In this document: piece by piece, positions 1-55,634 of the stretch
How the letters are laid out: each line of letters begins with the position of its first letter
Numbering within the stretch: the stretch's first letter is position 1
Source of the DNA: a virus
Lineage: Duplodnaviria; Caudoviricetes
Length of the DNA: 55,634 nucleotides
Strand: one strand, 5' to 3'
Virus record (IMG/VR): IMGVR_UViG_3300032092_000036
Span: 1-55,634 of that record
Program-made: the position numbers and the translations under genes
Notes under the pieces: generated by a model
What the model was told of the DNA's origin: nothing
Databases searched by the model: none
What the model saw: only the letters and a program-made list of their open reading frames with translations

Positions 1-2
1 GC

Positions 3-341
3 TCAGGCACTTTAATTAAAATTTTTACTGCTGGTGCAAACGGCTCTTATGTTCAAAAGATTCGTTTTAGACCTGTTGCTGCTTCAGCAGGCAGTGTGGC
101 GGCTACAGTTTGTCGTATATTTATTTCATCAAGTTCTACAACAAGCACAACGGTTACATGGTTGTACGATGAAATCACATTGCCCGCTGTAACTATGTCA
201 AATACTGCTGCCTCAAGTGTGTTTGAGTTGCCCATCAACGTGGCGCTTGATCCTAACTATTTGTTGTATGCAACTTTTGGAACATCAACTGGAACATCAC
301 CATCTGGCTACTCTATCGTCACAATTGCTGGAGATTACTAA
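3..341 (+). CDS. Tail-associated protein, 5'-truncated
   Basis: Frame is open from position 3 (SGTLIKIFTAGANGSYVQKIRFRP...TIAGDY*). Ser/Thr-rich and beta-type, in the tail-fibre region. Confidence 0.7.
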   Translation, partial: SGTLIKIFTAGANGSYVQKIRFRPVAASAGSVAATVCRIFISSSSTTSTTVTWLYDEITLPAVTMSNTAASSVFELPINVALDPNYLLYATFGTSTGTSPSGYSIVTIAGDY

Positions 342-342
342 A

Positions 343-546
343 ATGATTACATGGTTTGAAATCACATTTACTAATAACTCAACTGGCTATCAAAAAATGG
401 AAGATGGCAATTGCATTGGCGTTTATTATGCTGACGGCACACCCGCTGGTGTAAATGAAAACATTGAATACACTTGCACAAACGACAACGCTACAGCACC
501 AGCTTGGTATGTCCCTCCTGTAGTTGAGCCTACACCAGAAGCATAA
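343..546 (+). CDS. Small tail-fibre assembly-like protein
   Basis: ATG at 343 directly after the previous TAA; MITWFEITF...PTPEA. The longer 217 start overlaps the upstream gene. Confidence 0.65.
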   Translation: MITWFEITFTNNSTGYQKMEDGNCIGVYYADGTPAGVNENIEYTCTNDNATAPAWYVPPVVEPTPEA

Positions 547-548
547 AA

Positions 549-1193
549 ATGTTTCCATTCCCCATAGCCACCCCGCAAGGTTGCAACATCCAGACGTTTT
601 ATGGTACTAGTGACGCTCCTGATGAGGCTCAAATGTCATGGACTAAACCAGTTGGTGCTAGCCATGTGTATATGATGTTGATTGGTGCTGGTGGTAATGG
701 TTCTGGTGGCGGTTCTGGTGGCGGTTCGGGTGCTGTAACTGTTTGGTATGGTGCTGCGCAGCACGTTCCTAATAATTTGGTTGTAAAACCCGCAGGAATT
801 GGTGGTGACACGCAAGTTTCTTATCGCGGTAATAGTTTAATTACGTTATTACAAGCTCGAGGGGGTAGCTCCTCAAGTGCTGGCCCAGCGTCGAGTGCTA
901 CTGCATTTGCCGCATCTGGGTTTTTTAAGTCTACTGCCGGTCAAGATGGGATTGCAGGTAATTTAACACCGTCTAGCACAACATTTTTAAGCGGCGGCGC
1001 TTCAACTTCTGTAACCGCAAATTATGGTTATACCGTTACTGGATCAAATAAAAGCGGATATTTTCAAATGCAACCAATTATTGTTGGTACGGGCGGCCTT
1101 GATGCTGGCAGTGGTGGTATAGGTTGTGGAGGAGGTAGTGGAGCTTCTGTTGGTAAAGGCGGCCCCGGCATGGTTTTGATTGCGAGTTGGTAA
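549..1193 (+). CDS. Glycine-rich tail protein, paralog 1
   Basis: WxKPxG...LIGAGGxG...GGGSG...GCGGG...W* glycine-rich domain pattern. Confidence 0.75.
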   Translation: MFPFPIATPQGCNIQTFYGTSDAPDEAQMSWTKPVGASHVYMMLIGAGGNGSGGGSGGGSGAVTVWYGAAQHVPNNLVVKPAGIGGDTQVSYRGNSLITLLQARGGSSSSAGPASSATAFAASGFFKSTAGQDGIAGNLTPSSTTFLSGGASTSVTANYGYTVTGSNKSGYFQMQPIIVGTGGLDAGSGGIGCGGGSGASVGKGGPGMVLIASW

Positions 1194-1194
1194 T

Positions 1195-2001
1195 ATGTCA
1201 TATCCTATAAATTACCCAACGCCACAAGGCGCAAATGTCCAAATCTTTAGAGGTGGTGGTACTCAGTTTGATTGGGTTAAACCGCAAGGCGCATCTTTTG
1301 TTTGGTTTACGCTAATTGGTGGAGGTGGCGGTGGTGGTGGTGGGTATTTATTTACTGGTGACGAAAGTACTCAGCCCGGTGGTGGCGGTGCTTCTGGTAA
1401 TGTTACAAATTTTATGTGCCCTGCTTTTTTAATGCCTGATCAATTGCGGGTTGCTGTTGGTAGTGGTGGTAATGGAGGCGCAAAAGCAACTGATGTACAA
1501 GCTCAAAATGGCGTAGCGGGGGCGGCAACTTCCATTATTTATCAACAAAAAAATGGCACTGGTTATACACTTTTGCAAGCATCTGGTGGCGGCGAAGGTA
1601 CTGGTGGTTTTTCAAGTTCTGGTACGGGTGGCACAGCGGCTGGGACTGATGCTGGTGGCCCAATGACTGTGGCTGGGTTTTACCAATCTGTTCGCGGTCA
1701 AGATGGCGCAAGAAATGCAGTTATTACAACAAATGACTTGACATTTTTAATGGGGGGAAATGGCGGTTATTTTCCAACATCAACAATTACAGGCTATTAC
1801 GGGTACACCGCAACAGGCGTTGGCGGTTATTCACAGCTAAGTCCTATTCCATTAGCTATTCCAAATTCTACTGATGTGGAAGCTACAAAACAAGGTTTAA
1901 ACAGTTTTGGGTGCGGTGGAAATGGTGGGGGCGCTACTGGGGGCACGCACACCAATGGTGGTCGTGGTGGTGATGGCCTCGCAATAATCGTTACATGGTG
2001 A
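1195..2001 (+). CDS. Glycine-rich tail protein, paralog 2
   Basis: ATG at 1195 (MSYPINYPTPQG); same motif series as neighbours. Confidence 0.75.
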   Translation: MSYPINYPTPQGANVQIFRGGGTQFDWVKPQGASFVWFTLIGGGGGGGGGYLFTGDESTQPGGGGASGNVTNFMCPAFLMPDQLRVAVGSGGNGGAKATDVQAQNGVAGAATSIIYQQKNGTGYTLLQASGGGEGTGGFSSSGTGGTAAGTDAGGPMTVAGFYQSVRGQDGARNAVITTNDLTFLMGGNGGYFPTSTITGYYGYTATGVGGYSQLSPIPLAIPNSTDVEATKQGLNSFGCGGNGGGATGGTHTNGGRGGDGLAIIVTW

Positions 2002-2005
2002 CAAG

Positions 2006-2821
2006 ATGCTAGATTTATTTAACTTCCCAACACCACAGCAATCCAACTACCAAGAGTTTTATGGTGGATCAAGCTCTACAGAGAACACAAGAACATGGGT
2101 TAAGCCTCGCGGCGTATCAATGGTTCGCTTTATGTTGATTGGTGGTGGTGGTGGTGGTGCTAATGGCTCAGCTACAGAGGGCCGTGGTGGTGGTGGTTCT
2201 GGGGCAGTTACGTCTTGGATTGGCCCTGCTATGTTTGTTCCTGATATTTTAAATATTCGTGTAGGGGATGGCGGTTTTGCCAATAATCCTGGCGGTCCTT
2301 CTTTTATACGATATTTGTCTTCTAATGGTTTAAATGTTCTTTTAAGGGCTAACAATGGTGGAGGTAGTACTTCAACTTCTGGTGGTGCTGGCGGCAGTGT
2401 AATGTCTGCCAATCAATTTACAGCTTCTGGAATTTTTACCTCTGTTGCAGGGCAAGCGGGTGCGGCAGGAAGTGCAACAGGTGCGGGTGGAAACGTAGCC
2501 GTATCATCAACAACTTTTCTTTCTGGCGGTGCTGGTGGTGCTGGTGCGGCAGCAAGCACTGGCGGGAGAGTATCCCCTAATTACGATTATGTTAGGCTAG
2601 AAAATACAACCGCTGGTGGCACTGTTGCTGGCGCAAATGGATATTTCATTACTCAACCTATCTTGGTTGGCTGTGGAGGCGCTGGTGGTACAACATCCAC
2701 ATCTGCTGGAAGTGCTGGTGGTCGTGGTGGCATTGGTTGCGGTGGCGGTGGTGCTGGTGAAGATGCTACGACTGGCGGTGGCCGTGGGGGTGATGGCGCA
2801 GTATTTATTTGGTCTTGGTGA
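2006..2821 (+). CDS. Glycine-rich tail protein, paralog 3
   Basis: MLDLFNFPTPQ...WVKPRG...LIGGGGGG...GCGGGG...IWSW*. Confidence 0.75.
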   Translation: MLDLFNFPTPQQSNYQEFYGGSSSTENTRTWVKPRGVSMVRFMLIGGGGGGANGSATEGRGGGGSGAVTSWIGPAMFVPDILNIRVGDGGFANNPGGPSFIRYLSSNGLNVLLRANNGGGSTSTSGGAGGSVMSANQFTASGIFTSVAGQAGAAGSATGAGGNVAVSSTTFLSGGAGGAGAAASTGGRVSPNYDYVRLENTTAGGTVAGANGYFITQPILVGCGGAGGTTSTSAGSAGGRGGIGCGGGGAGEDATTGGGRGGDGAVFIWSW

Positions 2822-2829
2822 GGTAAATC

Positions 2830-3027
2830 ATGGATGCAGATGTTGACAAAAGGCTAGCCGTGCACGAAGCTGTTTGCGCTGAAAGATACCGGTCTATTGA
2901 GGGCAAACTTGATAACAGTAAAGACCGCATGCGGAACATTGAGTACATGCTCTACGCTGTAATGCTAGCCGTTTTATTTGGCCCCGGTGTGGCTGCGGAA
3001 TTTGTCAAAAAAGTGTTGGGGCTGTAA
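2830..3027 (+). CDS. Small coiled-coil plus C-terminal TM protein (holin/XhlA-like candidate)
   Basis: GAGG RBS; LAVHEAVCAERY coiled coil, then hydrophobic YMLYAVMLAVLFGPG; first gene of the lysis region. Confidence 0.65.
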   Translation: MDADVDKRLAVHEAVCAERYRSIEGKLDNSKDRMRNIEYMLYAVMLAVLFGPGVAAEFVKKVLGL

Positions 3028-3028
3028 A

Positions 3029-3121
3029 ATGAGAGACTGGGCCGAAGCAATTATTGCGGCGGTCTGCGTAACCGGTTTTGTAATCTGGAGCACGTACGTC
3101 GTTGTATGGTGCTTTCCGTAA
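3029..3121 (+). CDS. 30-aa single-TM peptide (not in ORF track)
   Basis: MRDWAEAIIAAVCVTGFVIWSTYVVVWCFP*; ATG 1 nt after the upstream stop. Confidence 0.5.
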   Translation: MRDWAEAIIAAVCVTGFVIWSTYVVVWCFP

Positions 3122-3231
3122 TTTTACTGGCTGTATCTATCGAATACAGATGTGTCAAGTGGGTTTGGGTTGGCGACGTGTACAACCGAAGAGTCTACTG
3201 TATTGAATGGAAAAAGGTAGAACGGAAATGA
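3106..3231 (+). CDS. 41-aa secreted/membrane peptide (not in ORF track)
   Basis: MVLSVILLAVSIEYRCVKWVWVGDVYNRRVYCIEWKKVERK*; stop overlaps next ATG (ATGA). Confidence 0.55.
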   Translation: MVLSVILLAVSIEYRCVKWVWVGDVYNRRVYCIEWKKVERK

Positions 3232-3722
3232 TTGATCCAATGACAGCCCTAGCTGGCATACAGTCAGCAATCTCGATGGTTAAGAAGGCCAGTGCGGTGG
3301 CCAATGATCTCGGCTCGCTTGCGCCGATGATCGGGAAGTTATTTGACGCTAAAAGCACAGCCACTAAAGCACTGATTGAGACAAAGAAAAGCAAGGGTTC
3401 CAACATGGGAACCGCGCTACAGATTGAGATGGCGCTTGAACAGGCTCGTGCGTTTGAAGAGGAGCTCAAAATGCTCTTTATGACCACAGGCAAGATTGAC
3501 GTGTGGAACAAGATTAAAGCCCGTCAAGACCAGATGGACATTGATGACGCGAGAGAACTTCGTGCCCTAGAACGGGCAGAAAAGAAGGCCAAAGAAAAAG
3601 AAGCAGAGTTAAATGAGTTGGCCGTGATTCTCGGCGGTTGCGCGTTTGTTCTGTTCTTGGTAGCAATTGGTATCTATGAGTTGATGGAGTTTTGTGAAAC
3701 TACCAGAAGGTGTGGTCGGTGA
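3228..3722 (+). CDS. Coiled-coil membrane protein of the lysis region
   Basis: MIDPMTALAG start by ATGA coupling; C-terminal TM LAVILGGCAFVLFLVAIGI. Confidence 0.75.
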   Translation: MIDPMTALAGIQSAISMVKKASAVANDLGSLAPMIGKLFDAKSTATKALIETKKSKGSNMGTALQIEMALEQARAFEEELKMLFMTTGKIDVWNKIKARQDQMDIDDARELRALERAEKKAKEKEAELNELAVILGGCAFVLFLVAIGIYELMEFCETTRRCGR

Positions 3723-3874
3723 ATGAGTACCAGAAGACCTTTGACATGTGCCTCAAGATATTCGTGTATGGGTGCGTGGCGCTGTATTTCTTGGGTTTTC
3801 TGAAGTTTTTGCCTGACGATTTGTCGGACAAAATTGTTAATCTCCTACTTGGAAAGGTTGGCTTGGGCAAATGA
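3719..3874 (+). CDS. 51-aa membrane peptide (not in ORF track)
   Basis: GTG start overlapping TGA; MNEYQKTFDMCLKIFVYGCVALYFLGFLKFLPDDLSDKIVNLLLGKVGLGK*. Confidence 0.55.
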   Translation: MNEYQKTFDMCLKIFVYGCVALYFLGFLKFLPDDLSDKIVNLLLGKVGLGK

Positions 3875-4047
3875 GAATTACCACTTACCAACAGAACGCA
3901 CAAATGTTGTCAGAGGCTCACCGAGTGATCCATCAACAGAATATGAAGCGTTTGGCTGAACTAAGTCGACAGGCTGACCAACAACAGAAGTGCCAAGAGA
4001 TTAAGACTCAGTGGGTCAAAGCTTCTCAAGTGGATGTGATGGCATGA
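3871..4047 (+). CDS. 58-aa Gln-rich protein (not in ORF track)
   Basis: ATGA-coupled at both ends; MRITTYQQNAQMLSEAHRVIHQQNMKRLAEL...VDVMA*. Confidence 0.55.
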   Translation: MRITTYQQNAQMLSEAHRVIHQQNMKRLAELSRQADQQQKCQEIKTQWVKASQVDVMA

Positions 4048-4247
4048 GATACCTAGTATTAATACTTTTGTTAACAGGGTGTGAAGACAGGTACAGGTAT
4101 TTTTGCCAGAACCCTGATAACTTTCACGCGGAACAGTGCCAGAAACCGAAGTGTTTATTTACCCAACAATGCCCTGAATACTTGGTAGCCCCTATCTTGG
4201 AGAAGAAAATCAATGACATCCAACCAGAAACCAAACCTAACAACTGA
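4044..4247 (+). CDS. Cys-rich small lipoprotein
   Basis: MRYLVLILLLTGC lipobox; four further Cys; ATGA-coupled start. Confidence 0.7.
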   Translation: MRYLVLILLLTGCEDRYRYFCQNPDNFHAEQCQKPKCLFTQQCPEYLVAPILEKKINDIQPETKPNN

Positions 4248-4734
4248 AGAATTTGAAGTCCGGGTCTGGGGCTTTGTGGTCATTGTGGTGACCTGCATCT
4301 TGTGCTTTATTGTGATTGCCCTGCTTTACTCTGTGACGTTTGTCACGCAGCCCATTAAGAGTATGGCTCCAATCGATCAGGCTTACACAAAGATGTTGAA
4401 CGACATTGTTCTTTTGATAGTAGGTGGTATTGGTGGAGTCATGACTAAACGGGCGGCAGGTGCGGCTTCTAAGCTGTTTAATCCGCAACCTCCAATGCAA
4501 CATGGCTGCCCACCAATGATGAGTGGTGGCTACGGCATGCCCAACAGCAACTACGCTTCTCCGCAATCTGCGTATGGCTTACCCTCACAACCGTTTGGTG
4601 CAATGCCTGTTTGGACGAACCCCGAACTAGATGAGTCGTGGACACCCGGCCCCCCACCCACTACGCCGCCTGAGCACTTGGAAGATGACGAAGAACGCGC
4701 CGTGATTGCGGCTGCACGAAAGGAATCTGAATAA
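4213..4734 (+). CDS. Two-TM membrane protein with Pro-rich tail (holin candidate)
   Basis: Two hydrophobic segments (VWGFVVIVVTCILCFIVIALLY; IVLLIVGGIGGVM); upstream of spanin and endolysin. Confidence 0.65.
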   Translation: MTSNQKPNLTTEEFEVRVWGFVVIVVTCILCFIVIALLYSVTFVTQPIKSMAPIDQAYTKMLNDIVLLIVGGIGGVMTKRAAGAASKLFNPQPPMQHGCPPMMSGGYGMPNSNYASPQSAYGLPSQPFGAMPVWTNPELDESWTPGPPPTTPPEHLEDDEERAVIAAARKESE

Positions 4735-5231
4735 TGTTACCTATCCCACTCCCATGGTTAATTGTTGGTGTTCTTGTATCTTTGTTCGGTACGTACCGCG
4801 TTGGCCACCATTACGGCTGGCTGGAGCGGGATAATGATATGAAAATTGCCATCGCCAAAAAAAATGAAGAAGCTCGTCAGATCGAGCAAAACATGGGTGA
4901 AAAACTTAACCAACAATCTGCCAAATTACAGGAGGCTACCAATGCTATCAATCAAAAGACTTCTGCTCTTGCCGTTGCCAATCGTGCTGGCAAGCTGCGC
5001 CTCTGCCCCTCAAGTAACGTACAAGCCCCCGCAAGTACCCCCGTTGCCAGCGCAGATACAAAAGCAACCAGTGAACCTGACAGACCGGCTGACACAGCTT
5101 CTGATGCCGAAAGAGCAACCATCGAAGCCATCGCAGAAATAGTTGCCCAAGGCGACCGTAATACCGCCGCGCTAAATGCTTGCGTAGATTCATACAACGA
5201 AGTAAGGAACCTCTTAAATGGTAAGTCCTGA
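4734..5231 (+). CDS. Rz: Inner-membrane spanin (Rz-like)
   Basis: N-terminal TM, coiled coil, AGKLRL motif, late Cys; contains an embedded lipoprotein ORF. Confidence 0.8.
   Translation: MLPIPLPWLIVGVLVSLFGTYRVGHHYGWLERDNDMKIAIAKKNEEARQIEQNMGEKLNQQSAKLQEATNAINQKTSALAVANRAGKLRLCPSSNVQAPASTPVASADTKATSEPDRPADTASDAERATIEAIAEIVAQGDRNTAALNACVDSYNEVRNLLNGKS
4942..5142 (+). CDS. Rz1: Outer-membrane spanin lipoprotein embedded in Rz (+1 frame)
   Basis: GGAGG at 4931-4935; MLSIKRLLLLPLPIVLASC lipobox; Pro-rich mature part. Confidence 0.8.
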   Translation: MLSIKRLLLLPLPIVLASCASAPQVTYKPPQVPPLPAQIQKQPVNLTDRLTQLLMPKEQPSKPSQK

Positions 5232-5814
5232 CCAGCTAAAACAACTGCACATTGGCCCTGAGTGGGTTGATGGATTGAACGCAACGTTTCAAAAGTTTGA
5301 TATTGCTACGCCCCTTCGCCAAGCGGCCTTCATTGGGCAGTGCGGACACGAGTGCGGTAACTTCCGTATCTTGGAAGAAAACTTGAATTACAGAGCAGAG
5401 GCTTTACAGAAGTTATGGCCTAAAAGGTTTGATGCAGCCAAGGCCCAAGCCTGTGCCCGTAACCCAAAGCTTATTGCCAATACTGTTTACTCGAATCGTA
5501 TGGGAAACCGAGATGAAGCTTCTGGGGATGGGTATCGTTTCCGTGGCCGAGGATGTATACAGCTGACTGGCTCGGCTAATTATTTTCACGCAGGGCAAGC
5601 TTTAGGGGTTGATTTCATCATGGAGCCAGAGCTTGTAGCGACCCCCATGTATGCTGCGCTGACAGCCGGCTGGTTCTGGAACACGCACAAACTCAATCAG
5701 TATGCTGATAGTATGGACTACCTGACCATGACAAAGAGGATTAATGGTGGGACAATCGGACTACAAGACCGTATTAAACATATAAATCATGCGCTGGAAG
5801 TATTGAAAGCTTGA
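5218..5814 (+). CDS. Endolysin, glycoside hydrolase family 19
   Basis: AAFIGQCGHEC, EENLNY, GDGYRFRGRGCIQLTGSANY and TKRINGG motifs. Confidence 0.93.
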   Translation: MVSPDQLKQLHIGPEWVDGLNATFQKFDIATPLRQAAFIGQCGHECGNFRILEENLNYRAEALQKLWPKRFDAAKAQACARNPKLIANTVYSNRMGNRDEASGDGYRFRGRGCIQLTGSANYFHAGQALGVDFIMEPELVATPMYAALTAGWFWNTHKLNQYADSMDYLTMTKRINGGTIGLQDRIKHINHALEVLKA

Positions 5815-5839
5815 ACTCCCAATGCGCCTTACATAGAAT
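5811..5839 (+). promoter_or_regulatory. Sigma70-type promoter, probably leaderless transcript
   Basis: TTGAAC-N17-TAGAAT; ATG begins 7 nt after the -10 box and has no SD sequence. Confidence 0.5.
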
Positions 5840-5845
5840 GGCTGT

Positions 5846-7846
5846 ATGACTACCCTCGTACTAAAGAACTTCTCTGGCGAACTGCCAAATACGCCGGACT
5901 ACAAGTTGCCGGACATTAACGCACAGCAAGCGCTGTACTGCGACTTTGCCCAGAACGATCTGCGTCCCTTACGTGGGGGCACACTAATTAAGACCATGGT
6001 TAATACGGTCAGGGGCATTTATACCGAAGAGGGCACTAACTTCTACACGTGGCCAATTGAAACGTTTGTTGCCAAGGGGCCCGTAAACAACGACACCTAC
6101 GGCCGCATGTATTTCATGAACGCCAATGGGTTCAAAGTAGCCCCGTATTCAGGCGCTGGAGCCACAGGCGGTGAACCTGCAACGTCTTATCTTGTGGGTG
6201 TTCCTGCTCCTACGACTGCTCCTACACTGGTCTTAAAGCAACGTGCGTCACTGCCAGACTATCCAAGTATTAGCGTTACGACCACTGTGTGGTACGAGCT
6301 CAACGGTAAGCGGTATCAAGAAGGCGCAATGACTTCGTTTGTCGTTGTGTCCCCATGGAAGAAGTACACGTTTACCCCACCTACTCGTACTCTTTATAAC
6401 CCCGGGCAAGAAGCTAGTTCAACGTTTGAATCATCGGGGGAAAACACAGTTACAGTTACCACTGAAGCAGTAGCTCCTACCGGAACTCCTCCTGATGCAA
6501 AGTTGACTGCACAGATCATCATTAAAGATACGACAAACGCCAACAAAGAAATCTTTAACGTAACGGTTTCTTCTGGTGCTACGACGCCAACGCGGAGCAA
6601 TGCGTTTCCCGGCGGTGTAGAAGTCATGCTGTCTACGGATGGCGCATTGACTTTTGAGTGGGGCGTTGTTGAAACTCGGGCTTACGTGTACACCATGGTA
6701 AACTCATACCTTGAGGAATCTGCCCCATCTCTTGCTAACGTAGTGTCAGTAACCTATTTAGATTATGTCGAGGTAACAACGACCGTACCTACATTTACAG
6801 GGTATTCCCCTAGATCAGCCACAAACATCTACCGCACGTTTGGCACAAATCCTACGTACTTCAAGATTACAACAACTAACTTAGGCGGCAACGTTTACAA
6901 AGACGAAACTTTTAAAGCTTCTGACATTGGTGTGGCGCTGCCATCCCTTGACTGGGACATTCCTGAGACTGGCATGACTGGCCTTGTGCCGATGCCTAAC
7001 GGATTCTTTGCGGCGTATAAAGGCAACATGCTGTATTTCAGCGAGCCGTTTAGACCCCATGCATGGCCTTATGCTATGTCGTTTCCAAACAACATAACGG
7101 GAATCTGCCCCGATGCTCAGTCGTTAGTCGTTACCACTAACACCGGGGCTCACATGGTTCTTGGAAGCTTGCCATCTAATATGTCTCAGCAAAAGTTGCC
7201 GCTCCCTCAAGCTGGTATTGCTCAAAGGCTCATGGTGAACTTAGAAGGCGCTGTTGCTTATGCATCCGCTGATGGTATTGTGCTGGTGCAAGGCTCACAA
7301 TCAACAATGACTTTGAGCCAGAAGTTCTACTCTCGAGAAGATTGGCGGGCTACGTTTGCTACGATTGCTGACGACGCTCGGTTTGGCTACACAGATGGCT
7401 ATCTTGTCATGGTCTCTTCTCAAGAAGCCAAGGGCATTATCATTCGCTTGGACGAAGCTGCCGGCACACTGACTCAGTTCAACGAGACGTTTGACTCGAT
7501 GTTCTATCTGCCGATTACAGATACTCTGTATTACTCCAAGGGTGCAGCTGTGTATCGTTTGCGCGATGGCGCGGCAGCTTACTACACGTTGGATTGGTGG
7601 AGCAAAGAGTTTACCTTGCCGAACTTTACAAACTTTGGAGCGTTTTTTATTCGTTGCACTGCGTCTACCGTTGTAAGCATCTATGTTGATGGCGCTCTGT
7701 GGACTACATTTACAGCTTCGGCTACTGGTTATTACCGCTTACCTGCGGGTAAACGTGCCGTGCGCTGGTCTGTCCGAGTTCAAACAATCGGTAAGATTGA
7801 AGAAATTGCCATGGCCGAATCTATGTCGGAGTTCCGTAGTGTCTAA
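5846..7846 (+). CDS. Tail tubular/nozzle-like structural protein
   Basis: 666 aa, beta-rich; LYFSEPFRPHAWP and VAYASADGIV motifs typical of podovirus tail proteins. Confidence 0.7.
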   Translation: MTTLVLKNFSGELPNTPDYKLPDINAQQALYCDFAQNDLRPLRGGTLIKTMVNTVRGIYTEEGTNFYTWPIETFVAKGPVNNDTYGRMYFMNANGFKVAPYSGAGATGGEPATSYLVGVPAPTTAPTLVLKQRASLPDYPSISVTTTVWYELNGKRYQEGAMTSFVVVSPWKKYTFTPPTRTLYNPGQEASSTFESSGENTVTVTTEAVAPTGTPPDAKLTAQIIIKDTTNANKEIFNVTVSSGATTPTRSNAFPGGVEVMLSTDGALTFEWGVVETRAYVYTMVNSYLEESAPSLANVVSVTYLDYVEVTTTVPTFTGYSPRSATNIYRTFGTNPTYFKITTTNLGGNVYKDETFKASDIGVALPSLDWDIPETGMTGLVPMPNGFFAAYKGNMLYFSEPFRPHAWPYAMSFPNNITGICPDAQSLVVTTNTGAHMVLGSLPSNMSQQKLPLPQAGIAQRLMVNLEGAVAYASADGIVLVQGSQSTMTLSQKFYSREDWRATFATIADDARFGYTDGYLVMVSSQEAKGIIIRLDEAAGTLTQFNETFDSMFYLPITDTLYYSKGAAVYRLRDGAAAYYTLDWWSKEFTLPNFTNFGAFFIRCTASTVVSIYVDGALWTTFTASATGYYRLPAGKRAVRWSVRVQTIGKIEEIAMAESMSEFRSV

Positions 7847-9470
7847 CTTTATTCCACTACCACCGACGTATGCTGTCTCTGACCCTCAGGTGAGGGCGGT
7901 GCTTGATGTTCTTACTCGCAACATGCAAGTGGTTATTGATGCCGGAGGCGGGACAACAACGAACACAGCCCTAACATCAGTTGGCGGTGCATCTACGTTT
8001 GGCAGTGGAAACAGCAGTACAAACATCACCAATCTTGCTCCTTCTTACACGCTAGATACGCTGACAGCAGATTTAAAACGTGGTGCGGCTGAAGTAATTA
8101 CTGGTGTAACTAACGGCACAACCGTTATGAAGCTAGAACCTGCTGGCCAATATGTTGTTTTTCAGCACAGAGATGCTAGTATTCTTGGAACGGTAGGCGC
8201 TTACGCAGGCACTATCCGAACCGGCCTAGGTATTACATCCACGGGTATCTTGGGCGGATACAACCGCCAATCTGATGGTGCGTGGCAGACTACGTTTGCC
8301 ATTGAGTCTTCTACGGGTAATTTAACCCTGCTGGGCACTCTCCGAGCTGCCTCAATTATTTCTGTAGATGCATACTTAGGTTCTACTTTAGTCAGTGATG
8401 TAGTCACAAACTCGGCAGCCGTTACAACCAAACTAAACAAAAGCGCAGCGGATATTCTTAGCGGAACAATTACTTTTACCAGTGCTGGCGGTTTTAAGAC
8501 AGGCACAATTGTTGTGGATGGGTCAGGCAATGCTACAGGTGCTGGTGTTGCAATTACAAGCAGAGGTATTGTTGGGCGAACTGACGCGGCCACGACGTTT
8601 ACGATTGATGCTACAACCGGTGCTGCCACGTTTAAGGGTGACATTACTGGTGCGTCTGGTAACTTTGCAGGAAATGTAACTGCGGGTAACGTTCTCTCAA
8701 CAGGAGCCGTATTAGGCACAAACTCTGGCACTAACTTCTGGCTTCGAGGCTCTGATGGGGCGGCATATTTTGGTGGAGAAACAACCGTCAAAGGTAGGTT
8801 TACTGTCAGCGGTTCTTTTGCTCAATCAGGCTACGGTGACATTGGCGCAGCTTTTACAACCAACGCAGGTGGTGCTTCTTTATACGCTACAAACAGCGGA
8901 ACCGGCACTTCTATTTATGCCAGCTCAGGCACTGGAACAGCAGCTACTTTATACAATACTACCAACGGTACTTTTGGTTTGCCAGCCGTATGGGCGCAAA
9001 ACAATGGAACAGGTCTTGCATTACGAGCTACATCTTCGGGGCAGACTTGCACCTTTACAAGTACAGGTGGCGGCTATGCGTTTATTGCATTTAGCAACGG
9101 AGCAACTGGAGCGACAGCTTTTGTTCAAGGTGACTTTGCATTAGGTTATAGTAATAGCCGAGGTGATCCATGGATTATGCGAGCTCCGTCGACTTCGGTT
9201 GCAGCTGCCGCCGCTTCGTATTTAAACAGTGACGGTACTTGGAAAGCAATAAGTGCGTTTGCCACAACTGCTTTGGGAACAGATGCGTATGCTGCAAATA
9301 GATTAAATGGTTCTGCTGGCTCAAATGTTATGAGGTTTGTTCAAGGGACAGTAAGTGGAGCGGCAACAGCAGGATTCTCAGGAACCAATAAACCCGGCAG
9401 CGCAAGTTCAAATACTTGGATGCAGATTACAATTGATTCAACAACTCTTTATATACCTGTCTGGACTTAA
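7839..9470 (+). CDS. Tail fibre/spike-like protein
   Basis: GTG at 7839 after GGAG; Gly/Thr/Ala-rich beta repeats (TFTIDATTGAATFKGDITGASGNF). Confidence 0.7.
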   Translation: MSNFIPLPPTYAVSDPQVRAVLDVLTRNMQVVIDAGGGTTTNTALTSVGGASTFGSGNSSTNITNLAPSYTLDTLTADLKRGAAEVITGVTNGTTVMKLEPAGQYVVFQHRDASILGTVGAYAGTIRTGLGITSTGILGGYNRQSDGAWQTTFAIESSTGNLTLLGTLRAASIISVDAYLGSTLVSDVVTNSAAVTTKLNKSAADILSGTITFTSAGGFKTGTIVVDGSGNATGAGVAITSRGIVGRTDAATTFTIDATTGAATFKGDITGASGNFAGNVTAGNVLSTGAVLGTNSGTNFWLRGSDGAAYFGGETTVKGRFTVSGSFAQSGYGDIGAAFTTNAGGASLYATNSGTGTSIYASSGTGTAATLYNTTNGTFGLPAVWAQNNGTGLALRATSSGQTCTFTSTGGGYAFIAFSNGATGATAFVQGDFALGYSNSRGDPWIMRAPSTSVAAAAASYLNSDGTWKAISAFATTALGTDAYAANRLNGSAGSNVMRFVQGTVSGAATAGFSGTNKPGSASSNTWMQITIDSTTLYIPVWT

Positions 9471-9473
9471 ACT

Positions 9474-9752
9474 ATGCCAAGAGAAATAAATATACCCGCG
9501 TCTACCATCAAGGAAGACATTTATTTGATTGAGGAATCTGTTGGGATTGCTGTGCGAGTGGTAGTTGGATTTTTAAACTCCGAAAATAAATTTGATTTAG
9601 AGATTCCAACGAAGCAATACAGAATTCTGGGGGCTGACTATCAAGAATTAGTTGGTGCTCCCCCTGCTTGGGCTCCTGATAAACCAAGCGGCACATACAG
9701 AAATGAAGACTTGTGGCACTACATAGATTTACAAAGGGCTGAAAATGCGTGA
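9474..9752 (+). CDS. Hypothetical protein
   Basis: 92-aa ORF tightly packed in the operon. Confidence 0.7.
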   Translation: MPREINIPASTIKEDIYLIEESVGIAVRVVVGFLNSENKFDLEIPTKQYRILGADYQELVGAPPAWAPDKPSGTYRNEDLWHYIDLQRAENA

Positions 9753-9906
9753 AGAAATGATTGAGCTGCTGGCAGCGATGATGCAAAACAACATGGGCAA
9801 CAAACTGACCCTTGAATTGGCTAGCGGCTTGTTGACCACATTTAACCAGCAATGGCTGGCTTTAGAAGAGAAACAAAAATCTTCACACACAACGCCAGAA
9901 AGCTGA
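9745..9906 (+). CDS. 53-aa hypothetical protein (not in ORF track)
   Basis: MREEMIELLAAMMQNNMGNKLTLELASGLL...PES*; fills the gap exactly. Confidence 0.6.
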   Translation: MREEMIELLAAMMQNNMGNKLTLELASGLLTTFNQQWLALEEKQKSSHTTPES

Positions 9907-9918
9907 TAACATCTTGGT

Positions 9919-10344
9919 ATGAGCGGCCACACACTTTCTGTTCTGCTTCCTGAGACAGTGGAGAGTCACTGGGCCGACTTACGTGCAATGCTTGCTCCGG
10001 GTATGGAACATTCCAATGGCGAATTTGATGTAGATGACATTTTGACCATGGTTCAGAGCCAAAGAGTCTTTATCGCTACGTACAAACAAGACGACAAGAT
10101 CAGTCTAGCCATTGTGTTTGAAATCCTCAATTACCCTAAGAAGTGCGTGTTGTACGTCTTGGCGATGGGTGGAGCAGGGTTTGACCGGCTTATGAAGTTT
10201 TGCTGGGATGCCCTTACTGAGCTAGCCTTGCTGGTAGGTGCTTCGGCAATACGGGGCGCTGTACGCCCCTCAATGGAACGGTATTGCAGGCGGGTTGCGC
10301 CTGATGCTGGAAGAATCTACACTATCTTAGAAAGAGGTGTCTAA
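9919..10344 (+). CDS. GNAT-fold-like virion assembly protein
   Basis: Sits before the internal virion genes; LNYPKKCVLYVLAMGG...GASAIRGAVR pattern. Confidence 0.55.
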   Translation: MSGHTLSVLLPETVESHWADLRAMLAPGMEHSNGEFDVDDILTMVQSQRVFIATYKQDDKISLAIVFEILNYPKKCVLYVLAMGGAGFDRLMKFCWDALTELALLVGASAIRGAVRPSMERYCRRVAPDAGRIYTILERGV

Positions 10345-11786
10345 TGGGCGGCGGTGGCGGCAATCAATACTACGCAAACTTAGAGAAGCTTTACGGTACG
10401 CAGGCTGCACAGTCTGAACGACTGATGGGGCTATCTGAGCAATATACCTATCCAATGTACGGCCGCATGGTCGATCAGTCATTGGACTACGGCTCACTGG
10501 CAAACAAAGAACGAGCAGCAGCTCAGGCAAAAGCAGATGCAGAATCCTCATTTGGTTCAGCCATGGGTGCATACAAGAGCGATTTGGCCTCTATGGGTAT
10601 TAACCCTGAGGACCCACGATACGCCAAAGAAATGCGCAAACTGGCTACTACTGCTTATGGCGGTGGCGCTGCTGGTATGAGCAGTGCTCGTGATCGTGCT
10701 GAACAAATGGGCTTTGCCCGTATGCAAGACACCACGGCTTTGCTCGCTGGTGTGCCGTCTAATGCGTCATCTGCGCTGTCAAGTACGGCTGCTACAGGTT
10801 CTAACTTAGCAAGCATGTACAACCAAGGCCAGCAAATGGCTTCTCAAAACGTGGCTGGCGCTGTGCGTGGCGGTATTGATCTATACGGCTTTAGTAAAAA
10901 CAACCCCGGCTTCTTTGGGCTTGCTGATGGCGGCCCAGTTTTAAAACTTAAAGGCGGTGGTTACGTTCAACGTCTTGCCAGAGGCGGTATTACTGGTGCA
11001 ATGGAGCAAATTACCCCTCCGCCTCCCCCAACAGGGACACCTACTCCTTCCAACGCAGGAGCTGTGGGCCAAGGCTTGATGCGCGGTCGGGATATGGTCG
11101 GCACAGGTGTTGAGTCTCTGGGTAAAGCCACTGGTAACACTAATATGGCTGCCTATGGTCAAGGTATGCGTTTGGGCAAAGACGCTCAACCTGCTATCGA
11201 TGCTTACTCACAAGCTGCTGCACAGGTAAATTCTGTCTTGCCCCCTACTGCTGAGATGGCTGCGGCTGACATTGCTACGGGCGGTCTTGGTGGTAGTACG
11301 GGCGCGGCTGCTATGACAGAAGGCATTGGCGGCGCAGCTCTTGAAGGTGTTGCTAGCTCCCTTGGCGGTGGTGCTGCACTGGGTGCTGCCATGCCTTACG
11401 TTGGCGCTGCGATGCTTGTAGGTTCTGCCCTTGGTTTATTTAGAGACGGCGGCGTTGTTAACCAGCGCCCCTACATGAGTGGTGGCGAGATCGACGGTCC
11501 GGGCGGCCCCAAAGATGATTTGATTGCTACTGAGATTCCAGAGGGCGCTTTTGTTATGCCTATCGGTGTGGTGAGAAAGCTGGGACGTAAAGCGTTGGAG
11601 AAGATGAACGAAGTCGAAGACCATTCTGCCACTAAGAAGAAGCGCAACATGGTTAAAGTTCGTGTATCGGACGACGAGTTCATCATCCAACCTGATGCGG
11701 TTGATCGCATTGGACTTGCTAAACTAGAGAAGATTCGTCAAGATGGTTTGGCGTACGAAAATAAACTTGGTATAGGAAAGCCTTAA
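10344..11786 (+). CDS. Internal virion/DNA ejection protein
   Basis: Ala/Gly-rich helical protein with a hydrophobic stretch; repeated xxGG motifs and GPGGPKDDLI...EGAFV module. Confidence 0.7.
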   Translation: MGGGGGNQYYANLEKLYGTQAAQSERLMGLSEQYTYPMYGRMVDQSLDYGSLANKERAAAQAKADAESSFGSAMGAYKSDLASMGINPEDPRYAKEMRKLATTAYGGGAAGMSSARDRAEQMGFARMQDTTALLAGVPSNASSALSSTAATGSNLASMYNQGQQMASQNVAGAVRGGIDLYGFSKNNPGFFGLADGGPVLKLKGGGYVQRLARGGITGAMEQITPPPPPTGTPTPSNAGAVGQGLMRGRDMVGTGVESLGKATGNTNMAAYGQGMRLGKDAQPAIDAYSQAAAQVNSVLPPTAEMAAADIATGGLGGSTGAAAMTEGIGGAALEGVASSLGGGAALGAAMPYVGAAMLVGSALGLFRDGGVVNQRPYMSGGEIDGPGGPKDDLIATEIPEGAFVMPIGVVRKLGRKALEKMNEVEDHSATKKKRNMVKVRVSDDEFIIQPDAVDRIGLAKLEKIRQDGLAYENKLGIGKP

Positions 11787-11787
11787 C

Positions 11788-12030
11788 ATGACACTGAATG
11801 AACTTGAAAAACACTTGAACGCTGAATCTGCTGGCGGCCGCTTGATCGTTTGGCATGACGGTAAGAAACAATACATTACTGATATGAATGGCGATGGCGA
11901 ACCTTTCTTGAATGAATTAGGTTTGATGTTGCACAACATTGCAGACAAAGAAGCCGCTGCGCCTAAAAAGCGTGAAAAGAAAACTGAATCTGTTGTAGCT
12001 ACAAGCGACGACGTTCAAATCGAAGTTTAA
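11788..12030 (+). CDS. Hypothetical protein
   Basis: 80-aa ORF in the operon. Confidence 0.7.
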   Translation: MTLNELEKHLNAESAGGRLIVWHDGKKQYITDMNGDGEPFLNELGLMLHNIADKEAAAPKKREKKTESVVATSDDVQIEV

Positions 12031-12040
12031 GGGGTAAGCC

Positions 12041-13273
12041 ATGGCCAATATCATGGGTCTTTTGGGTGGTCTTGGCCAAGGTATTTCTTCCGGGGTGCAA
12101 AGCCTCGAACGCATGGACGAGGCCAAGAACCGCAAAGAAGAAGCGCAGTTCCGTAAAGAACTCCAACAGCGTGAGCGTGAGCGTCTTGCAGAAGAAAAAC
12201 GTGTAGGTGAGCAGATTAAAGGCATTCAAGCTGAAATGCCTCCTGAGTACGATGCGTCCATGTCGGCCATTACCCAGCCCGCGCAAAAGCTCTCTCGCGC
12301 TCAAATGTTGGCACGCCAAGCAGAAATCTATTCTGCGTCTCCTGATCGAGCAAACCAGCAACTAGGTTTGCAGTTAGCCAACGCAGCTCGCGCCGAAACA
12401 AACGCTGAAAAACTGCAGGCTATTCAAACTGGCTATGCCGACACACTCAAAGCCATTAATACTGATCCCAACAAGTGGGTGCAAGAGAATCTGGCTAAGT
12501 TCAACGCTGATGAATATGGCGGCCCCGGTACTAAGGGCGTTATTGCGGCTCCTATGAGCACACCTCAGGGTACTGTATTGAATGTCATGGGCCCTCAAGG
12601 TCAACAGCTTCAGCAAATTCCTGTTACTCGGCAAGACATGATGCGGGTGGCTAAATCCATGTACTTCGATGAACTGTCTGGAATAAGCCCCGAATACGCT
12701 AAGCTTGCCATGGATCAAGAGCGCCTTGGTTTAGAGCGTGAAGGTCTTGGTCTGAAACGACAGGCTAACGAATCAGATGCCGAATACAGAAGACGTATGG
12801 CTGCTGCCAGCGAACGCGAATTAGACACTAAAATCAAAAGTGGGTATTTTAATAAAGCTCCTGAGCGTTTTAGTCCTCTTGGTTTGAGTGACGATGCGAC
12901 TCGTATGCTGGGCGTCCGTGGCGGCTCTCTTGCTGAGATGCCTATTCCTGCTGGTTACTCTGAGGGAGCATTCCCTAAGATTGCCAAAAAAGGTACAAAA
13001 CCTACGCCTGCCAAAATCATGACAGATCAAGAAGGCAACACAGTTGCTTACGGCGTAGACGGTCGTCCAATGTACAACATTGTTGGTGGCGGTTTAGAAG
13101 TGCCACTAGGCGTTACAAGTTCGGATTACAACCGCATGGTCAAAGAATCTCGTACAGCTAAGATTCCCATGGAAGTTGGTTCAGTGGATGGTAAACCAGT
13201 CATTGCGTATAAAGGCAAAGATGGCAACTATTACAGTACACTCGACGAAGCTAAAAAAGCCAAAGCCAAATAA
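12041..13273 (+). CDS. Internal virion protein (coiled coil)
   Basis: MANIMGLLGGLGQG N-terminus followed by charged coiled coils; typical second ejection protein. Confidence 0.65.
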   Translation: MANIMGLLGGLGQGISSGVQSLERMDEAKNRKEEAQFRKELQQRERERLAEEKRVGEQIKGIQAEMPPEYDASMSAITQPAQKLSRAQMLARQAEIYSASPDRANQQLGLQLANAARAETNAEKLQAIQTGYADTLKAINTDPNKWVQENLAKFNADEYGGPGTKGVIAAPMSTPQGTVLNVMGPQGQQLQQIPVTRQDMMRVAKSMYFDELSGISPEYAKLAMDQERLGLEREGLGLKRQANESDAEYRRRMAAASERELDTKIKSGYFNKAPERFSPLGLSDDATRMLGVRGGSLAEMPIPAGYSEGAFPKIAKKGTKPTPAKIMTDQEGNTVAYGVDGRPMYNIVGGGLEVPLGVTSSDYNRMVKESRTAKIPMEVGSVDGKPVIAYKGKDGNYYSTLDEAKKAKAK

Positions 13274-13284
13274 CGGGGGGCATT

Positions 13285-16200
13285 ATGCCAATCATTGAAG
13301 GGTTTACTCCTTCCGGTAGATCGCAGAATGAAGCGCCCCGTGCGCTTGAAGGTTTTACATCGGTCTACAAAGTTCCCATGCGCGGTGGCGACGATGCCTC
13401 TGGCATGCGAAATCCGTTACAGTTTTTGAACGACACCGTTGTCACCACGGTCAACTCCGGTCTTGGCATTATCAAAGGCGTCAGCGATTTTGTTTCGGTG
13501 GACAATCCGCTTTCAAAGGGTCTGGAATACATTATCAAAGAGGGTGAAGAAACTTACAGCCCTCAAGTTAAACAAGCGGAAGAAGAGCTTGGTCAAGCCA
13601 TGGATGAAGGCGGCTTTGAAGCCGTCAAAGGTGTTGGCAAATACGTTCTATCGTCTCCGGTGCAGACTGCGGCCAAGATTGTTGGTGGCATAGGCCCTAT
13701 CGGTAAAGGCATTCAGGCTAGCAGGTATGCAGCGCAGGCTTTAAAGTTTACCCCTCGCGGTCAAGGTATTGCCGGCGTTTCTGCCGGTGCTACGTTGGGT
13801 GGAGCCGCCGCTGGCGGTGATGCTGCTTCTGATGCTTATAGCCAAGTGATGAACAGCCCCAATGTACCGGAAGATCAGCGAGAGGCTATGGCTCGCCAAG
13901 CCGCACGTCAGGCATCAGTTGTTCCTGCTATCTTGGGCGGTTTGTCGGGTGCTACCGGCCTTGAAAGAATTATGTCTGGCGCTCGTGGCATTACCCGCGA
14001 AGGTGTTCGTCGCACTGCTGGTAAAGAGTTCCTTACAGAAGGTATTGAAGAAGGCGGCACAAAAGCTTCTGCCAATATTGCTGCAATGCAATATGATCCC
14101 ACGATTGACCCAATGCGCGGTGTTGTGGGTGCAACTACTCTTGGCGGCATCATGGGCGCTGGCGGTGGTGCTGGCGTTGCGTATCTAAACAACCGTGCTT
14201 ATGAGTCCAATATCCTTGGCACGGCTAATCCATCAGCTGACCAAAGTTTGATGCTCGGCATCAACAAGGGTGCGGGTCTGTCTACACAGGAATTGATTAA
14301 CGTCAAAACGGGTGTTACTCCTGCGGCTACTAAAGCCCAGCGCGCTGCACGCGAAGCAGATATTAAAGCAGCTCTAAGTGAGCCATCCGGTCGTTATGTC
14401 ACCGATGAGAATGGCATTGAGCGCGAACTCACCATGGGTGAAGCCGCATCCCTTGGCTATGAGACTCCTGCACTGGGAGCACTTACATCTGCTGAAGCGC
14501 CATCTGGTGAGACAACATCTCAAGTTATTGCTGACGACCTGCAAGCTGCGGCTTCTAAAGTTGGTATTAGTTTAGTAAGTAGGGGTAAACCCGTACAAAA
14601 ACGTATTGATGCGTTTACCAAAGCTGTTGATTTACTTGGCAGTGGTGCTATTGATAAAGCTACATTTGACCAGACCATAGAGCAGTTGAAGAAAAATCGA
14701 TATGCTGAGATCAACAAATCTTTTGCACAGATTGAAGCTGACTTCCAAGAAAAGCAGCGTCTAGCTAATCAGCCTAAATTCCAACGGGCTCCAAAACCAG
14801 AGGATCAAAATGTCAGCACTGATATTTCCGCTACAGGAGGACTTGCACCGAGCGTGGATGCTGGGGGCGTTGACGTATCAGGAGGCTTGGCAGCTACAGG
14901 ATCAGCTCTTAATGTCGGACCCAGCAGCGATGTGGGTTCCCGTGTCGCAGGAATTAGCCCCGCAGGTAATGAAACTTCACTTCTCGGAAATGTTACCGGT
15001 AAATCACCTACCACTTTAACACTACGCGCTGGTGCGCCAGCTTCGGGCATGGCTCAGACTTCTTTGGAAGATCAATTAGCCATTGGGGAATTAACAGGTA
15101 ACGCTGCAGAAGCGCAAGCACTGACTGAGGAAGAAGCCGGCCAGCGCATGGACGTGACCGACACTGATGAATCCAGAGCGCAAGACATTAACGCTATCTT
15201 AGACAAAGCGTTTGAGAATTCTGAGGACAAAGCTCGTGACATTGAAATTGCCAAGATGTACCTCGAGGTTATGAAAAATGCCCCGCAAGGCTTCAAACAG
15301 AAAATTCAAACTGCCATCGGCAAAGAGTTTGGTGTAAAAGCCGGCGCGGTTCGTAAGATTGGTCAAACGCCTGCTCTCGTAGACGCCGCTGTATCCATGG
15401 GTATGACAAGGCAGCAAGCCCTTGATCTTTTGGAGATCAGTGATACTTCTAAAAATAAAGTTAGCACGACTGCTGGAGAGCAAGCAGGCGGCCTTGAGAC
15501 TGTGGCTACAGAACTTGGCGTTGATTTCCAAGAAAATGATTCTATTGGTTTTGGATACGACGATACCCGCACATGGTCTCAGAGCGTAAAAGGCGCTGGC
15601 GATACTGTCAACGCGACAGACGAAGCCATGGCCAACGCTATCTACACCATCTCGGAAAAAATTAGAAGTGTTGATGCGCTCGCAGACAAACTTCCGGCCA
15701 TTGCGGGAACTCTGCGTGAAATGAAAGCCAAACTTGAAGAGACTTTGGTAAAAACTATGCAAAACGTTGCAGGTCGGCTAAAACCCGGCAGCAAACCAAC
15801 GCCTAGAAAAACAAAAGCAAAAGAGGTTGTGGAAGACGAGACTAAGCTTTTGACAGATGAACAGGTAGCCTTGAACAAACAGCAGGAAGCTCGTCAAGCC
15901 GCTCGTGCCGCTAGTCGTAAAGGTTTGGAAGTTGGCGACACAGTACAGAATCCAAAGTTAGGTACAGGCACGGTTCAAAGCTTTTCCGGTGACGGCGACG
16001 CTACCATGGCAAAGATTGCTTTTCAAAGCGGTCAAACAAAAGACTTGATGCTGTCTGCAGCAAAGTTAGAAAAGATTGCTAGTGCGCCTGTCACTGAGAA
16101 AGCTCCGATCGCCGAAACGACAACGCCTAAGAAAACTAAGGCGGGTAAAACAAAGGCGCAGGTCACAGGTCGTGACGTGTGGGAAAATCTACAGAAAGAC

Positions 16201-19200
16201 ACTCCCGGTCTTGGCGACTATGACGGTTTGTCTAAGAGGGAAAAAGACTATGTAGAAGAAGTGGCTGCCCGCACCAACGGCGACTTTACTTTGGTATCTG
16301 AGCCTTCCATGGAAGTGGTAATTGATAACCACATAAACGAAGAGCAGACGGAAGACATTTACACGGAAGACTTTGAAGCTGATGACGGCACAGCCCGCTA
16401 TATGCGATCAGCTACTAGCCAAGAGTGGAAAGACAACGACGGCAAAACATTTAAAACGCAGCCAACTACTCTTGCCAATTTAAGTAAGTATCCCGGTGTT
16501 CTTAAGGGGTTAAAGCATCTTCAAGAGGCTGGCCTTATTTCAACAGCGCAAAACATTGATACGTGGTTAATCACTGATGCCAAAGTTCCATGGACCGGTA
16601 TGCACATGTTGGTCGACGGTAAAGATACTATTATTTTTACTCAGGCCGCTCTTGATGATGTCAAACTATCATTTGTCACGCTGACCCACGAGATTGGCCA
16701 TAGTGTTGACGAAGCCGGCCTTGCAGGAACAGGCATCTACTCAAGTGCTCCAGAATTAAATTTAACATTTAAGAATGGAAACTTAAAAGCTATTGGCCCT
16801 GTAACCCGAGAATTGGTAAATCATTTTCTAAGCGATCAAGATTCTCCTCTATCTGAACAACTGCAGTATCCCCTTGTCGATAATGACGGGTTAACGGCAG
16901 ACAATATGCGTGAAGAACTTTTTGCGCAACTGTACATGTTCAGTTCGATGAAAATTGGTCGTCAATATTTACGTGACAACTTGCCGCTGACCGCGGCTTT
17001 TATGGAGAGAACACATGCAAAAATTAAAAAAACCAATGCCAGCGCCCAGCCAGCCGGTGAAGTACAAAGTGGTGAGTCAGGACAAGTTCAAGATAGGGCC
17101 CAAATTCGCGAAGTTTCTGGACGGCAACTACGAGCCAACAAAGAAAAAATCGTAAATTCTAAAGAGGCAAGAACGGTCTCTTCGGTAGTTTCAGAAACGC
17201 TAAACGCGCTGATGTTTACCGAAGACTTGTTTAAGAAGGCAGTCAAATCTGGCATCAAATCTGCCAAAGATATGATGAACATCTACCGCGAGCGCACAAA
17301 CCTCGAGGGTCAGATTCAGCGTGACGTTGAGCGTGTTGCTTCTTTGTACAACAAAATTCCTACTAACGAGCGCGGTACTGGTGACGCAAGTGCCAACAGG
17401 TTTGTCTACGACATGACCCGAGAAAAGAAGTGGGGCTTTAAACCTACGTGGCGTACTGGCCAAAGTGGGTCGGTTACGATTGATCCTGCCATGCGCAAAC
17501 GTTGGGATGGGTTGAGCCAAGAATCTCGTGACTGGACTGAGGCTGTGTTCGCCCACGGTGATGCCATGCTCAAGCTGAAAAAGCAGACATTGATGGACGC
17601 CACGAACTCTGAGTACGATTCTCTGATTAAGGGTGCGCAAGCCGCAGGCAATACAGCCAAAGTAGCTAAGTTTGAAGCTGCTAAAAAGTCTCAATTAAAG
17701 CAGTTTGCTCGCCTATTTGCAGTATCTGAGTTTGCCCCATACGCCCCCATGAAACGTTTTGGCGATCACGTTGTTGTGGCTAAATCGCAGAAATACATCA
17801 ATGCGTCTGAGGCTGAGCAAACTAAATTGCAAAACGATCCTGACCACTACCATGTAAGTTTTGCTGAGTCTAATTCATCAGCTTTTAAGTTAGAGAGTGA
17901 GTTGCGCGCCGAAGGCAGTTTTGCAAACGTAGAAACTTTTAAGAAAGAAGACGCCGGCAAAAATGGTATGTACGGTGGTTTGTTGCAAGCGTTTACTAAA
18001 TTGCGCGGTGATTTAGATTCTGAGTTAGCTAACGCGACTGATCCTGCAGAGCGTAATACTCTTGCTAAAGCCCGTGCCGTGGTAGCCGATTTGTATTTGG
18101 CATCTTTGGCTGAGAACAGTGCTCGTAAATCTGAGATGCGCCGCAAGGGTGTCGCGGGCGAGATTGATATGTTGCGCTCATTTGCCACACAGGGTCGTGC
18201 GGACGCGCAGTTCTTGGCTACTGCCAAGTACACCCCACAGATGACAGAAGCTATTAATAAGATGCGCCGTGAGGTTAAAGATGGCGGTTCTCGTTTAGAC
18301 AAGTCTCAATTGTTTAATGAGATCATGGCTCGCCACAATCAATCGTTGACGTACGATGCTTCTGTCTGGAGTGATATTGCTGCTAAGGCTAGCCGTGTTA
18401 CATCCGTTTGGTTCTTGGCTACCAGCCCCATGTATTATTTGCAGAACTTGACACAACCGCAAATGATATCAGTTCCATTTATGGCAGGTCGTCATAACTA
18501 TTTTAAAACTCAAACGGCTTTAATAAAAGCGTACACCCAGCTAGGCGGTTTAAATAAAAACAAAAAGATAGATGAGCCGTTTGACTTCAACAACGTGCCT
18601 GCGGATGTGCGCACGATGATTTCCACGTTGGTAGATCGTGGCCGTATTGATATTGGCATGGAGACCGAGCTTGGTCAATTCCAAGTTGAGGGCGAAAGCA
18701 AAGCTGCCCAAGGTATCAACAAAGTTGATCGTGTTCTGCGTTCTGTTGGTCAAAAAATGGAAGCGATTAATCGCGTATCAACTGCCATTGCTGCGTATCG
18801 CTTGGAGTTAGCTAAGACAGGCGACGTTAAGAAAGCTACTGAGTACGCCGATGAGGTGATCTCTCAGACTCACGGAGACTACACCCGCAACAATGCGCCT
18901 CGTGCGTTCAATACCAATGTGGGTAAAGTTGCACTGCAGTTCCGCAAGTTCCAGTTAATTCAGTTAACTCTGTTAACTAAGTTGGTGGCAAACTCTGTCA
19001 AAGGTGCAACTAAAGAAGAACGCGTGGCTGCTCGTACAGCATTAGCGTTTACCCTAGGTCATACTGCAGCACTGGCAGGACTTGTAGGTATGCCCGGATT
19101 TGCGGCCATTTCGTTTATTCTAAAAGGCTTGGCTGATATGTTTGGTGACGACGAAGAGCCTTACAACTTAGAAAAAGAATTGTATGAAGCCATGGTCTCG

Positions 19201-19908
19201 CAGTTTGGTGAAGATGCCGCGACGCTAATTACTCGCGGTGCGCCGGCTGCTGCAGGCGTGGACTTGTCAGGCAAGTTAGGTATGGGTAACACTTTGTCTG
19301 TCTTGCCGTTCACTGACTTTGAATTGTCTAAGGCTGGCGTGGCTGAGACAGGGTTTGCCGCGGTGTTTGGAGCTTCCGGTGCACTGGCACAACGTTTTGC
19401 CGAGGGTTTAAAGCAGATTTCCGGAGGTGAATACTATCGCGGGTTGGAAAAACTAGCACCTAAGGGTTTTTCAGATGCCATGAAAGCTGTTCGTGAAAAT
19501 GAGCAGGGCGTGACTCGTTTGAATGGTGATGTGCTTGTGCCGGCTGATGAGATTGCTGCATGGGAATCTACGGCTAAGTTCTTTGGTGTGCCAGTAACGT
19601 CTGACACCAAGCGCCGTTTCTTGACAGATATAAAGTTTGAAAACGAAAAAGCTTTTAAAGATAAAGCTGCCAAGCTGAAGAACCAATATACTAAGGCTCG
19701 CCGTGAGGGTGATGACACCACTGCCGTTCGTGAGAAGTGGGCAAAGCTTCAGGATGAGCGAGTCAGTGAAGGATTTAAACGTGAGCCATTGTCTAATCTG
19801 CTGCAAGCTCCACAGGCACAGGCTAAGCGCGAACGCGAGACAGCAGGCGGCATTCAGTTTAACAAACAGACACGTCGATTTACCGAAGAACTTGTAGGAG
19901 AACAGTGA
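13285..19908 (+). CDS. Giant polyvalent internal virion protein (HTH, Tudor-like, zincin HExxH, PLxRFG/LPD-type C-terminal region)
   Basis: 2207 aa; THEIGH...REELFAQ; YAPMKRFG; long helical C-terminus; position after other ejection genes. Confidence 0.8.
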   Translation: MPIIEGFTPSGRSQNEAPRALEGFTSVYKVPMRGGDDASGMRNPLQFLNDTVVTTVNSGLGIIKGVSDFVSVDNPLSKGLEYIIKEGEETYSPQVKQAEEELGQAMDEGGFEAVKGVGKYVLSSPVQTAAKIVGGIGPIGKGIQASRYAAQALKFTPRGQGIAGVSAGATLGGAAAGGDAASDAYSQVMNSPNVPEDQREAMARQAARQASVVPAILGGLSGATGLERIMSGARGITREGVRRTAGKEFLTEGIEEGGTKASANIAAMQYDPTIDPMRGVVGATTLGGIMGAGGGAGVAYLNNRAYESNILGTANPSADQSLMLGINKGAGLSTQELINVKTGVTPAATKAQRAAREADIKAALSEPSGRYVTDENGIERELTMGEAASLGYETPALGALTSAEAPSGETTSQVIADDLQAAASKVGISLVSRGKPVQKRIDAFTKAVDLLGSGAIDKATFDQTIEQLKKNRYAEINKSFAQIEADFQEKQRLANQPKFQRAPKPEDQNVSTDISATGGLAPSVDAGGVDVSGGLAATGSALNVGPSSDVGSRVAGISPAGNETSLLGNVTGKSPTTLTLRAGAPASGMAQTSLEDQLAIGELTGNAAEAQALTEEEAGQRMDVTDTDESRAQDINAILDKAFENSEDKARDIEIAKMYLEVMKNAPQGFKQKIQTAIGKEFGVKAGAVRKIGQTPALVDAAVSMGMTRQQALDLLEISDTSKNKVSTTAGEQAGGLETVATELGVDFQENDSIGFGYDDTRTWSQSVKGAGDTVNATDEAMANAIYTISEKIRSVDALADKLPAIAGTLREMKAKLEETLVKTMQNVAGRLKPGSKPTPRKTKAKEVVEDETKLLTDEQVALNKQQEARQAARAASRKGLEVGDTVQNPKLGTGTVQSFSGDGDATMAKIAFQSGQTKDLMLSAAKLEKIASAPVTEKAPIAETTTPKKTKAGKTKAQVTGRDVWENLQKDTPGLGDYDGLSKREKDYVEEVAARTNGDFTLVSEPSMEVVIDNHINEEQTEDIYTEDFEADDGTARYMRSATSQEWKDNDGKTFKTQPTTLANLSKYPGVLKGLKHLQEAGLISTAQNIDTWLITDAKVPWTGMHMLVDGKDTIIFTQAALDDVKLSFVTLTHEIGHSVDEAGLAGTGIYSSAPELNLTFKNGNLKAIGPVTRELVNHFLSDQDSPLSEQLQYPLVDNDGLTADNMREELFAQLYMFSSMKIGRQYLRDNLPLTAAFMERTHAKIKKTNASAQPAGEVQSGESGQVQDRAQIREVSGRQLRANKEKIVNSKEARTVSSVVSETLNALMFTEDLFKKAVKSGIKSAKDMMNIYRERTNLEGQIQRDVERVASLYNKIPTNERGTGDASANRFVYDMTREKKWGFKPTWRTGQSGSVTIDPAMRKRWDGLSQESRDWTEAVFAHGDAMLKLKKQTLMDATNSEYDSLIKGAQAAGNTAKVAKFEAAKKSQLKQFARLFAVSEFAPYAPMKRFGDHVVVAKSQKYINASEAEQTKLQNDPDHYHVSFAESNSSAFKLESELRAEGSFANVETFKKEDAGKNGMYGGLLQAFTKLRGDLDSELANATDPAERNTLAKARAVVADLYLASLAENSARKSEMRRKGVAGEIDMLRSFATQGRADAQFLATAKYTPQMTEAINKMRREVKDGGSRLDKSQLFNEIMARHNQSLTYDASVWSDIAAKASRVTSVWFLATSPMYYLQNLTQPQMISVPFMAGRHNYFKTQTALIKAYTQLGGLNKNKKIDEPFDFNNVPADVRTMISTLVDRGRIDIGMETELGQFQVEGESKAAQGINKVDRVLRSVGQKMEAINRVSTAIAAYRLELAKTGDVKKATEYADEVISQTHGDYTRNNAPRAFNTNVGKVALQFRKFQLIQLTLLTKLVANSVKGATKEERVAARTALAFTLGHTAALAGLVGMPGFAAISFILKGLADMFGDDEEPYNLEKELYEAMVSQFGEDAATLITRGAPAAAGVDLSGKLGMGNTLSVLPFTDFELSKAGVAETGFAAVFGASGALAQRFAEGLKQISGGEYYRGLEKLAPKGFSDAMKAVRENEQGVTRLNGDVLVPADEIAAWESTAKFFGVPVTSDTKRRFLTDIKFENEKAFKDKAAKLKNQYTKARREGDDTTAVREKWAKLQDERVSEGFKREPLSNLLQAPQAQAKRERETAGGIQFNKQTRRFTEELVGEQ
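14810..15019 (+). CDS. Candidate overprinted gene inside the giant gene (+1 frame)
   Basis: GAGG RBS before ATG; protein-like 69-aa sequence over a low-complexity linker of the host frame. Confidence 0.45.
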   Translation: MSALIFPLQEDLHRAWMLGALTYQEAWQLQDQLLMSDPAAMWVPVSQELAPQVMKLHFSEMLPVNHLPL

Positions 19909-20162
19909 TGGCTAAGACACCAGCATGGACACGCAAAGAGGGAAAGTCGGAAAAGGGGGGATTGAACGCCAAGGGGCGAGCCTCTTACAACGCAGCCAAT
20001 CCGGGCAAGCCGGGGCTCAAAGCTCCGCAGCCAAAGGGCGGCCCACGCCGAGACTCTTTCTGCGCTCGGATGGAAGGCATGAAGAAGAAGTTGACAAGCG
20101 AGAAGACGGCCAAAGACCCGAACTCTCGGATCAATAAATCATTACGTGCTTGGAACTGTTAA
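19905..20162 (+). CDS. Small basic protein (DUF6321-like)
   Basis: KEGKSEKGGLNAKGRASYN...RRDSFCARM...SLRAWNC. Confidence 0.75.
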   Translation: MMAKTPAWTRKEGKSEKGGLNAKGRASYNAANPGKPGLKAPQPKGGPRRDSFCARMEGMKKKLTSEKTAKDPNSRINKSLRAWNC

Positions 20163-20416
20163 TGTCCAAGTTAGAAACTAGATTGACACGGCAACTGGCG
20201 TCTCAAGGTAACAAGAACGCCAAGGGTATGGCTATCGCCATCATGACTAAACGTGGGGATTTGAAGGACGGTAAGCTCACCGCCAAGGGTGAGTCCCGTC
20301 AAGCTTTAGGCAACGCCGGTCGAGCCAAAGACCGTGCAGCTAAAGCCAGTGGACGTTCTGCTAGTGACTTCAAGTACAACCCGAAGACTAACGCAGCAAC
20401 GCTTAAGAAGGGGTGA
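20162..20416 (+). CDS. Small basic protein
   Basis: ATG overlapping the previous TAA; K/R-rich; FKYNPKTN motif. Confidence 0.7.
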   Translation: MSKLETRLTRQLASQGNKNAKGMAIAIMTKRGDLKDGKLTAKGESRQALGNAGRAKDRAAKASGRSASDFKYNPKTNAATLKKG

Positions 20417-20419
20417 TAC

Positions 20420-20599
20420 ATGGCTACGAAATCCAAAGTTAACCAAGCAGGCGTGTATACCAAGCCCGGTATGCGCAAAGCCATCTTTGAGAAAGTAAAA
20501 GCTGGAACTAAAGGTGGAGACCCCGGCGAATGGTCTGCGCGAAAAGCACAGATCGTGGCTCGTGAATACAAAGCCAAAGGCGGCGGGTATAAGACATGA
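20420..20599 (+). CDS. Basic protein, N-terminal half of DUF5872-like family (not in ORF track)
   Basis: YTKPGMRK...KGGDPGEWSARKAQIVAREYKAKGGGY. Confidence 0.75.
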   Translation: MATKSKVNQAGVYTKPGMRKAIFEKVKAGTKGGDPGEWSARKAQIVAREYKAKGGGYKT

Positions 20600-20826
20600 A
20601 AGACCCACAAAAGTCTCTCAAAGATTGGACCGCTCAGAAGTGGCGCACCAGTGATAGCAAGCCCTCTGAGGGAAAGAAGCGTTATTTACCTGACTCCGCA
20701 TGGAAGTCATTATCCCCCGGCGAAAAAGCTGCCACGAACAAAGCCAAGGCCGCTGGCAACGCCAAGGGTAAACAGTTTGTAGCTCAACCTAAAAAGATTG
20801 CTGCAAAAACCGCAAAGTACCGTTAA
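20596..20826 (+). CDS. Basic protein, C-terminal half of DUF5872-like family
   Basis: QKSLKDWTAQKWRT...RYLPDSAWKSLSPGEKAATNKAK...GKQFV. Confidence 0.75.
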   Translation: MKDPQKSLKDWTAQKWRTSDSKPSEGKKRYLPDSAWKSLSPGEKAATNKAKAAGNAKGKQFVAQPKKIAAKTAKYR

Positions 20827-20843
20827 CTTAACTGGAGAAAATT

Positions 20844-20981
20844 ATGATGTTTGGAAAGAAAATGCCAATGGCCAAAGCCCCTGCAGGCAAGAAAGCTGCA
20901 CCCTTTAAACCATGTTCCGGCTGTCCTAACAAAGCTAAATGCTCTGCCATGGGTAAGTGCATGATGAAGGCTAAGAAGTAA
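20844..20981 (+). CDS. 45-aa Lys/Cys-rich peptide (not in ORF track)
   Basis: GGAG RBS; MMFGKKMPMAKAPAGKKAAPFKPCSGCPNKAKCSAMGKCMMKAKK*. Confidence 0.65.
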   Translation: MMFGKKMPMAKAPAGKKAAPFKPCSGCPNKAKCSAMGKCMMKAKK

Positions 20982-20988
20982 TAAACCT

Positions 20989-21013
20989 TGGAAGCTTCGG
21001 CTTCCATTTGTTT
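20989..21013 (+). terminator. Rho-independent terminator ending the late operon
   Basis: TGGAAGC-TTCG-GCTTCCA followed by TTTGTTT. Confidence 0.8.
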
Positions 21014-21021
21014 GTCACAAA
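21007..21021 (+). repeat. Left copy of 15-bp inverted repeat TTTGTTTGTCACAAA
   Basis: Perfect reverse complement at 22139-22153. Confidence 0.75.
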
Positions 21022-21039
21022 AGTAGGGCATGATGAGGT

Positions 21040-21480
21040 ATGAAATACCGCGTTGTCCCTGTCGATACTCGCCAGCCTGAGGTGGTACAACTACTCGTTT
21101 GGTTGCAAAAAGCGTGTCTTCCTGCGGACAAAGTTTACCCAATTACTCATGGATACTGGTATGTCGTTTACACACAGGATGGTGAAGCTGCTGGGTTTGC
21201 TGGTATTGTTCCCTCTGCTCGTTGGTCTGATACCATGTATCTTTGTCGGGCAGGTGTTGTACTCTCTCATCGTGGACGCGGGCTTCAGAAAAAACTTATT
21301 AGGGCGCGTATTCGCAAGGCCAAAGCATTAGGTATGAATTGGATCATCTCTGATACCCATCAAAATCCTGCATCCGCGAACAGTTTGATAGCTATAGGTT
21401 TTAAAATGTTTGAGCCATCTCAACCTTGGGGTTTCAAAACAGCACTGTACTGGAAGTACAAGATTAAACATGCCGTATAA
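21040..21480 (+). CDS. GNAT-family acetyltransferase
   Basis: Acetyl-CoA motif VVLSHRGRGLQKKL, plus NPASANSLIAIGF. Confidence 0.88.
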   Translation: MKYRVVPVDTRQPEVVQLLVWLQKACLPADKVYPITHGYWYVVYTQDGEAAGFAGIVPSARWSDTMYLCRAGVVLSHRGRGLQKKLIRARIRKAKALGMNWIISDTHQNPASANSLIAIGFKMFEPSQPWGFKTALYWKYKIKHAV

Positions 21481-21850
21481 AGACCCAAAAGTTAAAGCGG
21501 AAAAACAAAAGACGTACGCAAATACGTACTATGCCAACAACAAAGCCGCCATAATCGCGGCAAGTAAAGCATCTGCCAAGGCATACAAAGATCAGTGGCG
21601 TAGCTTTAAAGCTACATTAGCGTGTGTGCAATGCGGACAAAACCATCCTGCCACATTTGACTTCCATCACGTAGACAGTAGCACCAAAGAAGCGTCTGTC
21701 AACAAGTTACTCAAAAACAGAGCCTTCAAACGGGCGATGGAAGAAGTTAAGAAGTGTGTTGTGCTTTGCGCCAACTGCCATCGCATACATCACCACAACG
21801 AACGTCAAAACAAAAAAGCCAAAAAGAAAAAAGGGGCCGAAGCCCCTTAG
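21470..21850 (+). CDS. HNH endonuclease
   Basis: MPYKDP start; CVQCG...FDFHH...CVVLCANCHRIHH. Confidence 0.85.
   Translation: MPYKDPKVKAEKQKTYANTYYANNKAAIIAASKASAKAYKDQWRSFKATLACVQCGQNHPATFDFHHVDSSTKEASVNKLLKNRAFKRAMEEVKKCVVLCANCHRIHHHNERQNKKAKKKKGAEAP
21827..21848 (-). terminator. Terminator between convergent genes
   Basis: On - strand AAGGGGC-TTCG-GCCCCTT followed by a T-run. Confidence 0.75.
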
Positions 21851-21852
21851 TA

Positions 21853-22083
21853 TTACTCTTTAGCGGCCTCTGCTGCGGCTTCAGTCTCAGCGCCATCTAA
21901 CTCTTCTTCAGTATCATCTTCAAACTCATCGCCAAGTGCAGTCGTGGCTTCGTACTCAACAGCCCAACCGTAAAATTCTTGGAACTCCACAAACTTTTGG
22001 AAGATATCGATGATGTCAAAATCGTGGGTTTCTATAACCAATTTGCTATTGCTATAAGCGCCAAAATCCATTTCAAATTTCAT
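21853..22083 (-). CDS. Small highly acidic protein
   Basis: ATG at 22083 after AGGGG; about 23 D/E versus 4 K in 76 aa. Confidence 0.75.
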   Translation of the reverse strand: MKFEMDFGAYSNSKLVIETHDFDIIDIFQKFVEFQEFYGWAVEYEATTALGDEFEDDTEEELDGAETEAAAEAAKE

Positions 22084-22138
22084 GATGTGCCCCTGTGTTA
22101 GTGCAACCACATTGGCTGCAACTACATCGTAGTCTAAA

Positions 22139-22153
22139 TTTGTGACAAACAAA
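22139..22153 (-). repeat. Right copy of the 15-bp inverted repeat
   Basis: TTTGTTTGTCACAAA on - strand, then 7 nt, then TACGAT. Confidence 0.75.
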
Positions 22154-22181
22154 AAAACCCCCAGTTTTTAGGCTGGGGGTT
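22150..22181 (-). terminator. Terminator ending the replication operon
   Basis: AACCCCCAG/CTGGGGGTT stem followed by a T-run on - strand. Confidence 0.75.
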
Positions 22182-22221
22182 AAAACATCAAGGAAACAAC
22201 CGTGGCAAAGCGGTTAGTGCA

Positions 22222-25188
22222 TCATACACCCACTAAAGATTCTGCGTCAACTTCTTGGTTGTGAACTAGGGTTAATGTAGGAACTGCTTCTTTGTCTATC
22301 TTGTACATGTCCACGATGATGCAGCGTTGCTGAACCGTAGGATAGTCTGTACCCTTGGTCAATGTTACCTTCTCACCCTTGGATACAAGATAGCCGCCGG
22401 CTGATAGCTTGTTCACCATGACGTTGTAGTCCGTACGGTTTTTGATACACCAGTCTCGGATTTCTTTCTGCGCAATCATCATGTGCCCTGCACAGGTTTT
22501 GTCCTTCTGCGTACCAAGAACGTAACGCCCCGCCACTTCACCAATGATTCGGCTTCGTGGTGTCTCAGGGCCACGGCCATCGCGCTTATCTCTAAACTCA
22601 TTTGTCACCAAGATACGACTGGCCAGTGAACTAACCATGCGGCTGAATGCTTCTTCGTCGGTGACTGTGTTAGACAGCATCACTGATTCTGCAAGGTCGC
22701 GTATTGTGGCAATAATGAATGTATACAAGGCATCAATGTCAAAGTCGATGATCCCCAGTTGCTTGCAGATGCGAGCCATGACAATCGTGCAGGCCGTGTG
22801 GCTACGATAGAACCGATACTTTGGACTGGGTATTTCCACAGTCAGTTGGTGCACCATGGTCTGAACTTCTTCAGCAATACGGTCATAGTTAGCCACAACG
22901 TACTTCACCATAATGTCGCCGGCAACACCAGTGTTGCGATCAAGCTCGTCTAGTGCTTGTGCAATCTCACGACTACGTGCTTCTGTATCCCCTTCAACAT
23001 TTGAGTTGGCTAAATGAGAATACCGGTCTACGCTCAACTGAATAACGCGAACCGCTTCGGCTTGTGAGTTTGCTTGATTTGACGCTAGCATGCCATGGAA
23101 ATCCATGTTGCCAGTTACAAACATATTTAACCGCCACTCGGCTGATTCAGCAAGACTGACCGTGCCGCCAGAGGATTTAAGACGCTGACGCTCTTTCCCG
23201 TTAGCTATGCCGTAAGCAATGTCGCTAATGGTGCTAGGCTCTGCTGTAGATAACTCATCTAGCAATACAGGCATGCCGCGAATCGTACCAAGCACTGCCC
23301 ACAGAGCAAGGGGTGTAAAGCCCTGCTTGCCGTTAATAGACAGCTCAGAGGGAGCACCGAACGCCGCAAGTGATGCATGGCATACCGTGGTTTTACCGCG
23401 AGCAGTATCTCCGCCATGTAGGGCAAACAGAACACCTTTGTACAAAGACTCGCACATGGGTGATAAGAGCGTACCCCATCCGGCACACAGTGCGTACTGC
23501 CAAGGCTCAGCGCCTTCGCGGTTGTAGAGGTAGTTTAGGCCACGAGCGTAGCCTTCTATCGTACCCTTTGGGATCAGGTGCTTGGCGTATCTGCGAGCGT
23601 TGCCGCCTACCAATACAGTACGGGTCGTGCCGTCCTTGCAATGCAACCTGTCACCGAGCAAGAACGATCTATCATCGCGCCAGCCAAAACTGGTCATCGT
23701 GCTAGTCTCTTCAACTTGTGCTTTCAGTGCTTTTAATTGGTCGCGTAGATATGCAGCCATGTGGGAACCTGCGTCTTTGTGGTTACTGGTATGTAGTTCA
23801 TGCTTGGCTAAAGCCCGTAGCATGTCCGTGTTAGAAGCGATTGACTCGCCGGAAATATCGAATTCACGAATCTTGTGGTTCGCCATGTGCATGCGAACGC
23901 CGTGCCGATACGTGCCGTCCTCACCGCGGATGCGGCTTGTTAGATAGAATAGATCGTGGCAGAAAGCCATTGGATGGAGTACGCCGTCTTTGTCAGGGAT
24001 CATGCGGCTCATGAGTTGACCATCCCACAAGTAGCCATTGGGCAACGCAGGAACTACAACCGTTTGAACGACACCATCTTCAGTGACGGCTTCTTTTTCT
24101 ACCTCGATAGATATAGGGATAACCCTACCTAGCACCATAGGTGTTTTAATCTTTCCCTTGAATTCACAGCCTGTACATCCGTCAGGGTTGCACTTCTCAA
24201 AGAACTCGCACAGTGTCGGAGCCATCGTCCAAGTATCTATCTTGGCCTGTGTCTCTTCGTATGTGTAGCCGGGGTAGTCTTCACTCCAGTTGTGCATTAA
24301 GGCTTCGCCGTCCGTGCAGTATTTTGCAAGGCCAGCTACACCGCGCCAGTGCTCGTATCCAATGTCACCCTTCTCAGAACGCATTGCTGCGACTTGAGAG
24401 CACTTAGTTACCATCACATCAAGGGACGTATCCACTTGTGGGAACTCCATCATCAGATCGGAATTCTTATTGCGCTCTCTAACAGGCGCATCTTTAATCA
24501 TCTTGACTTGGTTGGCCTTGACGTATACGCTTAGCTTTGCAGCAAGGTCTGACGGTTCGCATGGTTCGCATGAGGCTAGAACTTTGACTACTTTTTCTTC
24601 ACCATTCTTACGATTGATTGCGCCCGGTGGGCGCAAGATCGATGCAAAATCAGCAGTGCGGCTAGGATCGGCAATAACACCTGCGTGAGCAAGCGCCGAC
24701 TTCAGTGCAGTTGCAACCTTCACCCACGTAGCAGATTTAATATCTTTAGTCAGTGGCCAGTAGGCATGAACTCCATTGCCCGAATCTACGATGAGTGGTC
24801 GCGGCCATCCAACGTCTTTGGCAAACTTGGTAATGGCAATGACTGCATCTTTCTTGGTGAGGTATCCATCACCCTTGTCAAATTTAGCCTGTCCACAATC
24901 TAGGTCAACCCAAAATGATCGTGCGCAATCCCAGTTCTCAGGGATGCGGTATTTCTTTTTGATCGTGCCGTCAGGCTGATCTATCTCCACAGCGGGTTTG
25001 AGGTAAGCCGCACACGCATGAAAGATTTGGTAGTTTGTTTGCGACGCAGTTTCGGCGATCTTAGCCGCCATGTCTTCAAGATTAACTTGGACTCGGTGCG
25101 CAGGAAACTTGTTACCCTCTTTAAAGAGGGCGATGTAATGTATGCCGTGTTCCGGCAATATCAACTTGAGAAAATCGAGTGTGGTCAT
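22222..25188 (-). CDS. Primase-helicase (RepB/AEP-like primase, Cys cluster, DUF927 helicase region)
   Basis: FWVDLD and DSGNGVHAYW primase motifs; C..C cluster; TSFGW; GGDTARGKTT Walker A; LLDE Walker B. Confidence 0.85.
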   Translation of the reverse strand: MTTLDFLKLILPEHGIHYIALFKEGNKFPAHRVQVNLEDMAAKIAETASQTNYQIFHACAAYLKPAVEIDQPDGTIKKKYRIPENWDCARSFWVDLDCGQAKFDKGDGYLTKKDAVIAITKFAKDVGWPRPLIVDSGNGVHAYWPLTKDIKSATWVKVATALKSALAHAGVIADPSRTADFASILRPPGAINRKNGEEKVVKVLASCEPCEPSDLAAKLSVYVKANQVKMIKDAPVRERNKNSDLMMEFPQVDTSLDVMVTKCSQVAAMRSEKGDIGYEHWRGVAGLAKYCTDGEALMHNWSEDYPGYTYEETQAKIDTWTMAPTLCEFFEKCNPDGCTGCEFKGKIKTPMVLGRVIPISIEVEKEAVTEDGVVQTVVVPALPNGYLWDGQLMSRMIPDKDGVLHPMAFCHDLFYLTSRIRGEDGTYRHGVRMHMANHKIREFDISGESIASNTDMLRALAKHELHTSNHKDAGSHMAAYLRDQLKALKAQVEETSTMTSFGWRDDRSFLLGDRLHCKDGTTRTVLVGGNARRYAKHLIPKGTIEGYARGLNYLYNREGAEPWQYALCAGWGTLLSPMCESLYKGVLFALHGGDTARGKTTVCHASLAAFGAPSELSINGKQGFTPLALWAVLGTIRGMPVLLDELSTAEPSTISDIAYGIANGKERQRLKSSGGTVSLAESAEWRLNMFVTGNMDFHGMLASNQANSQAEAVRVIQLSVDRYSHLANSNVEGDTEARSREIAQALDELDRNTGVAGDIMVKYVVANYDRIAEEVQTMVHQLTVEIPSPKYRFYRSHTACTIVMARICKQLGIIDFDIDALYTFIIATIRDLAESVMLSNTVTDEEAFSRMVSSLASRILVTNEFRDKRDGRGPETPRSRIIGEVAGRYVLGTQKDKTCAGHMMIAQKEIRDWCIKNRTDYNVMVNKLSAGGYLVSKGEKVTLTKGTDYPTVQQRCIIVDMYKIDKEAVPTLTLVHNQEVDAESLVGV

Positions 25189-25189
25189 C

Positions 25190-25441
25190 TCACACTCTTT
25201 CGATAATGCTCTTCCCGGTGGCATGCGAACCAACGGTAATGGTTCGGTCTAGGTGGCTCACGACGGCGGCTTTCATCTCATCCATTTGGATGCTGTTCTT
25301 GCCAGACTCAACGATTACACGAGCGATCAATTCGGCTAAGCCAAGAATGATTTCCCCATGGTTGAAGCCCTTGCCGGATATAGCAAAGTTTGTTTCTTTA
25401 ACGACGCCGGCTACTTTCCGCGCCTCGATTGCATAGCTCAT
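25190..25441 (-). CDS. Hypothetical protein
   Basis: GGAG RBS; 83 aa. Confidence 0.75.
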   Translation of the reverse strand: MSYAIEARKVAGVVKETNFAISGKGFNHGEIILGLAELIARVIVESGKNSIQMDEMKAAVVSHLDRTITVGSHATGKSIIERV

Positions 25442-25459
25442 ATGTGCTCCAAAGTGGGT

Positions 25460-25515
25460 GGGGGTACTAGCCGCTCGTCCGCAAGCTTTAAAAGCCTTTG
25501 CACGGTTTTCCCCCC
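25460..25515 (-). ncRNA. Candidate structured RNA element with a loop-E motif
   Basis: GGGGG-GAAAA-CCG...CGG-CUAGUA-CCCCC; intergenic. Confidence 0.4.
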
Positions 25516-25523
25516 GAAATCAA

Positions 25524-26429
25524 TCAGTCATCGAAATCAATGTCAGCGATATCTAAATCGTCAACCACGATCTCAGGCTCAGGCTTCTTCTCAGCCTTGG
25601 GCTTCTCGGCCTTTGATTTTGCTTCTACTTTGGGCTTGGCTTTCTCAATCACTTCTTCTGTAGCAACGGCTGCAGCTTGCGTTTCTTTGACGTCTGCTTC
25701 GGCCAGTGACTCATGTACCGCAGTCATGCTCCCGCCAATAATATCACGAACCGTTTCCGACTCAGACATTTCCTTGACTTCCTTGTACGTCTCGTCGTCC
25801 AAGATACCAACAGGCTTGAACGCCAACTTGGGAGACTCGGCTTCCATATCAAAGCTGATCTTTGTAATCACTTGATCGTAGTCAGCACCACGGTTGTCCA
25901 AGAACTTCACGTATTCAGACAATGGCTTCAGTGAAGCTGGTGGGATGCGGAGCAACATAGGCTCGTTGATTTGGTCAACGGCGGCAATAGCCAAACGCTT
26001 GGAATCAGAGCAAGCCTTGCCTTTACCCATACGGGCAGAACCAAACTGGTTGTGTGTGCATGTGGCGCACTTTTTAGACTGAGCGTTAGTCGCATCAGAT
26101 GCTGGAGCTACACCATCGTTTGAGTAGCAGTCAGGCTTTTGCTTCTCGCTAGACTCAGGATCGTAGCCCTTCATGTAGAACACCTTGGCAGAACCGGGGT
26201 TGCCCTTGATGATCACAGCGTCAATGCTCGTAGCAGGGCTGTCAGGGTCTTTGGGGTTAGGCAGAACTTTACGCTCGCCAGCTTTTACCACGGCAAAGAC
26301 TTTGCCTTTGATGGACACTACGGGGAATCCTCCTCCGCCGCCGGCTGACATGAGGTCAGCGTTGAGGCCGGAGACACGCTTTTTAAAGTGGGCGGGTAAA
26401 TTGCCACTGTCAAATGGAATGATTTGCAT
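25524..26429 (-). CDS. Single-stranded DNA-binding-like protein
   Basis: PDCYSNDG...CATC...FGS...GKAC Zn motif; acidic aromatic C-terminus DDLDIADIDFDD. Confidence 0.65.
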   Translation of the reverse strand: MQIIPFDSGNLPAHFKKRVSGLNADLMSAGGGGGFPVVSIKGKVFAVVKAGERKVLPNPKDPDSPATSIDAVIIKGNPGSAKVFYMKGYDPESSEKQKPDCYSNDGVAPASDATNAQSKKCATCTHNQFGSARMGKGKACSDSKRLAIAAVDQINEPMLLRIPPASLKPLSEYVKFLDNRGADYDQVITKISFDMEAESPKLAFKPVGILDDETYKEVKEMSESETVRDIIGGSMTAVHESLAEADVKETQAAAVATEEVIEKAKPKVEAKSKAEKPKAEKKPEPEIVVDDLDIADIDFDD

Positions 26430-26448
26430 TTTGTTTCCTAGGGGTTGA

Positions 26449-26832
26449 TTAAGAGCGGCGAATGTTCACAGTACGTTCCACAGTGAGGTTGATCCCCGGT
26501 GGTAAGTCCCCGTCACTCGCTTCTTGGAACTGCTTAATAGCAGAGGCGGACGCACGGATTTCCATGAGGCTCCATTCTTCGTGAGCTTTCACGTAATCCA
26601 TGAATACATCGCGGTCAGCAACACTGGCCGTTGTCCTTGTCGATGTGTATGCAGTGCCGAACTCAGTTTTAATTGAATCCATGCCTGTAGTGTTAAATAC
26701 TTCTAGCAGTTTAGCCTCTAACTTGTCCATTTTTTGTTGGACGGGCGCGGCTAACTCTTGGTAGTCGGCTTTCAACTTTGCCTTTTGATCGCGCAATTTG
26801 ACGTATAAGCCTACTGCATCCGATAGTTTCAT
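26449..26832 (-). CDS. Conserved phage replication-region protein
   Basis: N-terminal coiled coil; SIKTEFGTAY...LPPGI. Confidence 0.7.
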   Translation of the reverse strand: MKLSDAVGLYVKLRDQKAKLKADYQELAAPVQQKMDKLEAKLLEVFNTTGMDSIKTEFGTAYTSTRTTASVADRDVFMDYVKAHEEWSLMEIRASASAIKQFQEASDGDLPPGINLTVERTVNIRRS

Positions 26833-26894
26833 ATTGTTTCCTTGGGGGTATTAAATTTACGCTCGTATCGGCGCTTTGTAAATAGGGGTGAACC

Positions 26895-28463
26895 CTATTC
26901 GGGTCGATCTTTCATCATTTCAAGCAAAATTCCTTGCATAGATTGTTTGTCTTGCAAACGTTTGTATACACGTCGTTCAATGTCAGAGCCAGCGATGTGG
27001 GCAATCACTGTCGTCTTTGTTTGGCCGGGTCGTCTTACACGCGCACATGCTTGTTCGTATATCTCATTGCTGTGTACGGGGGCGTACCAAACAATGGTCG
27101 TAGCGGCTGTTAAAGTTAAGCCATGACTCATGGTTGCAGCGTTAGCCACAAGCACACGAGGGTCGTCAGTTTTCTGAAAGGAAGAGAAAATCCTATCCCT
27201 GTCAGCTTTGCTAGTTTCACCATGGACAATTTCCACAGACCAGTCTTTTGATAATTCTTTTGCAACTGTTTCCAGTGCGGCAGTGAGCGGTACGAACACA
27301 ATGACTTTGCCACTCGATTCGTCAATCAATTCCTTCAATGCATCCATGCGTGGCTTAGATGGTATGACTACTTCTTTGCCGTCAATGCCGTAGGCGACAC
27401 CGCATGCTATTTGAATAAGCTTGTTTGCCTTAACCGCTTCATTGACCGCCAGAATCTGGCCGCCTTTGTATTCAGTAGCGAGCTTGCTCAGCATGTCTTT
27501 GTATGCTTTCTTTTGCTCGTCTGTCATCTCTACATCCCGGGTCAAGAACACTTGCTCGGGTAAGTCAACGCAGTCGTCTAGGGAATACCTAATCGATGGT
27601 TGCATGAGTTGGTAAACAGTGTCATTGGCATCCGGCCTTGCTATCCATTTGTACTGTGTCAACTGACGCATTACAAGGTCTCTGAACTTACCAAAGTATT
27701 TAGGCAAGTCGTTGTTGTCAGGCGTGATGAGTTTGCACTGTGCCCATGCATCGGTTGGTGCGTTAGGCGTAGGTGAGCCCGTCATGCCCCATACCCTGCG
27801 TGGGAATTGTTTGTTACAAATCTCGTTCAACGTCTTCCATCGCTCAGTGCTTGCATTGCGAGCAAGGGCCAATTCGTCAACGACAATTAGATCAATGTCA
27901 TCTCGGTCTTTGAGCTCGTTCTTAATGATGGCGAGGCCGTCTATGTTGATGATATACACGTCAGCCGGCTGCTTAAGTAACTTAGTTCTTCGCTCTCTAT
28001 TACCATACAACACTGTGGCTGTAAGGTGAGGAAAAGTTTGAAACACTGAGTCACCCCATGTACGCTCCATGGTAGAGAGCGGACACACTACGAGCATGCG
28101 TTTGACTTGTCTTGTTCTACGCAGATAGTCGTAAGACCACAATGCAGAATTAGTTTTGCCAGTTCCCATGTCGTTAAGGCAGAACGCTCTACTGTGCATG
28201 GACAAGAAACTTGAGGTCTCTCGCTGTGCTTCAAATGGATCGTACTTGCCGGATACCTTAGGCCATGCATAGTGAATGGGCATCGGGTCAGGGACTTCAA
28301 AACCTAAGTTTCTTAGAACCCTTGTTTCATCAGGTCTGTGAGGCACTGCAACTACTTTGCCGCCTTGATAACTGACTGTTACTGCTGATGGTATGACTGT
28401 GGTTACTCTCTCAGGATGTTTGAGTTTAAGTAGCACTGCCTTCTTTTCTTTGTGAATTAGCAT
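26895..28463 (-). CDS. SNF2-family (SF2) helicase
   Basis: DMGTGKT, VVDE, MTGSP, HGLTLT and EQACARVRRPGQ motifs. Confidence 0.92.
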   Translation of the reverse strand: MLIHKEKKAVLLKLKHPERVTTVIPSAVTVSYQGGKVVAVPHRPDETRVLRNLGFEVPDPMPIHYAWPKVSGKYDPFEAQRETSSFLSMHSRAFCLNDMGTGKTNSALWSYDYLRRTRQVKRMLVVCPLSTMERTWGDSVFQTFPHLTATVLYGNRERRTKLLKQPADVYIINIDGLAIIKNELKDRDDIDLIVVDELALARNASTERWKTLNEICNKQFPRRVWGMTGSPTPNAPTDAWAQCKLITPDNNDLPKYFGKFRDLVMRQLTQYKWIARPDANDTVYQLMQPSIRYSLDDCVDLPEQVFLTRDVEMTDEQKKAYKDMLSKLATEYKGGQILAVNEAVKANKLIQIACGVAYGIDGKEVVIPSKPRMDALKELIDESSGKVIVFVPLTAALETVAKELSKDWSVEIVHGETSKADRDRIFSSFQKTDDPRVLVANAATMSHGLTLTAATTIVWYAPVHSNEIYEQACARVRRPGQTKTTVIAHIAGSDIERRVYKRLQDKQSMQGILLEMMKDRPE

Positions 28464-28651
28464 GATAGTTTCATTGCTACGATAAGTGCGGTTATTTGTT
28501 CTTCGGTTATCGGTCGTTCAAGAGTCATTTGATGCCACAGTTTTACTTGCGGATCGGAGGACGTTGCCCATGCAACACGTACACAATCTGTCAACACGTC
28601 GTAGGAATGATCTACGGCTTTGACGTTATCAGGGATGGGATAGCCGAACAA
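28457..28651 (-). CDS. Hypothetical protein (start uncertain)
   Basis: 3' part of the 28457-28786 ORF; fills the gap; stop overlaps the helicase start. Confidence 0.45.
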   Translation of the reverse strand: MFGYPIPDNVKAVDHSYDVLTDCVRVAWATSSDPQVKLWHQMTLERPITEEQITALIVAMKLSC

Positions 28652-28688
28652 TGATGGTTTGTTTGAGTATCCATTCCAAGTAGGAAAG

Positions 28689-28955
28689 TCATTTGTCAGG
28701 GTTGTAACTGCCACTACCTTTTCTCCATCCGCGATTGGTTTCGCGGTCTTGCACTTTGGTGTTTCCTTTTGTATTGCCTCCGCCATTGGCCAATGCCACT
28801 ACGTGAGCAACGTCTTTTCCATCGCCGACTTTTGCTTTGCCGGTCTTGATGGCATCACGCCTTGCGGCGTTGTTTTTTACACGCTTAGCCGTTTCTTCAG
28901 GGCGAGCGTTATATTCTTTTTGGTATGCTAACTTTTGTGCTGAAGATTTAGTCAT
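28689..28955 (-). CDS. HNH-like small nuclease
   Basis: GGAG RBS; GDGKDVAH...GG.N...N......NRG. Confidence 0.65.
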   Translation of the reverse strand: MTKSSAQKLAYQKEYNARPEETAKRVKNNAARRDAIKTGKAKVGDGKDVAHVVALANGGGNTKGNTKVQDRETNRGWRKGSGSYNPDK

Positions 28956-29196
28956 TGTCTTCTCCCAGTAAAAAATGATCGTGTACGGCCACGTCATGAA
29001 TGAAGTCGTTGATTTCCCAATTCCCAACAATGGTAAATTCAAGTTTGTCGACTTCTTCCCCGTTAACTAGTATGGATTGGCCGGCCATATTTGTGATAAT
29101 CACATGAAACTTATCACTGTTGTTGCCGCTGTTTAAAGGGTCGGGCTTAATTGCTACGTCTAAGTTGCCTGTACTAAATGCCATCATGCTCTCCAT
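28948..29196 (-). CDS. Hypothetical protein
   Basis: Overlap-coupled ORF. Confidence 0.65.
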   Translation of the reverse strand: MESMMAFSTGNLDVAIKPDPLNSGNNSDKFHVIITNMAGQSILVNGEEVDKLEFTIVGNWEINDFIHDVAVHDHFLLGEDND

Positions 29197-29480
29197 GCGA
29201 TTTTGTCTAAAAATTCATGCAATTGTTTTGCGTCGTCAACCACTATTGAATACCCACCGTGGCTGATAATCTCGGCTAACACTCTGTCTTGGTTAGCGGT
29301 CGTGTCTTTGCGCTTGCCGGGGGCTTTGGTTTCTATTCCTAAAAACCGGCCATTCCAACAACAAATAAAGTCAGGGATTCCGACTTGCCCCATGCCGTTT
29401 TGCATGGGTTGGTAGTACCAAATGGTACGCTCTTTAAGTAGCTTGCGCACGGCATCTTTGACTTTGCCTTCGGGTGTCAT
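29184..29480 (-). CDS. VRR-NUC domain nuclease
   Basis: TPEGKVK...GIPDFICC...GIETKAPG...TANQ. Confidence 0.88.
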   Translation of the reverse strand: MTPEGKVKDAVRKLLKERTIWYYQPMQNGMGQVGIPDFICCWNGRFLGIETKAPGKRKDTTANQDRVLAEIISHGGYSIVVDDAKQLHEFLDKIAWRA

Positions 29481-30133
29481 AAGTAGTTTCTCTTGCCGTT
29501 AAAGCTGCAGGTAATAACAGGACACCATGCCTTACATAGACCGGATGATCGTGCAGGCCATTCTTCTTTGTCGTAGGCTCGCTCTAAACGAATTGCCCGT
29601 GGCAGTAAGCCTTGCCATACATCGGCTAACTCTTTGCGCATGACTTTCTTTTTGTCTAATTTCTTTTCCTTGAGCCACACGAATACGGTTGTAACTTCTT
29701 GCACTTCGGGGTAGTAGTGGAATACGTAAGCTGCGTATAGATCAAGTTGCTCGGTCGGCTTGCGCTTACCGGTCTTGTAGTCCATGACGACTGCGTTCTT
29801 ACCATTGATGACAACCAAGTCAGCGATGCCTCGACTCCATGCGTTGTCCCAATCTGCAGGTTGAAAGTTCTTGTCAATGGCAAACTTAAGTTCAGCGTGT
29901 TTCTCTCCGCCAAGCTTTGCAATTTTATTAGCAATAGGTTGCCACTGCGTCATGCCTTCCGGTAGTAGTTCTCCATGAAGAATGAAGTTTTCAAAGGCCG
30001 TATGAACCTTCGTACCCCATACAGTATGTTCTGTAGGCGGCTCTACTATGTCCCGGACCACCTTTAAGTGATAGAACTTTTTTGGACAGCTCTCGAATGA
30101 ATCAAGTTGGCTGTACGTCCATGCAGGCATCAT
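29477..30133 (-). CDS. PD-(D/E)XK Cas4/RecB-like exonuclease
   Basis: WTYSQL...CP...GTKVH...GIADL...DYKTG...QLDLYA...C..C....C. Confidence 0.88.
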   Translation of the reverse strand: MMPAWTYSQLDSFESCPKKFYHLKVVRDIVEPPTEHTVWGTKVHTAFENFILHGELLPEGMTQWQPIANKIAKLGGEKHAELKFAIDKNFQPADWDNAWSRGIADLVVINGKNAVVMDYKTGKRKPTEQLDLYAAYVFHYYPEVQEVTTVFVWLKEKKLDKKKVMRKELADVWQGLLPRAIRLERAYDKEEWPARSSGLCKAWCPVITCSFNGKRNYL

Positions 30134-30186
30134 AAATTTCCAATACATTACGCCCCAACTCATGATTCAGTTGGGATCGAACTACT

Positions 30187-30215
30187 AATATAGAGGTGTG
30201 TATGTGGTTTGTCAA
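30187..30215 (-). promoter_or_regulatory. Sigma70 promoter with operator in the spacer
   Basis: TTGACA-N17-TATATT; spacer contains ACCACATACACAC, also found at 42033-42045. Confidence 0.75.
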
Positions 30216-30225
30216 CCCCGTGTTT

Positions 30226-32130
30226 CTACTTAGCGTCGCCGTAGCAATCAGCTATGTCACCTTCAGACCACGTAACCAACTCAGGCCACCACGATGGCGG
30301 TGTACGCATAATACCCTGCAATTCTTTCAGTAGTGTGTCGGCGTAGTTTTCGGGCACTACATAAACAAGCTCATCATGCACCATCAGTGTTGGCGACATT
30401 TGCGTGCGCTTACGAAACTCAAGAGCGTTACCCGCAATCACATCACGTGCAAGGGCTTGGACAAGATTCTCTACACCTTTCCCGGCATAGATACGTGCCT
30501 TGTGTCGGCCTGCTCCATACCACCATTCGTGCTTGCCGTTGTCTACCTCTTTGCGTAGTTCAGGGTAGTAAATGCGTCGACCTGATGGCAGACGAACCGC
30601 CTTGTGTTCAGTAACGCACATACCCCATGGATCGATGGCAGTCTCGTTGCCTTGCATCAGATCAATCAGACTCTTCTGAAATGATTTCCACCCATCCACA
30701 ATGTCCGAATACTGCTCACGCCAGTCGGTAACGATACTCAATGACTCTGCATCTGTAAGCTCTAAGCCACCCATGAGTTTGGCTACACGCTTGAACGTTG
30801 GCGCGCCGGCCCCAAAACCTAGACCTAACTGAGCGACCTTGGCTAGTTGTCGTTGGTCTTTAGTTACCGCTTCTGGTTCAATGTCGTACCTTGCAGCAGC
30901 AAACGCTCTGTACAAGTCGGCTTCGGCATCGCTCGCATACATCTCCATAGATGACGGAACCTTCCACAAGTAGTGGTTTACCCTTAGTTCGATGCCGGAC
31001 AGATCGGCCACGATAACTTTGTAGCCCTTGGGGGCAAGCAGGCTCATGCGTAATGCGTCAGATGGCTTAGGGTTTTTACCTATACGCGGTAGATTCTGCA
31101 TGTTGTATTGCTCACCCGACCAACGCCCTGTTGTATCCGCACCACAGTATCTAAGCGGTACAGGCAACTTACCACCGCAGGCATCAGCCGCCCGAATGAA
31201 CGCTTCTAGGCGTGTCTCAAGCAGCGTGGACTTAACCTCAAGCCTAGCCCTTGCAGCCGCAGCAACGATTGGGTTAGGGTGTTCTTGAAGCTTGATGAAC
31301 TCCTCGTCGGTCTTAGCCAATGCAGGTGTCATCTTATCGGGGTTAGTCGGCGACTGTTTCATGGGAGGCTCAACGCCAAGGCTCGTAAGCAACTCGGAGA
31401 ACTTGGCCGAACTAGCCAGTTGGGTACGCACTTGCTCTTCGATAGATACTTCGTCCACGATATCGTCGATGCCGATCTGCTCGGCTAGCTCACGTAGTGA
31501 GCGACTCTTCTCGGCTTTAACGGACTCCTGTGCCTCCCGGATTAATCTGTAGTCGAGATTGAACTTAGGCTCCACAAGCATTCGTGTAGTCATATCGATC
31601 TGAACCATCTCGGCCTTGGAGATACCCTTGGCCAACTCTTTGAACAACTTCGCACACAGGTCTGTATCGACCTTGTTGTACTCTTTCATGGACTCAAGCT
31701 CGGATGGCGTGAAGTCGGCTAAGCGTTTACCCTTAGTATTCGTGGCTTCAAGGCTTAGCTTTGCACCAATGTTGAACTCTTTGCTCAAGTTCTTCAGTGA
31801 TACACCGCAGGTCTTTTTGTACTTGGACATGGCCATGGCTTGCGTACACCCCCACATCTTGGGCTTGATGCCAAAGCGCCATGCAAGGATCATGGAATCA
31901 AAGCCGGACATGTTGTGCCCAATGGCAATCTTGTCAGACCAGTCAAGACTATGCAAAGCTTTTCGGATTTTGTCTTCGCCAAAAAATACATCGGTCGGGA
32001 AGTTAGCTGCCTTGATAGCCACCGCCTGTATTTCTGTATCAGGGTGCATGACGTATTCTGTCGGGGGCATCCTTGTCAGTGAGTGAGTAGTAGACCAATA
32101 GGTCTCAAAGTCTATATAGACAGGTGTCAT
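30226..32130 (-). CDS. polA: DNA polymerase, family A, with 3'-5' exonuclease
   Basis: IDFET, HNMSGFD, ADLSGIELR (motif A), RQLAKVAQLGLGFG (B), VHDE (C). Confidence 0.93.
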   Translation of the reverse strand: MTPVYIDFETYWSTTHSLTRMPPTEYVMHPDTEIQAVAIKAANFPTDVFFGEDKIRKALHSLDWSDKIAIGHNMSGFDSMILAWRFGIKPKMWGCTQAMAMSKYKKTCGVSLKNLSKEFNIGAKLSLEATNTKGKRLADFTPSELESMKEYNKVDTDLCAKLFKELAKGISKAEMVQIDMTTRMLVEPKFNLDYRLIREAQESVKAEKSRSLRELAEQIGIDDIVDEVSIEEQVRTQLASSAKFSELLTSLGVEPPMKQSPTNPDKMTPALAKTDEEFIKLQEHPNPIVAAAARARLEVKSTLLETRLEAFIRAADACGGKLPVPLRYCGADTTGRWSGEQYNMQNLPRIGKNPKPSDALRMSLLAPKGYKVIVADLSGIELRVNHYLWKVPSSMEMYASDAEADLYRAFAAARYDIEPEAVTKDQRQLAKVAQLGLGFGAGAPTFKRVAKLMGGLELTDAESLSIVTDWREQYSDIVDGWKSFQKSLIDLMQGNETAIDPWGMCVTEHKAVRLPSGRRIYYPELRKEVDNGKHEWWYGAGRHKARIYAGKGVENLVQALARDVIAGNALEFRKRTQMSPTLMVHDELVYVVPENYADTLLKELQGIMRTPPSWWPELVTWSEGDIADCYGDAK

Positions 32131-32306
32131 TTTAGGTTCCTAACTGTTACTTTCTTTGCCCAACATGAAGCACAGTACCATCTACTTGGGCTCATTTGAA
32201 CACCGCCTTCGGGCGGTCTTCTCTCTTCGCATTTATTACAAAGTTGTAATTGATGGATCGGCTGTCTGCTACCAATATCAATCTGTCGTTTCACAAAGCC
32301 GTTCAC
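32127..32306 (-). CDS. Small Zn-ribbon protein
   Basis: GTG start at 32306; CNKC...WYCASC. Confidence 0.6.
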   Translation of the reverse strand: MNGFVKRQIDIGSRQPIHQLQLCNKCEERRPPEGGVQMSPSRWYCASCWAKKVTVRNLK

Positions 32307-32553
32307 GCGATCTCCTTCCAGTGTTTTCCGGTTTAGGACAGTTCTCAGGCACGTCAACGACGATCCAAATTGCTGCCAATGTATTGCGGTAGGTTGATTT
32401 CTCCCACCGATCGATGTACACGCCAAAGACACTCTCCAATGATTTGTTGACAGAACGAACTTCTATGCCAGTGAGCTTGGCTATGTCGCTTGCCTTCAAA
32501 CCATCGGGGTGTTTTTTGAGTAAATCTCGAATGATGTTGTGGTTGCTTTTCAA
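32278..32553 (-). CDS. HTH DNA-binding protein
   Basis: IRDLLKKHPDGLKASDIAKLTGIEVRSVNKSL. Confidence 0.7.
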   Translation of the reverse strand: MKSNHNIIRDLLKKHPDGLKASDIAKLTGIEVRSVNKSLESVFGVYIDRWEKSTYRNTLAAIWIVVDVPENCPKPENTGRRSRERLCETTD

Positions 32554-32765
32554 ACAACTTCCACTTCTGCATTAGTCTCTATCCATACTCGCGCACCACA
32601 AGACAACGGCTTCTCTGAATACACTACCTTGCTTGATCCGTTGATCGTGACCTCGTGGGCATAGCGATTTTCTTTGTATGTCTTGACTGTCAGCACTGGG
32701 TCGTTCGTGCCATTCTTAGCGTTAGCTTTTATGACGTGCTGATTAACGTGAATAATTGTTTTCAT
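32550..32765 (-). CDS. Conserved hypothetical phage protein
   Basis: IHVNQHVIKAN...KPLSCGARVWIET. Confidence 0.75.
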   Translation of the reverse strand: MKTIIHVNQHVIKANAKNGTNDPVLTVKTYKENRYAHEVTINGSSKVVYSEKPLSCGARVWIETNAEVEVV

Positions 32766-32962
32766 GGATTCTTTTCCTGTATAGCACGTTCAAGAGCTCT
32801 ACCAAAGTCCTCCACACTGCCAAACTTTTCTGAGTTGGTATCCCACAAGTGGTAAATCTCTTCTTTGGTCAGGCTCACCCATTCACGTTCTTTCATGGTG
32901 TACATCCATGCAATGATGGCTACGATTGCGGGGCCTACAAGCAAATAAAGTAAATCGTTCAT
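32762..32962 (-). CDS. Small N-terminal TM protein
   Basis: TM then REWVSLTKEEI...FGRALE. Confidence 0.7.
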   Translation of the reverse strand: MNDLLYLLVGPAIVAIIAWMYTMKEREWVSLTKEEIYHLWDTNSEKFGSVEDFGRALERAIQEKNP

Positions 32963-33192
32963 TTGTCCTCCAGTTTGAATTTGACCATCTCAGCAGTGAT
33001 GATGCCATTGACTTCTGACACATCCTTGGCCACGTATGTCGTGGCTATATCTCCCTGCCGTGTGCCGACTCGAACAACGAATCCATTGGCTGCTCGCTCT
33101 ACTTCTACGAGCCCTTTGAATACAATCATGTTGTTAAAACCAGTTGAGTACGAGTGATTGGAATCAGTAATCGTCCCCATGTTGATATTCAT
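32959..33192 (-). CDS. Hypothetical protein
   Basis: VERAANGFVV motif; ATGA coupling. Confidence 0.7.
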   Translation of the reverse strand: MNINMGTITDSNHSYSTGFNNMIVFKGLVEVERAANGFVVRVGTRQGDIATTYVAKDVSEVNGIITAEMVKFKLEDK

Positions 33193-33407
33193 ACTTGAAC
33201 CTCAATTAGTTTGTCCATGTAGTGACGGGCTTTGCGTAGGTCTTCCACACCACCTTTGTCCTGCCAACGTGCGATGTACTTGATGACATTGCCCCACAAG
33301 AAGCCTTTGAATTGTTCCTTGGTCATCCATGCTTCCATGGCATCCCACGGTTGTATAGTCTTTGATTGGTAGTGCTCACCACCAACTTGCATATCATTTG
33401 CGCTCAT
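33189..33407 (-). CDS. DUF3310 family protein
   Basis: QVGGEHY...GFLWGNVIKYIARWQDKGGVEDLRKARHY. Confidence 0.88.
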   Translation of the reverse strand: MSANDMQVGGEHYQSKTIQPWDAMEAWMTKEQFKGFLWGNVIKYIARWQDKGGVEDLRKARHYMDKLIEVQV

Positions 33408-33555
33408 CTTGTTTCTCCTTGGGTAAGTTGAATTGCTTTTCTCTTGTATGGTCGATCTTGCCTGTGTAAGGATTAAGGCCAAACGCTTCCATAAACTTGG
33501 CTAAGCGTGTCTCGATCCGAGTCAGGCGATCGAGGATGTTTGTTTCTTCTTTCAT
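33394..33555 (-). CDS. 53-aa protein (not in ORF track)
   Basis: MKEETNILDRLTRIETRLAKFMEAFGLNPY...; ATGA-coupled to the upstream gene. Confidence 0.65.
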   Translation of the reverse strand: MKEETNILDRLTRIETRLAKFMEAFGLNPYTGKIDHTREKQFNLPKEKQDERK

Positions 33556-34073
33556 CCTTCAAATACTTTCTTAAGTTCCAAGTACACCGCTTTGGCTAAG
33601 CCAACGGACATGGAGTTGACGATCTGCTCTGCGTTGGGGTTAGCGTTCAGACTTGGTGCGGCTTTAGGCGGTAGAGAGACGACATTCACTACCTTAGCTA
33701 CCTTCTTGACCTTGATCTTCTTAGGTTTGTGCTTACGTGCTTCAACGGCTTTGGCCATAAGCTCCCGGCGCTTTTCGATGGTAAACGTGGGATACACAGA
33801 CTGAGTTGGTGTGTAACGGTACGATCCTTGTCCTTTGGACCTAGAGAGTAAGCCCTTTGACCACATCTGAAAGACGCGACCTGAGACTGGGCCATCGTTA
33901 TCTAAGTTAAGCGCGGCTTTGGCCTCTTGCACTGTAGACGCAGGGTTAGCCACGAACCAGTTAAAGAGATGCTCCGAGAAGCTTGTGTGCTTGGGGTTTG
34001 TATCGACTTCATCTATGTCGTCGAAAGAGATTTGATTTGCTACTGCGGAAAGGGCTGATTTTAAGTCGGGCAT
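33552..34073 (-). CDS. Winged-helix-like DNA-binding protein
   Basis: GGAG RBS, MPDLKS start; NPASTVQEA...VSGRVFQMWSKGLLSR; basic tail. Confidence 0.65.
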   Translation of the reverse strand: MPDLKSALSAVANQISFDDIDEVDTNPKHTSFSEHLFNWFVANPASTVQEAKAALNLDNDGPVSGRVFQMWSKGLLSRSKGQGSYRYTPTQSVYPTFTIEKRRELMAKAVEARKHKPKKIKVKKVAKVVNVVSLPPKAAPSLNANPNAEQIVNSMSVGLAKAVYLELKKVFEG

Positions 34074-34149
34074 AAATACTCCATGAATGAATGAGTGGTG
34101 AGAAAGAATTGTGGGGGCGAGCCCCACGTGTGTATATAGGGATGAACCC

Positions 34150-34329
34150 TTAAGGGTATGGTGTTTCGCGTCGCTCGATCGGCCTACGCAAAAGCCATTT
34201 GTCACCAAGACGCATCACTGCGCGTACCCACTGGCGTTGGTTGTGTTGATTGATATGATCGGGAACCATATCGTTGTTGTACAAGGTACGCGCTCTCTGA
34301 CGCAATTCAAATTTACTGGTAGGTGTCAT
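34150..34329 (-). CDS. 59-aa phage protein (not in ORF track)
   Basis: ATGA-coupled; MTPTSKFELRQRARTLYNNDMVPDHINQHNQRQWVRAVMRLGDKWLLRRPIERRETPYP*. Confidence 0.7.
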   Translation of the reverse strand: MTPTSKFELRQRARTLYNNDMVPDHINQHNQRQWVRAVMRLGDKWLLRRPIERRETPYP

Positions 34330-34994
34330 GCTGTGATTCCTGATAGTCTTGCAGCAATAGCTGCTGCGGTTAAGGTGTCCACTGGGGTGTCTTCAAGGAT
34401 TTCTTTCTCACGAACCTTGCGCTCGACCTTACGCTCCGCACGCTCGATGTATTCCTTGGGGATGTACATCTTCACGCCCGGCCATAGCTTGAGTGCCTCA
34501 TTAAGAGACTTGCACTTGCCAAGGAACGCCATGATATCACCCTCGACTTTAGTCCAACGAGCCTTGATTTCTGCGTTAAGTTCGATGCGCTCAAGGTAGT
34601 TCAAGACATTCTGCACACCTGCCATGTCTACATTGGCTTCAAGGTAAGCCTTCTTGCAAGAAATCTTAGGCTCATTCCAACGATCATTGTTGGGGCGATT
34701 GGTCACATTCTGATTTCTAAACGTGATGGCATGAACAACTTTATTGCCGGCATCGTCGATTGGTACATGAACATTCAACGTGGGACTTGTGTTTGTGGCC
34801 AACCATTCAGCAGGCATCTGATCCTTTAGATGCAAGTGACTGCCCCACATGGCCTTAGTCAGGAACCCTGATGTGTCTAACTCGATGGGCTTGCCAACCT
34901 CGGCGTTGTTGGTGATAACCTCAGCTTCTCTCATGCGCTTGATAACGTTAGAGACTTGACTTGAGAGTTCTTGTGTGATGTATACGGTAGCCAT
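34326..34994 (-). CDS. Nmad5-like protein
   Basis: MATVYIT N-terminus and C-terminal SLNEALKLWP motif; family call from memory. Confidence 0.55.
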   Translation of the reverse strand: MATVYITQELSSQVSNVIKRMREAEVITNNAEVGKPIELDTSGFLTKAMWGSHLHLKDQMPAEWLATNTSPTLNVHVPIDDAGNKVVHAITFRNQNVTNRPNNDRWNEPKISCKKAYLEANVDMAGVQNVLNYLERIELNAEIKARWTKVEGDIMAFLGKCKSLNEALKLWPGVKMYIPKEYIERAERKVERKVREKEILEDTPVDTLTAAAIAARLSGITA

Positions 34995-35018
34995 TTATAT
35001 TTCCTTTGAGTGATTAAG

Positions 35019-35041
35019 TAAGAAACCCGCCGAAGCGGGTA
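35019..35041 (-). terminator. Hairpin/terminator
   Basis: ACCCGC-TTCG-GCGGGT followed by TTCTT on - strand. Confidence 0.6.
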
Positions 35042-35045
35042 GGGT

Positions 35046-35195
35046 TTAGTCGGTTTGCGATGCCTCGAGAAAGGTATCTACCGCTTCTTTTAGTTGGGTT
35101 CGTTGCTCTTGTTGTATGCCCGGCGCTAGCGCCTCACTGCATCGTTGCAAGAGATAGTTGTAGCTATCAATTAGTCCTTTGAGGTCTTCATTCAT
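35046..35195 (-). CDS. 49-aa protein (not in ORF track)
   Basis: MNEDLKGLIDSYNYLLQRCSEALAPG...; ATGA-coupled. Confidence 0.6.
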   Translation of the reverse strand: MNEDLKGLIDSYNYLLQRCSEALAPGIQQEQRTQLKEAVDTFLEASQTD

Positions 35196-36304
35196 ACAGT
35201 TTCTTCCATAGTAAAGTGGATTGTGTCGCCGTAAGGCGCTTCCACATCACTAGAAATACACCATACGACAGGGTAGGCAGGGCTGTTACTCTCACTGAAA
35301 CTGGTGTAACCATCTGTCAAACAGACGAATACCTCAGGCTCAATACCTTCCTTGGCAAGGAACTCGAAGCCGTATTCCATGTCAGTGCCACCGCCTGAGT
35401 AGAACTCTAACTTAAATTCGTCGCCACGTTCAAACACTTTGTGCAAGCGAACACCTGTATCTACATACAGTAAGTGTACACGCTCGGGGTTGCATTGCTC
35501 CAGAATCCGAGCCAAGTGACCTTGGTAGTACGACATCTCTTGCTGTGTAATAGAGCCGGATACGTCGATTTGGATGACAACCTCGCCCATCTCTTGGACA
35601 CGGCCTACGCTAGGCAAGTAGTCTTTGAAGCGACGGTTGGGGCGAGCCCATGAATAGTCTCCACGCACATAGCTTGTCATGTAACGCTCGAGTACGTCAT
35701 ACCATGGTGTGCCGGGGTCAATCAACTCAGCGATGATCTTAGCCAATGCACCGGGCAACTTACCTTGAGCCTTAGCTGCTTGCGCTGCTTGGGCTATCTC
35801 GACACGCGTTTCAACGTCAATGCGATCCGCCTCCTCGGGAGTGAGTGGTGAGCCTCGCTCGATAATGTCGTCGCCTGTACCGCCGGGACCGGGGCCATCA
35901 CCGTCATCCTCAGGCAAGTCGTTGTAGATAGCATCCGTTGTTCTGTCCTTGGAGCCGGGCATGTCCACGCATCCCTTGATTGGATCGCCGATGCCGGCAT
36001 CCTTGAGCATGTCATTGATCCACGCATCGCCTGCAATGTTCCAACGCTTAGGGGTACGAGAGCCACGACGCAAGGCATGCTGACCCATGATGTGGCCAAC
36101 CTCGTGAGCCAGTACGAACACGATCTCGTCGACGCTGAGTGTCTCGAACCACTTGGGGTTGATGTATATCTGACCGCGCTGATCGACTGCTGCAGTTGGG
36201 ATGCTCTCGTCTTCGATGAGTTGGCGCTTCATGAGCATGGATGCAAAGAAGGGGTGTTGTGTCACGATGGACACTTTAGCTTTGTCTAGTGTAGTGATTG
36301 CCAT
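35192..36304 (-). CDS. Metallopeptidase-VWA protein (DUF2201-like)
   Basis: AHEVGH zincin motif; MIDAS IDVSGS...GGGTD...LTDG. Confidence 0.88.
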   Translation of the reverse strand: MAITTLDKAKVSIVTQHPFFASMLMKRQLIEDESIPTAAVDQRGQIYINPKWFETLSVDEIVFVLAHEVGHIMGQHALRRGSRTPKRWNIAGDAWINDMLKDAGIGDPIKGCVDMPGSKDRTTDAIYNDLPEDDGDGPGPGGTGDDIIERGSPLTPEEADRIDVETRVEIAQAAQAAKAQGKLPGALAKIIAELIDPGTPWYDVLERYMTSYVRGDYSWARPNRRFKDYLPSVGRVQEMGEVVIQIDVSGSITQQEMSYYQGHLARILEQCNPERVHLLYVDTGVRLHKVFERGDEFKLEFYSGGGTDMEYGFEFLAKEGIEPEVFVCLTDGYTSFSESNSPAYPVVWCISSDVEAPYGDTIHFTMEETV

Positions 36305-36306
36305 GA

Positions 36307-36867
36307 TTAGTCTTTCCAGTTGTGTTGGTTGATACGGATGGGAGAATCTTGATTGAGCATGTTGGATACTTGCTTTGCATTGAATACATCGGATGGGCAA
36401 CGAGCTTTGACGAACAGATCACGCATCATCTGCACATACACTTTGTCGCTATGGAATCGAATGTGACTAGCTTCACCGGACAAAATAGCATCTATGTCTT
36501 GTTGCACTCTAGCCTTCGATCGTTGTATCCATGTGTGATGATCGTTGCCTGTCTGAGTTAGCATGTACGCTGCAAAATCAGCCTTGATCAAGGCACACGC
36601 TTCCTCACGAGCCTCTTCGCTAGTGAACTGCACATGCAAGCCCCAGTAGTCACCACGGATATAGGGTAAGTTGAACTGCTCACAAAATACCTTGGCAAGG
36701 CGCGATGCATGAGATGACCAACCACCGGTGATGTTGCCCGACTCAATTTGTTTCTGAATCGATCTACGCATCCTCGTGGTGATCTGCGTTGGGTTGAAGT
36801 AAATGTCGGCTGTTACACCGGCAGTCGTTAGCATCCTAGATGCCTGATAGAGATTTGGTCGCATCAT
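36307..36867 (-). CDS. Hypothetical protein
   Basis: 186 aa with AGGA RBS. Confidence 0.7.
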   Translation of the reverse strand: MMRPNLYQASRMLTTAGVTADIYFNPTQITTRMRRSIQKQIESGNITGGWSSHASRLAKVFCEQFNLPYIRGDYWGLHVQFTSEEAREEACALIKADFAAYMLTQTGNDHHTWIQRSKARVQQDIDAILSGEASHIRFHSDKVYVQMMRDLFVKARCPSDVFNAKQVSNMLNQDSPIRINQHNWKD

Positions 36868-36875
36868 TGTGTTCC

Positions 36876-37751
36876 TTAAAAGTTGTATGCTGATAAACGC
36901 TCAGTTGCTTCGTCTAGCTTCTTGCGAGCCTCGACACGAGCATTGGCTGAGCCCTTGATGATCTCCACGTTCTGCAGATAGCTACTGGCAAGTTGCTCGA
37001 TCGCATTGATCTCTTGCACCAACTCAGGTGATGGATCGATAGCCAACTTACGCGCCGTTGTGCATCCCTCAAGCACATTCTCCATGAGTGAATTGTGGAA
37101 GCGTTCACCCTTGTTGCCTTGGTACTCGCCAAGTCGTCTCGTTAGATCAGACAATGGTTTGAGCATGCGGTTGATGGTGTCCTCACGTGCCATGGATGCA
37201 AGCTCAGCTTCAGCCCTGTCGAACTCAGCCAAGTCTTCCTCGGACAGATCGAATAGGAAGTGACGCTTGTCAGGCATTGGTGTGAACCTCAAGTCACTGC
37301 CCACCGCATTACGGAACTGCTCTGCCGTTGGGTACTCATCGCGGTTAGCTCTGCCTGACGCATAGCCACTGTTTCGGAACATAATGTCGTCGCTTACGAT
37401 TTGGTCGTAGTCCTGATAGCATTGATCGGCTAGCTTCTCCACCACGGCCACACGTTGCTTCATCTCTTGTGCATACTCAAAGTACAGCGTAGAGGGGAGC
37501 ATCCTTGGACCTGCATCGATGTGGGGTATGGTGTTCTGCTTGTGATACGCATAGACCTCGTTGTGCTTTTTCATCAGCTTGTTGATGGGACTGTTGATAT
37601 CACGGAACAATTTGTAGATTGCCGTCAGTGAGTTGTCGTTGTACTGCGTTTGCAGTTGGTTGGTCAGCGCCTTGTCGCGCTTGGTGAGTGGTGCACGACG
37701 TTGCGTGAGCTTGACAAGAATTACCTTGTCGGCGAGTTTTGCGTGTTGCAT
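36876..37751 (-). CDS. Helical conserved phage protein (DUF3150-like)
   Basis: TIPHIDAGPRMLP...EYPT motif; located in the AAA/VWA cluster. Confidence 0.6.
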   Translation of the reverse strand: MQHAKLADKVILVKLTQRRAPLTKRDKALTNQLQTQYNDNSLTAIYKLFRDINSPINKLMKKHNEVYAYHKQNTIPHIDAGPRMLPSTLYFEYAQEMKQRVAVVEKLADQCYQDYDQIVSDDIMFRNSGYASGRANRDEYPTAEQFRNAVGSDLRFTPMPDKRHFLFDLSEEDLAEFDRAEAELASMAREDTINRMLKPLSDLTRRLGEYQGNKGERFHNSLMENVLEGCTTARKLAIDPSPELVQEINAIEQLASSYLQNVEIIKGSANARVEARKKLDEATERLSAYNF

Positions 37752-37760
37752 AGATACCTT

Positions 37761-38039
37761 TCATTGAGTTAGTAGGATGACTGCTTGTGCCCAGTCTTTG
37801 GCTTGTTGCACACTAGAAAAGAACTTCTGTTGCTTGCTTGCAATGATGCGAGCCCTCCACCTTCCAGTCCAGTAAGGCTCGGGTTCATCTTCGTCGTATT
37901 TAATAAAGGGTGAAATAACCGCCATGCGTTGCGGTATCTTTTGATCGGGGTCTTGCTTGTACAAGAGTGTGTGGAAATCTTCCGGCCTGTCCATCCACAT
38001 GTAGCTCACATCAGCACCTCTGCATTGGCAGTAGACCAT
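37761..38039 (-). CDS. Hypothetical protein (start uncertain)
   Basis: C-terminal FSSVQQAKDWAQAVI motif. Confidence 0.6.
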   Translation of the reverse strand: MVYCQCRGADVSYMWMDRPEDFHTLLYKQDPDQKIPQRMAVISPFIKYDEDEPEPYWTGRWRARIIASKQQKFFSSVQQAKDWAQAVILLTQ

Positions 38040-38998
38040 TCGATAAACGCTCGTGTCGATGTAATCTTAGGCGCTAGCTTGATGGAGTCCTTGATGGTCA
38101 TCACCGCAAACTCGGCAGGCAGTCGTGCCGTGTAAGACATGATCCGATCGATGTTGTCAACAGTTGCTTTACGTGCAAGCGCACCGGTAATCGCATACCG
38201 CACAGCAGGGTCCGTTGGAACCTGCGCACCCTTGGGGTCAAGCAAGAGAGCATCGATGTTAGGTAGTTGAGAGTAGATACGACGGAAGCCAACATACTCA
38301 GCAGCTGCACCCTCACCGACCTCACCGATCACATTCTCCAAGAACAACGATGCATCCAATGAATCGGGTACAAGGTTGACACGCTCCCATGAACGAGGCG
38401 TTGGGTTGGCAAAGCGATTGGCATCAAAGTCAGAGATCAGGCCGGGTCTGAATCGCAAGAACTGAATCAGGTCAGTCTTCCAATCATTGTCCAGTGCATA
38501 CGCGGTCAGGTCTTCGAGATTCTCTTGGAAGTCAAAGCGACGTGTACGATTGGCTAGCTTGGATGTGATGCGATTAGCACCTGACTTGTCCTCGGTACGA
38601 TTACCAGTGGCAATCTTGAACAGTTGATCTGACAGTTGCAAGTTACCGGCTCGGTTGTCATAGATTACACCGCACAATGCATTCTGCATGGGGATCGGAG
38701 CATCGGACAACTCTTCCAAGATCAGACCGACACGGCCAGTGCGTAGCTTGTAGAACTCTTCGGGCGGAACCCACCGAGTGAACTCGCCAGTGTTGTTAGG
38801 TGTACCGAGTACATCCACAGGGTCACGCAATGAAGCCGTGAACTCCACGACATGATCTAGGTTAAGCTCTCGCATGATCTCACGAGCACAAGCTGACTTG
38901 CCACCACCGGGAGCACCGAGGATGAATGGCACGATCTTGTTACCCTGAGGGGCTTTGAACTGCTCGACAACAGATTTCTTGATGTTTGAATAACGCAT
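38006..38998 (-). CDS. MoxR-like AAA+ ATPase
   Basis: GAPGGGKS, LILEEL, ATGNR, LANR, TPRSW. Confidence 0.9.
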   Translation of the reverse strand: MRYSNIKKSVVEQFKAPQGNKIVPFILGAPGGGKSACAREIMRELNLDHVVEFTASLRDPVDVLGTPNNTGEFTRWVPPEEFYKLRTGRVGLILEELSDAPIPMQNALCGVIYDNRAGNLQLSDQLFKIATGNRTEDKSGANRITSKLANRTRRFDFQENLEDLTAYALDNDWKTDLIQFLRFRPGLISDFDANRFANPTPRSWERVNLVPDSLDASLFLENVIGEVGEGAAAEYVGFRRIYSQLPNIDALLLDPKGAQVPTDPAVRYAITGALARKATVDNIDRIMSYTARLPAEFAVMTIKDSIKLAPKITSTRAFIEWSTANAEVLM

Positions 38999-39025
38999 AA
39001 AGTTCCTTAAGTGAGTGAGTGGTGA

Positions 39026-39112
39026 TTAATTCGGTCGCCATACTAACAAGTCCAGTGCTAGCACGACCAACGCTAGCAAGAACACAACTCTTTCAAATTT
39101 ATGCCATGTCAT
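39026..39112 (-). CDS. 28-aa single-TM peptide (not in ORF track)
   Basis: MTWHKFERVVFLLALVVLALDLLVWRPN*; ATGA-coupled. Confidence 0.6.
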   Translation of the reverse strand: MTWHKFERVVFLLALVVLALDLLVWRPN

Positions 39113-39498
39113 GGGAACCTCCGATATGAGCGAATGACTGAATCGTTACGTGGCTCGTTGATGTGTGCAAGCTTGACGTTCACACCCTTAGCCTCCATTG
39201 CGTTCATGAACAATTCCATGTCGCAGTCCTCTTCGAGATACGCTTTGTCCCCTTTGATGTATGAGTAACAGCTTACCTCCGAGCGTATGCCCAGTAGATC
39301 AAGTTCGTCTAAGCTCACCTCTAGCCATCCATGGCCGGGATCGGTGTGGTATGTGTAGTAGATTGTCGTTGCTGTTGATGGTGTCATGTTGTTCCTCTTG
39401 AATGTATATATAGCATCAGGTCTTGTTGCAAACCATCTGCTCAGTTGGGGGTTGTCATCTTGCATCAGCACAGGGGGAGGCCATCCCGTCTTGGTCAT
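39109..39498 (-). CDS. Hypothetical early protein
   Basis: HTDPGHGWLEV...SCYSY...YLEEDCD motif. Confidence 0.75.
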   Translation of the reverse strand: MTKTGWPPPVLMQDDNPQLSRWFATRPDAIYTFKRNNMTPSTATTIYYTYHTDPGHGWLEVSLDELDLLGIRSEVSCYSYIKGDKAYLEEDCDMELFMNAMEAKGVNVKLAHINEPRNDSVIRSYRRFP

Positions 39499-39656
39499 TT
39501 AGTTCCCTCATGAAATACGTCAATGAATTTTTTGCCATGCTTGTGATACAGACACACGATGCATGACATTAGAAAATAGTTGGTGCTGACCTCGTATTTG
39601 TCTACGCGCCAACATGTGCCGAGGAAGTCGGTCAGTTGTATGTCACTCTTGGTCAT
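39495..39656 (-). CDS. 53-aa protein (not in ORF track)
   Basis: ATGA-coupled at both ends; MTKSDIQLTDFLGTCWRV... Confidence 0.5.
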   Translation of the reverse strand: MTKSDIQLTDFLGTCWRVDKYEVSTNYFLMSCIVCLYHKHGKKFIDVFHEGTK

Positions 39657-39865
39657 GGCTCAGGCACGTAGATTGTGTTGCGTGTCTCAATGATCCCGCC
39701 TTGGGGATTAAAACTAACGATCTCGCTTGTGCGTACAGTGCCGTTGCCAATGGTCGGGTGATCGACCACCTCTAGTCTTGCACACCAAAATGGTTTCTCC
39801 GCACTGTCGTACAGCAAGCACATCATTGGCTCGGAATAGGTTTTGTAGAATACGATTGGTTTCAT
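39653..39865 (-). CDS. Hypothetical early protein
   Basis: DHPTIG...VRTSEIV...IETRNTIY. Confidence 0.75.
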   Translation of the reverse strand: MKPIVFYKTYSEPMMCLLYDSAEKPFWCARLEVVDHPTIGNGTVRTSEIVSFNPQGGIIETRNTIYVPEP

Positions 39866-40083
39866 GTTGTCCTCTTGGGGTTAAGTTGCATTAGCATGGA
39901 TGGATCACTTATGTATGTCGGTGCTGACTTGTTGATCGGCTGACACATGGATGATTTGCGCTTGAGTTCCTTTTGGGCGATCTTTTCACCACATTGCATA
40001 CAGGTCGGGCGTTCGTGTTTTGCACGATGGGGTTCTACTCGTACTGCATAGCAACAGGTGCAGATTGGTATGTGTTCATCCAT
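39862..40083 (-). CDS. C4 zinc-finger protein (DksA/TraR-type spacing)
   Basis: CTCC...R......TCMQCG. Confidence 0.65.
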   Translation of the reverse strand: MDEHIPICTCCYAVRVEPHRAKHERPTCMQCGEKIAQKELKRKSSMCQPINKSAPTYISDPSMLMQLNPKRTT

Positions 40084-40087
40084 GGTA

Positions 40088-40258
40088 TTACCCGACGTTC
40101 TCGATGCTTTCGAGGGCACAGATCACAACACCGCCAAGGCAGAAGCCACCGAATAACAGGGCAGCTTGTTGGAAGTAAGGCACGTCAGGGCTATAGCCCA
40201 CGAACAGGGAAATGCATGTGGCCAAGGTAAAGCCGATTGCGTATAGAGTTAGTTTCAT
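40088..40258 (-). CDS. Small two-TM protein
   Basis: GGAG RBS; MKLTLYAIGFTLATCISLFVG... Confidence 0.65.
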   Translation of the reverse strand: MKLTLYAIGFTLATCISLFVGYSPDVPYFQQAALLFGGFCLGGVVICALESIENVG

Positions 40259-40335
40259 GGTGTCTCCAAGGAAAGTGAGTGGTGCGCACGAGGCGCACAC
40301 GAGTTGGATTAATACTAGGGGAAAACCCTAACGAT

Positions 40336-40521
40336 TTAGACAGATCGCTGATTTAGCATTTGATAGTAGGCATGGATTGATGCGTCGATCTCATCCATTG
40401 TGCGAGCTTCGATGAAGCCGGGGATATCATCCAAGGTGAATTCTTGTATGTCATCTGCACATGTGTATGTGGGTTCGATGATGGCTAAGCCCATGAGATC
40501 AGAGTTTGATGGTGTGCGCAT
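40336..40521 (-). CDS. Small acidic early protein
   Basis: GGAG RBS; 61 aa, D/E-rich. Confidence 0.65.
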   Translation of the reverse strand: MRTPSNSDLMGLAIIEPTYTCADDIQEFTLDDIPGFIEARTMDEIDASIHAYYQMLNQRSV

Positions 40522-40539
40522 GATAGCTCCAAAGTTGAT

Positions 40540-40910
40540 TAAGACAGTTTTTGGAATCGATTAAGCCAAAATTTAGGGGGCTTGGATTAATTGATTTGTG
40601 CGTGTGTATGCCGTGTAACCCGCATGGATTCTAGGTTTGCAGGGGGCATTAGGGTTTACCCTGCTCGAATAATCCAAGTGTGGATTTGACAGACAGGATT
40701 TGTGGGGACTTGTGAGATTGTGCGTCATCGCATATGGCATTGAATCCATAAGCCATAACATCTCTGACCCTCTATTTTATTGGATAATTGGATAAATGGA
40801 TTAATCGACGACTTAACTTATTGATTTCATTGAAGAATCAATTAATCCATGGATTAATCCAACTCCAGACCTTGGATAATTGGATTAATAGGTAGGGTAA
40901 ACCCTAATGA
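40540..40910. repeat. Iteron-like array with IHF site (candidate replication origin)
   Basis: About 9 copies of TGGAT(A/T)AA(T) in both orientations; TAACTTATTGATT at 40814-40826. Confidence 0.6.
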
Positions 40911-40911
40911 T

Positions 40912-41139
40912 TTAGCCAAACAGGGTGTGTTGCCAGTCTGCGTTTTCTGCGCATAGTTGGCGTTGGTTGAATGGCATAGGCTCACGAGCAAACTTGGCGG
41001 AGTTAGACCACTTGGCGTTGCATGAGCGATATGGAACAGGGGGCAAGCCACCCTGCAGTTTGCGACCAATATCGCCCTCGACACGTTTAGGCATCGGGGC
41101 GATATGGATTCCCTTGGGTAGAGAGTGAACCTTAGACAT
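40912..41139 (-). CDS. Hypothetical early protein
   Basis: 75 aa, TAATG-coupled. Confidence 0.55.
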   Translation of the reverse strand: MSKVHSLPKGIHIAPMPKRVEGDIGRKLQGGLPPVPYRSCNAKWSNSAKFAREPMPFNQRQLCAENADWQHTLFG

Positions 41140-41549
41140 TAGTCATTGATTGTGGAAGGTTGAGCACCGCGAGCGATACGATCAACGATACCGAACACAT
41201 AAGCCTTCTTGCCTTTGAGCGTAACGCCCTTGGCTTGCTTGGCGGACACTGCGCTAGAGACTGCGTTGCACAAGCCCATGAGAGCCTCTTTAGAAACCGA
41301 GCCAGTAGCAGGCACGAGACCGGCCACGAAAGGCAAGGCAGACTTAGGCACGAGACCGCATGAAAGAATGTCATTGACGACTGGGCGGAATTGGCCGTTG
41401 GCGAGCCAGTTGGCGTACATCATTTGACCGAACTCTTGGCGAGCTTCGCGACCTGCGAAGGCCACTGCGAGCGCCAAGGAACCGGTGTTGCCCTTTTTGT
41501 CGATGACAATAGAACGTGTACCTTCAATGATAGCGACTGCATTTGACAT
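41139..41549 (-). CDS. First early gene, hypothetical
   Basis: AAGGA RBS, MSNAVAII start. Confidence 0.7.
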   Translation of the reverse strand: MSNAVAIIEGTRSIVIDKKGNTGSLALAVAFAGREARQEFGQMMYANWLANGQFRPVVNDILSCGLVPKSALPFVAGLVPATGSVSKEALMGLCNAVSSAVSAKQAKGVTLKGKKAYVFGIVDRIARGAQPSTIND

Positions 41550-42026
41550 GATTTGTCCTTTGAATAAATAAGTAGGTTTCAAGTAATACACTACACCATG
41601 TAATGCACTACTCAAAACCGCCCCCCACACTTTTGCCATTCGTGTGTTTAGACCATGCGCGTTGCGTTTAGGTCATAGAAGCGGATTTGCCGGACAGTTA
41701 CTTCACCCAAACTGTCAAAACGCTATTGAATTTTTAATGATCGAACATCCCACATTGTGACTTTGCGTTGATGCACACTTGGGTTCGATGCGTTCGGGAA
41801 AACCCTACAAACAAGAACCGCGAAGTACGCGACACTAGGAAACAATGCTACTTTTTAAAGATCGGGAGGCGAGGGATACGATGCCCTACACAGTAGGCAA
41901 GACTGCTACCCCGCCATGGGACCAAGGGGGCCAGCCCACCCCCCCTCTCCCTACGACTGGCTCTTACAGCAGGCGAAGAAAATAAGGACATACACACGTA
42001 GCGCACTCAAAAAAATTAAAAAACGC

Positions 42027-42055
42027 TTGCACACCACATACACACGTGCTACATT
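42027..42055 (+). promoter_or_regulatory. Sigma70 promoter of the RHH/terminase operon
   Basis: A-rich UP element, TTGCAC-N17-TACATT, ATG at 42062. Confidence 0.7.
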
Positions 42056-42061
42056 GCCCAA

Positions 42062-42238
42062 ATGAGACGAAGAAACCTATACATCCCCGACCCCCTGATG
42101 GAGCGAGTCCAAAAACTAGCCGTGCGTAAAAAAGTGCACATGGCAGATATCATTCGCACAGCCATGGAAAAGTACTTAGATGCCGTTGACCGCGCAGAAG
42201 CCAAGGCCAAAGAGGAGGCACAGCATGCTGAACGTTGA
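42062..42238 (+). CDS. Ribbon-helix-helix (Arc/CopG-like) regulator (not in ORF track)
   Basis: MRRRNLYIPDPLMERVQKLAVRKKVHMADIIRTAMEKYL. Confidence 0.8.
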   Translation: MRRRNLYIPDPLMERVQKLAVRKKVHMADIIRTAMEKYLDAVDRAEAKAKEEAQHAER

Positions 42239-42722
42239 AATTGACGACGGCCCACTGGAATATGGGGTAAAAACCACGTCGTTCCCACAGGTCTCAGAAG
42301 AAATGCTGCATTCTCTGGCGCTAGGCATGGAAGATGAGCTGATCATCATTGGCCGGCATGGTGTTTCTGTGGAGCAGTTTCGGGAATTGGAGAAGCAGCC
42401 ATGGTTTATCAGCCGAATCTTGCAATTACGCTCGGAATTTGAGAAAAATGGCGTTACATTCAAGGCAAAAGCTGGCTGGATGGCCGGAGAACTGCTAGAT
42501 AAGGCGTATTTACTGGCAGCTAGCCCAGATGCGAGCTTCTCACAGGTGCACGATACCCTTAAAACGCTTATAAAAGTGGCAGGATTGGAGCCAAAAGAGG
42601 AGAAACAGGTCAATTCTGGGCCCGGTTTTAGCATTTCTATCGACCTTGGAGAGCGTTCGGTGAACATCACAAACGACCAAAATATCATCAATTCGCCTAC
42701 AAAATTCATATCTAATGAGTAA
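42225..42722 (+). CDS. terS: Terminase small subunit (putative)
   Basis: GAGGAGG RBS; immediately upstream of TerL; helical with C-terminal GFSISIDL strand. Confidence 0.65.
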   Translation: MLNVEIDDGPLEYGVKTTSFPQVSEEMLHSLALGMEDELIIIGRHGVSVEQFRELEKQPWFISRILQLRSEFEKNGVTFKAKAGWMAGELLDKAYLLAASPDASFSQVHDTLKTLIKVAGLEPKEEKQVNSGPGFSISIDLGERSVNITNDQNIINSPTKFISNE

Positions 42723-44184
42723 ATACAAGCCAACAGACACCCAGCGTGAGTTTATGCTGGACGAGAATTACGTCAGGGTCTTAGCTGGCCCAGTTGGAGG
42801 TGGCAAATCTGTGACCTGTGTGCACGAACTGGTAAGACTTGCATGCGGGCAAGCGCCAAATACCAAGGGCATACGTAAAACCAGAGCGGTGATTGTGCGT
42901 AACACGGCCGATCAGTTAGCGTTAACCACTAGAAAGACGGTGTTTGACTGGCTGCCACCGGGAGATGCTGGCATTTGGAAAGCGGTGGAGAAGACGTTTA
43001 TCCTGAAAGCCAAACTGCCGGATAACACAGAAGTTGAGTCCGAGTGGCTGTTCATTGCGCTGGATACCCCGGACGACGTTAGGAAAGCGCTGTCACTTGA
43101 GACGACATTTATCTGGGGTAATGAATCACGCGAGCTCAACTCCGAAGTAGTGGATGGCCTACTAGGTCGTCTGAACCGGTATCCGTCAATGAAGGACGGT
43201 GGGCCCACTCGTTCGTGTGCGCTGTTTGATACCAACATGCCGGACGAGGATACGTGGTGGCATAACAAGATGGAAGAGCCGCCTAGCAACTGGTCAATTT
43301 ACAAACAGCCTGCAGCGATCCTGAAGCCAGCCAAGTACACAGAACGATTTGGCGAAGAGCCAGAAGAGATTTTGCTGGACAAGGACGGCGAAGAATGGTG
43401 TGTGAATCCTAAAGCGGATAACTACGACCACCTGCCAAAACAGTACTACCCCAATTTGATTCCGGGTAAGACCGAGGACTGGCTTAGGGTTTACCTTAGG
43501 TCTGAGTATGGCCGTTCGCTCTCAGGTACACCTGTGTACGAGAAGACTTTTACGTACGACTTTCATGTGGCAGACGATCCGCTGAAGTACATCAGGGGTG
43601 AGAATTACCCGATCATTATTGGGATTGACTTTGGGCGTACGCCGGCAGCTGTGTTTAAGCAGAGGGACCCTCGGGGGCGGGTGATGACTTTGGGGGAGAT
43701 CACTGCGGAGAATATGGGCATCGAGACATTTTTGAATGTTAGGCTCAATCCGTTTATTGCTAACAACTTTGCCGGGGCTACGTTTTTGTGTGCGCCTGAC
43801 CCGGCCGGGTTTGCCAAGCAGCAGCTCAATGAGCTGTCATTAGTGGACGTTTTGAAAAATGCTGGATTTAAATGTGTACGTCCCCCTAGCAACAATCCAG
43901 AAATTAGGATACAGTCCGTCGAACGGTTGCTCAATCAGCAGCTGGAAGGTAAAGCGATGTACTTAATTGACCGCTCCTGCGAGATGCTTATCAAAGGCTT
44001 TCGATACGGATATCGGTACAAAATTAAGAAGAACGGCGAGTTAGAAGATAGGCCAGACAAGAACGAGTTCTCTCACGTCCATGACGCCAATCAGTACGCC
44101 GACTCGGTAGTCGATATGAACATCCGAGGTTTAGCATTGCAGCGCGGTAAGCGCGAAATCAAAAAAGTAAGTTACACTTATTAA
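42715..44184 (+). CDS. terL: Terminase large subunit
   Basis: GPVGGGKS, VIVRNT, WGNE, DTN, GIDFG, DPAG, SHVHDANQY. Confidence 0.93.
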   Translation: MSKYKPTDTQREFMLDENYVRVLAGPVGGGKSVTCVHELVRLACGQAPNTKGIRKTRAVIVRNTADQLALTTRKTVFDWLPPGDAGIWKAVEKTFILKAKLPDNTEVESEWLFIALDTPDDVRKALSLETTFIWGNESRELNSEVVDGLLGRLNRYPSMKDGGPTRSCALFDTNMPDEDTWWHNKMEEPPSNWSIYKQPAAILKPAKYTERFGEEPEEILLDKDGEEWCVNPKADNYDHLPKQYYPNLIPGKTEDWLRVYLRSEYGRSLSGTPVYEKTFTYDFHVADDPLKYIRGENYPIIIGIDFGRTPAAVFKQRDPRGRVMTLGEITAENMGIETFLNVRLNPFIANNFAGATFLCAPDPAGFAKQQLNELSLVDVLKNAGFKCVRPPSNNPEIRIQSVERLLNQQLEGKAMYLIDRSCEMLIKGFRYGYRYKIKKNGELEDRPDKNEFSHVHDANQYADSVVDMNIRGLALQRGKREIKKVSYTY

Positions 44185-44201
44185 AACGAGATGGGCCCCG
44201 C

Positions 44202-46271
44202 ATGAACCAGAATCTAGGCATCAGTATGGGCGGCATCCTTCCGGCAATGTCGGCAGCGGGTGTTGCAGAACAGCAGCGTAAAGCGTCAGAGCTTGCGCAG
44301 GCGCAGCCGCTGATTACATCTATTGCATCCTATGTCCGCAACTGCTGGACTGAAGCGAGGACAGCAAAAGAGCAAACGGTCGAGCCTAGAATGTTTAAAG
44401 CCGTGCGCGCACGCCGCGGAGAATACGATCCTGACGTTCTAACGATGATTCGCCAAAACGGCGGCTCAGAAATTTACATGATGCTTACCTCCAACAAATG
44501 CCGTGCTGCGGCAAGTTGGTTGCGTGATGTGTTATTGGGACAAGGTGCAGATAAACCTTGGACTATCAGGCCAACGCCTACACCCACACTGTCACCGGAT
44601 ATTATGGAAGAGATGCGTCTGCATGCAATACAGCAGATGGCTCAGGTGATTGAGATTACTGGTCAAGCTTTACCTCCTACGCAGTTGCGTAAGTTCTTAA
44701 ACGAGTTGCGCGAAGAGTACATGCACAACGTGATGGAAGAGGCGAAGTTCAAAGTCAAGCAGATGGAACACAAAATGGAGGATCAGCTCATTGAGGGCGG
44801 ATTCATCACGGCGTTTGATGCATTTATTGACGACATCACAACATTCCCCTGTGCATTCTTAAAGGGCCCAATCGTTCGTCGCAAGCCGAGAATGAAGTGG
44901 AACCCGGATGTACAAGCAGGCTATCAGTTGCTGATTGTGGATGACCTAGTGCTCGAGTGGGAGCGCGTTGACCCATTTATGATTTATCCGTCTCCTGCGT
45001 CGACAGGGATTAATGATGGTTATCTGATTGAGCGTCACAAGCTCCGCCAGACTGACCTTGAAGAAATGATTGGAGTAGAAGGATATGATGACGAAGCTAT
45101 TAGACAAGTTATCGAAGCTTATGGCCGCGGCGGTCTCCAAGAGTGGCTCATTGTTGACTCGACTAAAGCGCAAGCCGAAGGAAGATCAACCTCCGCAGTA
45201 ATGCAAAACAGCGAGCATTTGATTGACGCTATCCAGTTCTGGGGTATGGTGTCTGGTCAGATGTTACGCGACTGGGGTTTGTCAGATACAGAAGTGCCTG
45301 ACATTACAAAGCAGTATCCTTGTGAAGCGTGGCTCATCGGCTCATACGTTATCAAGGCATCACTGAACTACCACCCCCTCGGTCAGAAGCCTTACTACAA
45401 AGCATCGTACGAAGGTGTTCCCGGCACGTTCTGGGGCAACAGTACGTATGACTTGATCAAGGACTGCCAAGACATGTGTAACAGCGCTACACGCGCTTTG
45501 GCTAACAACATGGGCATTGCCTCTGGACCACAGGTGTGGGTCAACGTGGATCGCGTACCACAGGGCGAAGATATCACGCAGATGTACCCATGGAAGATTC
45601 ACCAAATCACTTCAGACCCAATGGGTTCGTCAGCTGCGCCAATTGGCTTTTTCCAGCCAAACTCAAATGCACAAGAGCTCATGGCTGTGTATGAGAAGTT
45701 CTCTATTTTGGCGGACGAATATTCAGGCATTCCACGTTACATGACAGGTTCTAGCCCCACAGGTGGCGCTGGCCGTACGGCGTCCGGTATGTCCATGCTG
45801 ATGGGCAATGCGAACAAGTCTATGAAGCAGGTTGTTGCAAACATTGATAACAGCGTGATGACTCCGCTGCTTGAGCGCTTGTATTTCTACAACATGAAGT
45901 ACAGCGAAGACAACGAACTCAAAGGCGACGTGACCATTGTGGCCCGCGGCTCCAACAGCATCGTGGCCAAAGAGACTGCACAGGTTCGTCGTAACGAATT
46001 CTTGCAGGCAACAGCAAATCCGATTGATATGCAGATTATGGGTATCGACGGCCGCGCTACTCTGTTACGCGAAACTGCAAAGCAGTTGGACGTAAACCCC
46101 GACGATGTTGTGCCTCCACGTGAGAAGTTGCGTGTCGCACAACAGATTGCACAAATGATGCAAGCTGGCCAGCCACCACAGCAAACGCCCGGACAGGGAG
46201 CTCCTGCGGGAAGTCCCGTTCAGAACCAGCAGATGTTGAGTAATGGCGCACCAATTACAGATAATTTTTAA
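44202..46271 (+). CDS. Portal protein
   Basis: 689 aa after TerL; ERVDPF, FWG, GIPRY, RTASGMSML; Gln-rich tail. Confidence 0.88.
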   Translation: MNQNLGISMGGILPAMSAAGVAEQQRKASELAQAQPLITSIASYVRNCWTEARTAKEQTVEPRMFKAVRARRGEYDPDVLTMIRQNGGSEIYMMLTSNKCRAAASWLRDVLLGQGADKPWTIRPTPTPTLSPDIMEEMRLHAIQQMAQVIEITGQALPPTQLRKFLNELREEYMHNVMEEAKFKVKQMEHKMEDQLIEGGFITAFDAFIDDITTFPCAFLKGPIVRRKPRMKWNPDVQAGYQLLIVDDLVLEWERVDPFMIYPSPASTGINDGYLIERHKLRQTDLEEMIGVEGYDDEAIRQVIEAYGRGGLQEWLIVDSTKAQAEGRSTSAVMQNSEHLIDAIQFWGMVSGQMLRDWGLSDTEVPDITKQYPCEAWLIGSYVIKASLNYHPLGQKPYYKASYEGVPGTFWGNSTYDLIKDCQDMCNSATRALANNMGIASGPQVWVNVDRVPQGEDITQMYPWKIHQITSDPMGSSAAPIGFFQPNSNAQELMAVYEKFSILADEYSGIPRYMTGSSPTGGAGRTASGMSMLMGNANKSMKQVVANIDNSVMTPLLERLYFYNMKYSEDNELKGDVTIVARGSNSIVAKETAQVRRNEFLQATANPIDMQIMGIDGRATLLRETAKQLDVNPDDVVPPREKLRVAQQIAQMMQAGQPPQQTPGQGAPAGSPVQNQQMLSNGAPITDNF

Positions 46272-46277
46272 ATTCTC

Positions 46278-46306
46278 TTGACATGGGGTTTACCCCATGA
46301 TACAAA
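46278..46306 (+). promoter_or_regulatory. Possible promoter with palindromic spacer
   Basis: TTGACA-N17-TACAAA; CATGGGGTTTACCCCATG palindrome overlaps the spacer. Confidence 0.45.
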
Positions 46307-46328
46307 CCACACAGTAAAAGGACTGAAC

Positions 46329-46796
46329 ATGAACTATTCTGGCAAATCCAAAATGATGAATCGCTACGCAGACGGCGGCGAAACCGTTGAGTACGTTGAG
46401 GCTGGTTCGGGCTCGTCGGAAAGTTCTTCTCCCATGGAGTCTTCTGAATCAAAAGCCGAAGAGTCTTCTAAGCCAGAGTACAAGTCCTTCAAAGAAGCGT
46501 TTGCTGCTGAGCGTAAGGCCGGCAACAAAACTTTTGAATACATGGGCAAGAAGTACACAACCGATATGGCTCCCCGTGATACTGGTAGCGACATGGCTCG
46601 TATGCAAGCTCGTGCTCCTAAACCAGCACTGCGCGCAGAAACAAATGATGATCGCGCTAAACGCTATGTTGAAAAACGCGCTGCCGCTCGTGCAGAAGCT
46701 GCGGCTAACGCCGCACGCGGTCGTAGTGGAGTTAAGATGGCCAACGGCGGTGTTGTTAAACGCGCTACAGTCACTGCGCGAGGCAAAGCTTGCTAA
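46329..46796 (+). CDS. Small head-associated protein with xAxGG motifs
   Basis: YADGG and MANGG motifs; SFKEAFAAERKAG...FEYMGKKYTT module. Confidence 0.7.
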   Translation: MNYSGKSKMMNRYADGGETVEYVEAGSGSSESSSPMESSESKAEESSKPEYKSFKEAFAAERKAGNKTFEYMGKKYTTDMAPRDTGSDMARMQARAPKPALRAETNDDRAKRYVEKRAAARAEAAANAARGRSGVKMANGGVVKRATVTARGKAC

Positions 46797-47020
46797 TTAA
46801 ACCAGACGCTCGACAATTTCAAGCGTTGGCTAGGATTTCTAAGTCAGACGATGGAGAGGTTTTGTTGAAATTACTCGAAACCGAACTCGAAAAGCTGACA
46901 AATAATTTGCTGGATACGTCCGGCGATACCACCCCGAGAGTCCAAGGGATGGCGCGAGAGTGTAAAGACATTCTCACGTTGCTTCAGGTATCCCCTGAGC
47001 TGGCAGAAAAGACACGGTAA
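46790..47020 (+). CDS. Small head-gene-cluster protein
   Basis: Helical 76 aa (RVQGMA) between portal and scaffold. Confidence 0.7.
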   Translation: MLIKPDARQFQALARISKSDDGEVLLKLLETELEKLTNNLLDTSGDTTPRVQGMARECKDILTLLQVSPELAEKTR

Positions 47021-47100
47021 GCCTAAGGGGGAAGCCCCCGGCAAGTCGTTTTGTAAAAACACGCCCAAGTTCTGTGGTGGAACCGGCATAAGGAGTATTT

Positions 47101-48087
47101 ATGGCATTGCCAAAACAGGTACAAGCTCAAGCACACGTTGCGGAAGAGTATGACAAGCAGGTTGCTGCAGCCCAACAGGCCGTAGAACCCAAGCCCGAAG
47201 ACGAACAACAACAGAGTTCTGAGCCAGAACCAGAGAAGCAAAGTCAGGAACCAGTCTCCGTTGAGACACCGAAACCTACTGAAGACGACGCGGCATGGAA
47301 GCAACGCTACCTGTCACTTCAAGGTCAGTACAACAGCCAAGTGCCAACCCTGCAACAGCAAGTGCGGCAACTGACGGATTCGATGGATCAATTACAGGCA
47401 AAACTCAAGGAACAGAAAGCCGAAACGCAAGCTGAACCTGAGCCGAGCCAACTGGTTACAAACAAAGACGTGGAAGCATTTGGTGAGGACTTGGTAGACC
47501 TAGCCCGCCGTATTGCCAAAGAAGAATTTGGCAGACGCGAGTCAAAGTACATCAAGCAAATCGAGGCACTAGAAGGCCAGTTGACCAAAGCCGAAGGCCA
47601 AGTCGGTGAAGTTGTTCAGTCTCAAGCAAAGACAGCGCAGGATCGATTCTTTGAGAATCTCAATTCAACGTTGCCAAGCTGGGAGGCGATTCAAGCAACA
47701 GATGATTGTCAGACATGGTTAGCAACTCGGATTCCGGGTTCTCAAGCTACATGGAACGACGCTCTTCTGAACGCTGCAAGTCGTCAGGACGTCTCCGCCG
47801 TCAAGGAAGTGTTTGATACATTCTTCGAGAAGTATCCAGCGCATAACCCTTCAGCTCGAAAGCAACAGCAATCTAATGCACGCCAAGAGCTAAACCGTCA
47901 GGTTGCACCGGGGAAGTCGACAGCTTCTACCCCTAGTTCGCAAAACGGCCGAATCTATACAAGCGCTGATTACATCGCTGAAAGCAATAGGATCGTCCGG
48001 TTGTCACAACAGGGTAAGCACGAGCAAGCGATGCAGCTACAAACCGAGTTAGATGCTGCCCAAACAGAAGGACGTATTCGTCCATAA
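47101..48087 (+). CDS. Capsid scaffolding protein (putative)
   Basis: Acidic N-terminus, WKQRYLSLQGQY coiled coil, AQTEGRI end; directly before the MCP. Confidence 0.75.
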   Translation: MALPKQVQAQAHVAEEYDKQVAAAQQAVEPKPEDEQQQSSEPEPEKQSQEPVSVETPKPTEDDAAWKQRYLSLQGQYNSQVPTLQQQVRQLTDSMDQLQAKLKEQKAETQAEPEPSQLVTNKDVEAFGEDLVDLARRIAKEEFGRRESKYIKQIEALEGQLTKAEGQVGEVVQSQAKTAQDRFFENLNSTLPSWEAIQATDDCQTWLATRIPGSQATWNDALLNAASRQDVSAVKEVFDTFFEKYPAHNPSARKQQQSNARQELNRQVAPGKSTASTPSSQNGRIYTSADYIAESNRIVRLSQQGKHEQAMQLQTELDAAQTEGRIRP

Positions 48088-48139
48088 CTGTAACGGCGGC
48101 GTGTTTTGACAAACCGATTTTTTTTATTTGGAGCATTAA

Positions 48140-49129
48140 ATGTCTACAATCACAGCAGCCGCCGGTTATGCCGTAACCGCACCCTTTAACACAAACCCTT
48201 CGTACTCTGGTACGTTCATCCCCGCAATTTGGTCTAGCAAACTGAACGTTAAGTTCTACGCTAACACCACATTCGGTGAAGTTTCCAATACATCTTGGGA
48301 AGGCGATATCAAGAACATGGGCGATAAAGTTGTCATCAACAACATCCCCTCTATCACCATCAGCACTTACACTGTTGGTTCTAGCTTGAACTACGAAGCA
48401 CCAACTCCTAACACCATTGAGTTGAACATCGACAAAGGCTACTACTTTGGCGTGAACGTTTCTGACGTTCTCGAGTACCAAGCTCAGCCTAACTTGATGG
48501 ACATGTTCACGACTGACGCAGCCAACCAGATGAAAATCGCCGTTGACCGCGAATCTTTCTTGGGCACATTCAGCTCTGCCGCTGCTGCCAACATTGGCGC
48601 AACTGCTGGTGTTTTGAGCGGTTCTTTCAACCTCGGTACTGACGCAGCTCCTTTGGACTACGTTGCTGGCAGCCCCCTGCCTACAATCTTGAACACGATC
48701 ACTTCCATGTCTTCTGTTCTGGACGAGCAAAACGTTCCTGAGACTGATCGTTTCTTGATCATTACGCCCACTGAGCGTCAGTTGCTCATGCAATCTCCAT
48801 TGGCTCAAGCCTATGTAACTGGTGATGCCCAGTCTATCTTGCGTAACGGTAAGATCGGCCGTATCGACCGCTTTGATATCTATGTGTCTAACTTGTTGCC
48901 TAAAGCAGCTGCTGACCAGAACTACTCTGGCGGTGCTGATGCCGGTAAAGTTAAGCGCCACGTTATCATCGCTGGTCAGAAGTCTGCATTGACTTTTGCT
49001 TCGCAGATCAACAAGGTTGAGTCTATTCCCAACCCCAACGACTTCGGTACTTTGGTCCGCGGTTTGATGATCTACGGTCGCAAGACAGTTAAGCCAGAAG
49101 CTTTGACCTACGCTGTGGTCAAGGGCTAA
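48140..49129 (+). CDS. Major capsid protein (P22-coat-like)
   Basis: FIPAIWS, WEGDIKNMGDKVVI, NGKIGRIDRFDIYVSN, VRGLMIYGRK; strong codon bias. Confidence 0.9.
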   Translation: MSTITAAAGYAVTAPFNTNPSYSGTFIPAIWSSKLNVKFYANTTFGEVSNTSWEGDIKNMGDKVVINNIPSITISTYTVGSSLNYEAPTPNTIELNIDKGYYFGVNVSDVLEYQAQPNLMDMFTTDAANQMKIAVDRESFLGTFSSAAAANIGATAGVLSGSFNLGTDAAPLDYVAGSPLPTILNTITSMSSVLDEQNVPETDRFLIITPTERQLLMQSPLAQAYVTGDAQSILRNGKIGRIDRFDIYVSNLLPKAAADQNYSGGADAGKVKRHVIIAGQKSALTFASQINKVESIPNPNDFGTLVRGLMIYGRKTVKPEALTYAVVKG

Positions 49130-49131
49130 GC

Positions 49132-49153
49132 AAAAAGCCCTTCGGGGCTTTTT
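49132..49153 (+). terminator. Terminator after the MCP
   Basis: AAAAAGCCC-TTCG-GGGCTTTTT. Confidence 0.85.
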
Positions 49154-49183
49154 CCCGTTTATATTTTATTTTTGGAGATCAAA

Positions 49184-49522
49184 ATGGCTAATTCAATGAG
49201 CTTTGCAACCGAAGTTGGTGGTTACGAGACCGCTACTGCAGGTACTACACAAACCCAAGCCGGTGCTACAGCACTGACAGGCTTTATCAACTACGTTACC
49301 ACAGGCACTGCTGCTGATGGCGTTAAATTGCCTGCCGATCGCACTGCTGGCGATATTGTTTACGTTGTTAACAGTTCAGCGAATTCGTTGAACGTCTACC
49401 CCAATACTGGCGGTAAGATTAACAACGGCTCTGCCAACGCTGCTAAGGCTTTGGTTGCTAACATGTCCGGCTGCTATATCAGCTTGGGCAGCGAAAACTG
49501 GGCTGCGGTCCTCAGCGCCTAA
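49184..49522 (+). CDS. Capsid decoration/cement-like protein
   Basis: TAGTTQTQAGATAL...GVKLP...LNVYP; follows the MCP. Confidence 0.65.
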   Translation: MANSMSFATEVGGYETATAGTTQTQAGATALTGFINYVTTGTAADGVKLPADRTAGDIVYVVNSSANSLNVYPNTGGKINNGSANAAKALVANMSGCYISLGSENWAAVLSA

Positions 49523-49535
49523 TCAGCGCAGCAAG

Positions 49536-49560
49536 AGGGGCCCCACGGGGCCCCTTCTTG
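49536..49560 (+). terminator. GC-rich hairpin/terminator
   Basis: AGGGGCCC-CACG-GGGCCCCT followed by TCTTG. Confidence 0.65.
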
Positions 49561-49601
49561 TGTTAGTATTCTCATAACTTCAAACTCTACGAGGTTAGCT
49601 C

Positions 49602-50291
49602 ATGGCGACCATCACAGTTGCGTCGATCCTGACCAAGGTTTCGACAATTCTTCAAGACCCGACAAACATTCGCTGGCCTACTGACGAATTGATTTTGTGG
49701 CTGAACGATGGCCAGCGTGAAACCGCGTTGTATAAACCAAATGCGTTTGTTATAAACGCTGCTGTTATTTGTGTAGCAGGCACTAAGCAGACACTGCCCG
49801 CTGCAGCCGTTTCCTTGATCGACGTAGTACGCAATATGGGCACTAACGGCACAACGCCGGGCAATGCAATTCGTGCTGTGTCTCGTGAGATTTTAGATGC
49901 GCAAGTTCCAAATTGGCACTCGTCTACTCCTAGCGCAGTTACAAAGCATTTCGTTTATACCCCCCTAGATTCAAAGACGTTTTACGTATACCCCCCTCAG
50001 CCGTCCTCAAGTCAGGGCTATATAGAGTTGGTTTACGTTGCTGCACCATCAGATGCAGTATCTGGCGGCGTTATCACTATCGACGATATTTACGTCACGG
50101 CGCTTATCAGTTACATTCTGTTCAGGGCTTACAGCAAGGATGCTGAGTACGCAAACAATTCTGCTTTGGCTGCCTCATACTATCAGCAGTTCCAAGGTCT
50201 CTTGCAAGGCAAAGCCACAGCCGAAGCTGCGTCTAACCCGAACCAAGCGCTAGCCCCATTTAACCCTAACTTACCGGGATCAATGAAGTGA
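49602..50291 (+). CDS. Head-tail adaptor protein
   Basis: RWPTDELILWLNDGQRE...FYVYPP...YILFRAYSKD. Confidence 0.75.
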   Translation: MATITVASILTKVSTILQDPTNIRWPTDELILWLNDGQRETALYKPNAFVINAAVICVAGTKQTLPAAAVSLIDVVRNMGTNGTTPGNAIRAVSREILDAQVPNWHSSTPSAVTKHFVYTPLDSKTFYVYPPQPSSSQGYIELVYVAAPSDAVSGGVITIDDIYVTALISYILFRAYSKDAEYANNSALAASYYQQFQGLLQGKATAEAASNPNQALAPFNPNLPGSMK

Positions 50292-50932
50292 GCAACGTCT
50301 CCTACGAAGTTTTCTTGCCGAACATTGTTCCGTACGCGCCCAACGTACTGGACGACCAAGCAATTGAGGCTGTGCGCAACGCCTGCATCGACTTCTGCCG
50401 CGAGACGTTATTCCTGCAGTGTGACTTAACGCCGATCACTGTGATGGCCGGCGCAAACACGTATTGCATCGATGTGCCTAAGTACAACATTCTTGGCCAA
50501 CTGATGGGCATCTACTATCAGAGCCGAAAATTAGAGCGTAAGAGCCAGTATGAATTAGAGAAGATGTTCTCCATGAACTGGCAATCCCAGCTTGGAACTC
50601 CACAGGCGTACACGCAGTTCAACCCCAACGACATTACGCTGGCTTTATGCCCCGCAGAAACTGTCCAGAACGCGATCACAGGCCGTTTTTCATACATGCC
50701 GCTACGCGACTCTACTGTTGTCGATTCGCAGCTGTACGAGCGATATTTAGAAGAAATTTCAAGCGGAGCGCTTGCTAGTTTACTGGAAACGCCTAATCAG
50801 CCGTATACCGACGCTGCAGGCGCTAAAGCATATACATTGAAGTTTCGAATTGCTAAACAAACGGCCCGGGCTTATGTGACCGGCGGTATGAACCATGCGC
50901 CCATGCGCATACGTTACAGTAGGATTTGGTAA
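50288..50932 (+). CDS. Tail tubular/adaptor protein
   Basis: AVRNACIDFCRET...GTPQAY...GALASL. Confidence 0.7.
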   Translation: MSNVSYEVFLPNIVPYAPNVLDDQAIEAVRNACIDFCRETLFLQCDLTPITVMAGANTYCIDVPKYNILGQLMGIYYQSRKLERKSQYELEKMFSMNWQSQLGTPQAYTQFNPNDITLALCPAETVQNAITGRFSYMPLRDSTVVDSQLYERYLEEISSGALASLLETPNQPYTDAAGAKAYTLKFRIAKQTARAYVTGGMNHAPMRIRYSRIW

Positions 50933-51267
50933 TGAGCTGCGATCTGATCTATCTTGTTCAAGGTGACGTAAACCGCCCGCAAGTTGAGGCGACAATTACC
51001 AATGAAAACACAGGCGCTGTAGTAGATATTACTGGCGCTACTGTTGTTATGAAGTTCCGCATGGTTGGTGCTACTACGCTGCAAGACACAATTGCGGGCA
51101 CAGTCACAAACGGCGTTGGCGGGGTCTGCGTTTTCCCCATGACAGCGTTGGCCATGTCAGGAGACCCCGGTAACTATGAAGGTGAAATTCAAGTTACGTT
51201 TGCCTCTGGCGGCGGTGTTCAGACTGTATACGACCCATTAAGATTTAGGATGCGCGAGGACTTCTAA
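50932..51267 (+). CDS. BppU-N-like tail protein
   Basis: LVQGD...VDITGATV...GNYEGEIQVTF...QT. Confidence 0.7.
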   Translation: MSCDLIYLVQGDVNRPQVEATITNENTGAVVDITGATVVMKFRMVGATTLQDTIAGTVTNGVGGVCVFPMTALAMSGDPGNYEGEIQVTFASGGGVQTVYDPLRFRMREDF

Positions 51268-52160
51268 TGCGCGCTACCTATGCATACATTAAACTTCAGG
51301 CAGAAATTGCTTACGTAAAACTTCAGGCAACTGTTAGCTACGTCAAACTTAGCGCCGCTACAAGTTATGTATTGCTTAAAGCCACAGCCATTACAGGTTA
51401 CTTTTTAAAATTTATTGATCTTTTTGACACTGCTCGCGCAACTGATGCTGCTGTAAAAACAGTTGGTAAAGGGCTTACCGAAACCGCGCAAGCTAGCGAA
51501 ACGCTAGTCAAAAGCTCCGGAAAAGCGCTTAGTGACACCGGTAGTGCGTCTGATCTAGCCGCTAAGACCTTTGGTAAAACAGCATCTGATACTGCAACGC
51601 CAAGTGATGCCGCCGTTCTGGGCCTCAACAAAACGCTAAACGACACGGCGTTTGCCACGGATGACGTAGATGGTATTGTCACAGACGACGATCAAATCAT
51701 TCAGTTCATGAAAGTGTTGTCTGAAGTTGTTACGCCAACTGAGACCCTTGTTATAGCGAACGGATTTAACCGAGAGTTTGTAGAGTCTGCTGTGAGTGGT
51801 GACGTTGCAGCCAAGACTTTCATTAAGAATCTAATCGACACGGTTAATGTGACCGATGTTGCAGATGTTAGAAACGCTAAGGTTGAGAATCCAAGTGATG
51901 GCTCAAGCGTATCTGATCAGGCCGTTATTGGATTTGGAAAAGCTCTTACTGAGTCGCCGACAGCGGCTGATGCCGCGTTTAAAGGTTTTATTAAAGGGTT
52001 GACTGAAACGCCAACCGCAACAGATTCCGCCGTTATTGTGGCTGGAAAAGCTCTTATCGACTCGACTAGCGCGTCAGATGCTGGTACATTGATAAGCCAA
52101 GGCTACTGCGATATCACGTACTTCGCGGAAGACTATGTAGGAACTAGTCGTACTTTTTAA
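51267..52160 (+). CDS. Repeat-rich tail protein
   Basis: Tandem ~19-aa KxLT(E/D)TxxAxD repeats; N-terminal YxKL repeats. Confidence 0.7.
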   Translation: MRATYAYIKLQAEIAYVKLQATVSYVKLSAATSYVLLKATAITGYFLKFIDLFDTARATDAAVKTVGKGLTETAQASETLVKSSGKALSDTGSASDLAAKTFGKTASDTATPSDAAVLGLNKTLNDTAFATDDVDGIVTDDDQIIQFMKVLSEVVTPTETLVIANGFNREFVESAVSGDVAAKTFIKNLIDTVNVTDVADVRNAKVENPSDGSSVSDQAVIGFGKALTESPTAADAAFKGFIKGLTETPTATDSAVIVAGKALIDSTSASDAGTLISQGYCDITYFAEDYVGTSRTF

Positions 52161-52169
52161 GGAATCCCC

Positions 52170-52625
52170 ATGAACACGAATGAAAAAATTGTCGCTACTG
52201 GCGAATTGAAGATTGTAGTAACCGCTCCCGACGGTACAGTCAAGCACGAGCAGGAAGTCAAGAACTTGGTTGTTACAGCCGGTTTGGGATTTATTGCCAG
52301 TCGTATGGCGGGCACGTCCGCTAACGTTATGAGCCACATGGCCATTGGTACAAATAACACGGCAGCAGCTGCAGGCAACACTGCTTTGGGCGCTGAATCT
52401 GCACGCGTGGCTTTAACTAGCACAACCCCAACAGGCGCAGCCGTTGCTTACGTTGCTTCTTTCCCAGCAGGCACTCCCGCAACACTAACCGGCATTCAAG
52501 AAGCCGGCATCTTCAATGCTTCTTCTGCAGGAACGATGCTTTGCCGCACTGTGTTTGCAGTCGTTAACAAAGACGTAAACGATACAATGTCCATTACTTG
52601 GACAGTTACAATGGCTGCACCTTAA
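52170..52625 (+). CDS. Tail protein
   Basis: NLVVTAG...MAIGT...EAGIFNA...GTMLCRTVF...ITWTVT. Confidence 0.75.
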   Translation: MNTNEKIVATGELKIVVTAPDGTVKHEQEVKNLVVTAGLGFIASRMAGTSANVMSHMAIGTNNTAAAAGNTALGAESARVALTSTTPTGAAVAYVASFPAGTPATLTGIQEAGIFNASSAGTMLCRTVFAVVNKDVNDTMSITWTVTMAAP

Positions 52626-52637
52626 TCGGAGTAATCC

Positions 52638-53000
52638 ATGAGTACCATTATTACCCGTGCAGGTAAGGGCTCGCCTCTTACCAACAATGAGGTTGATGCC
52701 AACTTCGTTAATCTGAATACTGACAAAATTCAGGTTACGGGTACGCCTACGAGTGGGCAGGCGGTGGTATGGGATGCTACAAACTCACGTTGGATACCCG
52801 GCACTGCAGCGTCTAGGGTAACGATTTCGTCTACAGCGCCAGCAGGAGCTACGGCAGGCGATCGATGGCTGGACGCAGATACAGGCGTTGAATATTTGTA
52901 TACCGATGACGGCACATCCTCTCAGTGGGTGGAGTTTGGCCCAACGGCTATTGTTGTTACGTCTGGCGATGCGCTTGCATTTGCTATTGCATTAGGATAA
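52638..53000 (+). CDS. Tail fibre-related protein
   Basis: KGSPLTNNEVDANF; GDRWLDADTG; AFAIALG end. Confidence 0.75.
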   Translation: MSTIITRAGKGSPLTNNEVDANFVNLNTDKIQVTGTPTSGQAVVWDATNSRWIPGTAASRVTISSTAPAGATAGDRWLDADTGVEYLYTDDGTSSQWVEFGPTAIVVTSGDALAFAIALG

Positions 53001-53002
53001 AT

Positions 53003-53320
53003 ATGGCAAACACATTTAAAAACTACATCGCTGCAAGCGTTACAACACAGACTTCGGTGTATACCGTGCCAAGCGCAACTCAATCAACTATTATTGGTTT
53101 AAACGTTGCAAACACAAACGCCAGTGCGGCCTCTGTTGATATTCAAGTCACATCCGGCGCAACAACTGTGTACTTTGCAAAAGCTGTTCCGATCCCAGTA
53201 GGTAGCTCACTCGTTGCTGTAGGTGGAGATCAGAAGCTTGTGTTAGAGGCTGCGGACGTGCTCAAAGTAACATCCACGGTTACGGTTGACGTGACTGTTT
53301 CTGTATTGGAGATTTCATAA
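53003..53320 (+). CDS. Small tail protein
   Basis: MANTFKN...VYTVP...KLVLEAAD...SVLEIS. Confidence 0.75.
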   Translation: MANTFKNYIAASVTTQTSVYTVPSATQSTIIGLNVANTNASAASVDIQVTSGATTVYFAKAVPIPVGSSLVAVGGDQKLVLEAADVLKVTSTVTVDVTVSVLEIS

Positions 53321-53958
53321 TGAGTTATATCGGAAAAGAGCCGACCCCAGTCCCACTGACGACCTCCGATTTAGTCGATGGTATTGTCACGTCTGCTAAG
53401 CTTGCGTCTAGCCTTGCACTGACCACTCCTGATCTTGGAACTCCATCTGCCGGTGTTTTGACTAATGCAACTGGTTTGCCGGTTAGCACAGGTATTTCTG
53501 GTCTGGGAACTGGCGTTGCTACTTTCTTGGCTACACCGTCTAGTGCCAATCTGGCGTCTGCCGTAACAGGCGAAACAGGCTCTGGCGCTTTGGTGTTTGG
53601 CACAGCTCCTACCCTTGGAAATCCAACGGTCACCAACTATGTTGAAACACCGTATACAGCGAATAGTTCTACTGCCATCACGCTCGACTTGGCCAATGGT
53701 ACAGTTCAGATTATTACGCTAACAGGCAATTGCACTTACACATTTCCAACGCCCGTAGCCGGTAAAAGTTTTATCTTGGTACAAAAGCAAGATGCAACAG
53801 GGTCACGCACAGTTACTTGGCCCGCCTCGGTTGATTGGCCCGCGGCTACTGCGCCAACGCTAACGGCAACGGCATTGCGTGCAGACAAGTTTGTATTTAC
53901 TGCTATTGATGGCTCTAATTGGCTTGGAAGTGTCGCTGGTCAGAACTACACAGTTTGA
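53320..53958 (+). CDS. Tail fibre protein
   Basis: MSYIGKEP; TPDLGTPSAGVLTNATGLP repeat; QDATGSRTVTW. Confidence 0.75.
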   Translation: MSYIGKEPTPVPLTTSDLVDGIVTSAKLASSLALTTPDLGTPSAGVLTNATGLPVSTGISGLGTGVATFLATPSSANLASAVTGETGSGALVFGTAPTLGNPTVTNYVETPYTANSSTAITLDLANGTVQIITLTGNCTYTFPTPVAGKSFILVQKQDATGSRTVTWPASVDWPAATAPTLTATALRADKFVFTAIDGSNWLGSVAGQNYTV

Positions 53959-53968
53959 GGACTTATAA

Positions 53969-55634
53969 ATGTTTTCAAGCAACACAACACAAGTCTCTGG
54001 CGGGGCGTATGAAATTTCACGCAGTTTGCGGTTTAACAGCGCAGACTCTGCTTATCTGAATCGTACTCCTGCGAGTGCTACAAATAGGCAAATATTTACA
54101 TGGTCAGGATGGGTTAAAAGAAGCACGCTTGGAACAAGAAGCGGAATATTTGTTTGTTCAACTAGTGCAGGAACTATTTACACAGGTCTTGAATTTAATG
54201 CATCTAATCAATTAGTTTCTTTTGACAGCAATGCATCAGGTTCAACAGGTGTTGCTACTACGCAAGTGTTTCGTGATGTTTCCGCTTGGTATCACATTGT
54301 TTGGGCTTATGACACAACACAAGCAACAGCGTCAAATAGAGTAAAACTTTATGTTAATGGAACTCAAGTAACAAGTTTTTCAACATCTGATTACCCATCT
54401 CAAAATAGCAATTCATACATTAACACCAATAATCCTCATTCAATTGGTTCTTGGGACCCCGTAGGCATAAGTCTTTATTTTGGTGGCTACATGACAGAGA
54501 TAAACTTTGTCGATGGCTCTCAGTTAACCCCATCATCATTCGGTGAAACAGATACACAAACTGGCGTATGGCAACCTAAAGCCTACTCAGGCTCATACGG
54601 CACTAACGGCTTCTATCTGAACTTCTCAGACAACAGCAACACCACAGCAGCTACATTGGGTAAAGACTACTCAGGTAACGGCAACAACTGGACACCTAAT
54701 GGCTTTCTTGTGTCTGCTGGTGTAAATAATGACTCTCTTGTTGATTCACCAACATCGTATGGAACTGATACTGGTGTGGGTGGGACTGTGCGGGGTAACT
54801 ATTCAACGATGAATCCGTTGGATAACTACAATACAAGTGCCGCTGTTGCGTTTACCTTTGCTAATGGTAATTTGGATGTAAGCCGTTCAAACCAGTCATG
54901 GGCATCTTCTCGTTCAACAATGGCTATGTCTAGTGGTAAGTGGTACGCAGAGATGACTGTGACCGCATCAACTGCGGGAACGCTAAACGCCATGTTTGGT
55001 ATTGCCAAGCCCGACTTCACTATCAATGACTACTTTGGCGGTCAATCAGGAGGCTATGGCTACAATGCCGCAAATGGTCAAAAATACAATGGTGGTTCTG
55101 CGGTTTCTTATGGTGCAACATTCACAACCAACGATGTAATTGGTGTTGCTTATGACGCTGATGCAGGTTCTTTGGTCTTTTACAAAAACGGCACAAGCCA
55201 AGGCACAGCGTACACAGGATTATCAGGAACATTCTGTTTTGCCATTGGTCTATTCCCACAAACTAGCGGTTCAATAACAGCAACCCTAAATTGCGGTCAA
55301 CGCCCATTTGTTCATGCAGCCCCAAGTGGCTTCAAAGCACTTTGCACACAGAACTTGCCAACGCCTACGATTGGGGCGACTACGGCTACGCAAGCGGGTA
55401 AGTATTTTAACGCTGTGTTATGGACAGGCTCTGGAACTCAGACTCGTTCTATAACTGGCCTTGACTTTCAGCCTGATTTAACTTGGATGAAAATACGTGC
55501 TGACACCCCTCAAGACCATCAGTTATATGATGCGGTGCGAGGTGCTGGTGGTGGTAAGAATCTTTCTTCAAATACAACCGCAGCACAAGGAACAGTTAAT
55601 GCTTTCCCAGACGCTGACTACGGCTATGTTTCAG
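53969..55634 (+). CDS. LamG/concanavalin plus SPRY-like tail (receptor-binding) protein, 3'-truncated (not in ORF track)
   Basis: MFSSN...SLRFNSADSAYL...FRDVSAWYHIV...YGTNGFYL...SGKWYAE...GFKALCTQNLP; open to the window end. Confidence 0.85.
   Translation, partial: MFSSNTTQVSGGAYEISRSLRFNSADSAYLNRTPASATNRQIFTWSGWVKRSTLGTRSGIFVCSTSAGTIYTGLEFNASNQLVSFDSNASGSTGVATTQVFRDVSAWYHIVWAYDTTQATASNRVKLYVNGTQVTSFSTSDYPSQNSNSYINTNNPHSIGSWDPVGISLYFGGYMTEINFVDGSQLTPSSFGETDTQTGVWQPKAYSGSYGTNGFYLNFSDNSNTTAATLGKDYSGNGNNWTPNGFLVSAGVNNDSLVDSPTSYGTDTGVGGTVRGNYSTMNPLDNYNTSAAVAFTFANGNLDVSRSNQSWASSRSTMAMSSGKWYAEMTVTASTAGTLNAMFGIAKPDFTINDYFGGQSGGYGYNAANGQKYNGGSAVSYGATFTTNDVIGVAYDADAGSLVFYKNGTSQGTAYTGLSGTFCFAIGLFPQTSGSITATLNCGQRPFVHAAPSGFKALCTQNLPTPTIGATTATQAGKYFNAVLWTGSGTQTRSITGLDFQPDLTWMKIRADTPQDHQLYDAVRGAGGGKNLSSNTTAAQGTVNAFPDADYGYVS

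Follow-up and report, generated by a model that had tools for sequence, protein, structure and literature searches.

A giant PLxRFG-family protein of a podovirus carries an optional UvrD/PcrA-type Tudor cassette that may dock on a host protein

Among the large proteins that podoviruses are thought to send into the host, T7 gp16 has been tied to genome entry driven by the host RNAP (PMC13434306, PMC4819975). PMC4819975 places H66 gp60 in the T7 gp16 (IVP-D) family of ejection proteins, lists H66 gp60, F116 p60, douglas 12A4 00062 and PBC5 p23 as IVP-D homologues, and describes IVPs as hosts of domains bound for the cytoplasm. Similarly, phi24B gp47, a polyvalent protein of 2811 aa with a metallopeptidase, is reported to be found in virions (bioRxiv 10.64898/2026.04.10.717836). 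Separately, the Tudor domain of the helicase PcrA contacts RNAP, and alanine substitution at any of four residues abolishes the RNAP pull-down, with His681 and Trp684 each being needed (PMC5397179). Here, we describe a phage protein in which a C-terminal domain of the first kind and a Tudor domain of the second kind are present in one polypeptide.

The window, i.e. the whole stretch of 55,634 nucleotides that was analysed (IMG/VR record IMGVR_UViG_3300032092_000036), is the ~95% complete genome of an RNAP-less podovirus, and its nearest matches in the genome collection are metagenome bins assigned to Pseudomonadota. The gene of interest is a single open ORF at 13285..19908 (+) encoding 2207 aa, which we annotate as a probable polyvalent internal-virion (ejection) protein. 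No large gene follows it in the structural operon, and it ends the plus-strand structural block, in which genes for terminase (42715), portal (44202), major capsid protein (48140) and an internal virion protein (5846-7846) are also found. The giant protein and the products of the two upstream ORFs contain no cysteine, and the replication proteins encoded in the window contain 7-22. An earlier note, made from the sequence alone, had listed five features in this ORF; the ORF and all five were recovered at the same coordinates, with the motif positions checked in the translation.

The C-terminal third provides the family link. This mainly alpha-helical PLxRFG ('tail-700') domain (aa 1485-2196; 17737..19872, +) is matched by NCBIfam NF032893 over aa 1485-2196 with 311.8 bits (cut-off 100) and is also matched in PHROG; the PLxRFG-like motif noticed earlier is indeed present as YAPMKRFG at 17740-17763, with PMKRFG at 17746-17763. 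By tblastn, it matched H66_0060 (E 6e-15), F116, douglas 12A4 and PBC5 orf23, i.e. the same genes that are listed as IVP-D homologues in PMC4819975, and the GenBank note for H66 gp60 reads 'verified by mass spectrometry as part...' of the virion. The IVP-D assignment rests on this literature and the H66 link because our own hhalign comparisons of the C-terminal family with T7 gp16 (probability 0.5%) and with the C-terminal 1100 aa of N4 gp50 (probability 0.07%) were not significant. The AF2 model of the domain has moderate confidence (pLDDT 68.5) and gave no match among PDB folds. In BFVD, this model gave 73 matches at E<=1e-3 to C-terminal pieces of proteins labelled polyvalent, methylase or SNF2, a pattern that fits a conserved delivery module combined with variable cargo. 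Of the whole protein, only aa 1914-1954 in this domain (19024..19146, +; Kyte-Doolittle 1.97) are strongly hydrophobic and transmembrane-like, and they overlap a low-confidence region of the model.

At the opposite end, a header (aa 41-330; 13405..14274, +) matches phrog_18222 at 2.7e-27, and its family profile matches aa 395-597 of Bcep22 gp75 (E 1.5e-12) with high compositional bias. This region had been described as a membrane-like Gly/Ala N-terminus. It is Gly/Ala-rich (Gly+Ala 29%), but its four Gly-rich segments have Kyte-Doolittle peaks of 1.0-1.24, below the usual value for a transmembrane helix, and the header is weakly hydrophobic.

Between the header and the C-terminal domain, three modules and a spacer are found. 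The first is a helical HTH module (aa 638-723; 15196..15453, +), apparently a divergent HTH of the sigma-70-region-4 type with a 9-aa insert, in which 15235-15366 corresponds to aa 651-694 (RDIEIAKMYL...FGVKAGAVRKIGQ). It is modelled at pLDDT 93-97 and is present in 110 of the 224 giant proteins collected. Pfam sigma-70 region 4 gave no match to this giant protein at E<=1, and the HTH profile matched nothing significantly in the PDB, with sigma-A region 4 at E ~1. Sister proteins, however, carry an HTH family of the sigma-4 type in the corresponding position, their module is related to the one here by hhalign (96.6%, E 6e-10), and two of its members (P0167 and P0190) exceed the Pfam Sigma70_r4 cut-off. 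Thus, the module appears sigma-region-4-like solely through transitive profile evidence, and the earlier sigma-4-like call is upheld by homology to the sister modules and not by a direct Pfam match. In the AF2 model, the HTH is followed by a long helical hairpin or coiled-coil spacer (aa 774-832; 15604..15780, +; helices 150-178 and 180-208 in model numbering, pLDDT ~90). Farther downstream, beyond the Tudor domain, is a zincin-like metallopeptidase (aa 1044-1254; 16414..17046, +). The proposed HEIGH...EE signature at 16687-16929 is borne out by HEIGHSVD at 16687-16710 and EELFAQ at 16912-16929. Among 11 aligned sequences, HExGHxxD and ExFAQ hardly vary. The motif also agrees with the phage-type MPTase of PMC5512222, in which an Asp lies three residues past HEXXH. 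The domain is modelled at pLDDT 96-98, and Foldseek returned lethal-factor-type zincins with a probability of 0.98-0.99 and weak E-values (0.017-0.1).

The Tudor domain (aa 878-931; 15916..16077, +) includes the segment previously called as a UvrD/PcrA-type Tudor module (15922-16077, aa 880-931). Pfam PF21196 scores 21.4 bits against the whole protein, under the cut-off of 23.9, and 28.8 bits against a 61-aa segment alone. In the PDB, a profile built from eight homologues found the C-terminal domains of UvrD/PcrA, with E-values from 1e-15 to 5e-9; two of the eight also match Pfam CarD_TRCF_RID, while the segment of the window matches PF21196 alone. A per-domain Foldseek search, one of the checks proposed in the earlier note, superposed the AF2 model on 7egs_B with a TM of 0.90 and an rmsd of 0.9 Å, and 7egs is, by its title, the UvrD Tudor crystallised on the beta lobe of E. 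coli RNAP. By profile and model, the homology of this domain to that of UvrD/PcrA is genuine, and the earlier call holds.

What the domain binds is less straightforward. Two of the four RNAP-binding residues of PcrA are replaced (His681 by Asn889 and Trp684 by Leu892), while K919 and L921 are retained at the positions of PcrA K712 and L714, as is Phe913 of the binding surface. Asn and Leu occupy the H681/W684 positions in 20 of the 33 Tudor modules examined and, as an NPKLGTG variant, in 19 of the 20 complete modules from proteins of at least 1200 aa; His and an aromatic residue are retained in nine small Tudor proteins and one giant. The ligand of the phage Tudor may therefore differ from that of the helicases, and this distinct, strongly conserved subfamily surface, together with the versatility of Tudor folds as interaction modules (PMC5397179), would be expected if the NPKLGTG variant had been re-targeted to another host protein, to a phage protein during assembly, or to nucleic acid. 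We regard such re-targeting as unlikely: Lys919, Leu921 and Phe913 belong to the same surface, the model superposes closely on the RNAP-bound UvrD domain, and a complex predicted for the Tudor and E. coli RpoB 150-450 weakly passed our mark, with a score of 0.42 against 0.00 for the best of three controls. Agreement between the three runs covers at least 97% of contacts, and the partner pLDDT is at least 85. Calibration of the mark on 80 solved complexes and 110 mismatched pairs gave 58 and 2 passes, respectively, and passes scoring <=0.60 comprise 7 of the 80 solved complexes and both passing mismatches. Moreover, a like complex (7egs) is solved, so that the pass may be memory, and E. coli is a stand-in host. 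This modelling check, also suggested earlier, thus lends weak support to RNAP binding. As a search of all six frames found no helicase-interaction motif encoded in the phage, a canonical Tudor ligand would be host-derived.

The distribution of the Tudor shows a mosaic structure. The domain sits in an optional cassette of ~95 aa, flanked on either side by Lys/Pro/Ala/Thr-rich linkers and visible as an indel in the alignment, which is present in 6/31 close homologues and 11/77 related viral loci and missing from the other 25 and 66, respectively. For instance, one of these loci (L012) encodes a C-terminal part that is 96% identical and retains HTH and zincin without the cassette. The Tudors of two other giants (P0028, P0031) are 68-73% identical to the one here and their zincin domains 31-36%, which suggests constraint on, or recent exchange of, the Tudor. 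Such sporadic spread is typical of accessory conflict modules of polyvalent proteins (PMC5512222) and would suit a decoy that acts close to the incoming genome, where it would fill the helicase-interaction hairpin of RNAP or UvrB and keep UvrD/PcrA-type helicases or excision repair off phage DNA and its transcription complexes. RNAP beta and UvrB are described as sharing the motif and competing for the PcrA C-terminal domain, and blocking the PcrA-RNAP association as raising R-loops (PMC8318588); in addition, free-standing Tudor proteins of 70-140 aa with the canonical His and aromatic residue exist in metagenomes, whether phage-encoded or not. However, the His-to-Asn and Trp-to-Leu changes speak against simple mimicry, and ejection proteins are few per virion (4 ± 1 for N4 gp50, 8:8:4 for the T7 proteins; PMC13434306), so that they cannot titrate cellular RNAP or UvrB and a local effect alone is conceivable. 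Overall, we find a decoy role quite unlikely.

The same distribution bears on the central idea of the earlier note, in which a virion-delivered recruiter, with the HTH on DNA and the Tudor on host RNAP, is required for early transcription or genome entry, as a counterpart of the N4 virion RNAP that uses the host RNAP. In its favor are the homology of the Tudor to a domain crystallised on the beta lobe, the HTH family of the sigma-4 type that sister proteins carry at the equivalent place, the co-occurrence of both modules in one protein (P0089), the N4-gp50-like layout, the weakly supportive RpoB model and T7 gp16, which recruits host RNAP according to the introduction of PMC13434306. Also, profile searches of the phage found no recognisable RNAP, in agreement with the note, and no recognisable sigma factor, leaving aside the PF00940 search, which is uninformative since this control gave no match in any genome. 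The reported lack of a sigma-70 consensus applies to the 421 bp upstream of the first minus-strand gene, and sigma-70-like sites are scarce in 32000-43000 (4 versus 14.1 ± 4.3 in shuffles). It does not extend to an intergenic gap of the minus-strand block, where an 11/12 match lies at 30215..30187 (-); a related TTGCAC-17-TACATT site precedes the structural operon, and the two sites suggest ordinary holoenzyme promoters. Because the cassette is so often absent and none of the 77 loci has a free-standing Tudor within 10 kb, sister phages manage without this domain, which contradicts the claim that the protein is needed to start early transcription or pull in the genome. The strong form is further contradicted by the Asn/Leu replacements and the 11/12 match, and the UvrD/PcrA Tudor is known, according to PMC8318588, for elongation complexes and UvrB and not for promoting initiation. 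What survives of the idea are the domain calls and an ejection-class carrier; as a required recruiter, the protein is very doubtful.

Based on these data, we suggest that the giant protein is a PLxRFG-family polyvalent ejection protein of the extended T7 gp16/IVP-D class with an accessory host-docking cassette, a joint reading to which we assign a probability of about 0.6. Its packaging, ejection and topology, and all binding partners, we infer as follows. The capsid would hold a few copies, which would leave through the tail either before the DNA or together with it. Entering the virion and contacting the envelope or inner membrane would be the task of the conserved PLxRFG domain, which has one hydrophobic hairpin, and perhaps also of the Gly-rich header, and the zincin would process the polypeptide or act on a host protein. 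The stretch from header to zincin would be a cargo slot, whose modules reach the cytoplasm; here, the cargo would consist of the sigma-region-4-type HTH, probably DNA-binding, and the optional Tudor cassette. The most likely docking site of the Tudor would be the hairpin through which a host protein, either RNAP (beta lobe/SI1) or UvrB, interacts with helicases; the entering genome or the ejectosome would thereby be tethered to the transcription or repair machinery of the host. Such docking would be accessory and fitness-enhancing, and not the basic route by which the phage starts transcription.

Several described systems share parts of this design. N4 gp50 has the same order of parts, with a likely N-terminal membrane region, cargo, a zincin-like HExxH domain (C1) and a large, mostly helical C2 described as having no structural homologues (PMC13434306), and its C-terminal domain has been put in the IVP-D family (PMC4819975). 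However, its cargo is a T7-like RNAP module in place of the HTH and Tudor, and the N-terminal regions of the two proteins are not significantly similar (BLASTP E 0.09). T7 gp16, for which we adopt the relation from the joined-HMM analysis by Hardies et al., has the same proposed role and position as a large helical ejection protein downstream of other internal virion proteins, but the protein here is without its lytic transglycosylase domain. The giants of the F116 group, i.e. H66 gp60, F116 p60 and those of douglas 12A4 (Vibrio), PBC5 (orf23; Sinorhizobium), Klebsiella LASTA and SopranoGao, have the C-terminal PLxRFG domain in common with it (tblastn E 6e-15 to 1e-45) and are likewise encoded at the end of the virion module. 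Only this C-terminal third is shared, at 22-28% identity, and they are annotated with methylase or SNF2-type ('DarB-like') cargo where the protein here has HTH, Tudor and zincin. P1 DarB, the label on phrog_10089, is likewise large, lies inside the head and is delivered together with the DNA (PMC5512222). Pfam and NCBIfam domain scans found no methyltransferase or SNF2 helicase domain in the giant protein, and the C-terminus of the 'DarB-like' Bcep22 gp75 has no similarity to it (E 0.42); thus, the DarB label names cargo that is absent here.

For the cassette, the closest relatives are the Tudors of UvrD/PcrA (7egs, 6yi2, 5dma, 9dqs), with profile E-values to 1e-15, 31-42% identity and a binding face on which Phe, Lys and Leu are retained. 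The model fits the crystal chains 7egs_B, 9dqs and 5dma with TM 0.82-0.90 and rmsd 0.9-1.5 Å, and the NMR model 6yi2 with TM 0.63. In UvrD/PcrA, the Tudor lies at the C-terminus of an SF1 helicase, whereas in the phage it is internal to a giant virion-type protein. A further parallel is provided by the RNAP-interacting Tudors of Mfd and of CarD, which stabilises open complexes and whose site on the beta lobe differs from that of UvrD. CarD binds the beta1 lobe (PMC5397179). As in the protein described here, a single polypeptide contains both a Tudor-like domain and a helical module that may bind DNA.

Our data suggest that the giant ORF at 13285..19908 (+) most likely encodes a polyvalent ejection protein of the PLxRFG/IVP-D class, i.e. 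the class of internal virion protein D (T7 gp16). The frame is open over 2207 residues, as the earlier note had read it, and all features listed in that note lie exactly where it had placed them. In this protein, a Gly-rich header is followed by a cargo slot, then by a zincin domain and finally by a C-terminal domain that is large and helical. Polyvalent proteins as described by Iyer et al. (2017) combine unrelated domains and are encoded in a late or virion-gene location; here, HTH, Tudor, zincin and PLxRFG modules are joined in one chain, and the gene lies in a portal- and terminase-encoding phage on the same strand as the virion genes. Judging solely by its relatives, the protein would be delivered into the host together with the DNA.

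The record (IMG/VR, 55,634 bp), from an uncultured phage, is estimated to be 95% complete. The plus-strand virion genes reach the end of the window and resume at its start; among the large genes of this block, the giant ORF comes last, on the same strand as terminase (42715, +), portal (44202, +), major capsid protein (48140, +) and an 'internal virion protein' (5846-7846, +). Genes for primase/helicase, helicase, DNA polymerase, HNH and ATPase proteins, together with small ORFs that fall in no family, occupy 22222-41639 on the minus strand; none of the ten minus-strand ORFs at 36307-41639, which include the small early-region ORFs, had a family match in a PHROG search (0/10). The only ORFs of more than 700 aa in the window are the giant ORF and the 1003-aa primase/helicase. 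By portal, the closest cultured phages are Rhizobium phages of the RHph_TM3_14A type (38% identity), followed by marine Roseobacter, Pelagibacter and Puniceispirillum podoviruses (about 26-28% identity), and a near-identity DNA search of phage records with the giant gene gave no match. As to the host, no tRNA was found in the window, a single-protein scan of genome contigs gave no match, and an alignment scan of genome contigs returned six loci from metagenome bins (Pseudomonadota, Silvanigrella, Thiobacillus, Dechloromonas, Anaerovoracaceae and Bacteroides) that are not decisive.

The giant protein has no cysteine in its 2207 residues and neither have the two ORFs directly upstream, while the replication proteins of the window have 7-22; the absence of cysteines would be compatible with unfolded passage through the tail and periplasm. 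The two cysteine-free neighbors are candidates for smaller ejection proteins. One (10344-11786, +, 480 aa) matches a 'virion structural protein' PHROG, and the other (12041-13273, +, 410 aa), which lies directly 5' of the giant gene, has no family match. On the other side, an 85-aa ORF (19905-20162, +) that amounts to a full DUF6321 domain (68.6 bits) has a 4-nt overlap with the giant gene at its stop codon. In PHROG families, much larger proteins end in DUF6321, and the ORF may be a C-terminal piece that has become detached or is translationally coupled. The plus-strand block ends, past the giant gene, with ORFs for a GNAT acetyltransferase (Pfam, 32.4 bits) and an HNH endonuclease (21040-21850, +).

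The class assignment is carried by the C-terminal domain. NCBIfam NF032893 ('PLxRFG domain-containing protein') matches aa 1485-2196 with 311.8 bits (curated cut-off 100 bits) over positions 2-679 of its 681, i.e. nearly the whole profile, and bears out the PLxRFG-like motif noted earlier. The motif itself reads YAPMKRFG (aa 1486-1493, +) and includes PMKRFG (aa 1488-1493) with Met in place of Leu; PYAPxKRxG is conserved across the family alignments. In tblastn against phage records, 69-72 records matched, all through the C-terminal third of the giant protein only, including Klebsiella phages LASTA and SopranoGao, Agrobacterium phage Atu_ph08, Sinorhizobium phage PBC5 (orf23), Vibrio phage douglas 12A4 and the F116 group. 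In Pseudomonas phage H66, the C-terminal part of H66_0060 matched with E 6e-15 over 82% of the PLxRFG domain, and according to the GenBank note of this gene, mass spectrometry has verified its product as a virion component. Hardies et al. (PMC4819975) count H66 gp60, F116 p60, douglas 12A4 00062 and PBC5 p23 among the T7 internal virion protein D homologues and assign the N4 gp50 C-terminal domain to IVP-D as well; in their account, such proteins carry domains that are bound for the cytoplasm, and the family link required joined HMM sets (E 8e-19). In our own hhalign comparisons, the C-terminal family had no significant match to T7 gp16 (probability 0.5%) or to the C-terminal domain of N4 gp50 (0.07%), and the step to IVP-D therefore follows PMC4819975.

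The model of aa 1291-2207, which is of moderate confidence (pLDDT 68.5), is mostly helical. In BFVD it has 73 matches at E<=1e-3, to C-terminal pieces of phage proteins that are labelled large polyvalent protein, methylase or helicase/SNF2, among them a 1416-aa protein of Vibrio phage ICP2 (2.8e-5). The only strongly hydrophobic stretch of the whole giant protein (aa 1914-1954) lies in this region. We considered a cryptic RNA polymerase in the PLxRFG domain and rejected it; no PDB fold matched (best E 0.37, probability 0.08). The label 'DarB-like antirestriction' (phrog_10089) was likewise rejected as a function, neither a methylase nor a helicase domain having been found in the giant protein. 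The C-terminus of Bcep22 gp75 is unrelated to that of the giant protein (E 0.42), and the virion proteomics of JC1 gp69 (PMC9144972) can therefore not be transferred via C-terminal homology.

Upstream of this domain, the zincin noted earlier is substantiated by motif and fold. HEIGHSVD (aa 1135-1142, +) and EELFAQ (aa 1210-1215, +) correspond to HExGHxxD and ExFAQ, which hardly vary across 11 aligned sequences. In the model, the domain (aa 1044-1254) has pLDDT 96-98 and resembles lethal-factor-type zincins (Foldseek probability 0.98-0.99 with weak E-values of 0.017-0.1). It matches the phage-type MPTase hub domain as characterized by Iyer et al. (PMC5512222), with HEXXH, a downstream Glu and an Asp three residues past the motif, for which processing of the polyvalent protein has been proposed as the role.

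Within the cargo slot, i.e. the stretch between header and zincin, the Tudor-like module (aa 880-931, +) is of the UvrD/PcrA type. With PF21196 (gathering cut-off 23.9 bits), the full protein reaches 21.4 bits and the 61-aa segment on its own 28.8 bits, and 8/8 aligned Tudor homologues match. Three NCBIfam helicase models (UvrD, PcrA) are matched solely via their last ~70 residues. When the whole 2207-aa protein was searched against PDB sequences at E<=10, the only four matches were UvrD/PcrA C-terminal domains (best E 0.015); with a profile of the eight homologues, these domains are matched at E 1e-15 to 5e-9. AlphaFold models were made for aa 625-1300 (mean pLDDT 80.7) and aa 1291-2207. In the former, the module (pLDDT about 90) has a five-stranded Tudor fold and superimposes on 7egs_B (TM 0.90, rmsd 0.9 A), a chain of the PDB entry titled 'lobe domain of E. 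coli RNA polymerase complexed with the C-terminal domain of UvrD'. Family, profile and superposition agree with the earlier reading as a UvrD/PcrA-type Tudor.

The binding face is partly altered. Sanders et al. (PMC5397179) report that H681A, W684A, K712A and L714A in PcrA each severely reduce the RNAP pull-down. In an alignment to G. stearothermophilus PcrA (5dma), these residues correspond to N889, L892, K919 and L921, and F705 corresponds to F913; therefore, two of the four alanine-sensitive residues are kept in the giant protein (K919, L921), while N889 and L892 differ. Among 33 Tudor modules (one of them truncated) from 31 collected Tudor-bearing proteins, the Asn/Leu pair occurs in 20 (19 in proteins of at least 1200 aa and one in a 530-aa protein), and His plus an aromatic residue in 12 (11 within nine proteins of 70-387 aa and one in P0057, a collected protein of 2754 aa). 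Several of the collected small proteins (P0113, P0119, P0120, P0121, P0124 and P0127 with 70-136 aa, and P0116 with 387 aa) are free-standing and consist of little beyond a canonical UvrD/PcrA-type Tudor in which the His and aromatic residues are kept. P0116 has three Tudors in tandem and several of the small proteins have acidic tails; all come from metagenomes and may or may not be phage-encoded.

The Tudor is an optional cassette. Of 31 homologues of the central region, six have it (P0002, P0003, P0004, P0028, P0031 and the truncated P0027) and 25 lack it, while the header, HTH, zincin and PLxRFG regions are otherwise common to them. In the alignment, the cassette is a clean indel of ~95 aa whose edges are Lys/Pro/Ala/Thr-rich linkers. 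In 77 related IMG/VR loci collected independently, the giant ORF has a Tudor in 11 (10/63 among ORFs uncut by the locus end), its position in uncut ORFs is constant at about residue 880-1090, and within 10 kb no locus has a Tudor other than in the giant ORF; when viral contigs were searched with only the 61-aa Tudor as query, no locus was confirmed. In one related viral locus (L012), the C-terminal part is 96% identical to that of the window's protein and HTH and zincin are kept, and yet the cassette is absent. Where present, the Tudor is far better conserved than its surroundings (73% identity vs 36% for the zincin in P0028; 68% vs 31% in P0031).

The second module of the slot is an HTH-like stretch at aa 651-694 (+), ending in FGVKAGAVRKIGQ. 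The module as a whole (aa 638-723) is found in 110 of the 224 giant proteins collected and is modelled as a compact helical bundle (pLDDT 93-97). It had been called sigma-4-like; its position is exact and it is probably homologous to region-4 modules of sister proteins, but a direct match is lacking, with no hit to Pfam Sigma70_r4 or Sigma70_r4_2 at E<=1 in the giant protein or anywhere in the window, and with structures of sigma-A region 4 (1ku3, 3n97) reached by the HTH profile at E about 1 only. A protein language-model atlas was uninformative (best score 0.76). At the same relative position, the modules of the sister proteins P0167 and P0190 pass Sigma70_r4 (30.2 and 27.8 bits, cut-off 24.1), and that of P0089, a protein that also has a Tudor, scores 23.3 bits with Sigma70_r4_2 (cut-off 25.7). 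In hhalign, the window-type and sister module families match with 96.6% probability (E 6e-10, 64 columns), and an iterative HMM search from P0167 arrives at the giant protein in round 5, at which depth profile drift is possible. On the evidence of these two comparisons, we call the module, by its sequence, a divergent sigma-region-4-type HTH. Because sigma region 2 (PF04542) is absent from the window (the control matched in 11/14 genomes), the giant protein itself is, on sequence grounds, not a sigma factor.

Could these modules recruit the host RNAP? The earlier note had proposed a virion-delivered recruiter, in part because it saw no phage RNAP. Indeed, none is detectable in the window; the search for a T7-type RNAP (PF00940) gave no match but is uninformative alone, its control having matched in no genome, and no polymerase-like fold was found among the PDB matches of the models of aa 625-1300 and aa 1291-2207. 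At the level of domains, the proposal is partly supported. The closest relatives of the Tudor bind the beta lobe/SI1 hairpin of RNAP and, through the same motif, UvrB (PMC8318588). The helicase-interaction motif, as a strict or a loose pattern, is present in none of the six frames of the phage, so that a canonical ligand would have to come from the host. A predicted complex of the Tudor with E. coli RpoB 150-450 passed the mark, with a score of 0.42 ('weak support') vs 0.00 for the best of three controls, a pass that may reflect memory of the solved like complex 7egs and in which E. coli is a stand-in host. The three runs agree in at least 97% of contacts, with partner pLDDT of at least 85. 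In the calibration, 58 of 80 solved complexes passed this mark, as did 2 of 110 mismatched pairs; among the passes, scores of 0.60 or lower came from only 7 of the 80 solved complexes and from both passing mismatches.

The strong form of the proposal, in which the giant protein is an essential recruiter of RNAP, is not supported. The cassette is sporadically distributed, two RNAP-binding residues are replaced, and sigma-70-type promoters are present. The absence of a sigma70 consensus upstream of the early minus-strand genes, as stated earlier, is correct for the 421 bp upstream of the first of these genes, but an 11/12 match (TTGACA-17-TATATT) lies at 30215..30187 (-) in a 62-bp intergenic gap ahead of the ORF at 29477-30163 (-). 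Ahead of the RHH/terminase operon, at about 42021-42053 (+), there is a related sigma-70-like site (TTGCAC-17-TACATT), and the 17-nt spacers of the two sites, containing CCACATACACAC, are almost identical. The ACATACACACGT core has a further copy at 41988-42001; with up to three mismatches, the 14-mer occurs 12 times vs 4.3 +/- 2.1 expected. Sigma-70-like sites are not enriched overall (4 vs 14.1 +/- 4.3 expected; 11 vs 14.5 +/- 4.4), and the consensus may not be that of the host.

Two copies of a 39-nt element (40304-40342 and 40880-40918; 82% identical) lie directly upstream of small minus-strand ORFs, and in each, TATTAATCC comes after a short TAGGG...CCCTA hairpin. Several TTGGAT(A/T)AAT / GGATTAATCC repeats occupy the 150-bp gap between the copies (40762-40911), and all of these look like early-region operators or promoters. 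Just upstream of the putative small terminase gene, a 58-aa ORF (42062-42238, +) resembles ribbon-helix-helix (CopG-type) proteins, with a Pfam RHH_1 score of 19.7 bits just below the cut-off of 20.5.

How, then, might the modules act? A Tudor acting as a global decoy is unlikely because ejection proteins come in few copies per virion (PMC13434306); a local tether or targeting role fits better. In the most far-reaching reading, which we give a probability of roughly one in eight, HTH, coiled coil and Tudor would make up a CarD-like tether anchored in the ejectosome. Fixed by the PLxRFG domain to the cytoplasmic mouth of the DNA channel, this tether would grip the leading phage DNA and the beta lobe of the host RNAP, and host transcription would then take over genome internalisation and early expression.

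The carrier protein is of a known kind, while the Tudor cassette and the sigma-4-type module in a fixed slot appear to be undescribed in the literature searched. There, no paper was found that describes a Tudor module for any phage ejection, internal-virion or polyvalent protein; 'Tudor' is absent from the main text of Iyer et al., whose supplementary domain lists may include it, and the only Tudor-containing match was a paper on the BREX defence system in which the term 'polyvalent protein' occurs once. The interval between header and zincin is a hot spot for the swapping of host-derived interaction modules, with Tudor, two types of HTH and, in relatives, ART and ParB-type domains that are not always within the slot: the ART domain of P0190 lies past its zincin-like region, i.e. 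outside the slot, and in P0036, another Tudor-bearing protein, a ParB-type domain directly follows the Tudor. How podoviruses that have no virion polymerase hand over their genome to host transcription is poorly understood, and even for T7 gp16 the link to RNAP is indirect. The giant-protein family supplies natural, closely related ejection proteins with and without the cassette, and the cassette is a recognisable copy of a domain whose complex with the RNAP beta lobe has been solved. Thus, a concrete test is possible of whether an ejected protein touches host RNAP or UvrB and whether the phage benefits.

N4 gp50 is among the closest known systems. Direct sequence comparison gave BLASTP E 0.09 between the N-termini and a compositionally biased, weak match of the family HMM to gp50 (best-domain E 3e-4, score 8.7, bias 27.1). 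The order of parts in the giant protein parallels the description of gp50, in which a membrane-associated N-terminal domain comes first, then the RNAP, a HExxH-bearing C1 domain and finally a C2 domain that is helical and without structural relatives (PMC13434306). Where gp50 has its RNAP, the cargo slot of the giant protein has an HTH and, optionally, a Tudor. If the tether were true, the giant protein would serve the same function as the N4 virion RNAP, but through modules that bind the host RNAP, with a swappable cassette carried by roughly one in six phages of the family.

Follow-up and report, generated by a model that had tools for sequence, protein, structure and literature searches.

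The window, i.e. the entire analysed stretch of 55,634 nt, is the 55.6-kb genome of an uncultured podovirus-like phage and is ~95% complete. The last large gene of its virion/ejection block encodes a polyvalent PLxRFG protein of 2207 aa, and the neighbouring genes encode a spanin, an endolysin, an internal virion protein, and a virion structural protein. No phage RNA polymerase (RNAP) was recognised among the phage's genes. The helicase of the phage is of the SNF2 type, and an SF1 helicase is not present. tRNAs, which were looked for as a clue to the host, were not found in the genome. When 185,579 species genomes were searched, the sole match was to a 60-kb contig from a Phycisphaerales MAG, and this contig probably represents a binned phage; the phage itself is best explained as infecting a Gram-negative host.

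Features of the gene for the 2207-aa protein; positions refer to the window, and residues to the encoded protein.
Feature	Residues	Position (nt)	Strand	Basis
Polyvalent PLxRFG protein gene with Tudor cassette	1-2207	13285..19908	+	ORF; final large gene in the virion/ejection block
Weak sigma-70 region-4.2-like helix-turn-helix, ~160 aa upstream of the Tudor	671-718	15295..15438	+	profile
Left copy of imperfect 22-nt direct repeat bracketing the cassette	encodes T-P-R-K-T-K-A	15797..15818	+	repeat search
Optional cassette of 93 aa: short helix, Tudor barrel, start of downstream linker	847-939	15823..16101	+	in-frame indel versus sisters
PcrA/UvrD-type Tudor core	880-931 (Pfam match 883-930)	15922..16077	+	profile, alignment, model
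Key positions of the Tudor	N889; L892; K919; L921	15949-15951; 15958-15960; 16039-16041; 16045-16047	+	alignment
Right copy of 22-nt direct repeat	encodes T-P-K-K-T-K-A	16121..16142	+	repeat search
Zincin-like metallopeptidase (MPTase) domain, H1135-E-x-x-H1139 and E1176	~1045-1254	16417..17046	+	alignment, AF2
PLxRFG 'tail-700' C-terminal domain	1485-2196	17737..19872	+	NF032893

The C-terminal domain (residues 1485-2196) was matched by the NCBIfam model NF032893 with 311.8 bits (cut-off 100). The PHROG family 'DarB-like antirestriction' also matches the C-terminal part, and a hydrophobic stretch lies within the PLxRFG tail at residues 1919-1949. A tblastn search identified 69 phage records that match the tail part only, with less than 60% identity (24-28% among the 30 listed), and a megablast of the complete gene against 50,697 phage records did not yield a match. 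The H, E, H, and E residues of the MPTase domain are invariant in 16 aligned relatives. Its AF2 model has a pLDDT of 69.4; the predicted fold matches zincin peptidases only weakly (best E 0.015), and none of the PDB folds was matched at E <= 0.001. The Pfam and NCBIfam profiles did not find a helicase domain in the 2207-aa protein, and a Pfam search with four further pieces of it returned only one FCH match, which is below the threshold. As suggested by the position of the gene in the structural/ejection block, the protein is probably packaged in the virion and ejected together with the DNA. For polyvalent proteins, injection and processing by zincin peptidases have been predicted (PMC5512222).

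The initial annotation had described a segment of 52 residues in this protein as a UvrD/PcrA C-terminal Tudor domain that was captured by a phage. Translation of the plus strand gives exactly the residues quoted, GLEVGDTVQNPKLGTGTVQSFSGDGDATMAKIAFQSGQTKDLMLSAAKLEKI, and the minus strand of the same segment is interrupted by stops. The Pfam family PF21196 (PcrA_UvrD_tudor) was matched over positions 1-48 of 48. The scores were 29.5 bits for the excised Tudor peptide (E 6.9e-7, cut-off 23.9), 26.6 bits for a 127-aa piece around the Tudor, 28.1 bits in a six-frame search of the phage record (E 1.2e-7), and 21.4 bits for the whole 2207-aa protein (E 2.3e-4), i.e. below the cut-off. No other Pfam family matched the segment with an E value better than 0.13, and the Mfd-RID, CarD_CdnL_TRCF, and SH3/KOW families were not found on it at E <= 10. 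The equivalog models for UvrD and PcrA align with the 127-aa piece over their final ~70 positions. Among PDB sequences, eight of the nine matches of the single Tudor sequence are UvrD/PcrA, and for a family profile built from 12 phage Tudors all nine matched chains are UvrD/PcrA, the best being D. radiodurans UvrD (4c2t, E 2.8e-9).

The AF2 model of the Tudor has five strands, with a pLDDT of 76.9 overall and of 85-90 in the core, and its top eight Foldseek matches are the Tudors of UvrD, PcrA, and UvrD1 (rmsd 1.0-2.0 Å). The model superposes on 7egs_B, the UvrD CTD bound to the lobe of E. coli RNAP, with an rmsd of 1.0 Å and a TMt of 0.89, and it also superposes on the UvrD CTD with UvrB (7egt_B). 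For this model, the Foldseek E value is 1.8e-4 for UvrD versus 0.03 for Mfd and >= 0.1 for CarD/CdnL; a fold search of BFVD gave 0 matches at E <= 0.001. The PDB profile matches and the top Foldseek matches are thus all of the UvrD/PcrA type, which specifies the segment as a Tudor of this type and not as a generic SH3/KOW domain. Taken together, homology, predicted fold, and residue pattern show this segment to be a real copy, in re-tuned form, of the Tudor domain at the C terminus of UvrD/PcrA helicases.

The re-tuning concerns the partner-binding face. The consensus pattern on which the annotation was based fits overall, with the exception of two positions: when aligned with 5DMA and E. coli UvrD, the phage Tudor has Asn889 in place of the conserved His and Leu892 in place of the conserved Phe/Trp. 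The Lys of the TKDL motif, which had been singled out for mutation, aligns with PcrA K712 and UvrD K708. For PcrA, single Ala substitutions of H681, W684, K712, and L714 each abolished the RNAP pull-down (PMC5397179), and in a docking model the conserved Lys pairs with the Glu of a TGE hairpin (PMC8318588). The Lys and Leu of this face (K919 and L921 here) are kept in 51 of 51 phage segments. The positions of PcrA H681 and W684 (UvrD H678 and F681) are Asn and Leu in all 51, and the second aromatic residue of the UvrD/PcrA Tudor is absent from all of them. For comparison, we analysed 38 Tudor segments from the 32 nearest non-polyvalent proteins. His is found in 33 of these and F/W/Y in 34, while Asn occupies the His position in none and Leu the aromatic position in one, so that the binding face of the phage segments has been systematically changed. 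All four residues of the 'aromatic cage' of E. coli UvrD (H678, F681, W709, Y714) are non-aromatic in the phage Tudor, and the phage barrels, whose net charges range from -2 to +2, contain no more than 2-3 aromatic/His residues each. A near-neutral barrel without an aromatic cage favours protein binding over DNA binding.

The Tudor resides in a cassette that is optional. In an alignment of 19 close relatives, three contain the cassette and 16 have one uninterrupted gap, and the 21 closest full-length sisters all lack it. Among the 120 nearest relatives, chosen by the tail, 16 have the cassette and 104 do not; its distribution on the tail tree is patchy, with nine changes over 110 rows. The capture postulated in the annotation can thus be specified as the acquisition of an in-frame cassette within the 2207-aa ORF. 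The GC content of the cassette (0.48) is equal to that of the gene. The two copies of the bracketing repeat are identical at 18 of 22 bases, a value attained in 2 of 300 triplet shuffles, and are spaced 324 nt (108 codons) apart. The claim that flexible linkers surround the Tudor also holds: the flanks are rich in Lys, Pro, Thr, and Ala, and in the model the C-terminal flank has a pLDDT < 50 and the N-terminal flank is predicted to be a lone helix. The optional and patchy occurrence fits an accessory host-interaction module better than an essential structural part.

Half of the invariant columns of 16 full-length proteins (27 of 54) lie in residues 878-930, and a 50-aa conservation score is 0.84 for the Tudor window versus 0.69 for the next best one, but these values are biased as the alignment was gathered through the Tudor region itself. 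The Tudor is therefore not described here as the most conserved part of the protein without qualification, the set gathered by the tail being mostly devoid of the cassette. Shuffling of cassettes between phages could mimic purifying selection.

With respect to the origin of the Tudor, its nearest non-polyvalent relatives are small proteins and UvrD fragments that are 36-49% identical, and no donor lineage can be named from these matches. Derivation from a phage UvrD-like helicase was also considered; since the helicase of the present genome is of the SNF2 type, this idea was rejected here. A tblastn search with a 77-aa Tudor piece retrieved only four of the 50,697 phage records, all with E >= 4e-3; two are annotated as DNA helicase II in bacterial contigs, and two are short and unannotated and have the same 34.6% match. 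At this sensitivity, the Tudor is thus found in no catalogued phage. It is also absent from the 69 GenBank phage records that have the same tail.

The known PcrA, UvrD, and UvrD1 Tudors (5DMA, 6YI2, 7EGS, 7EGT, 9DQS, 4C2T) share the five-stranded barrel, the Gly-rich turns, and the Lys and Leu residues with the phage copy, and in UvrD as in the phage protein a flexible linker is N-terminal to the domain. In contrast, they form the ends of helicases, whereas the phage copy is internal to a 2207-aa protein and has a near-neutral surface, with Asn in place of His and Leu in place of the aromatic residue. The remainder of the protein resembles the polyvalent proteins of phages and conjugative elements described by Iyer et al. 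2017 (PMC5512222) and the PLxRFG/'DarB-like' giants known from Lastavirus and from Pseudomonas, Rhizobium, Erwinia, and Vibrio phages. The shared features are a giant multidomain protein encoded in the virion block, a zincin-like HExxH peptidase, a PLxRFG tail-700, and variable central cassettes, which in relatives comprise LPD23, ParB_N, or sigma-r4. In the main text of PMC5512222, 'Tudor' and 'PcrA' occur 0 times, and UvrD is mentioned only as whole helicases of actinomycete plasmids. The Tudor-like domains of Mfd (RID), CarD/CdnL, and RapA are also beta-barrels of small size, through which a factor is docked on RNAP beta (PMC5397179), but they have no sequence match to the phage Tudor and bind the beta1 region instead of SI1 (PMC5397179, PMC8318588). 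T4 Alt ADP-ribosyltransferase and N4 virion RNAP are virion-borne proteins that meet the host transcription machinery upon entry (PMC5512222); in contrast to the phage Tudor, which is predicted to be a non-catalytic docking module, they are enzymes, and there is no homology.

The results suggest, without proving it, that by means of the cassette the phage captures a host protein as infection begins. The best reading, which we hold tentatively and at somewhat less than an even chance, is that the cassette is an optional docking module, by which the ejected protein is anchored to a β-hairpin motif of the host's RNAP β and/or UvrB. The Tudor would clamp an exposed host β-hairpin of the kind called 'helicase interaction motif' ([VIL]-D-x-x-T-G-E) via the face with Lys919 and Leu921, with RNAP beta (lobe/SI1) as the first and UvrB as the second candidate partner. 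By docking, the ejected protein, or a piece of it cut out by its own zincin peptidase, would be held together with the neighbouring modules on a host machine at the site where the DNA enters the cell. The purpose might be to direct host RNAP to the genome as it comes in; recruitment of RNAP had also been put forward in the annotation, and it is proposed because a phage RNAP was not found. The helicase interaction motif, in its strict and loose forms, does not occur in the six frames of the phage, and a motif-type ligand would therefore be host-encoded. Co-folding of the Tudor with residues 140-460 of RPOB_ECOLI, a stand-in for the RpoB of the phage host, resulted in a score of 0.36 (0.34, 0.36, and 0.38 in the individual runs) versus 0.00 for the best of three controls. 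This support is of the weak class, and the pass may derive from the like complex 7EGS, which is already solved. The contact agreement of the runs was at least 100% and the partner pLDDT at least 79. Of 80 solved complexes, 58 attained the co-folding mark, as did 2 of 110 mismatched pairs; scores <= 0.60 at the mark were obtained for only 7 of the 80 solved complexes and for both passing mismatches.

Alternatively, the Tudor could still be a docking module, the Asn/Leu face of which binds a partner other than RNAP beta or UvrB, e.g. a host factor that acts in defence or repair, or a protein of the phage or its virion. We regard this as possible, though not likely. The invariant Asn and Leu in the phage segments and their rarity in the cellular ones, the loss of the aromatic cage, and the weak RpoB co-fold are all compatible with such a retargeting. 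However, the Lys/Leu pair that is central to the known interface is kept throughout, the phage does not encode the helicase interaction motif, Asn and Leu can be viewed as chemically conservative swaps for His and Phe/Trp, and no result indicates another partner. The annotation had offered competition with UvrD as a second option. In this case, the module would be a decoy at the RNAP and UvrB docking sites, and UvrD-dependent repair, R-loop removal, or anti-recombination would be dampened during infection. The fold and the Lys/Leu face match the UvrD CTD, RNAP and UvrB contend for one CTD surface in B. subtilis (PMC8318588), and a protein from a gene in the late/structural block could build up late. 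For an ejected low-copy protein this option is less likely, and overall it appears to be improbable: few copies per particle, compared with cellular RNAP, would make early stoichiometric competition implausible, the helicase core of UvrD also contacts RNAP (PMC8318588), and the altered His and aromatic positions speak against simple mimicry.

Two further explanations dispense with a host protein partner. The module could bind nucleic acids, i.e. the phage DNA end or RNA, or have a role inside the virion, packing on the capsid, the portal, or the DNA. The E. coli UvrD CTD binds ss/dsDNA weakly, and the protein is probably a virion component; nevertheless, we consider this explanation very improbable, as the UvrD CTD depends on aromatic stacking and a basic surface for DNA binding (bioRxiv 10.1101/2020.07.06.189035), which contrasts with the composition of the phage barrels, and an essential structural role sits badly with the lack of the cassette in most relatives. 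The least credible of the explanations is that the cassette is a passenger, i.e. neutral sequence without a separate function, shuffled within a linker that is prone to recombination. Its patchy spread, the clean indel, and the flanking repeats would be expected of a passenger, but the 27 invariant positions are found in proteins with an overall identity of just 20-36% (74% for one), and frame and fold are preserved in 51 segments.

A literature search did not retrieve any account of a phage polyvalent or virion protein with a UvrD/PcrA Tudor. If the cassette does bind RNAP or UvrB, this would be the first phage use of the UvrD/PcrA docking domain on a virion-delivered protein, and polyvalent proteins would have a non-enzymatic 'address label' added to their repertoire. 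Such binding would also provide a compact handle (93 aa; K919/L921 versus N889/L892) on how ejected proteins locate host machines. The near-identical sister phages with and without the cassette represent a natural comparison series, and the changes from His to Asn and from the aromatic residue to Leu could reveal determinants of partner specificity in the Tudor family. Should the partner be a different one, the locus would still be a clean case of in-frame exchange of a domain cassette in phage giant proteins.

Upstream of the cassette, residues 671-718 may resemble sigma region 4.2, which we treat as a sequence-based lead only. The best PDB matches of a profile of this helix-turn-helix are region 4 of RpoH and SigA (E ~0.01). 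Pfam Sigma70_r4 matches five of the eight members of the profile at E <= 1 (best 1.1e-3), the copy of this phage not being one of them, and the sigma-r4-like helix-turn-helix is also found in relatives without the Tudor. A more elaborate and rather unlikely version of the docking model, a 'jump-starter', would place the Tudor on the RNAP beta lobe, the sigma-r4-like helix-turn-helix on the flap or promoter, and the PLxRFG tail at the ejection channel. Host RNAP would be loaded on the entering genome end and would help to pull the DNA in, standing in for the RNAP, virion- or phage-encoded, that N4- and T7-type phages have; the PLxRFG tail would be membrane-associated, and the optional cassette would tune the system to particular hosts.

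The initial annotation had proposed that a C-terminal Tudor domain of the UvrD/PcrA type was captured by a phage protein. The 52 residues quoted there are the exact translation of 15922-16077 (+), i.e. aa 880-931 of a giant protein of 2207 aa (ORF 13285-19908, +); the minus strand of the segment contains stops. The profile PF21196 (PcrA_UvrD_tudor) aligns over its full length (positions 1-48 of 48) and gives 29.5 bits (E 6.9e-7) for the excised peptide, above the gathering score of 23.9, so that the profile search bears out the proposal. The values are 26.6 bits for a 127-aa piece, 28.1 bits (E 1.2e-7) in a six-frame search of the record, and 21.4 bits, under the cut-off, for the whole protein. 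In NCBIfam, the DNA helicase II and PcrA models align with the 127-aa piece through their final ~70 positions, a span that takes in part of the linker preceding the barrel.

Comparison with known structures led to the same family. The single Tudor sequence has nine distinct matches at E <= 1 among all PDB chains, i.e. eight to UvrD, PcrA or UvrD1 and a ninth (E 0.4) to an unrelated protein. With A2, a profile of 12 phage Tudor copies, all nine matched chains are UvrD or PcrA, the best being D. radiodurans UvrD (4c2t, E 2.8e-9) and the E. coli UvrD CTD (~8e-6). The AF2 model built from A2 (mean pLDDT 76.9, core 85-90) consists of a short helix followed by five strands. The top eight Foldseek matches of this predicted fold in the PDB are all UvrD, PcrA or UvrD1 Tudors (rmsd 1.0-2.0 Å; ranks 1-5 at E <= 0.001, ranks 6-8 at E 1.7e-3 to 9.2e-3), including the UvrD CTD solved together with the lobe of E. 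coli RNAP (7egs_B, rmsd 1.0 Å, TMt 0.89) and the T. thermophilus UvrD CTD with UvrB (7egt_B). Mfd (E 0.03) and CarD/CdnL (E >= 0.1) match more weakly, and therefore the likeness is not merely that of a generic SH3/KOW barrel.

In PcrA, the exchanges H681A, W684A, K712A, and L714A are each reported to cut the RNAP pull-down severely (PMC5397179). The PcrA/UvrD CTD binds a beta-hairpin of the form [VIL]-D-x-x-T-G-E-[VIL]-[VILT] in RpoB SI1 and UvrB, and in a docking model a CTD Lys pairs with the hairpin Glu (PMC8318588). Alignment to 5DMA and E. coli UvrD yields N889, L892, K919, and L921 as the phage equivalents of the four PcrA residues, and N, L, K, and L occupy exactly these positions in 51 of 51 phage segments (the fragment P0006 was left out). 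For comparison, 38 Tudor segments from the 32 nearest non-polyvalent proteins were used (see table). The “aromatic cage” of E. coli UvrD (H678, F681, W709, Y714), which has been implicated in weak DNA binding (bioRxiv 10.1101/2020.07.06.189035), is N/L/D/A in the phage Tudor, and the phage barrels have net charges of −2 to +2 and just 2-3 aromatic or His residues. Because N and L replace the His and the aromatic residue, K and L stay, and cage and charge differ, the phage clade is a distinct Tudor subtype, with half of the tested binding face kept and half replaced; the features linked to DNA binding are lost.

Features of the giant protein and its gene, and conservation at PcrA positions in the comparison set
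Feature	Position	Observation
PLxRFG “tail-700” domain	aa 1485-2196, C-terminal third	NF032893, 311.8 bits (cut-off 100)
HExxH motif	H1135-E-x-x-H1139 + E1176, ~245 residues C-terminal to Tudor	invariant in 16 aligned relatives
Weak sigma-70 region-4.2-like helix-turn-helix	15295-15438 (+), aa 671-718	~160 residues upstream of Tudor
Imperfect 22-nt direct repeat	15797-15818 and 16121-16142 (+)	18/22 identical, brackets cassette
H681	PcrA numbering	His kept in 33/38 non-polyvalent segments
W684	PcrA numbering	F/W/Y kept in 34/38 non-polyvalent segments; Leu once
K712	PcrA numbering	Lys kept in 30/38 non-polyvalent segments
L714	PcrA numbering	Leu kept in 30/38 non-polyvalent segments
F718	PcrA numbering	F/W/Y kept in 26/38 non-polyvalent segments

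A word-based search with aa 850-960 identified 52 large proteins (1309-3094 aa, query counted) that bear the Tudor module. A HMMER scan of 1.84 billion representatives retrieved 47 proteins at E <= 1e-3, of which 13 reach E <= 1e-10; each of these 13, and likewise P0063 (E 1.8e-10), is a giant protein or part of one, and a 387-aa protein with three Tudor copies (P0062, E 1.3e-10) ranks between them. The other matches comprise small Tudor-only proteins, C-terminal fragments of UvrD, and a low-complexity false match (P0064). P0065, P0067, P0073, P0075, P0076, and P0082 are stand-alone UvrD-type Tudor proteins of 100-155 aa with acidic or Lys-rich tails and are of the “HPKWGxGTV” type; a further tandem arrangement, with four copies, is found in P0069. 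The module is present on 26 IMG/VR contigs, 25 of which have the word NPKLGTG (script scan; the exception is L004). The sole match among 185,579 species genomes is L002, a 60,447-bp contig of a Phycisphaerales MAG that holds a 2611-aa Tudor-bearing giant ORF and is similar in size to these phage genomes; probably a contig of phage origin ended up in the MAG bin, which makes it unreliable as host evidence. In catalogued phage records the module was not found at the sensitivity of tblastn, and the BFVD fold search gave no match at E <= 0.001.

An unbiased set of relatives was obtained with the PLxRFG tail as query, and the best 120 of 831 relatives at E <= 1e-10 were used. The Tudor is present in 16 of these 120, one of them (P0006) being a fragment that retains just the final 33 barrel residues. 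The 21 closest full-length Tudor-less sisters among the best 120 of 831 have tails that are 80-87% identical to that of the query. When 19 close relatives were aligned, three had the 93-residue cassette (aa 847-939) and 16 showed one unbroken gap in its place, at a site within a Lys/Pro/Thr-rich linker with well-aligned flanks on both sides, in agreement with the flexible linkers noted initially. In a FastTree phylogeny of the tails, Tudor presence changes 9 times over 110 rows, i.e. with 10 Tudor-less rows <1900 aa dropped as possible fragments, and 12 times over all 120 rows. At least seven changes are forced by well-supported branches. The GC content of the cassette equals that of the gene (0.48). 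The copies of the 22-nt repeat lie exactly 108 codons apart and each encodes T-P-x-K-T-K-A; their identity was attained in 2 of 300 triplet shuffles, and the repeat may be a recombination scar or a mere duplicated linker.

Sixteen full-length Tudor-bearing proteins have overall identities to the query of 20-36%, with one at 74%. They share 54 invariant columns, 27 of which lie within aa 878-930, and a 50-residue sliding window reaches 0.84 at the Tudor versus 0.69 at the next best position, a contrast that is inflated because the set was gathered through the Tudor itself. Cassette exchange between phages could contribute to this conservation. In the exhaustive scan, no giant protein with a diverged copy fell in the range between the tight clade (at least 51% identity) and the cellular forms.

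The window spans an entire IMG/VR virus record (55,634 bp), whose completeness is estimated at 95%. PHROGs labels the tail of the carrier “DarB-like antirestriction”, and in tblastn the tail alone was matched, in 69 GenBank phage records (coverage <= 34% and identity <60% in all, 24-28% in the 30 listed), including Klebsiella Lastavirus, Pseudomonas, Rhizobium, Erwinia, and Vibrio phages. Nearby plus-strand genes encode a minor tail protein, spanin, endolysin, internal virion protein, and virion structural protein, with terminase, portal, and major head protein farther along; DNA polymerase, a SNF2-type helicase, a DUF927 primase-helicase, and exonuclease are on the minus strand. The spanin suggests that the host is Gram-negative, and annotation scans of the window recognised no phage RNA polymerase. 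Polyvalent proteins are predicted to be injected together with DNA (PMC5512222); position and family indicate that the giant protein is one of this kind, and we infer that it is packaged and ejected. The model of aa 945-1320 (pLDDT 69.4) weakly resembles zincin peptidases (best E 0.015, no such match at E <= 0.001), the same distant likeness as described for MPTase domains of polyvalent proteins (Iyer et al., PMC5512222). No HExxH motif was found in 7 of the 26 Tudor-bearing giant ORFs (L012, L014, L018, L020, L022, L023, and L025), and it lies ~230 to 1040 residues from the Tudor in the others; some of the ORFs are truncated at the end of their contig. Tudor and peptidase are thus not constantly paired.

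The reading that best fits these facts is that the Tudor would serve as an accessory module that docks on a host protein, because it is optional, tightly conserved where present, linker-flanked, and non-catalytic, keeps the Lys/Leu face, and lacks the DNA-binding features, and because its carrier is probably ejected and the hairpin motif is not phage-encoded (none was found in a six-frame motif search of the window). By homology, the first candidate targets would be RNAP beta and UvrB, through their TGE hairpins. Co-folding of A2 with residues 140-460 of RPOB_ECOLI, with E. coli as stand-in host, lent this weak support, with a score of 0.36 (runs 0.34, 0.36, and 0.38; best of three controls 0.00), with agreement in 100% of contacts and partner pLDDT >= 79. 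Of 80 solved complexes 58 attain the co-fold mark, and of 110 mismatched pairs 2 do so; at scores <= 0.60 it is attained by only 7 of the 80 and by both of these mismatches. As the like complex 7EGS is already solved, the co-fold shows likeness rather than binding. Both recruitment of RNAP and competition with host UvrD had been suggested initially. We favour tethering or localising over competition, since an ejected protein would have a low copy number compared with RNAP. The zincin domain may release a Tudor-bearing fragment, to judge from the zincin processing predicted for polyvalent proteins (PMC5512222).

The helix-turn-helix has the conserved signature “FG(I/V)xxxxVR(K/Q)IGN”, and the best PDB matches of its profile are RpoH/SigA region 4 (E ~0.01). 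Pfam Sigma70_r4 matches five of eight relatives at E <= 1, the window's own copy not among them. The motif is also present in the alignment consensus of Tudor-less relatives, and two Tudor-less relatives have precomputed PF04545 matches. A transcription-directed role would fit with it, but this is no more than a lead.

The main text of Iyer et al. 2017 (PMC5512222) has no Tudor and no PcrA, and UvrD solely as whole helicases. No description was found in the literature on polyvalent/PLxRFG proteins, the UvrD Tudor/PF21196, or phage virion Tudor and RNA polymerase. New here, going by these searches, is a re-tuned UvrD/PcrA-type Tudor within a phage polyvalent protein, i.e. a known docking domain, putatively with that role, in a changed form and on a new carrier.

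Elsewhere in the window, the internal-virion-protein ORF (5846-7846, +) overlaps the next ORF (595 aa, 7683-9470, +) by 164 nt as listed; the latter probably begins further downstream than listed, or a frameshift links both. At 35192-36400 (−) and 38006-38998 (−), with an ATPase gene near, a 402-aa protein is labelled “HNH endonuclease” by PHROG, which conflicts with the Pfam assignments, a DUF2201_N putative metallopeptidase (E 4.9e-50) and a VWA-like DUF2201 domain.
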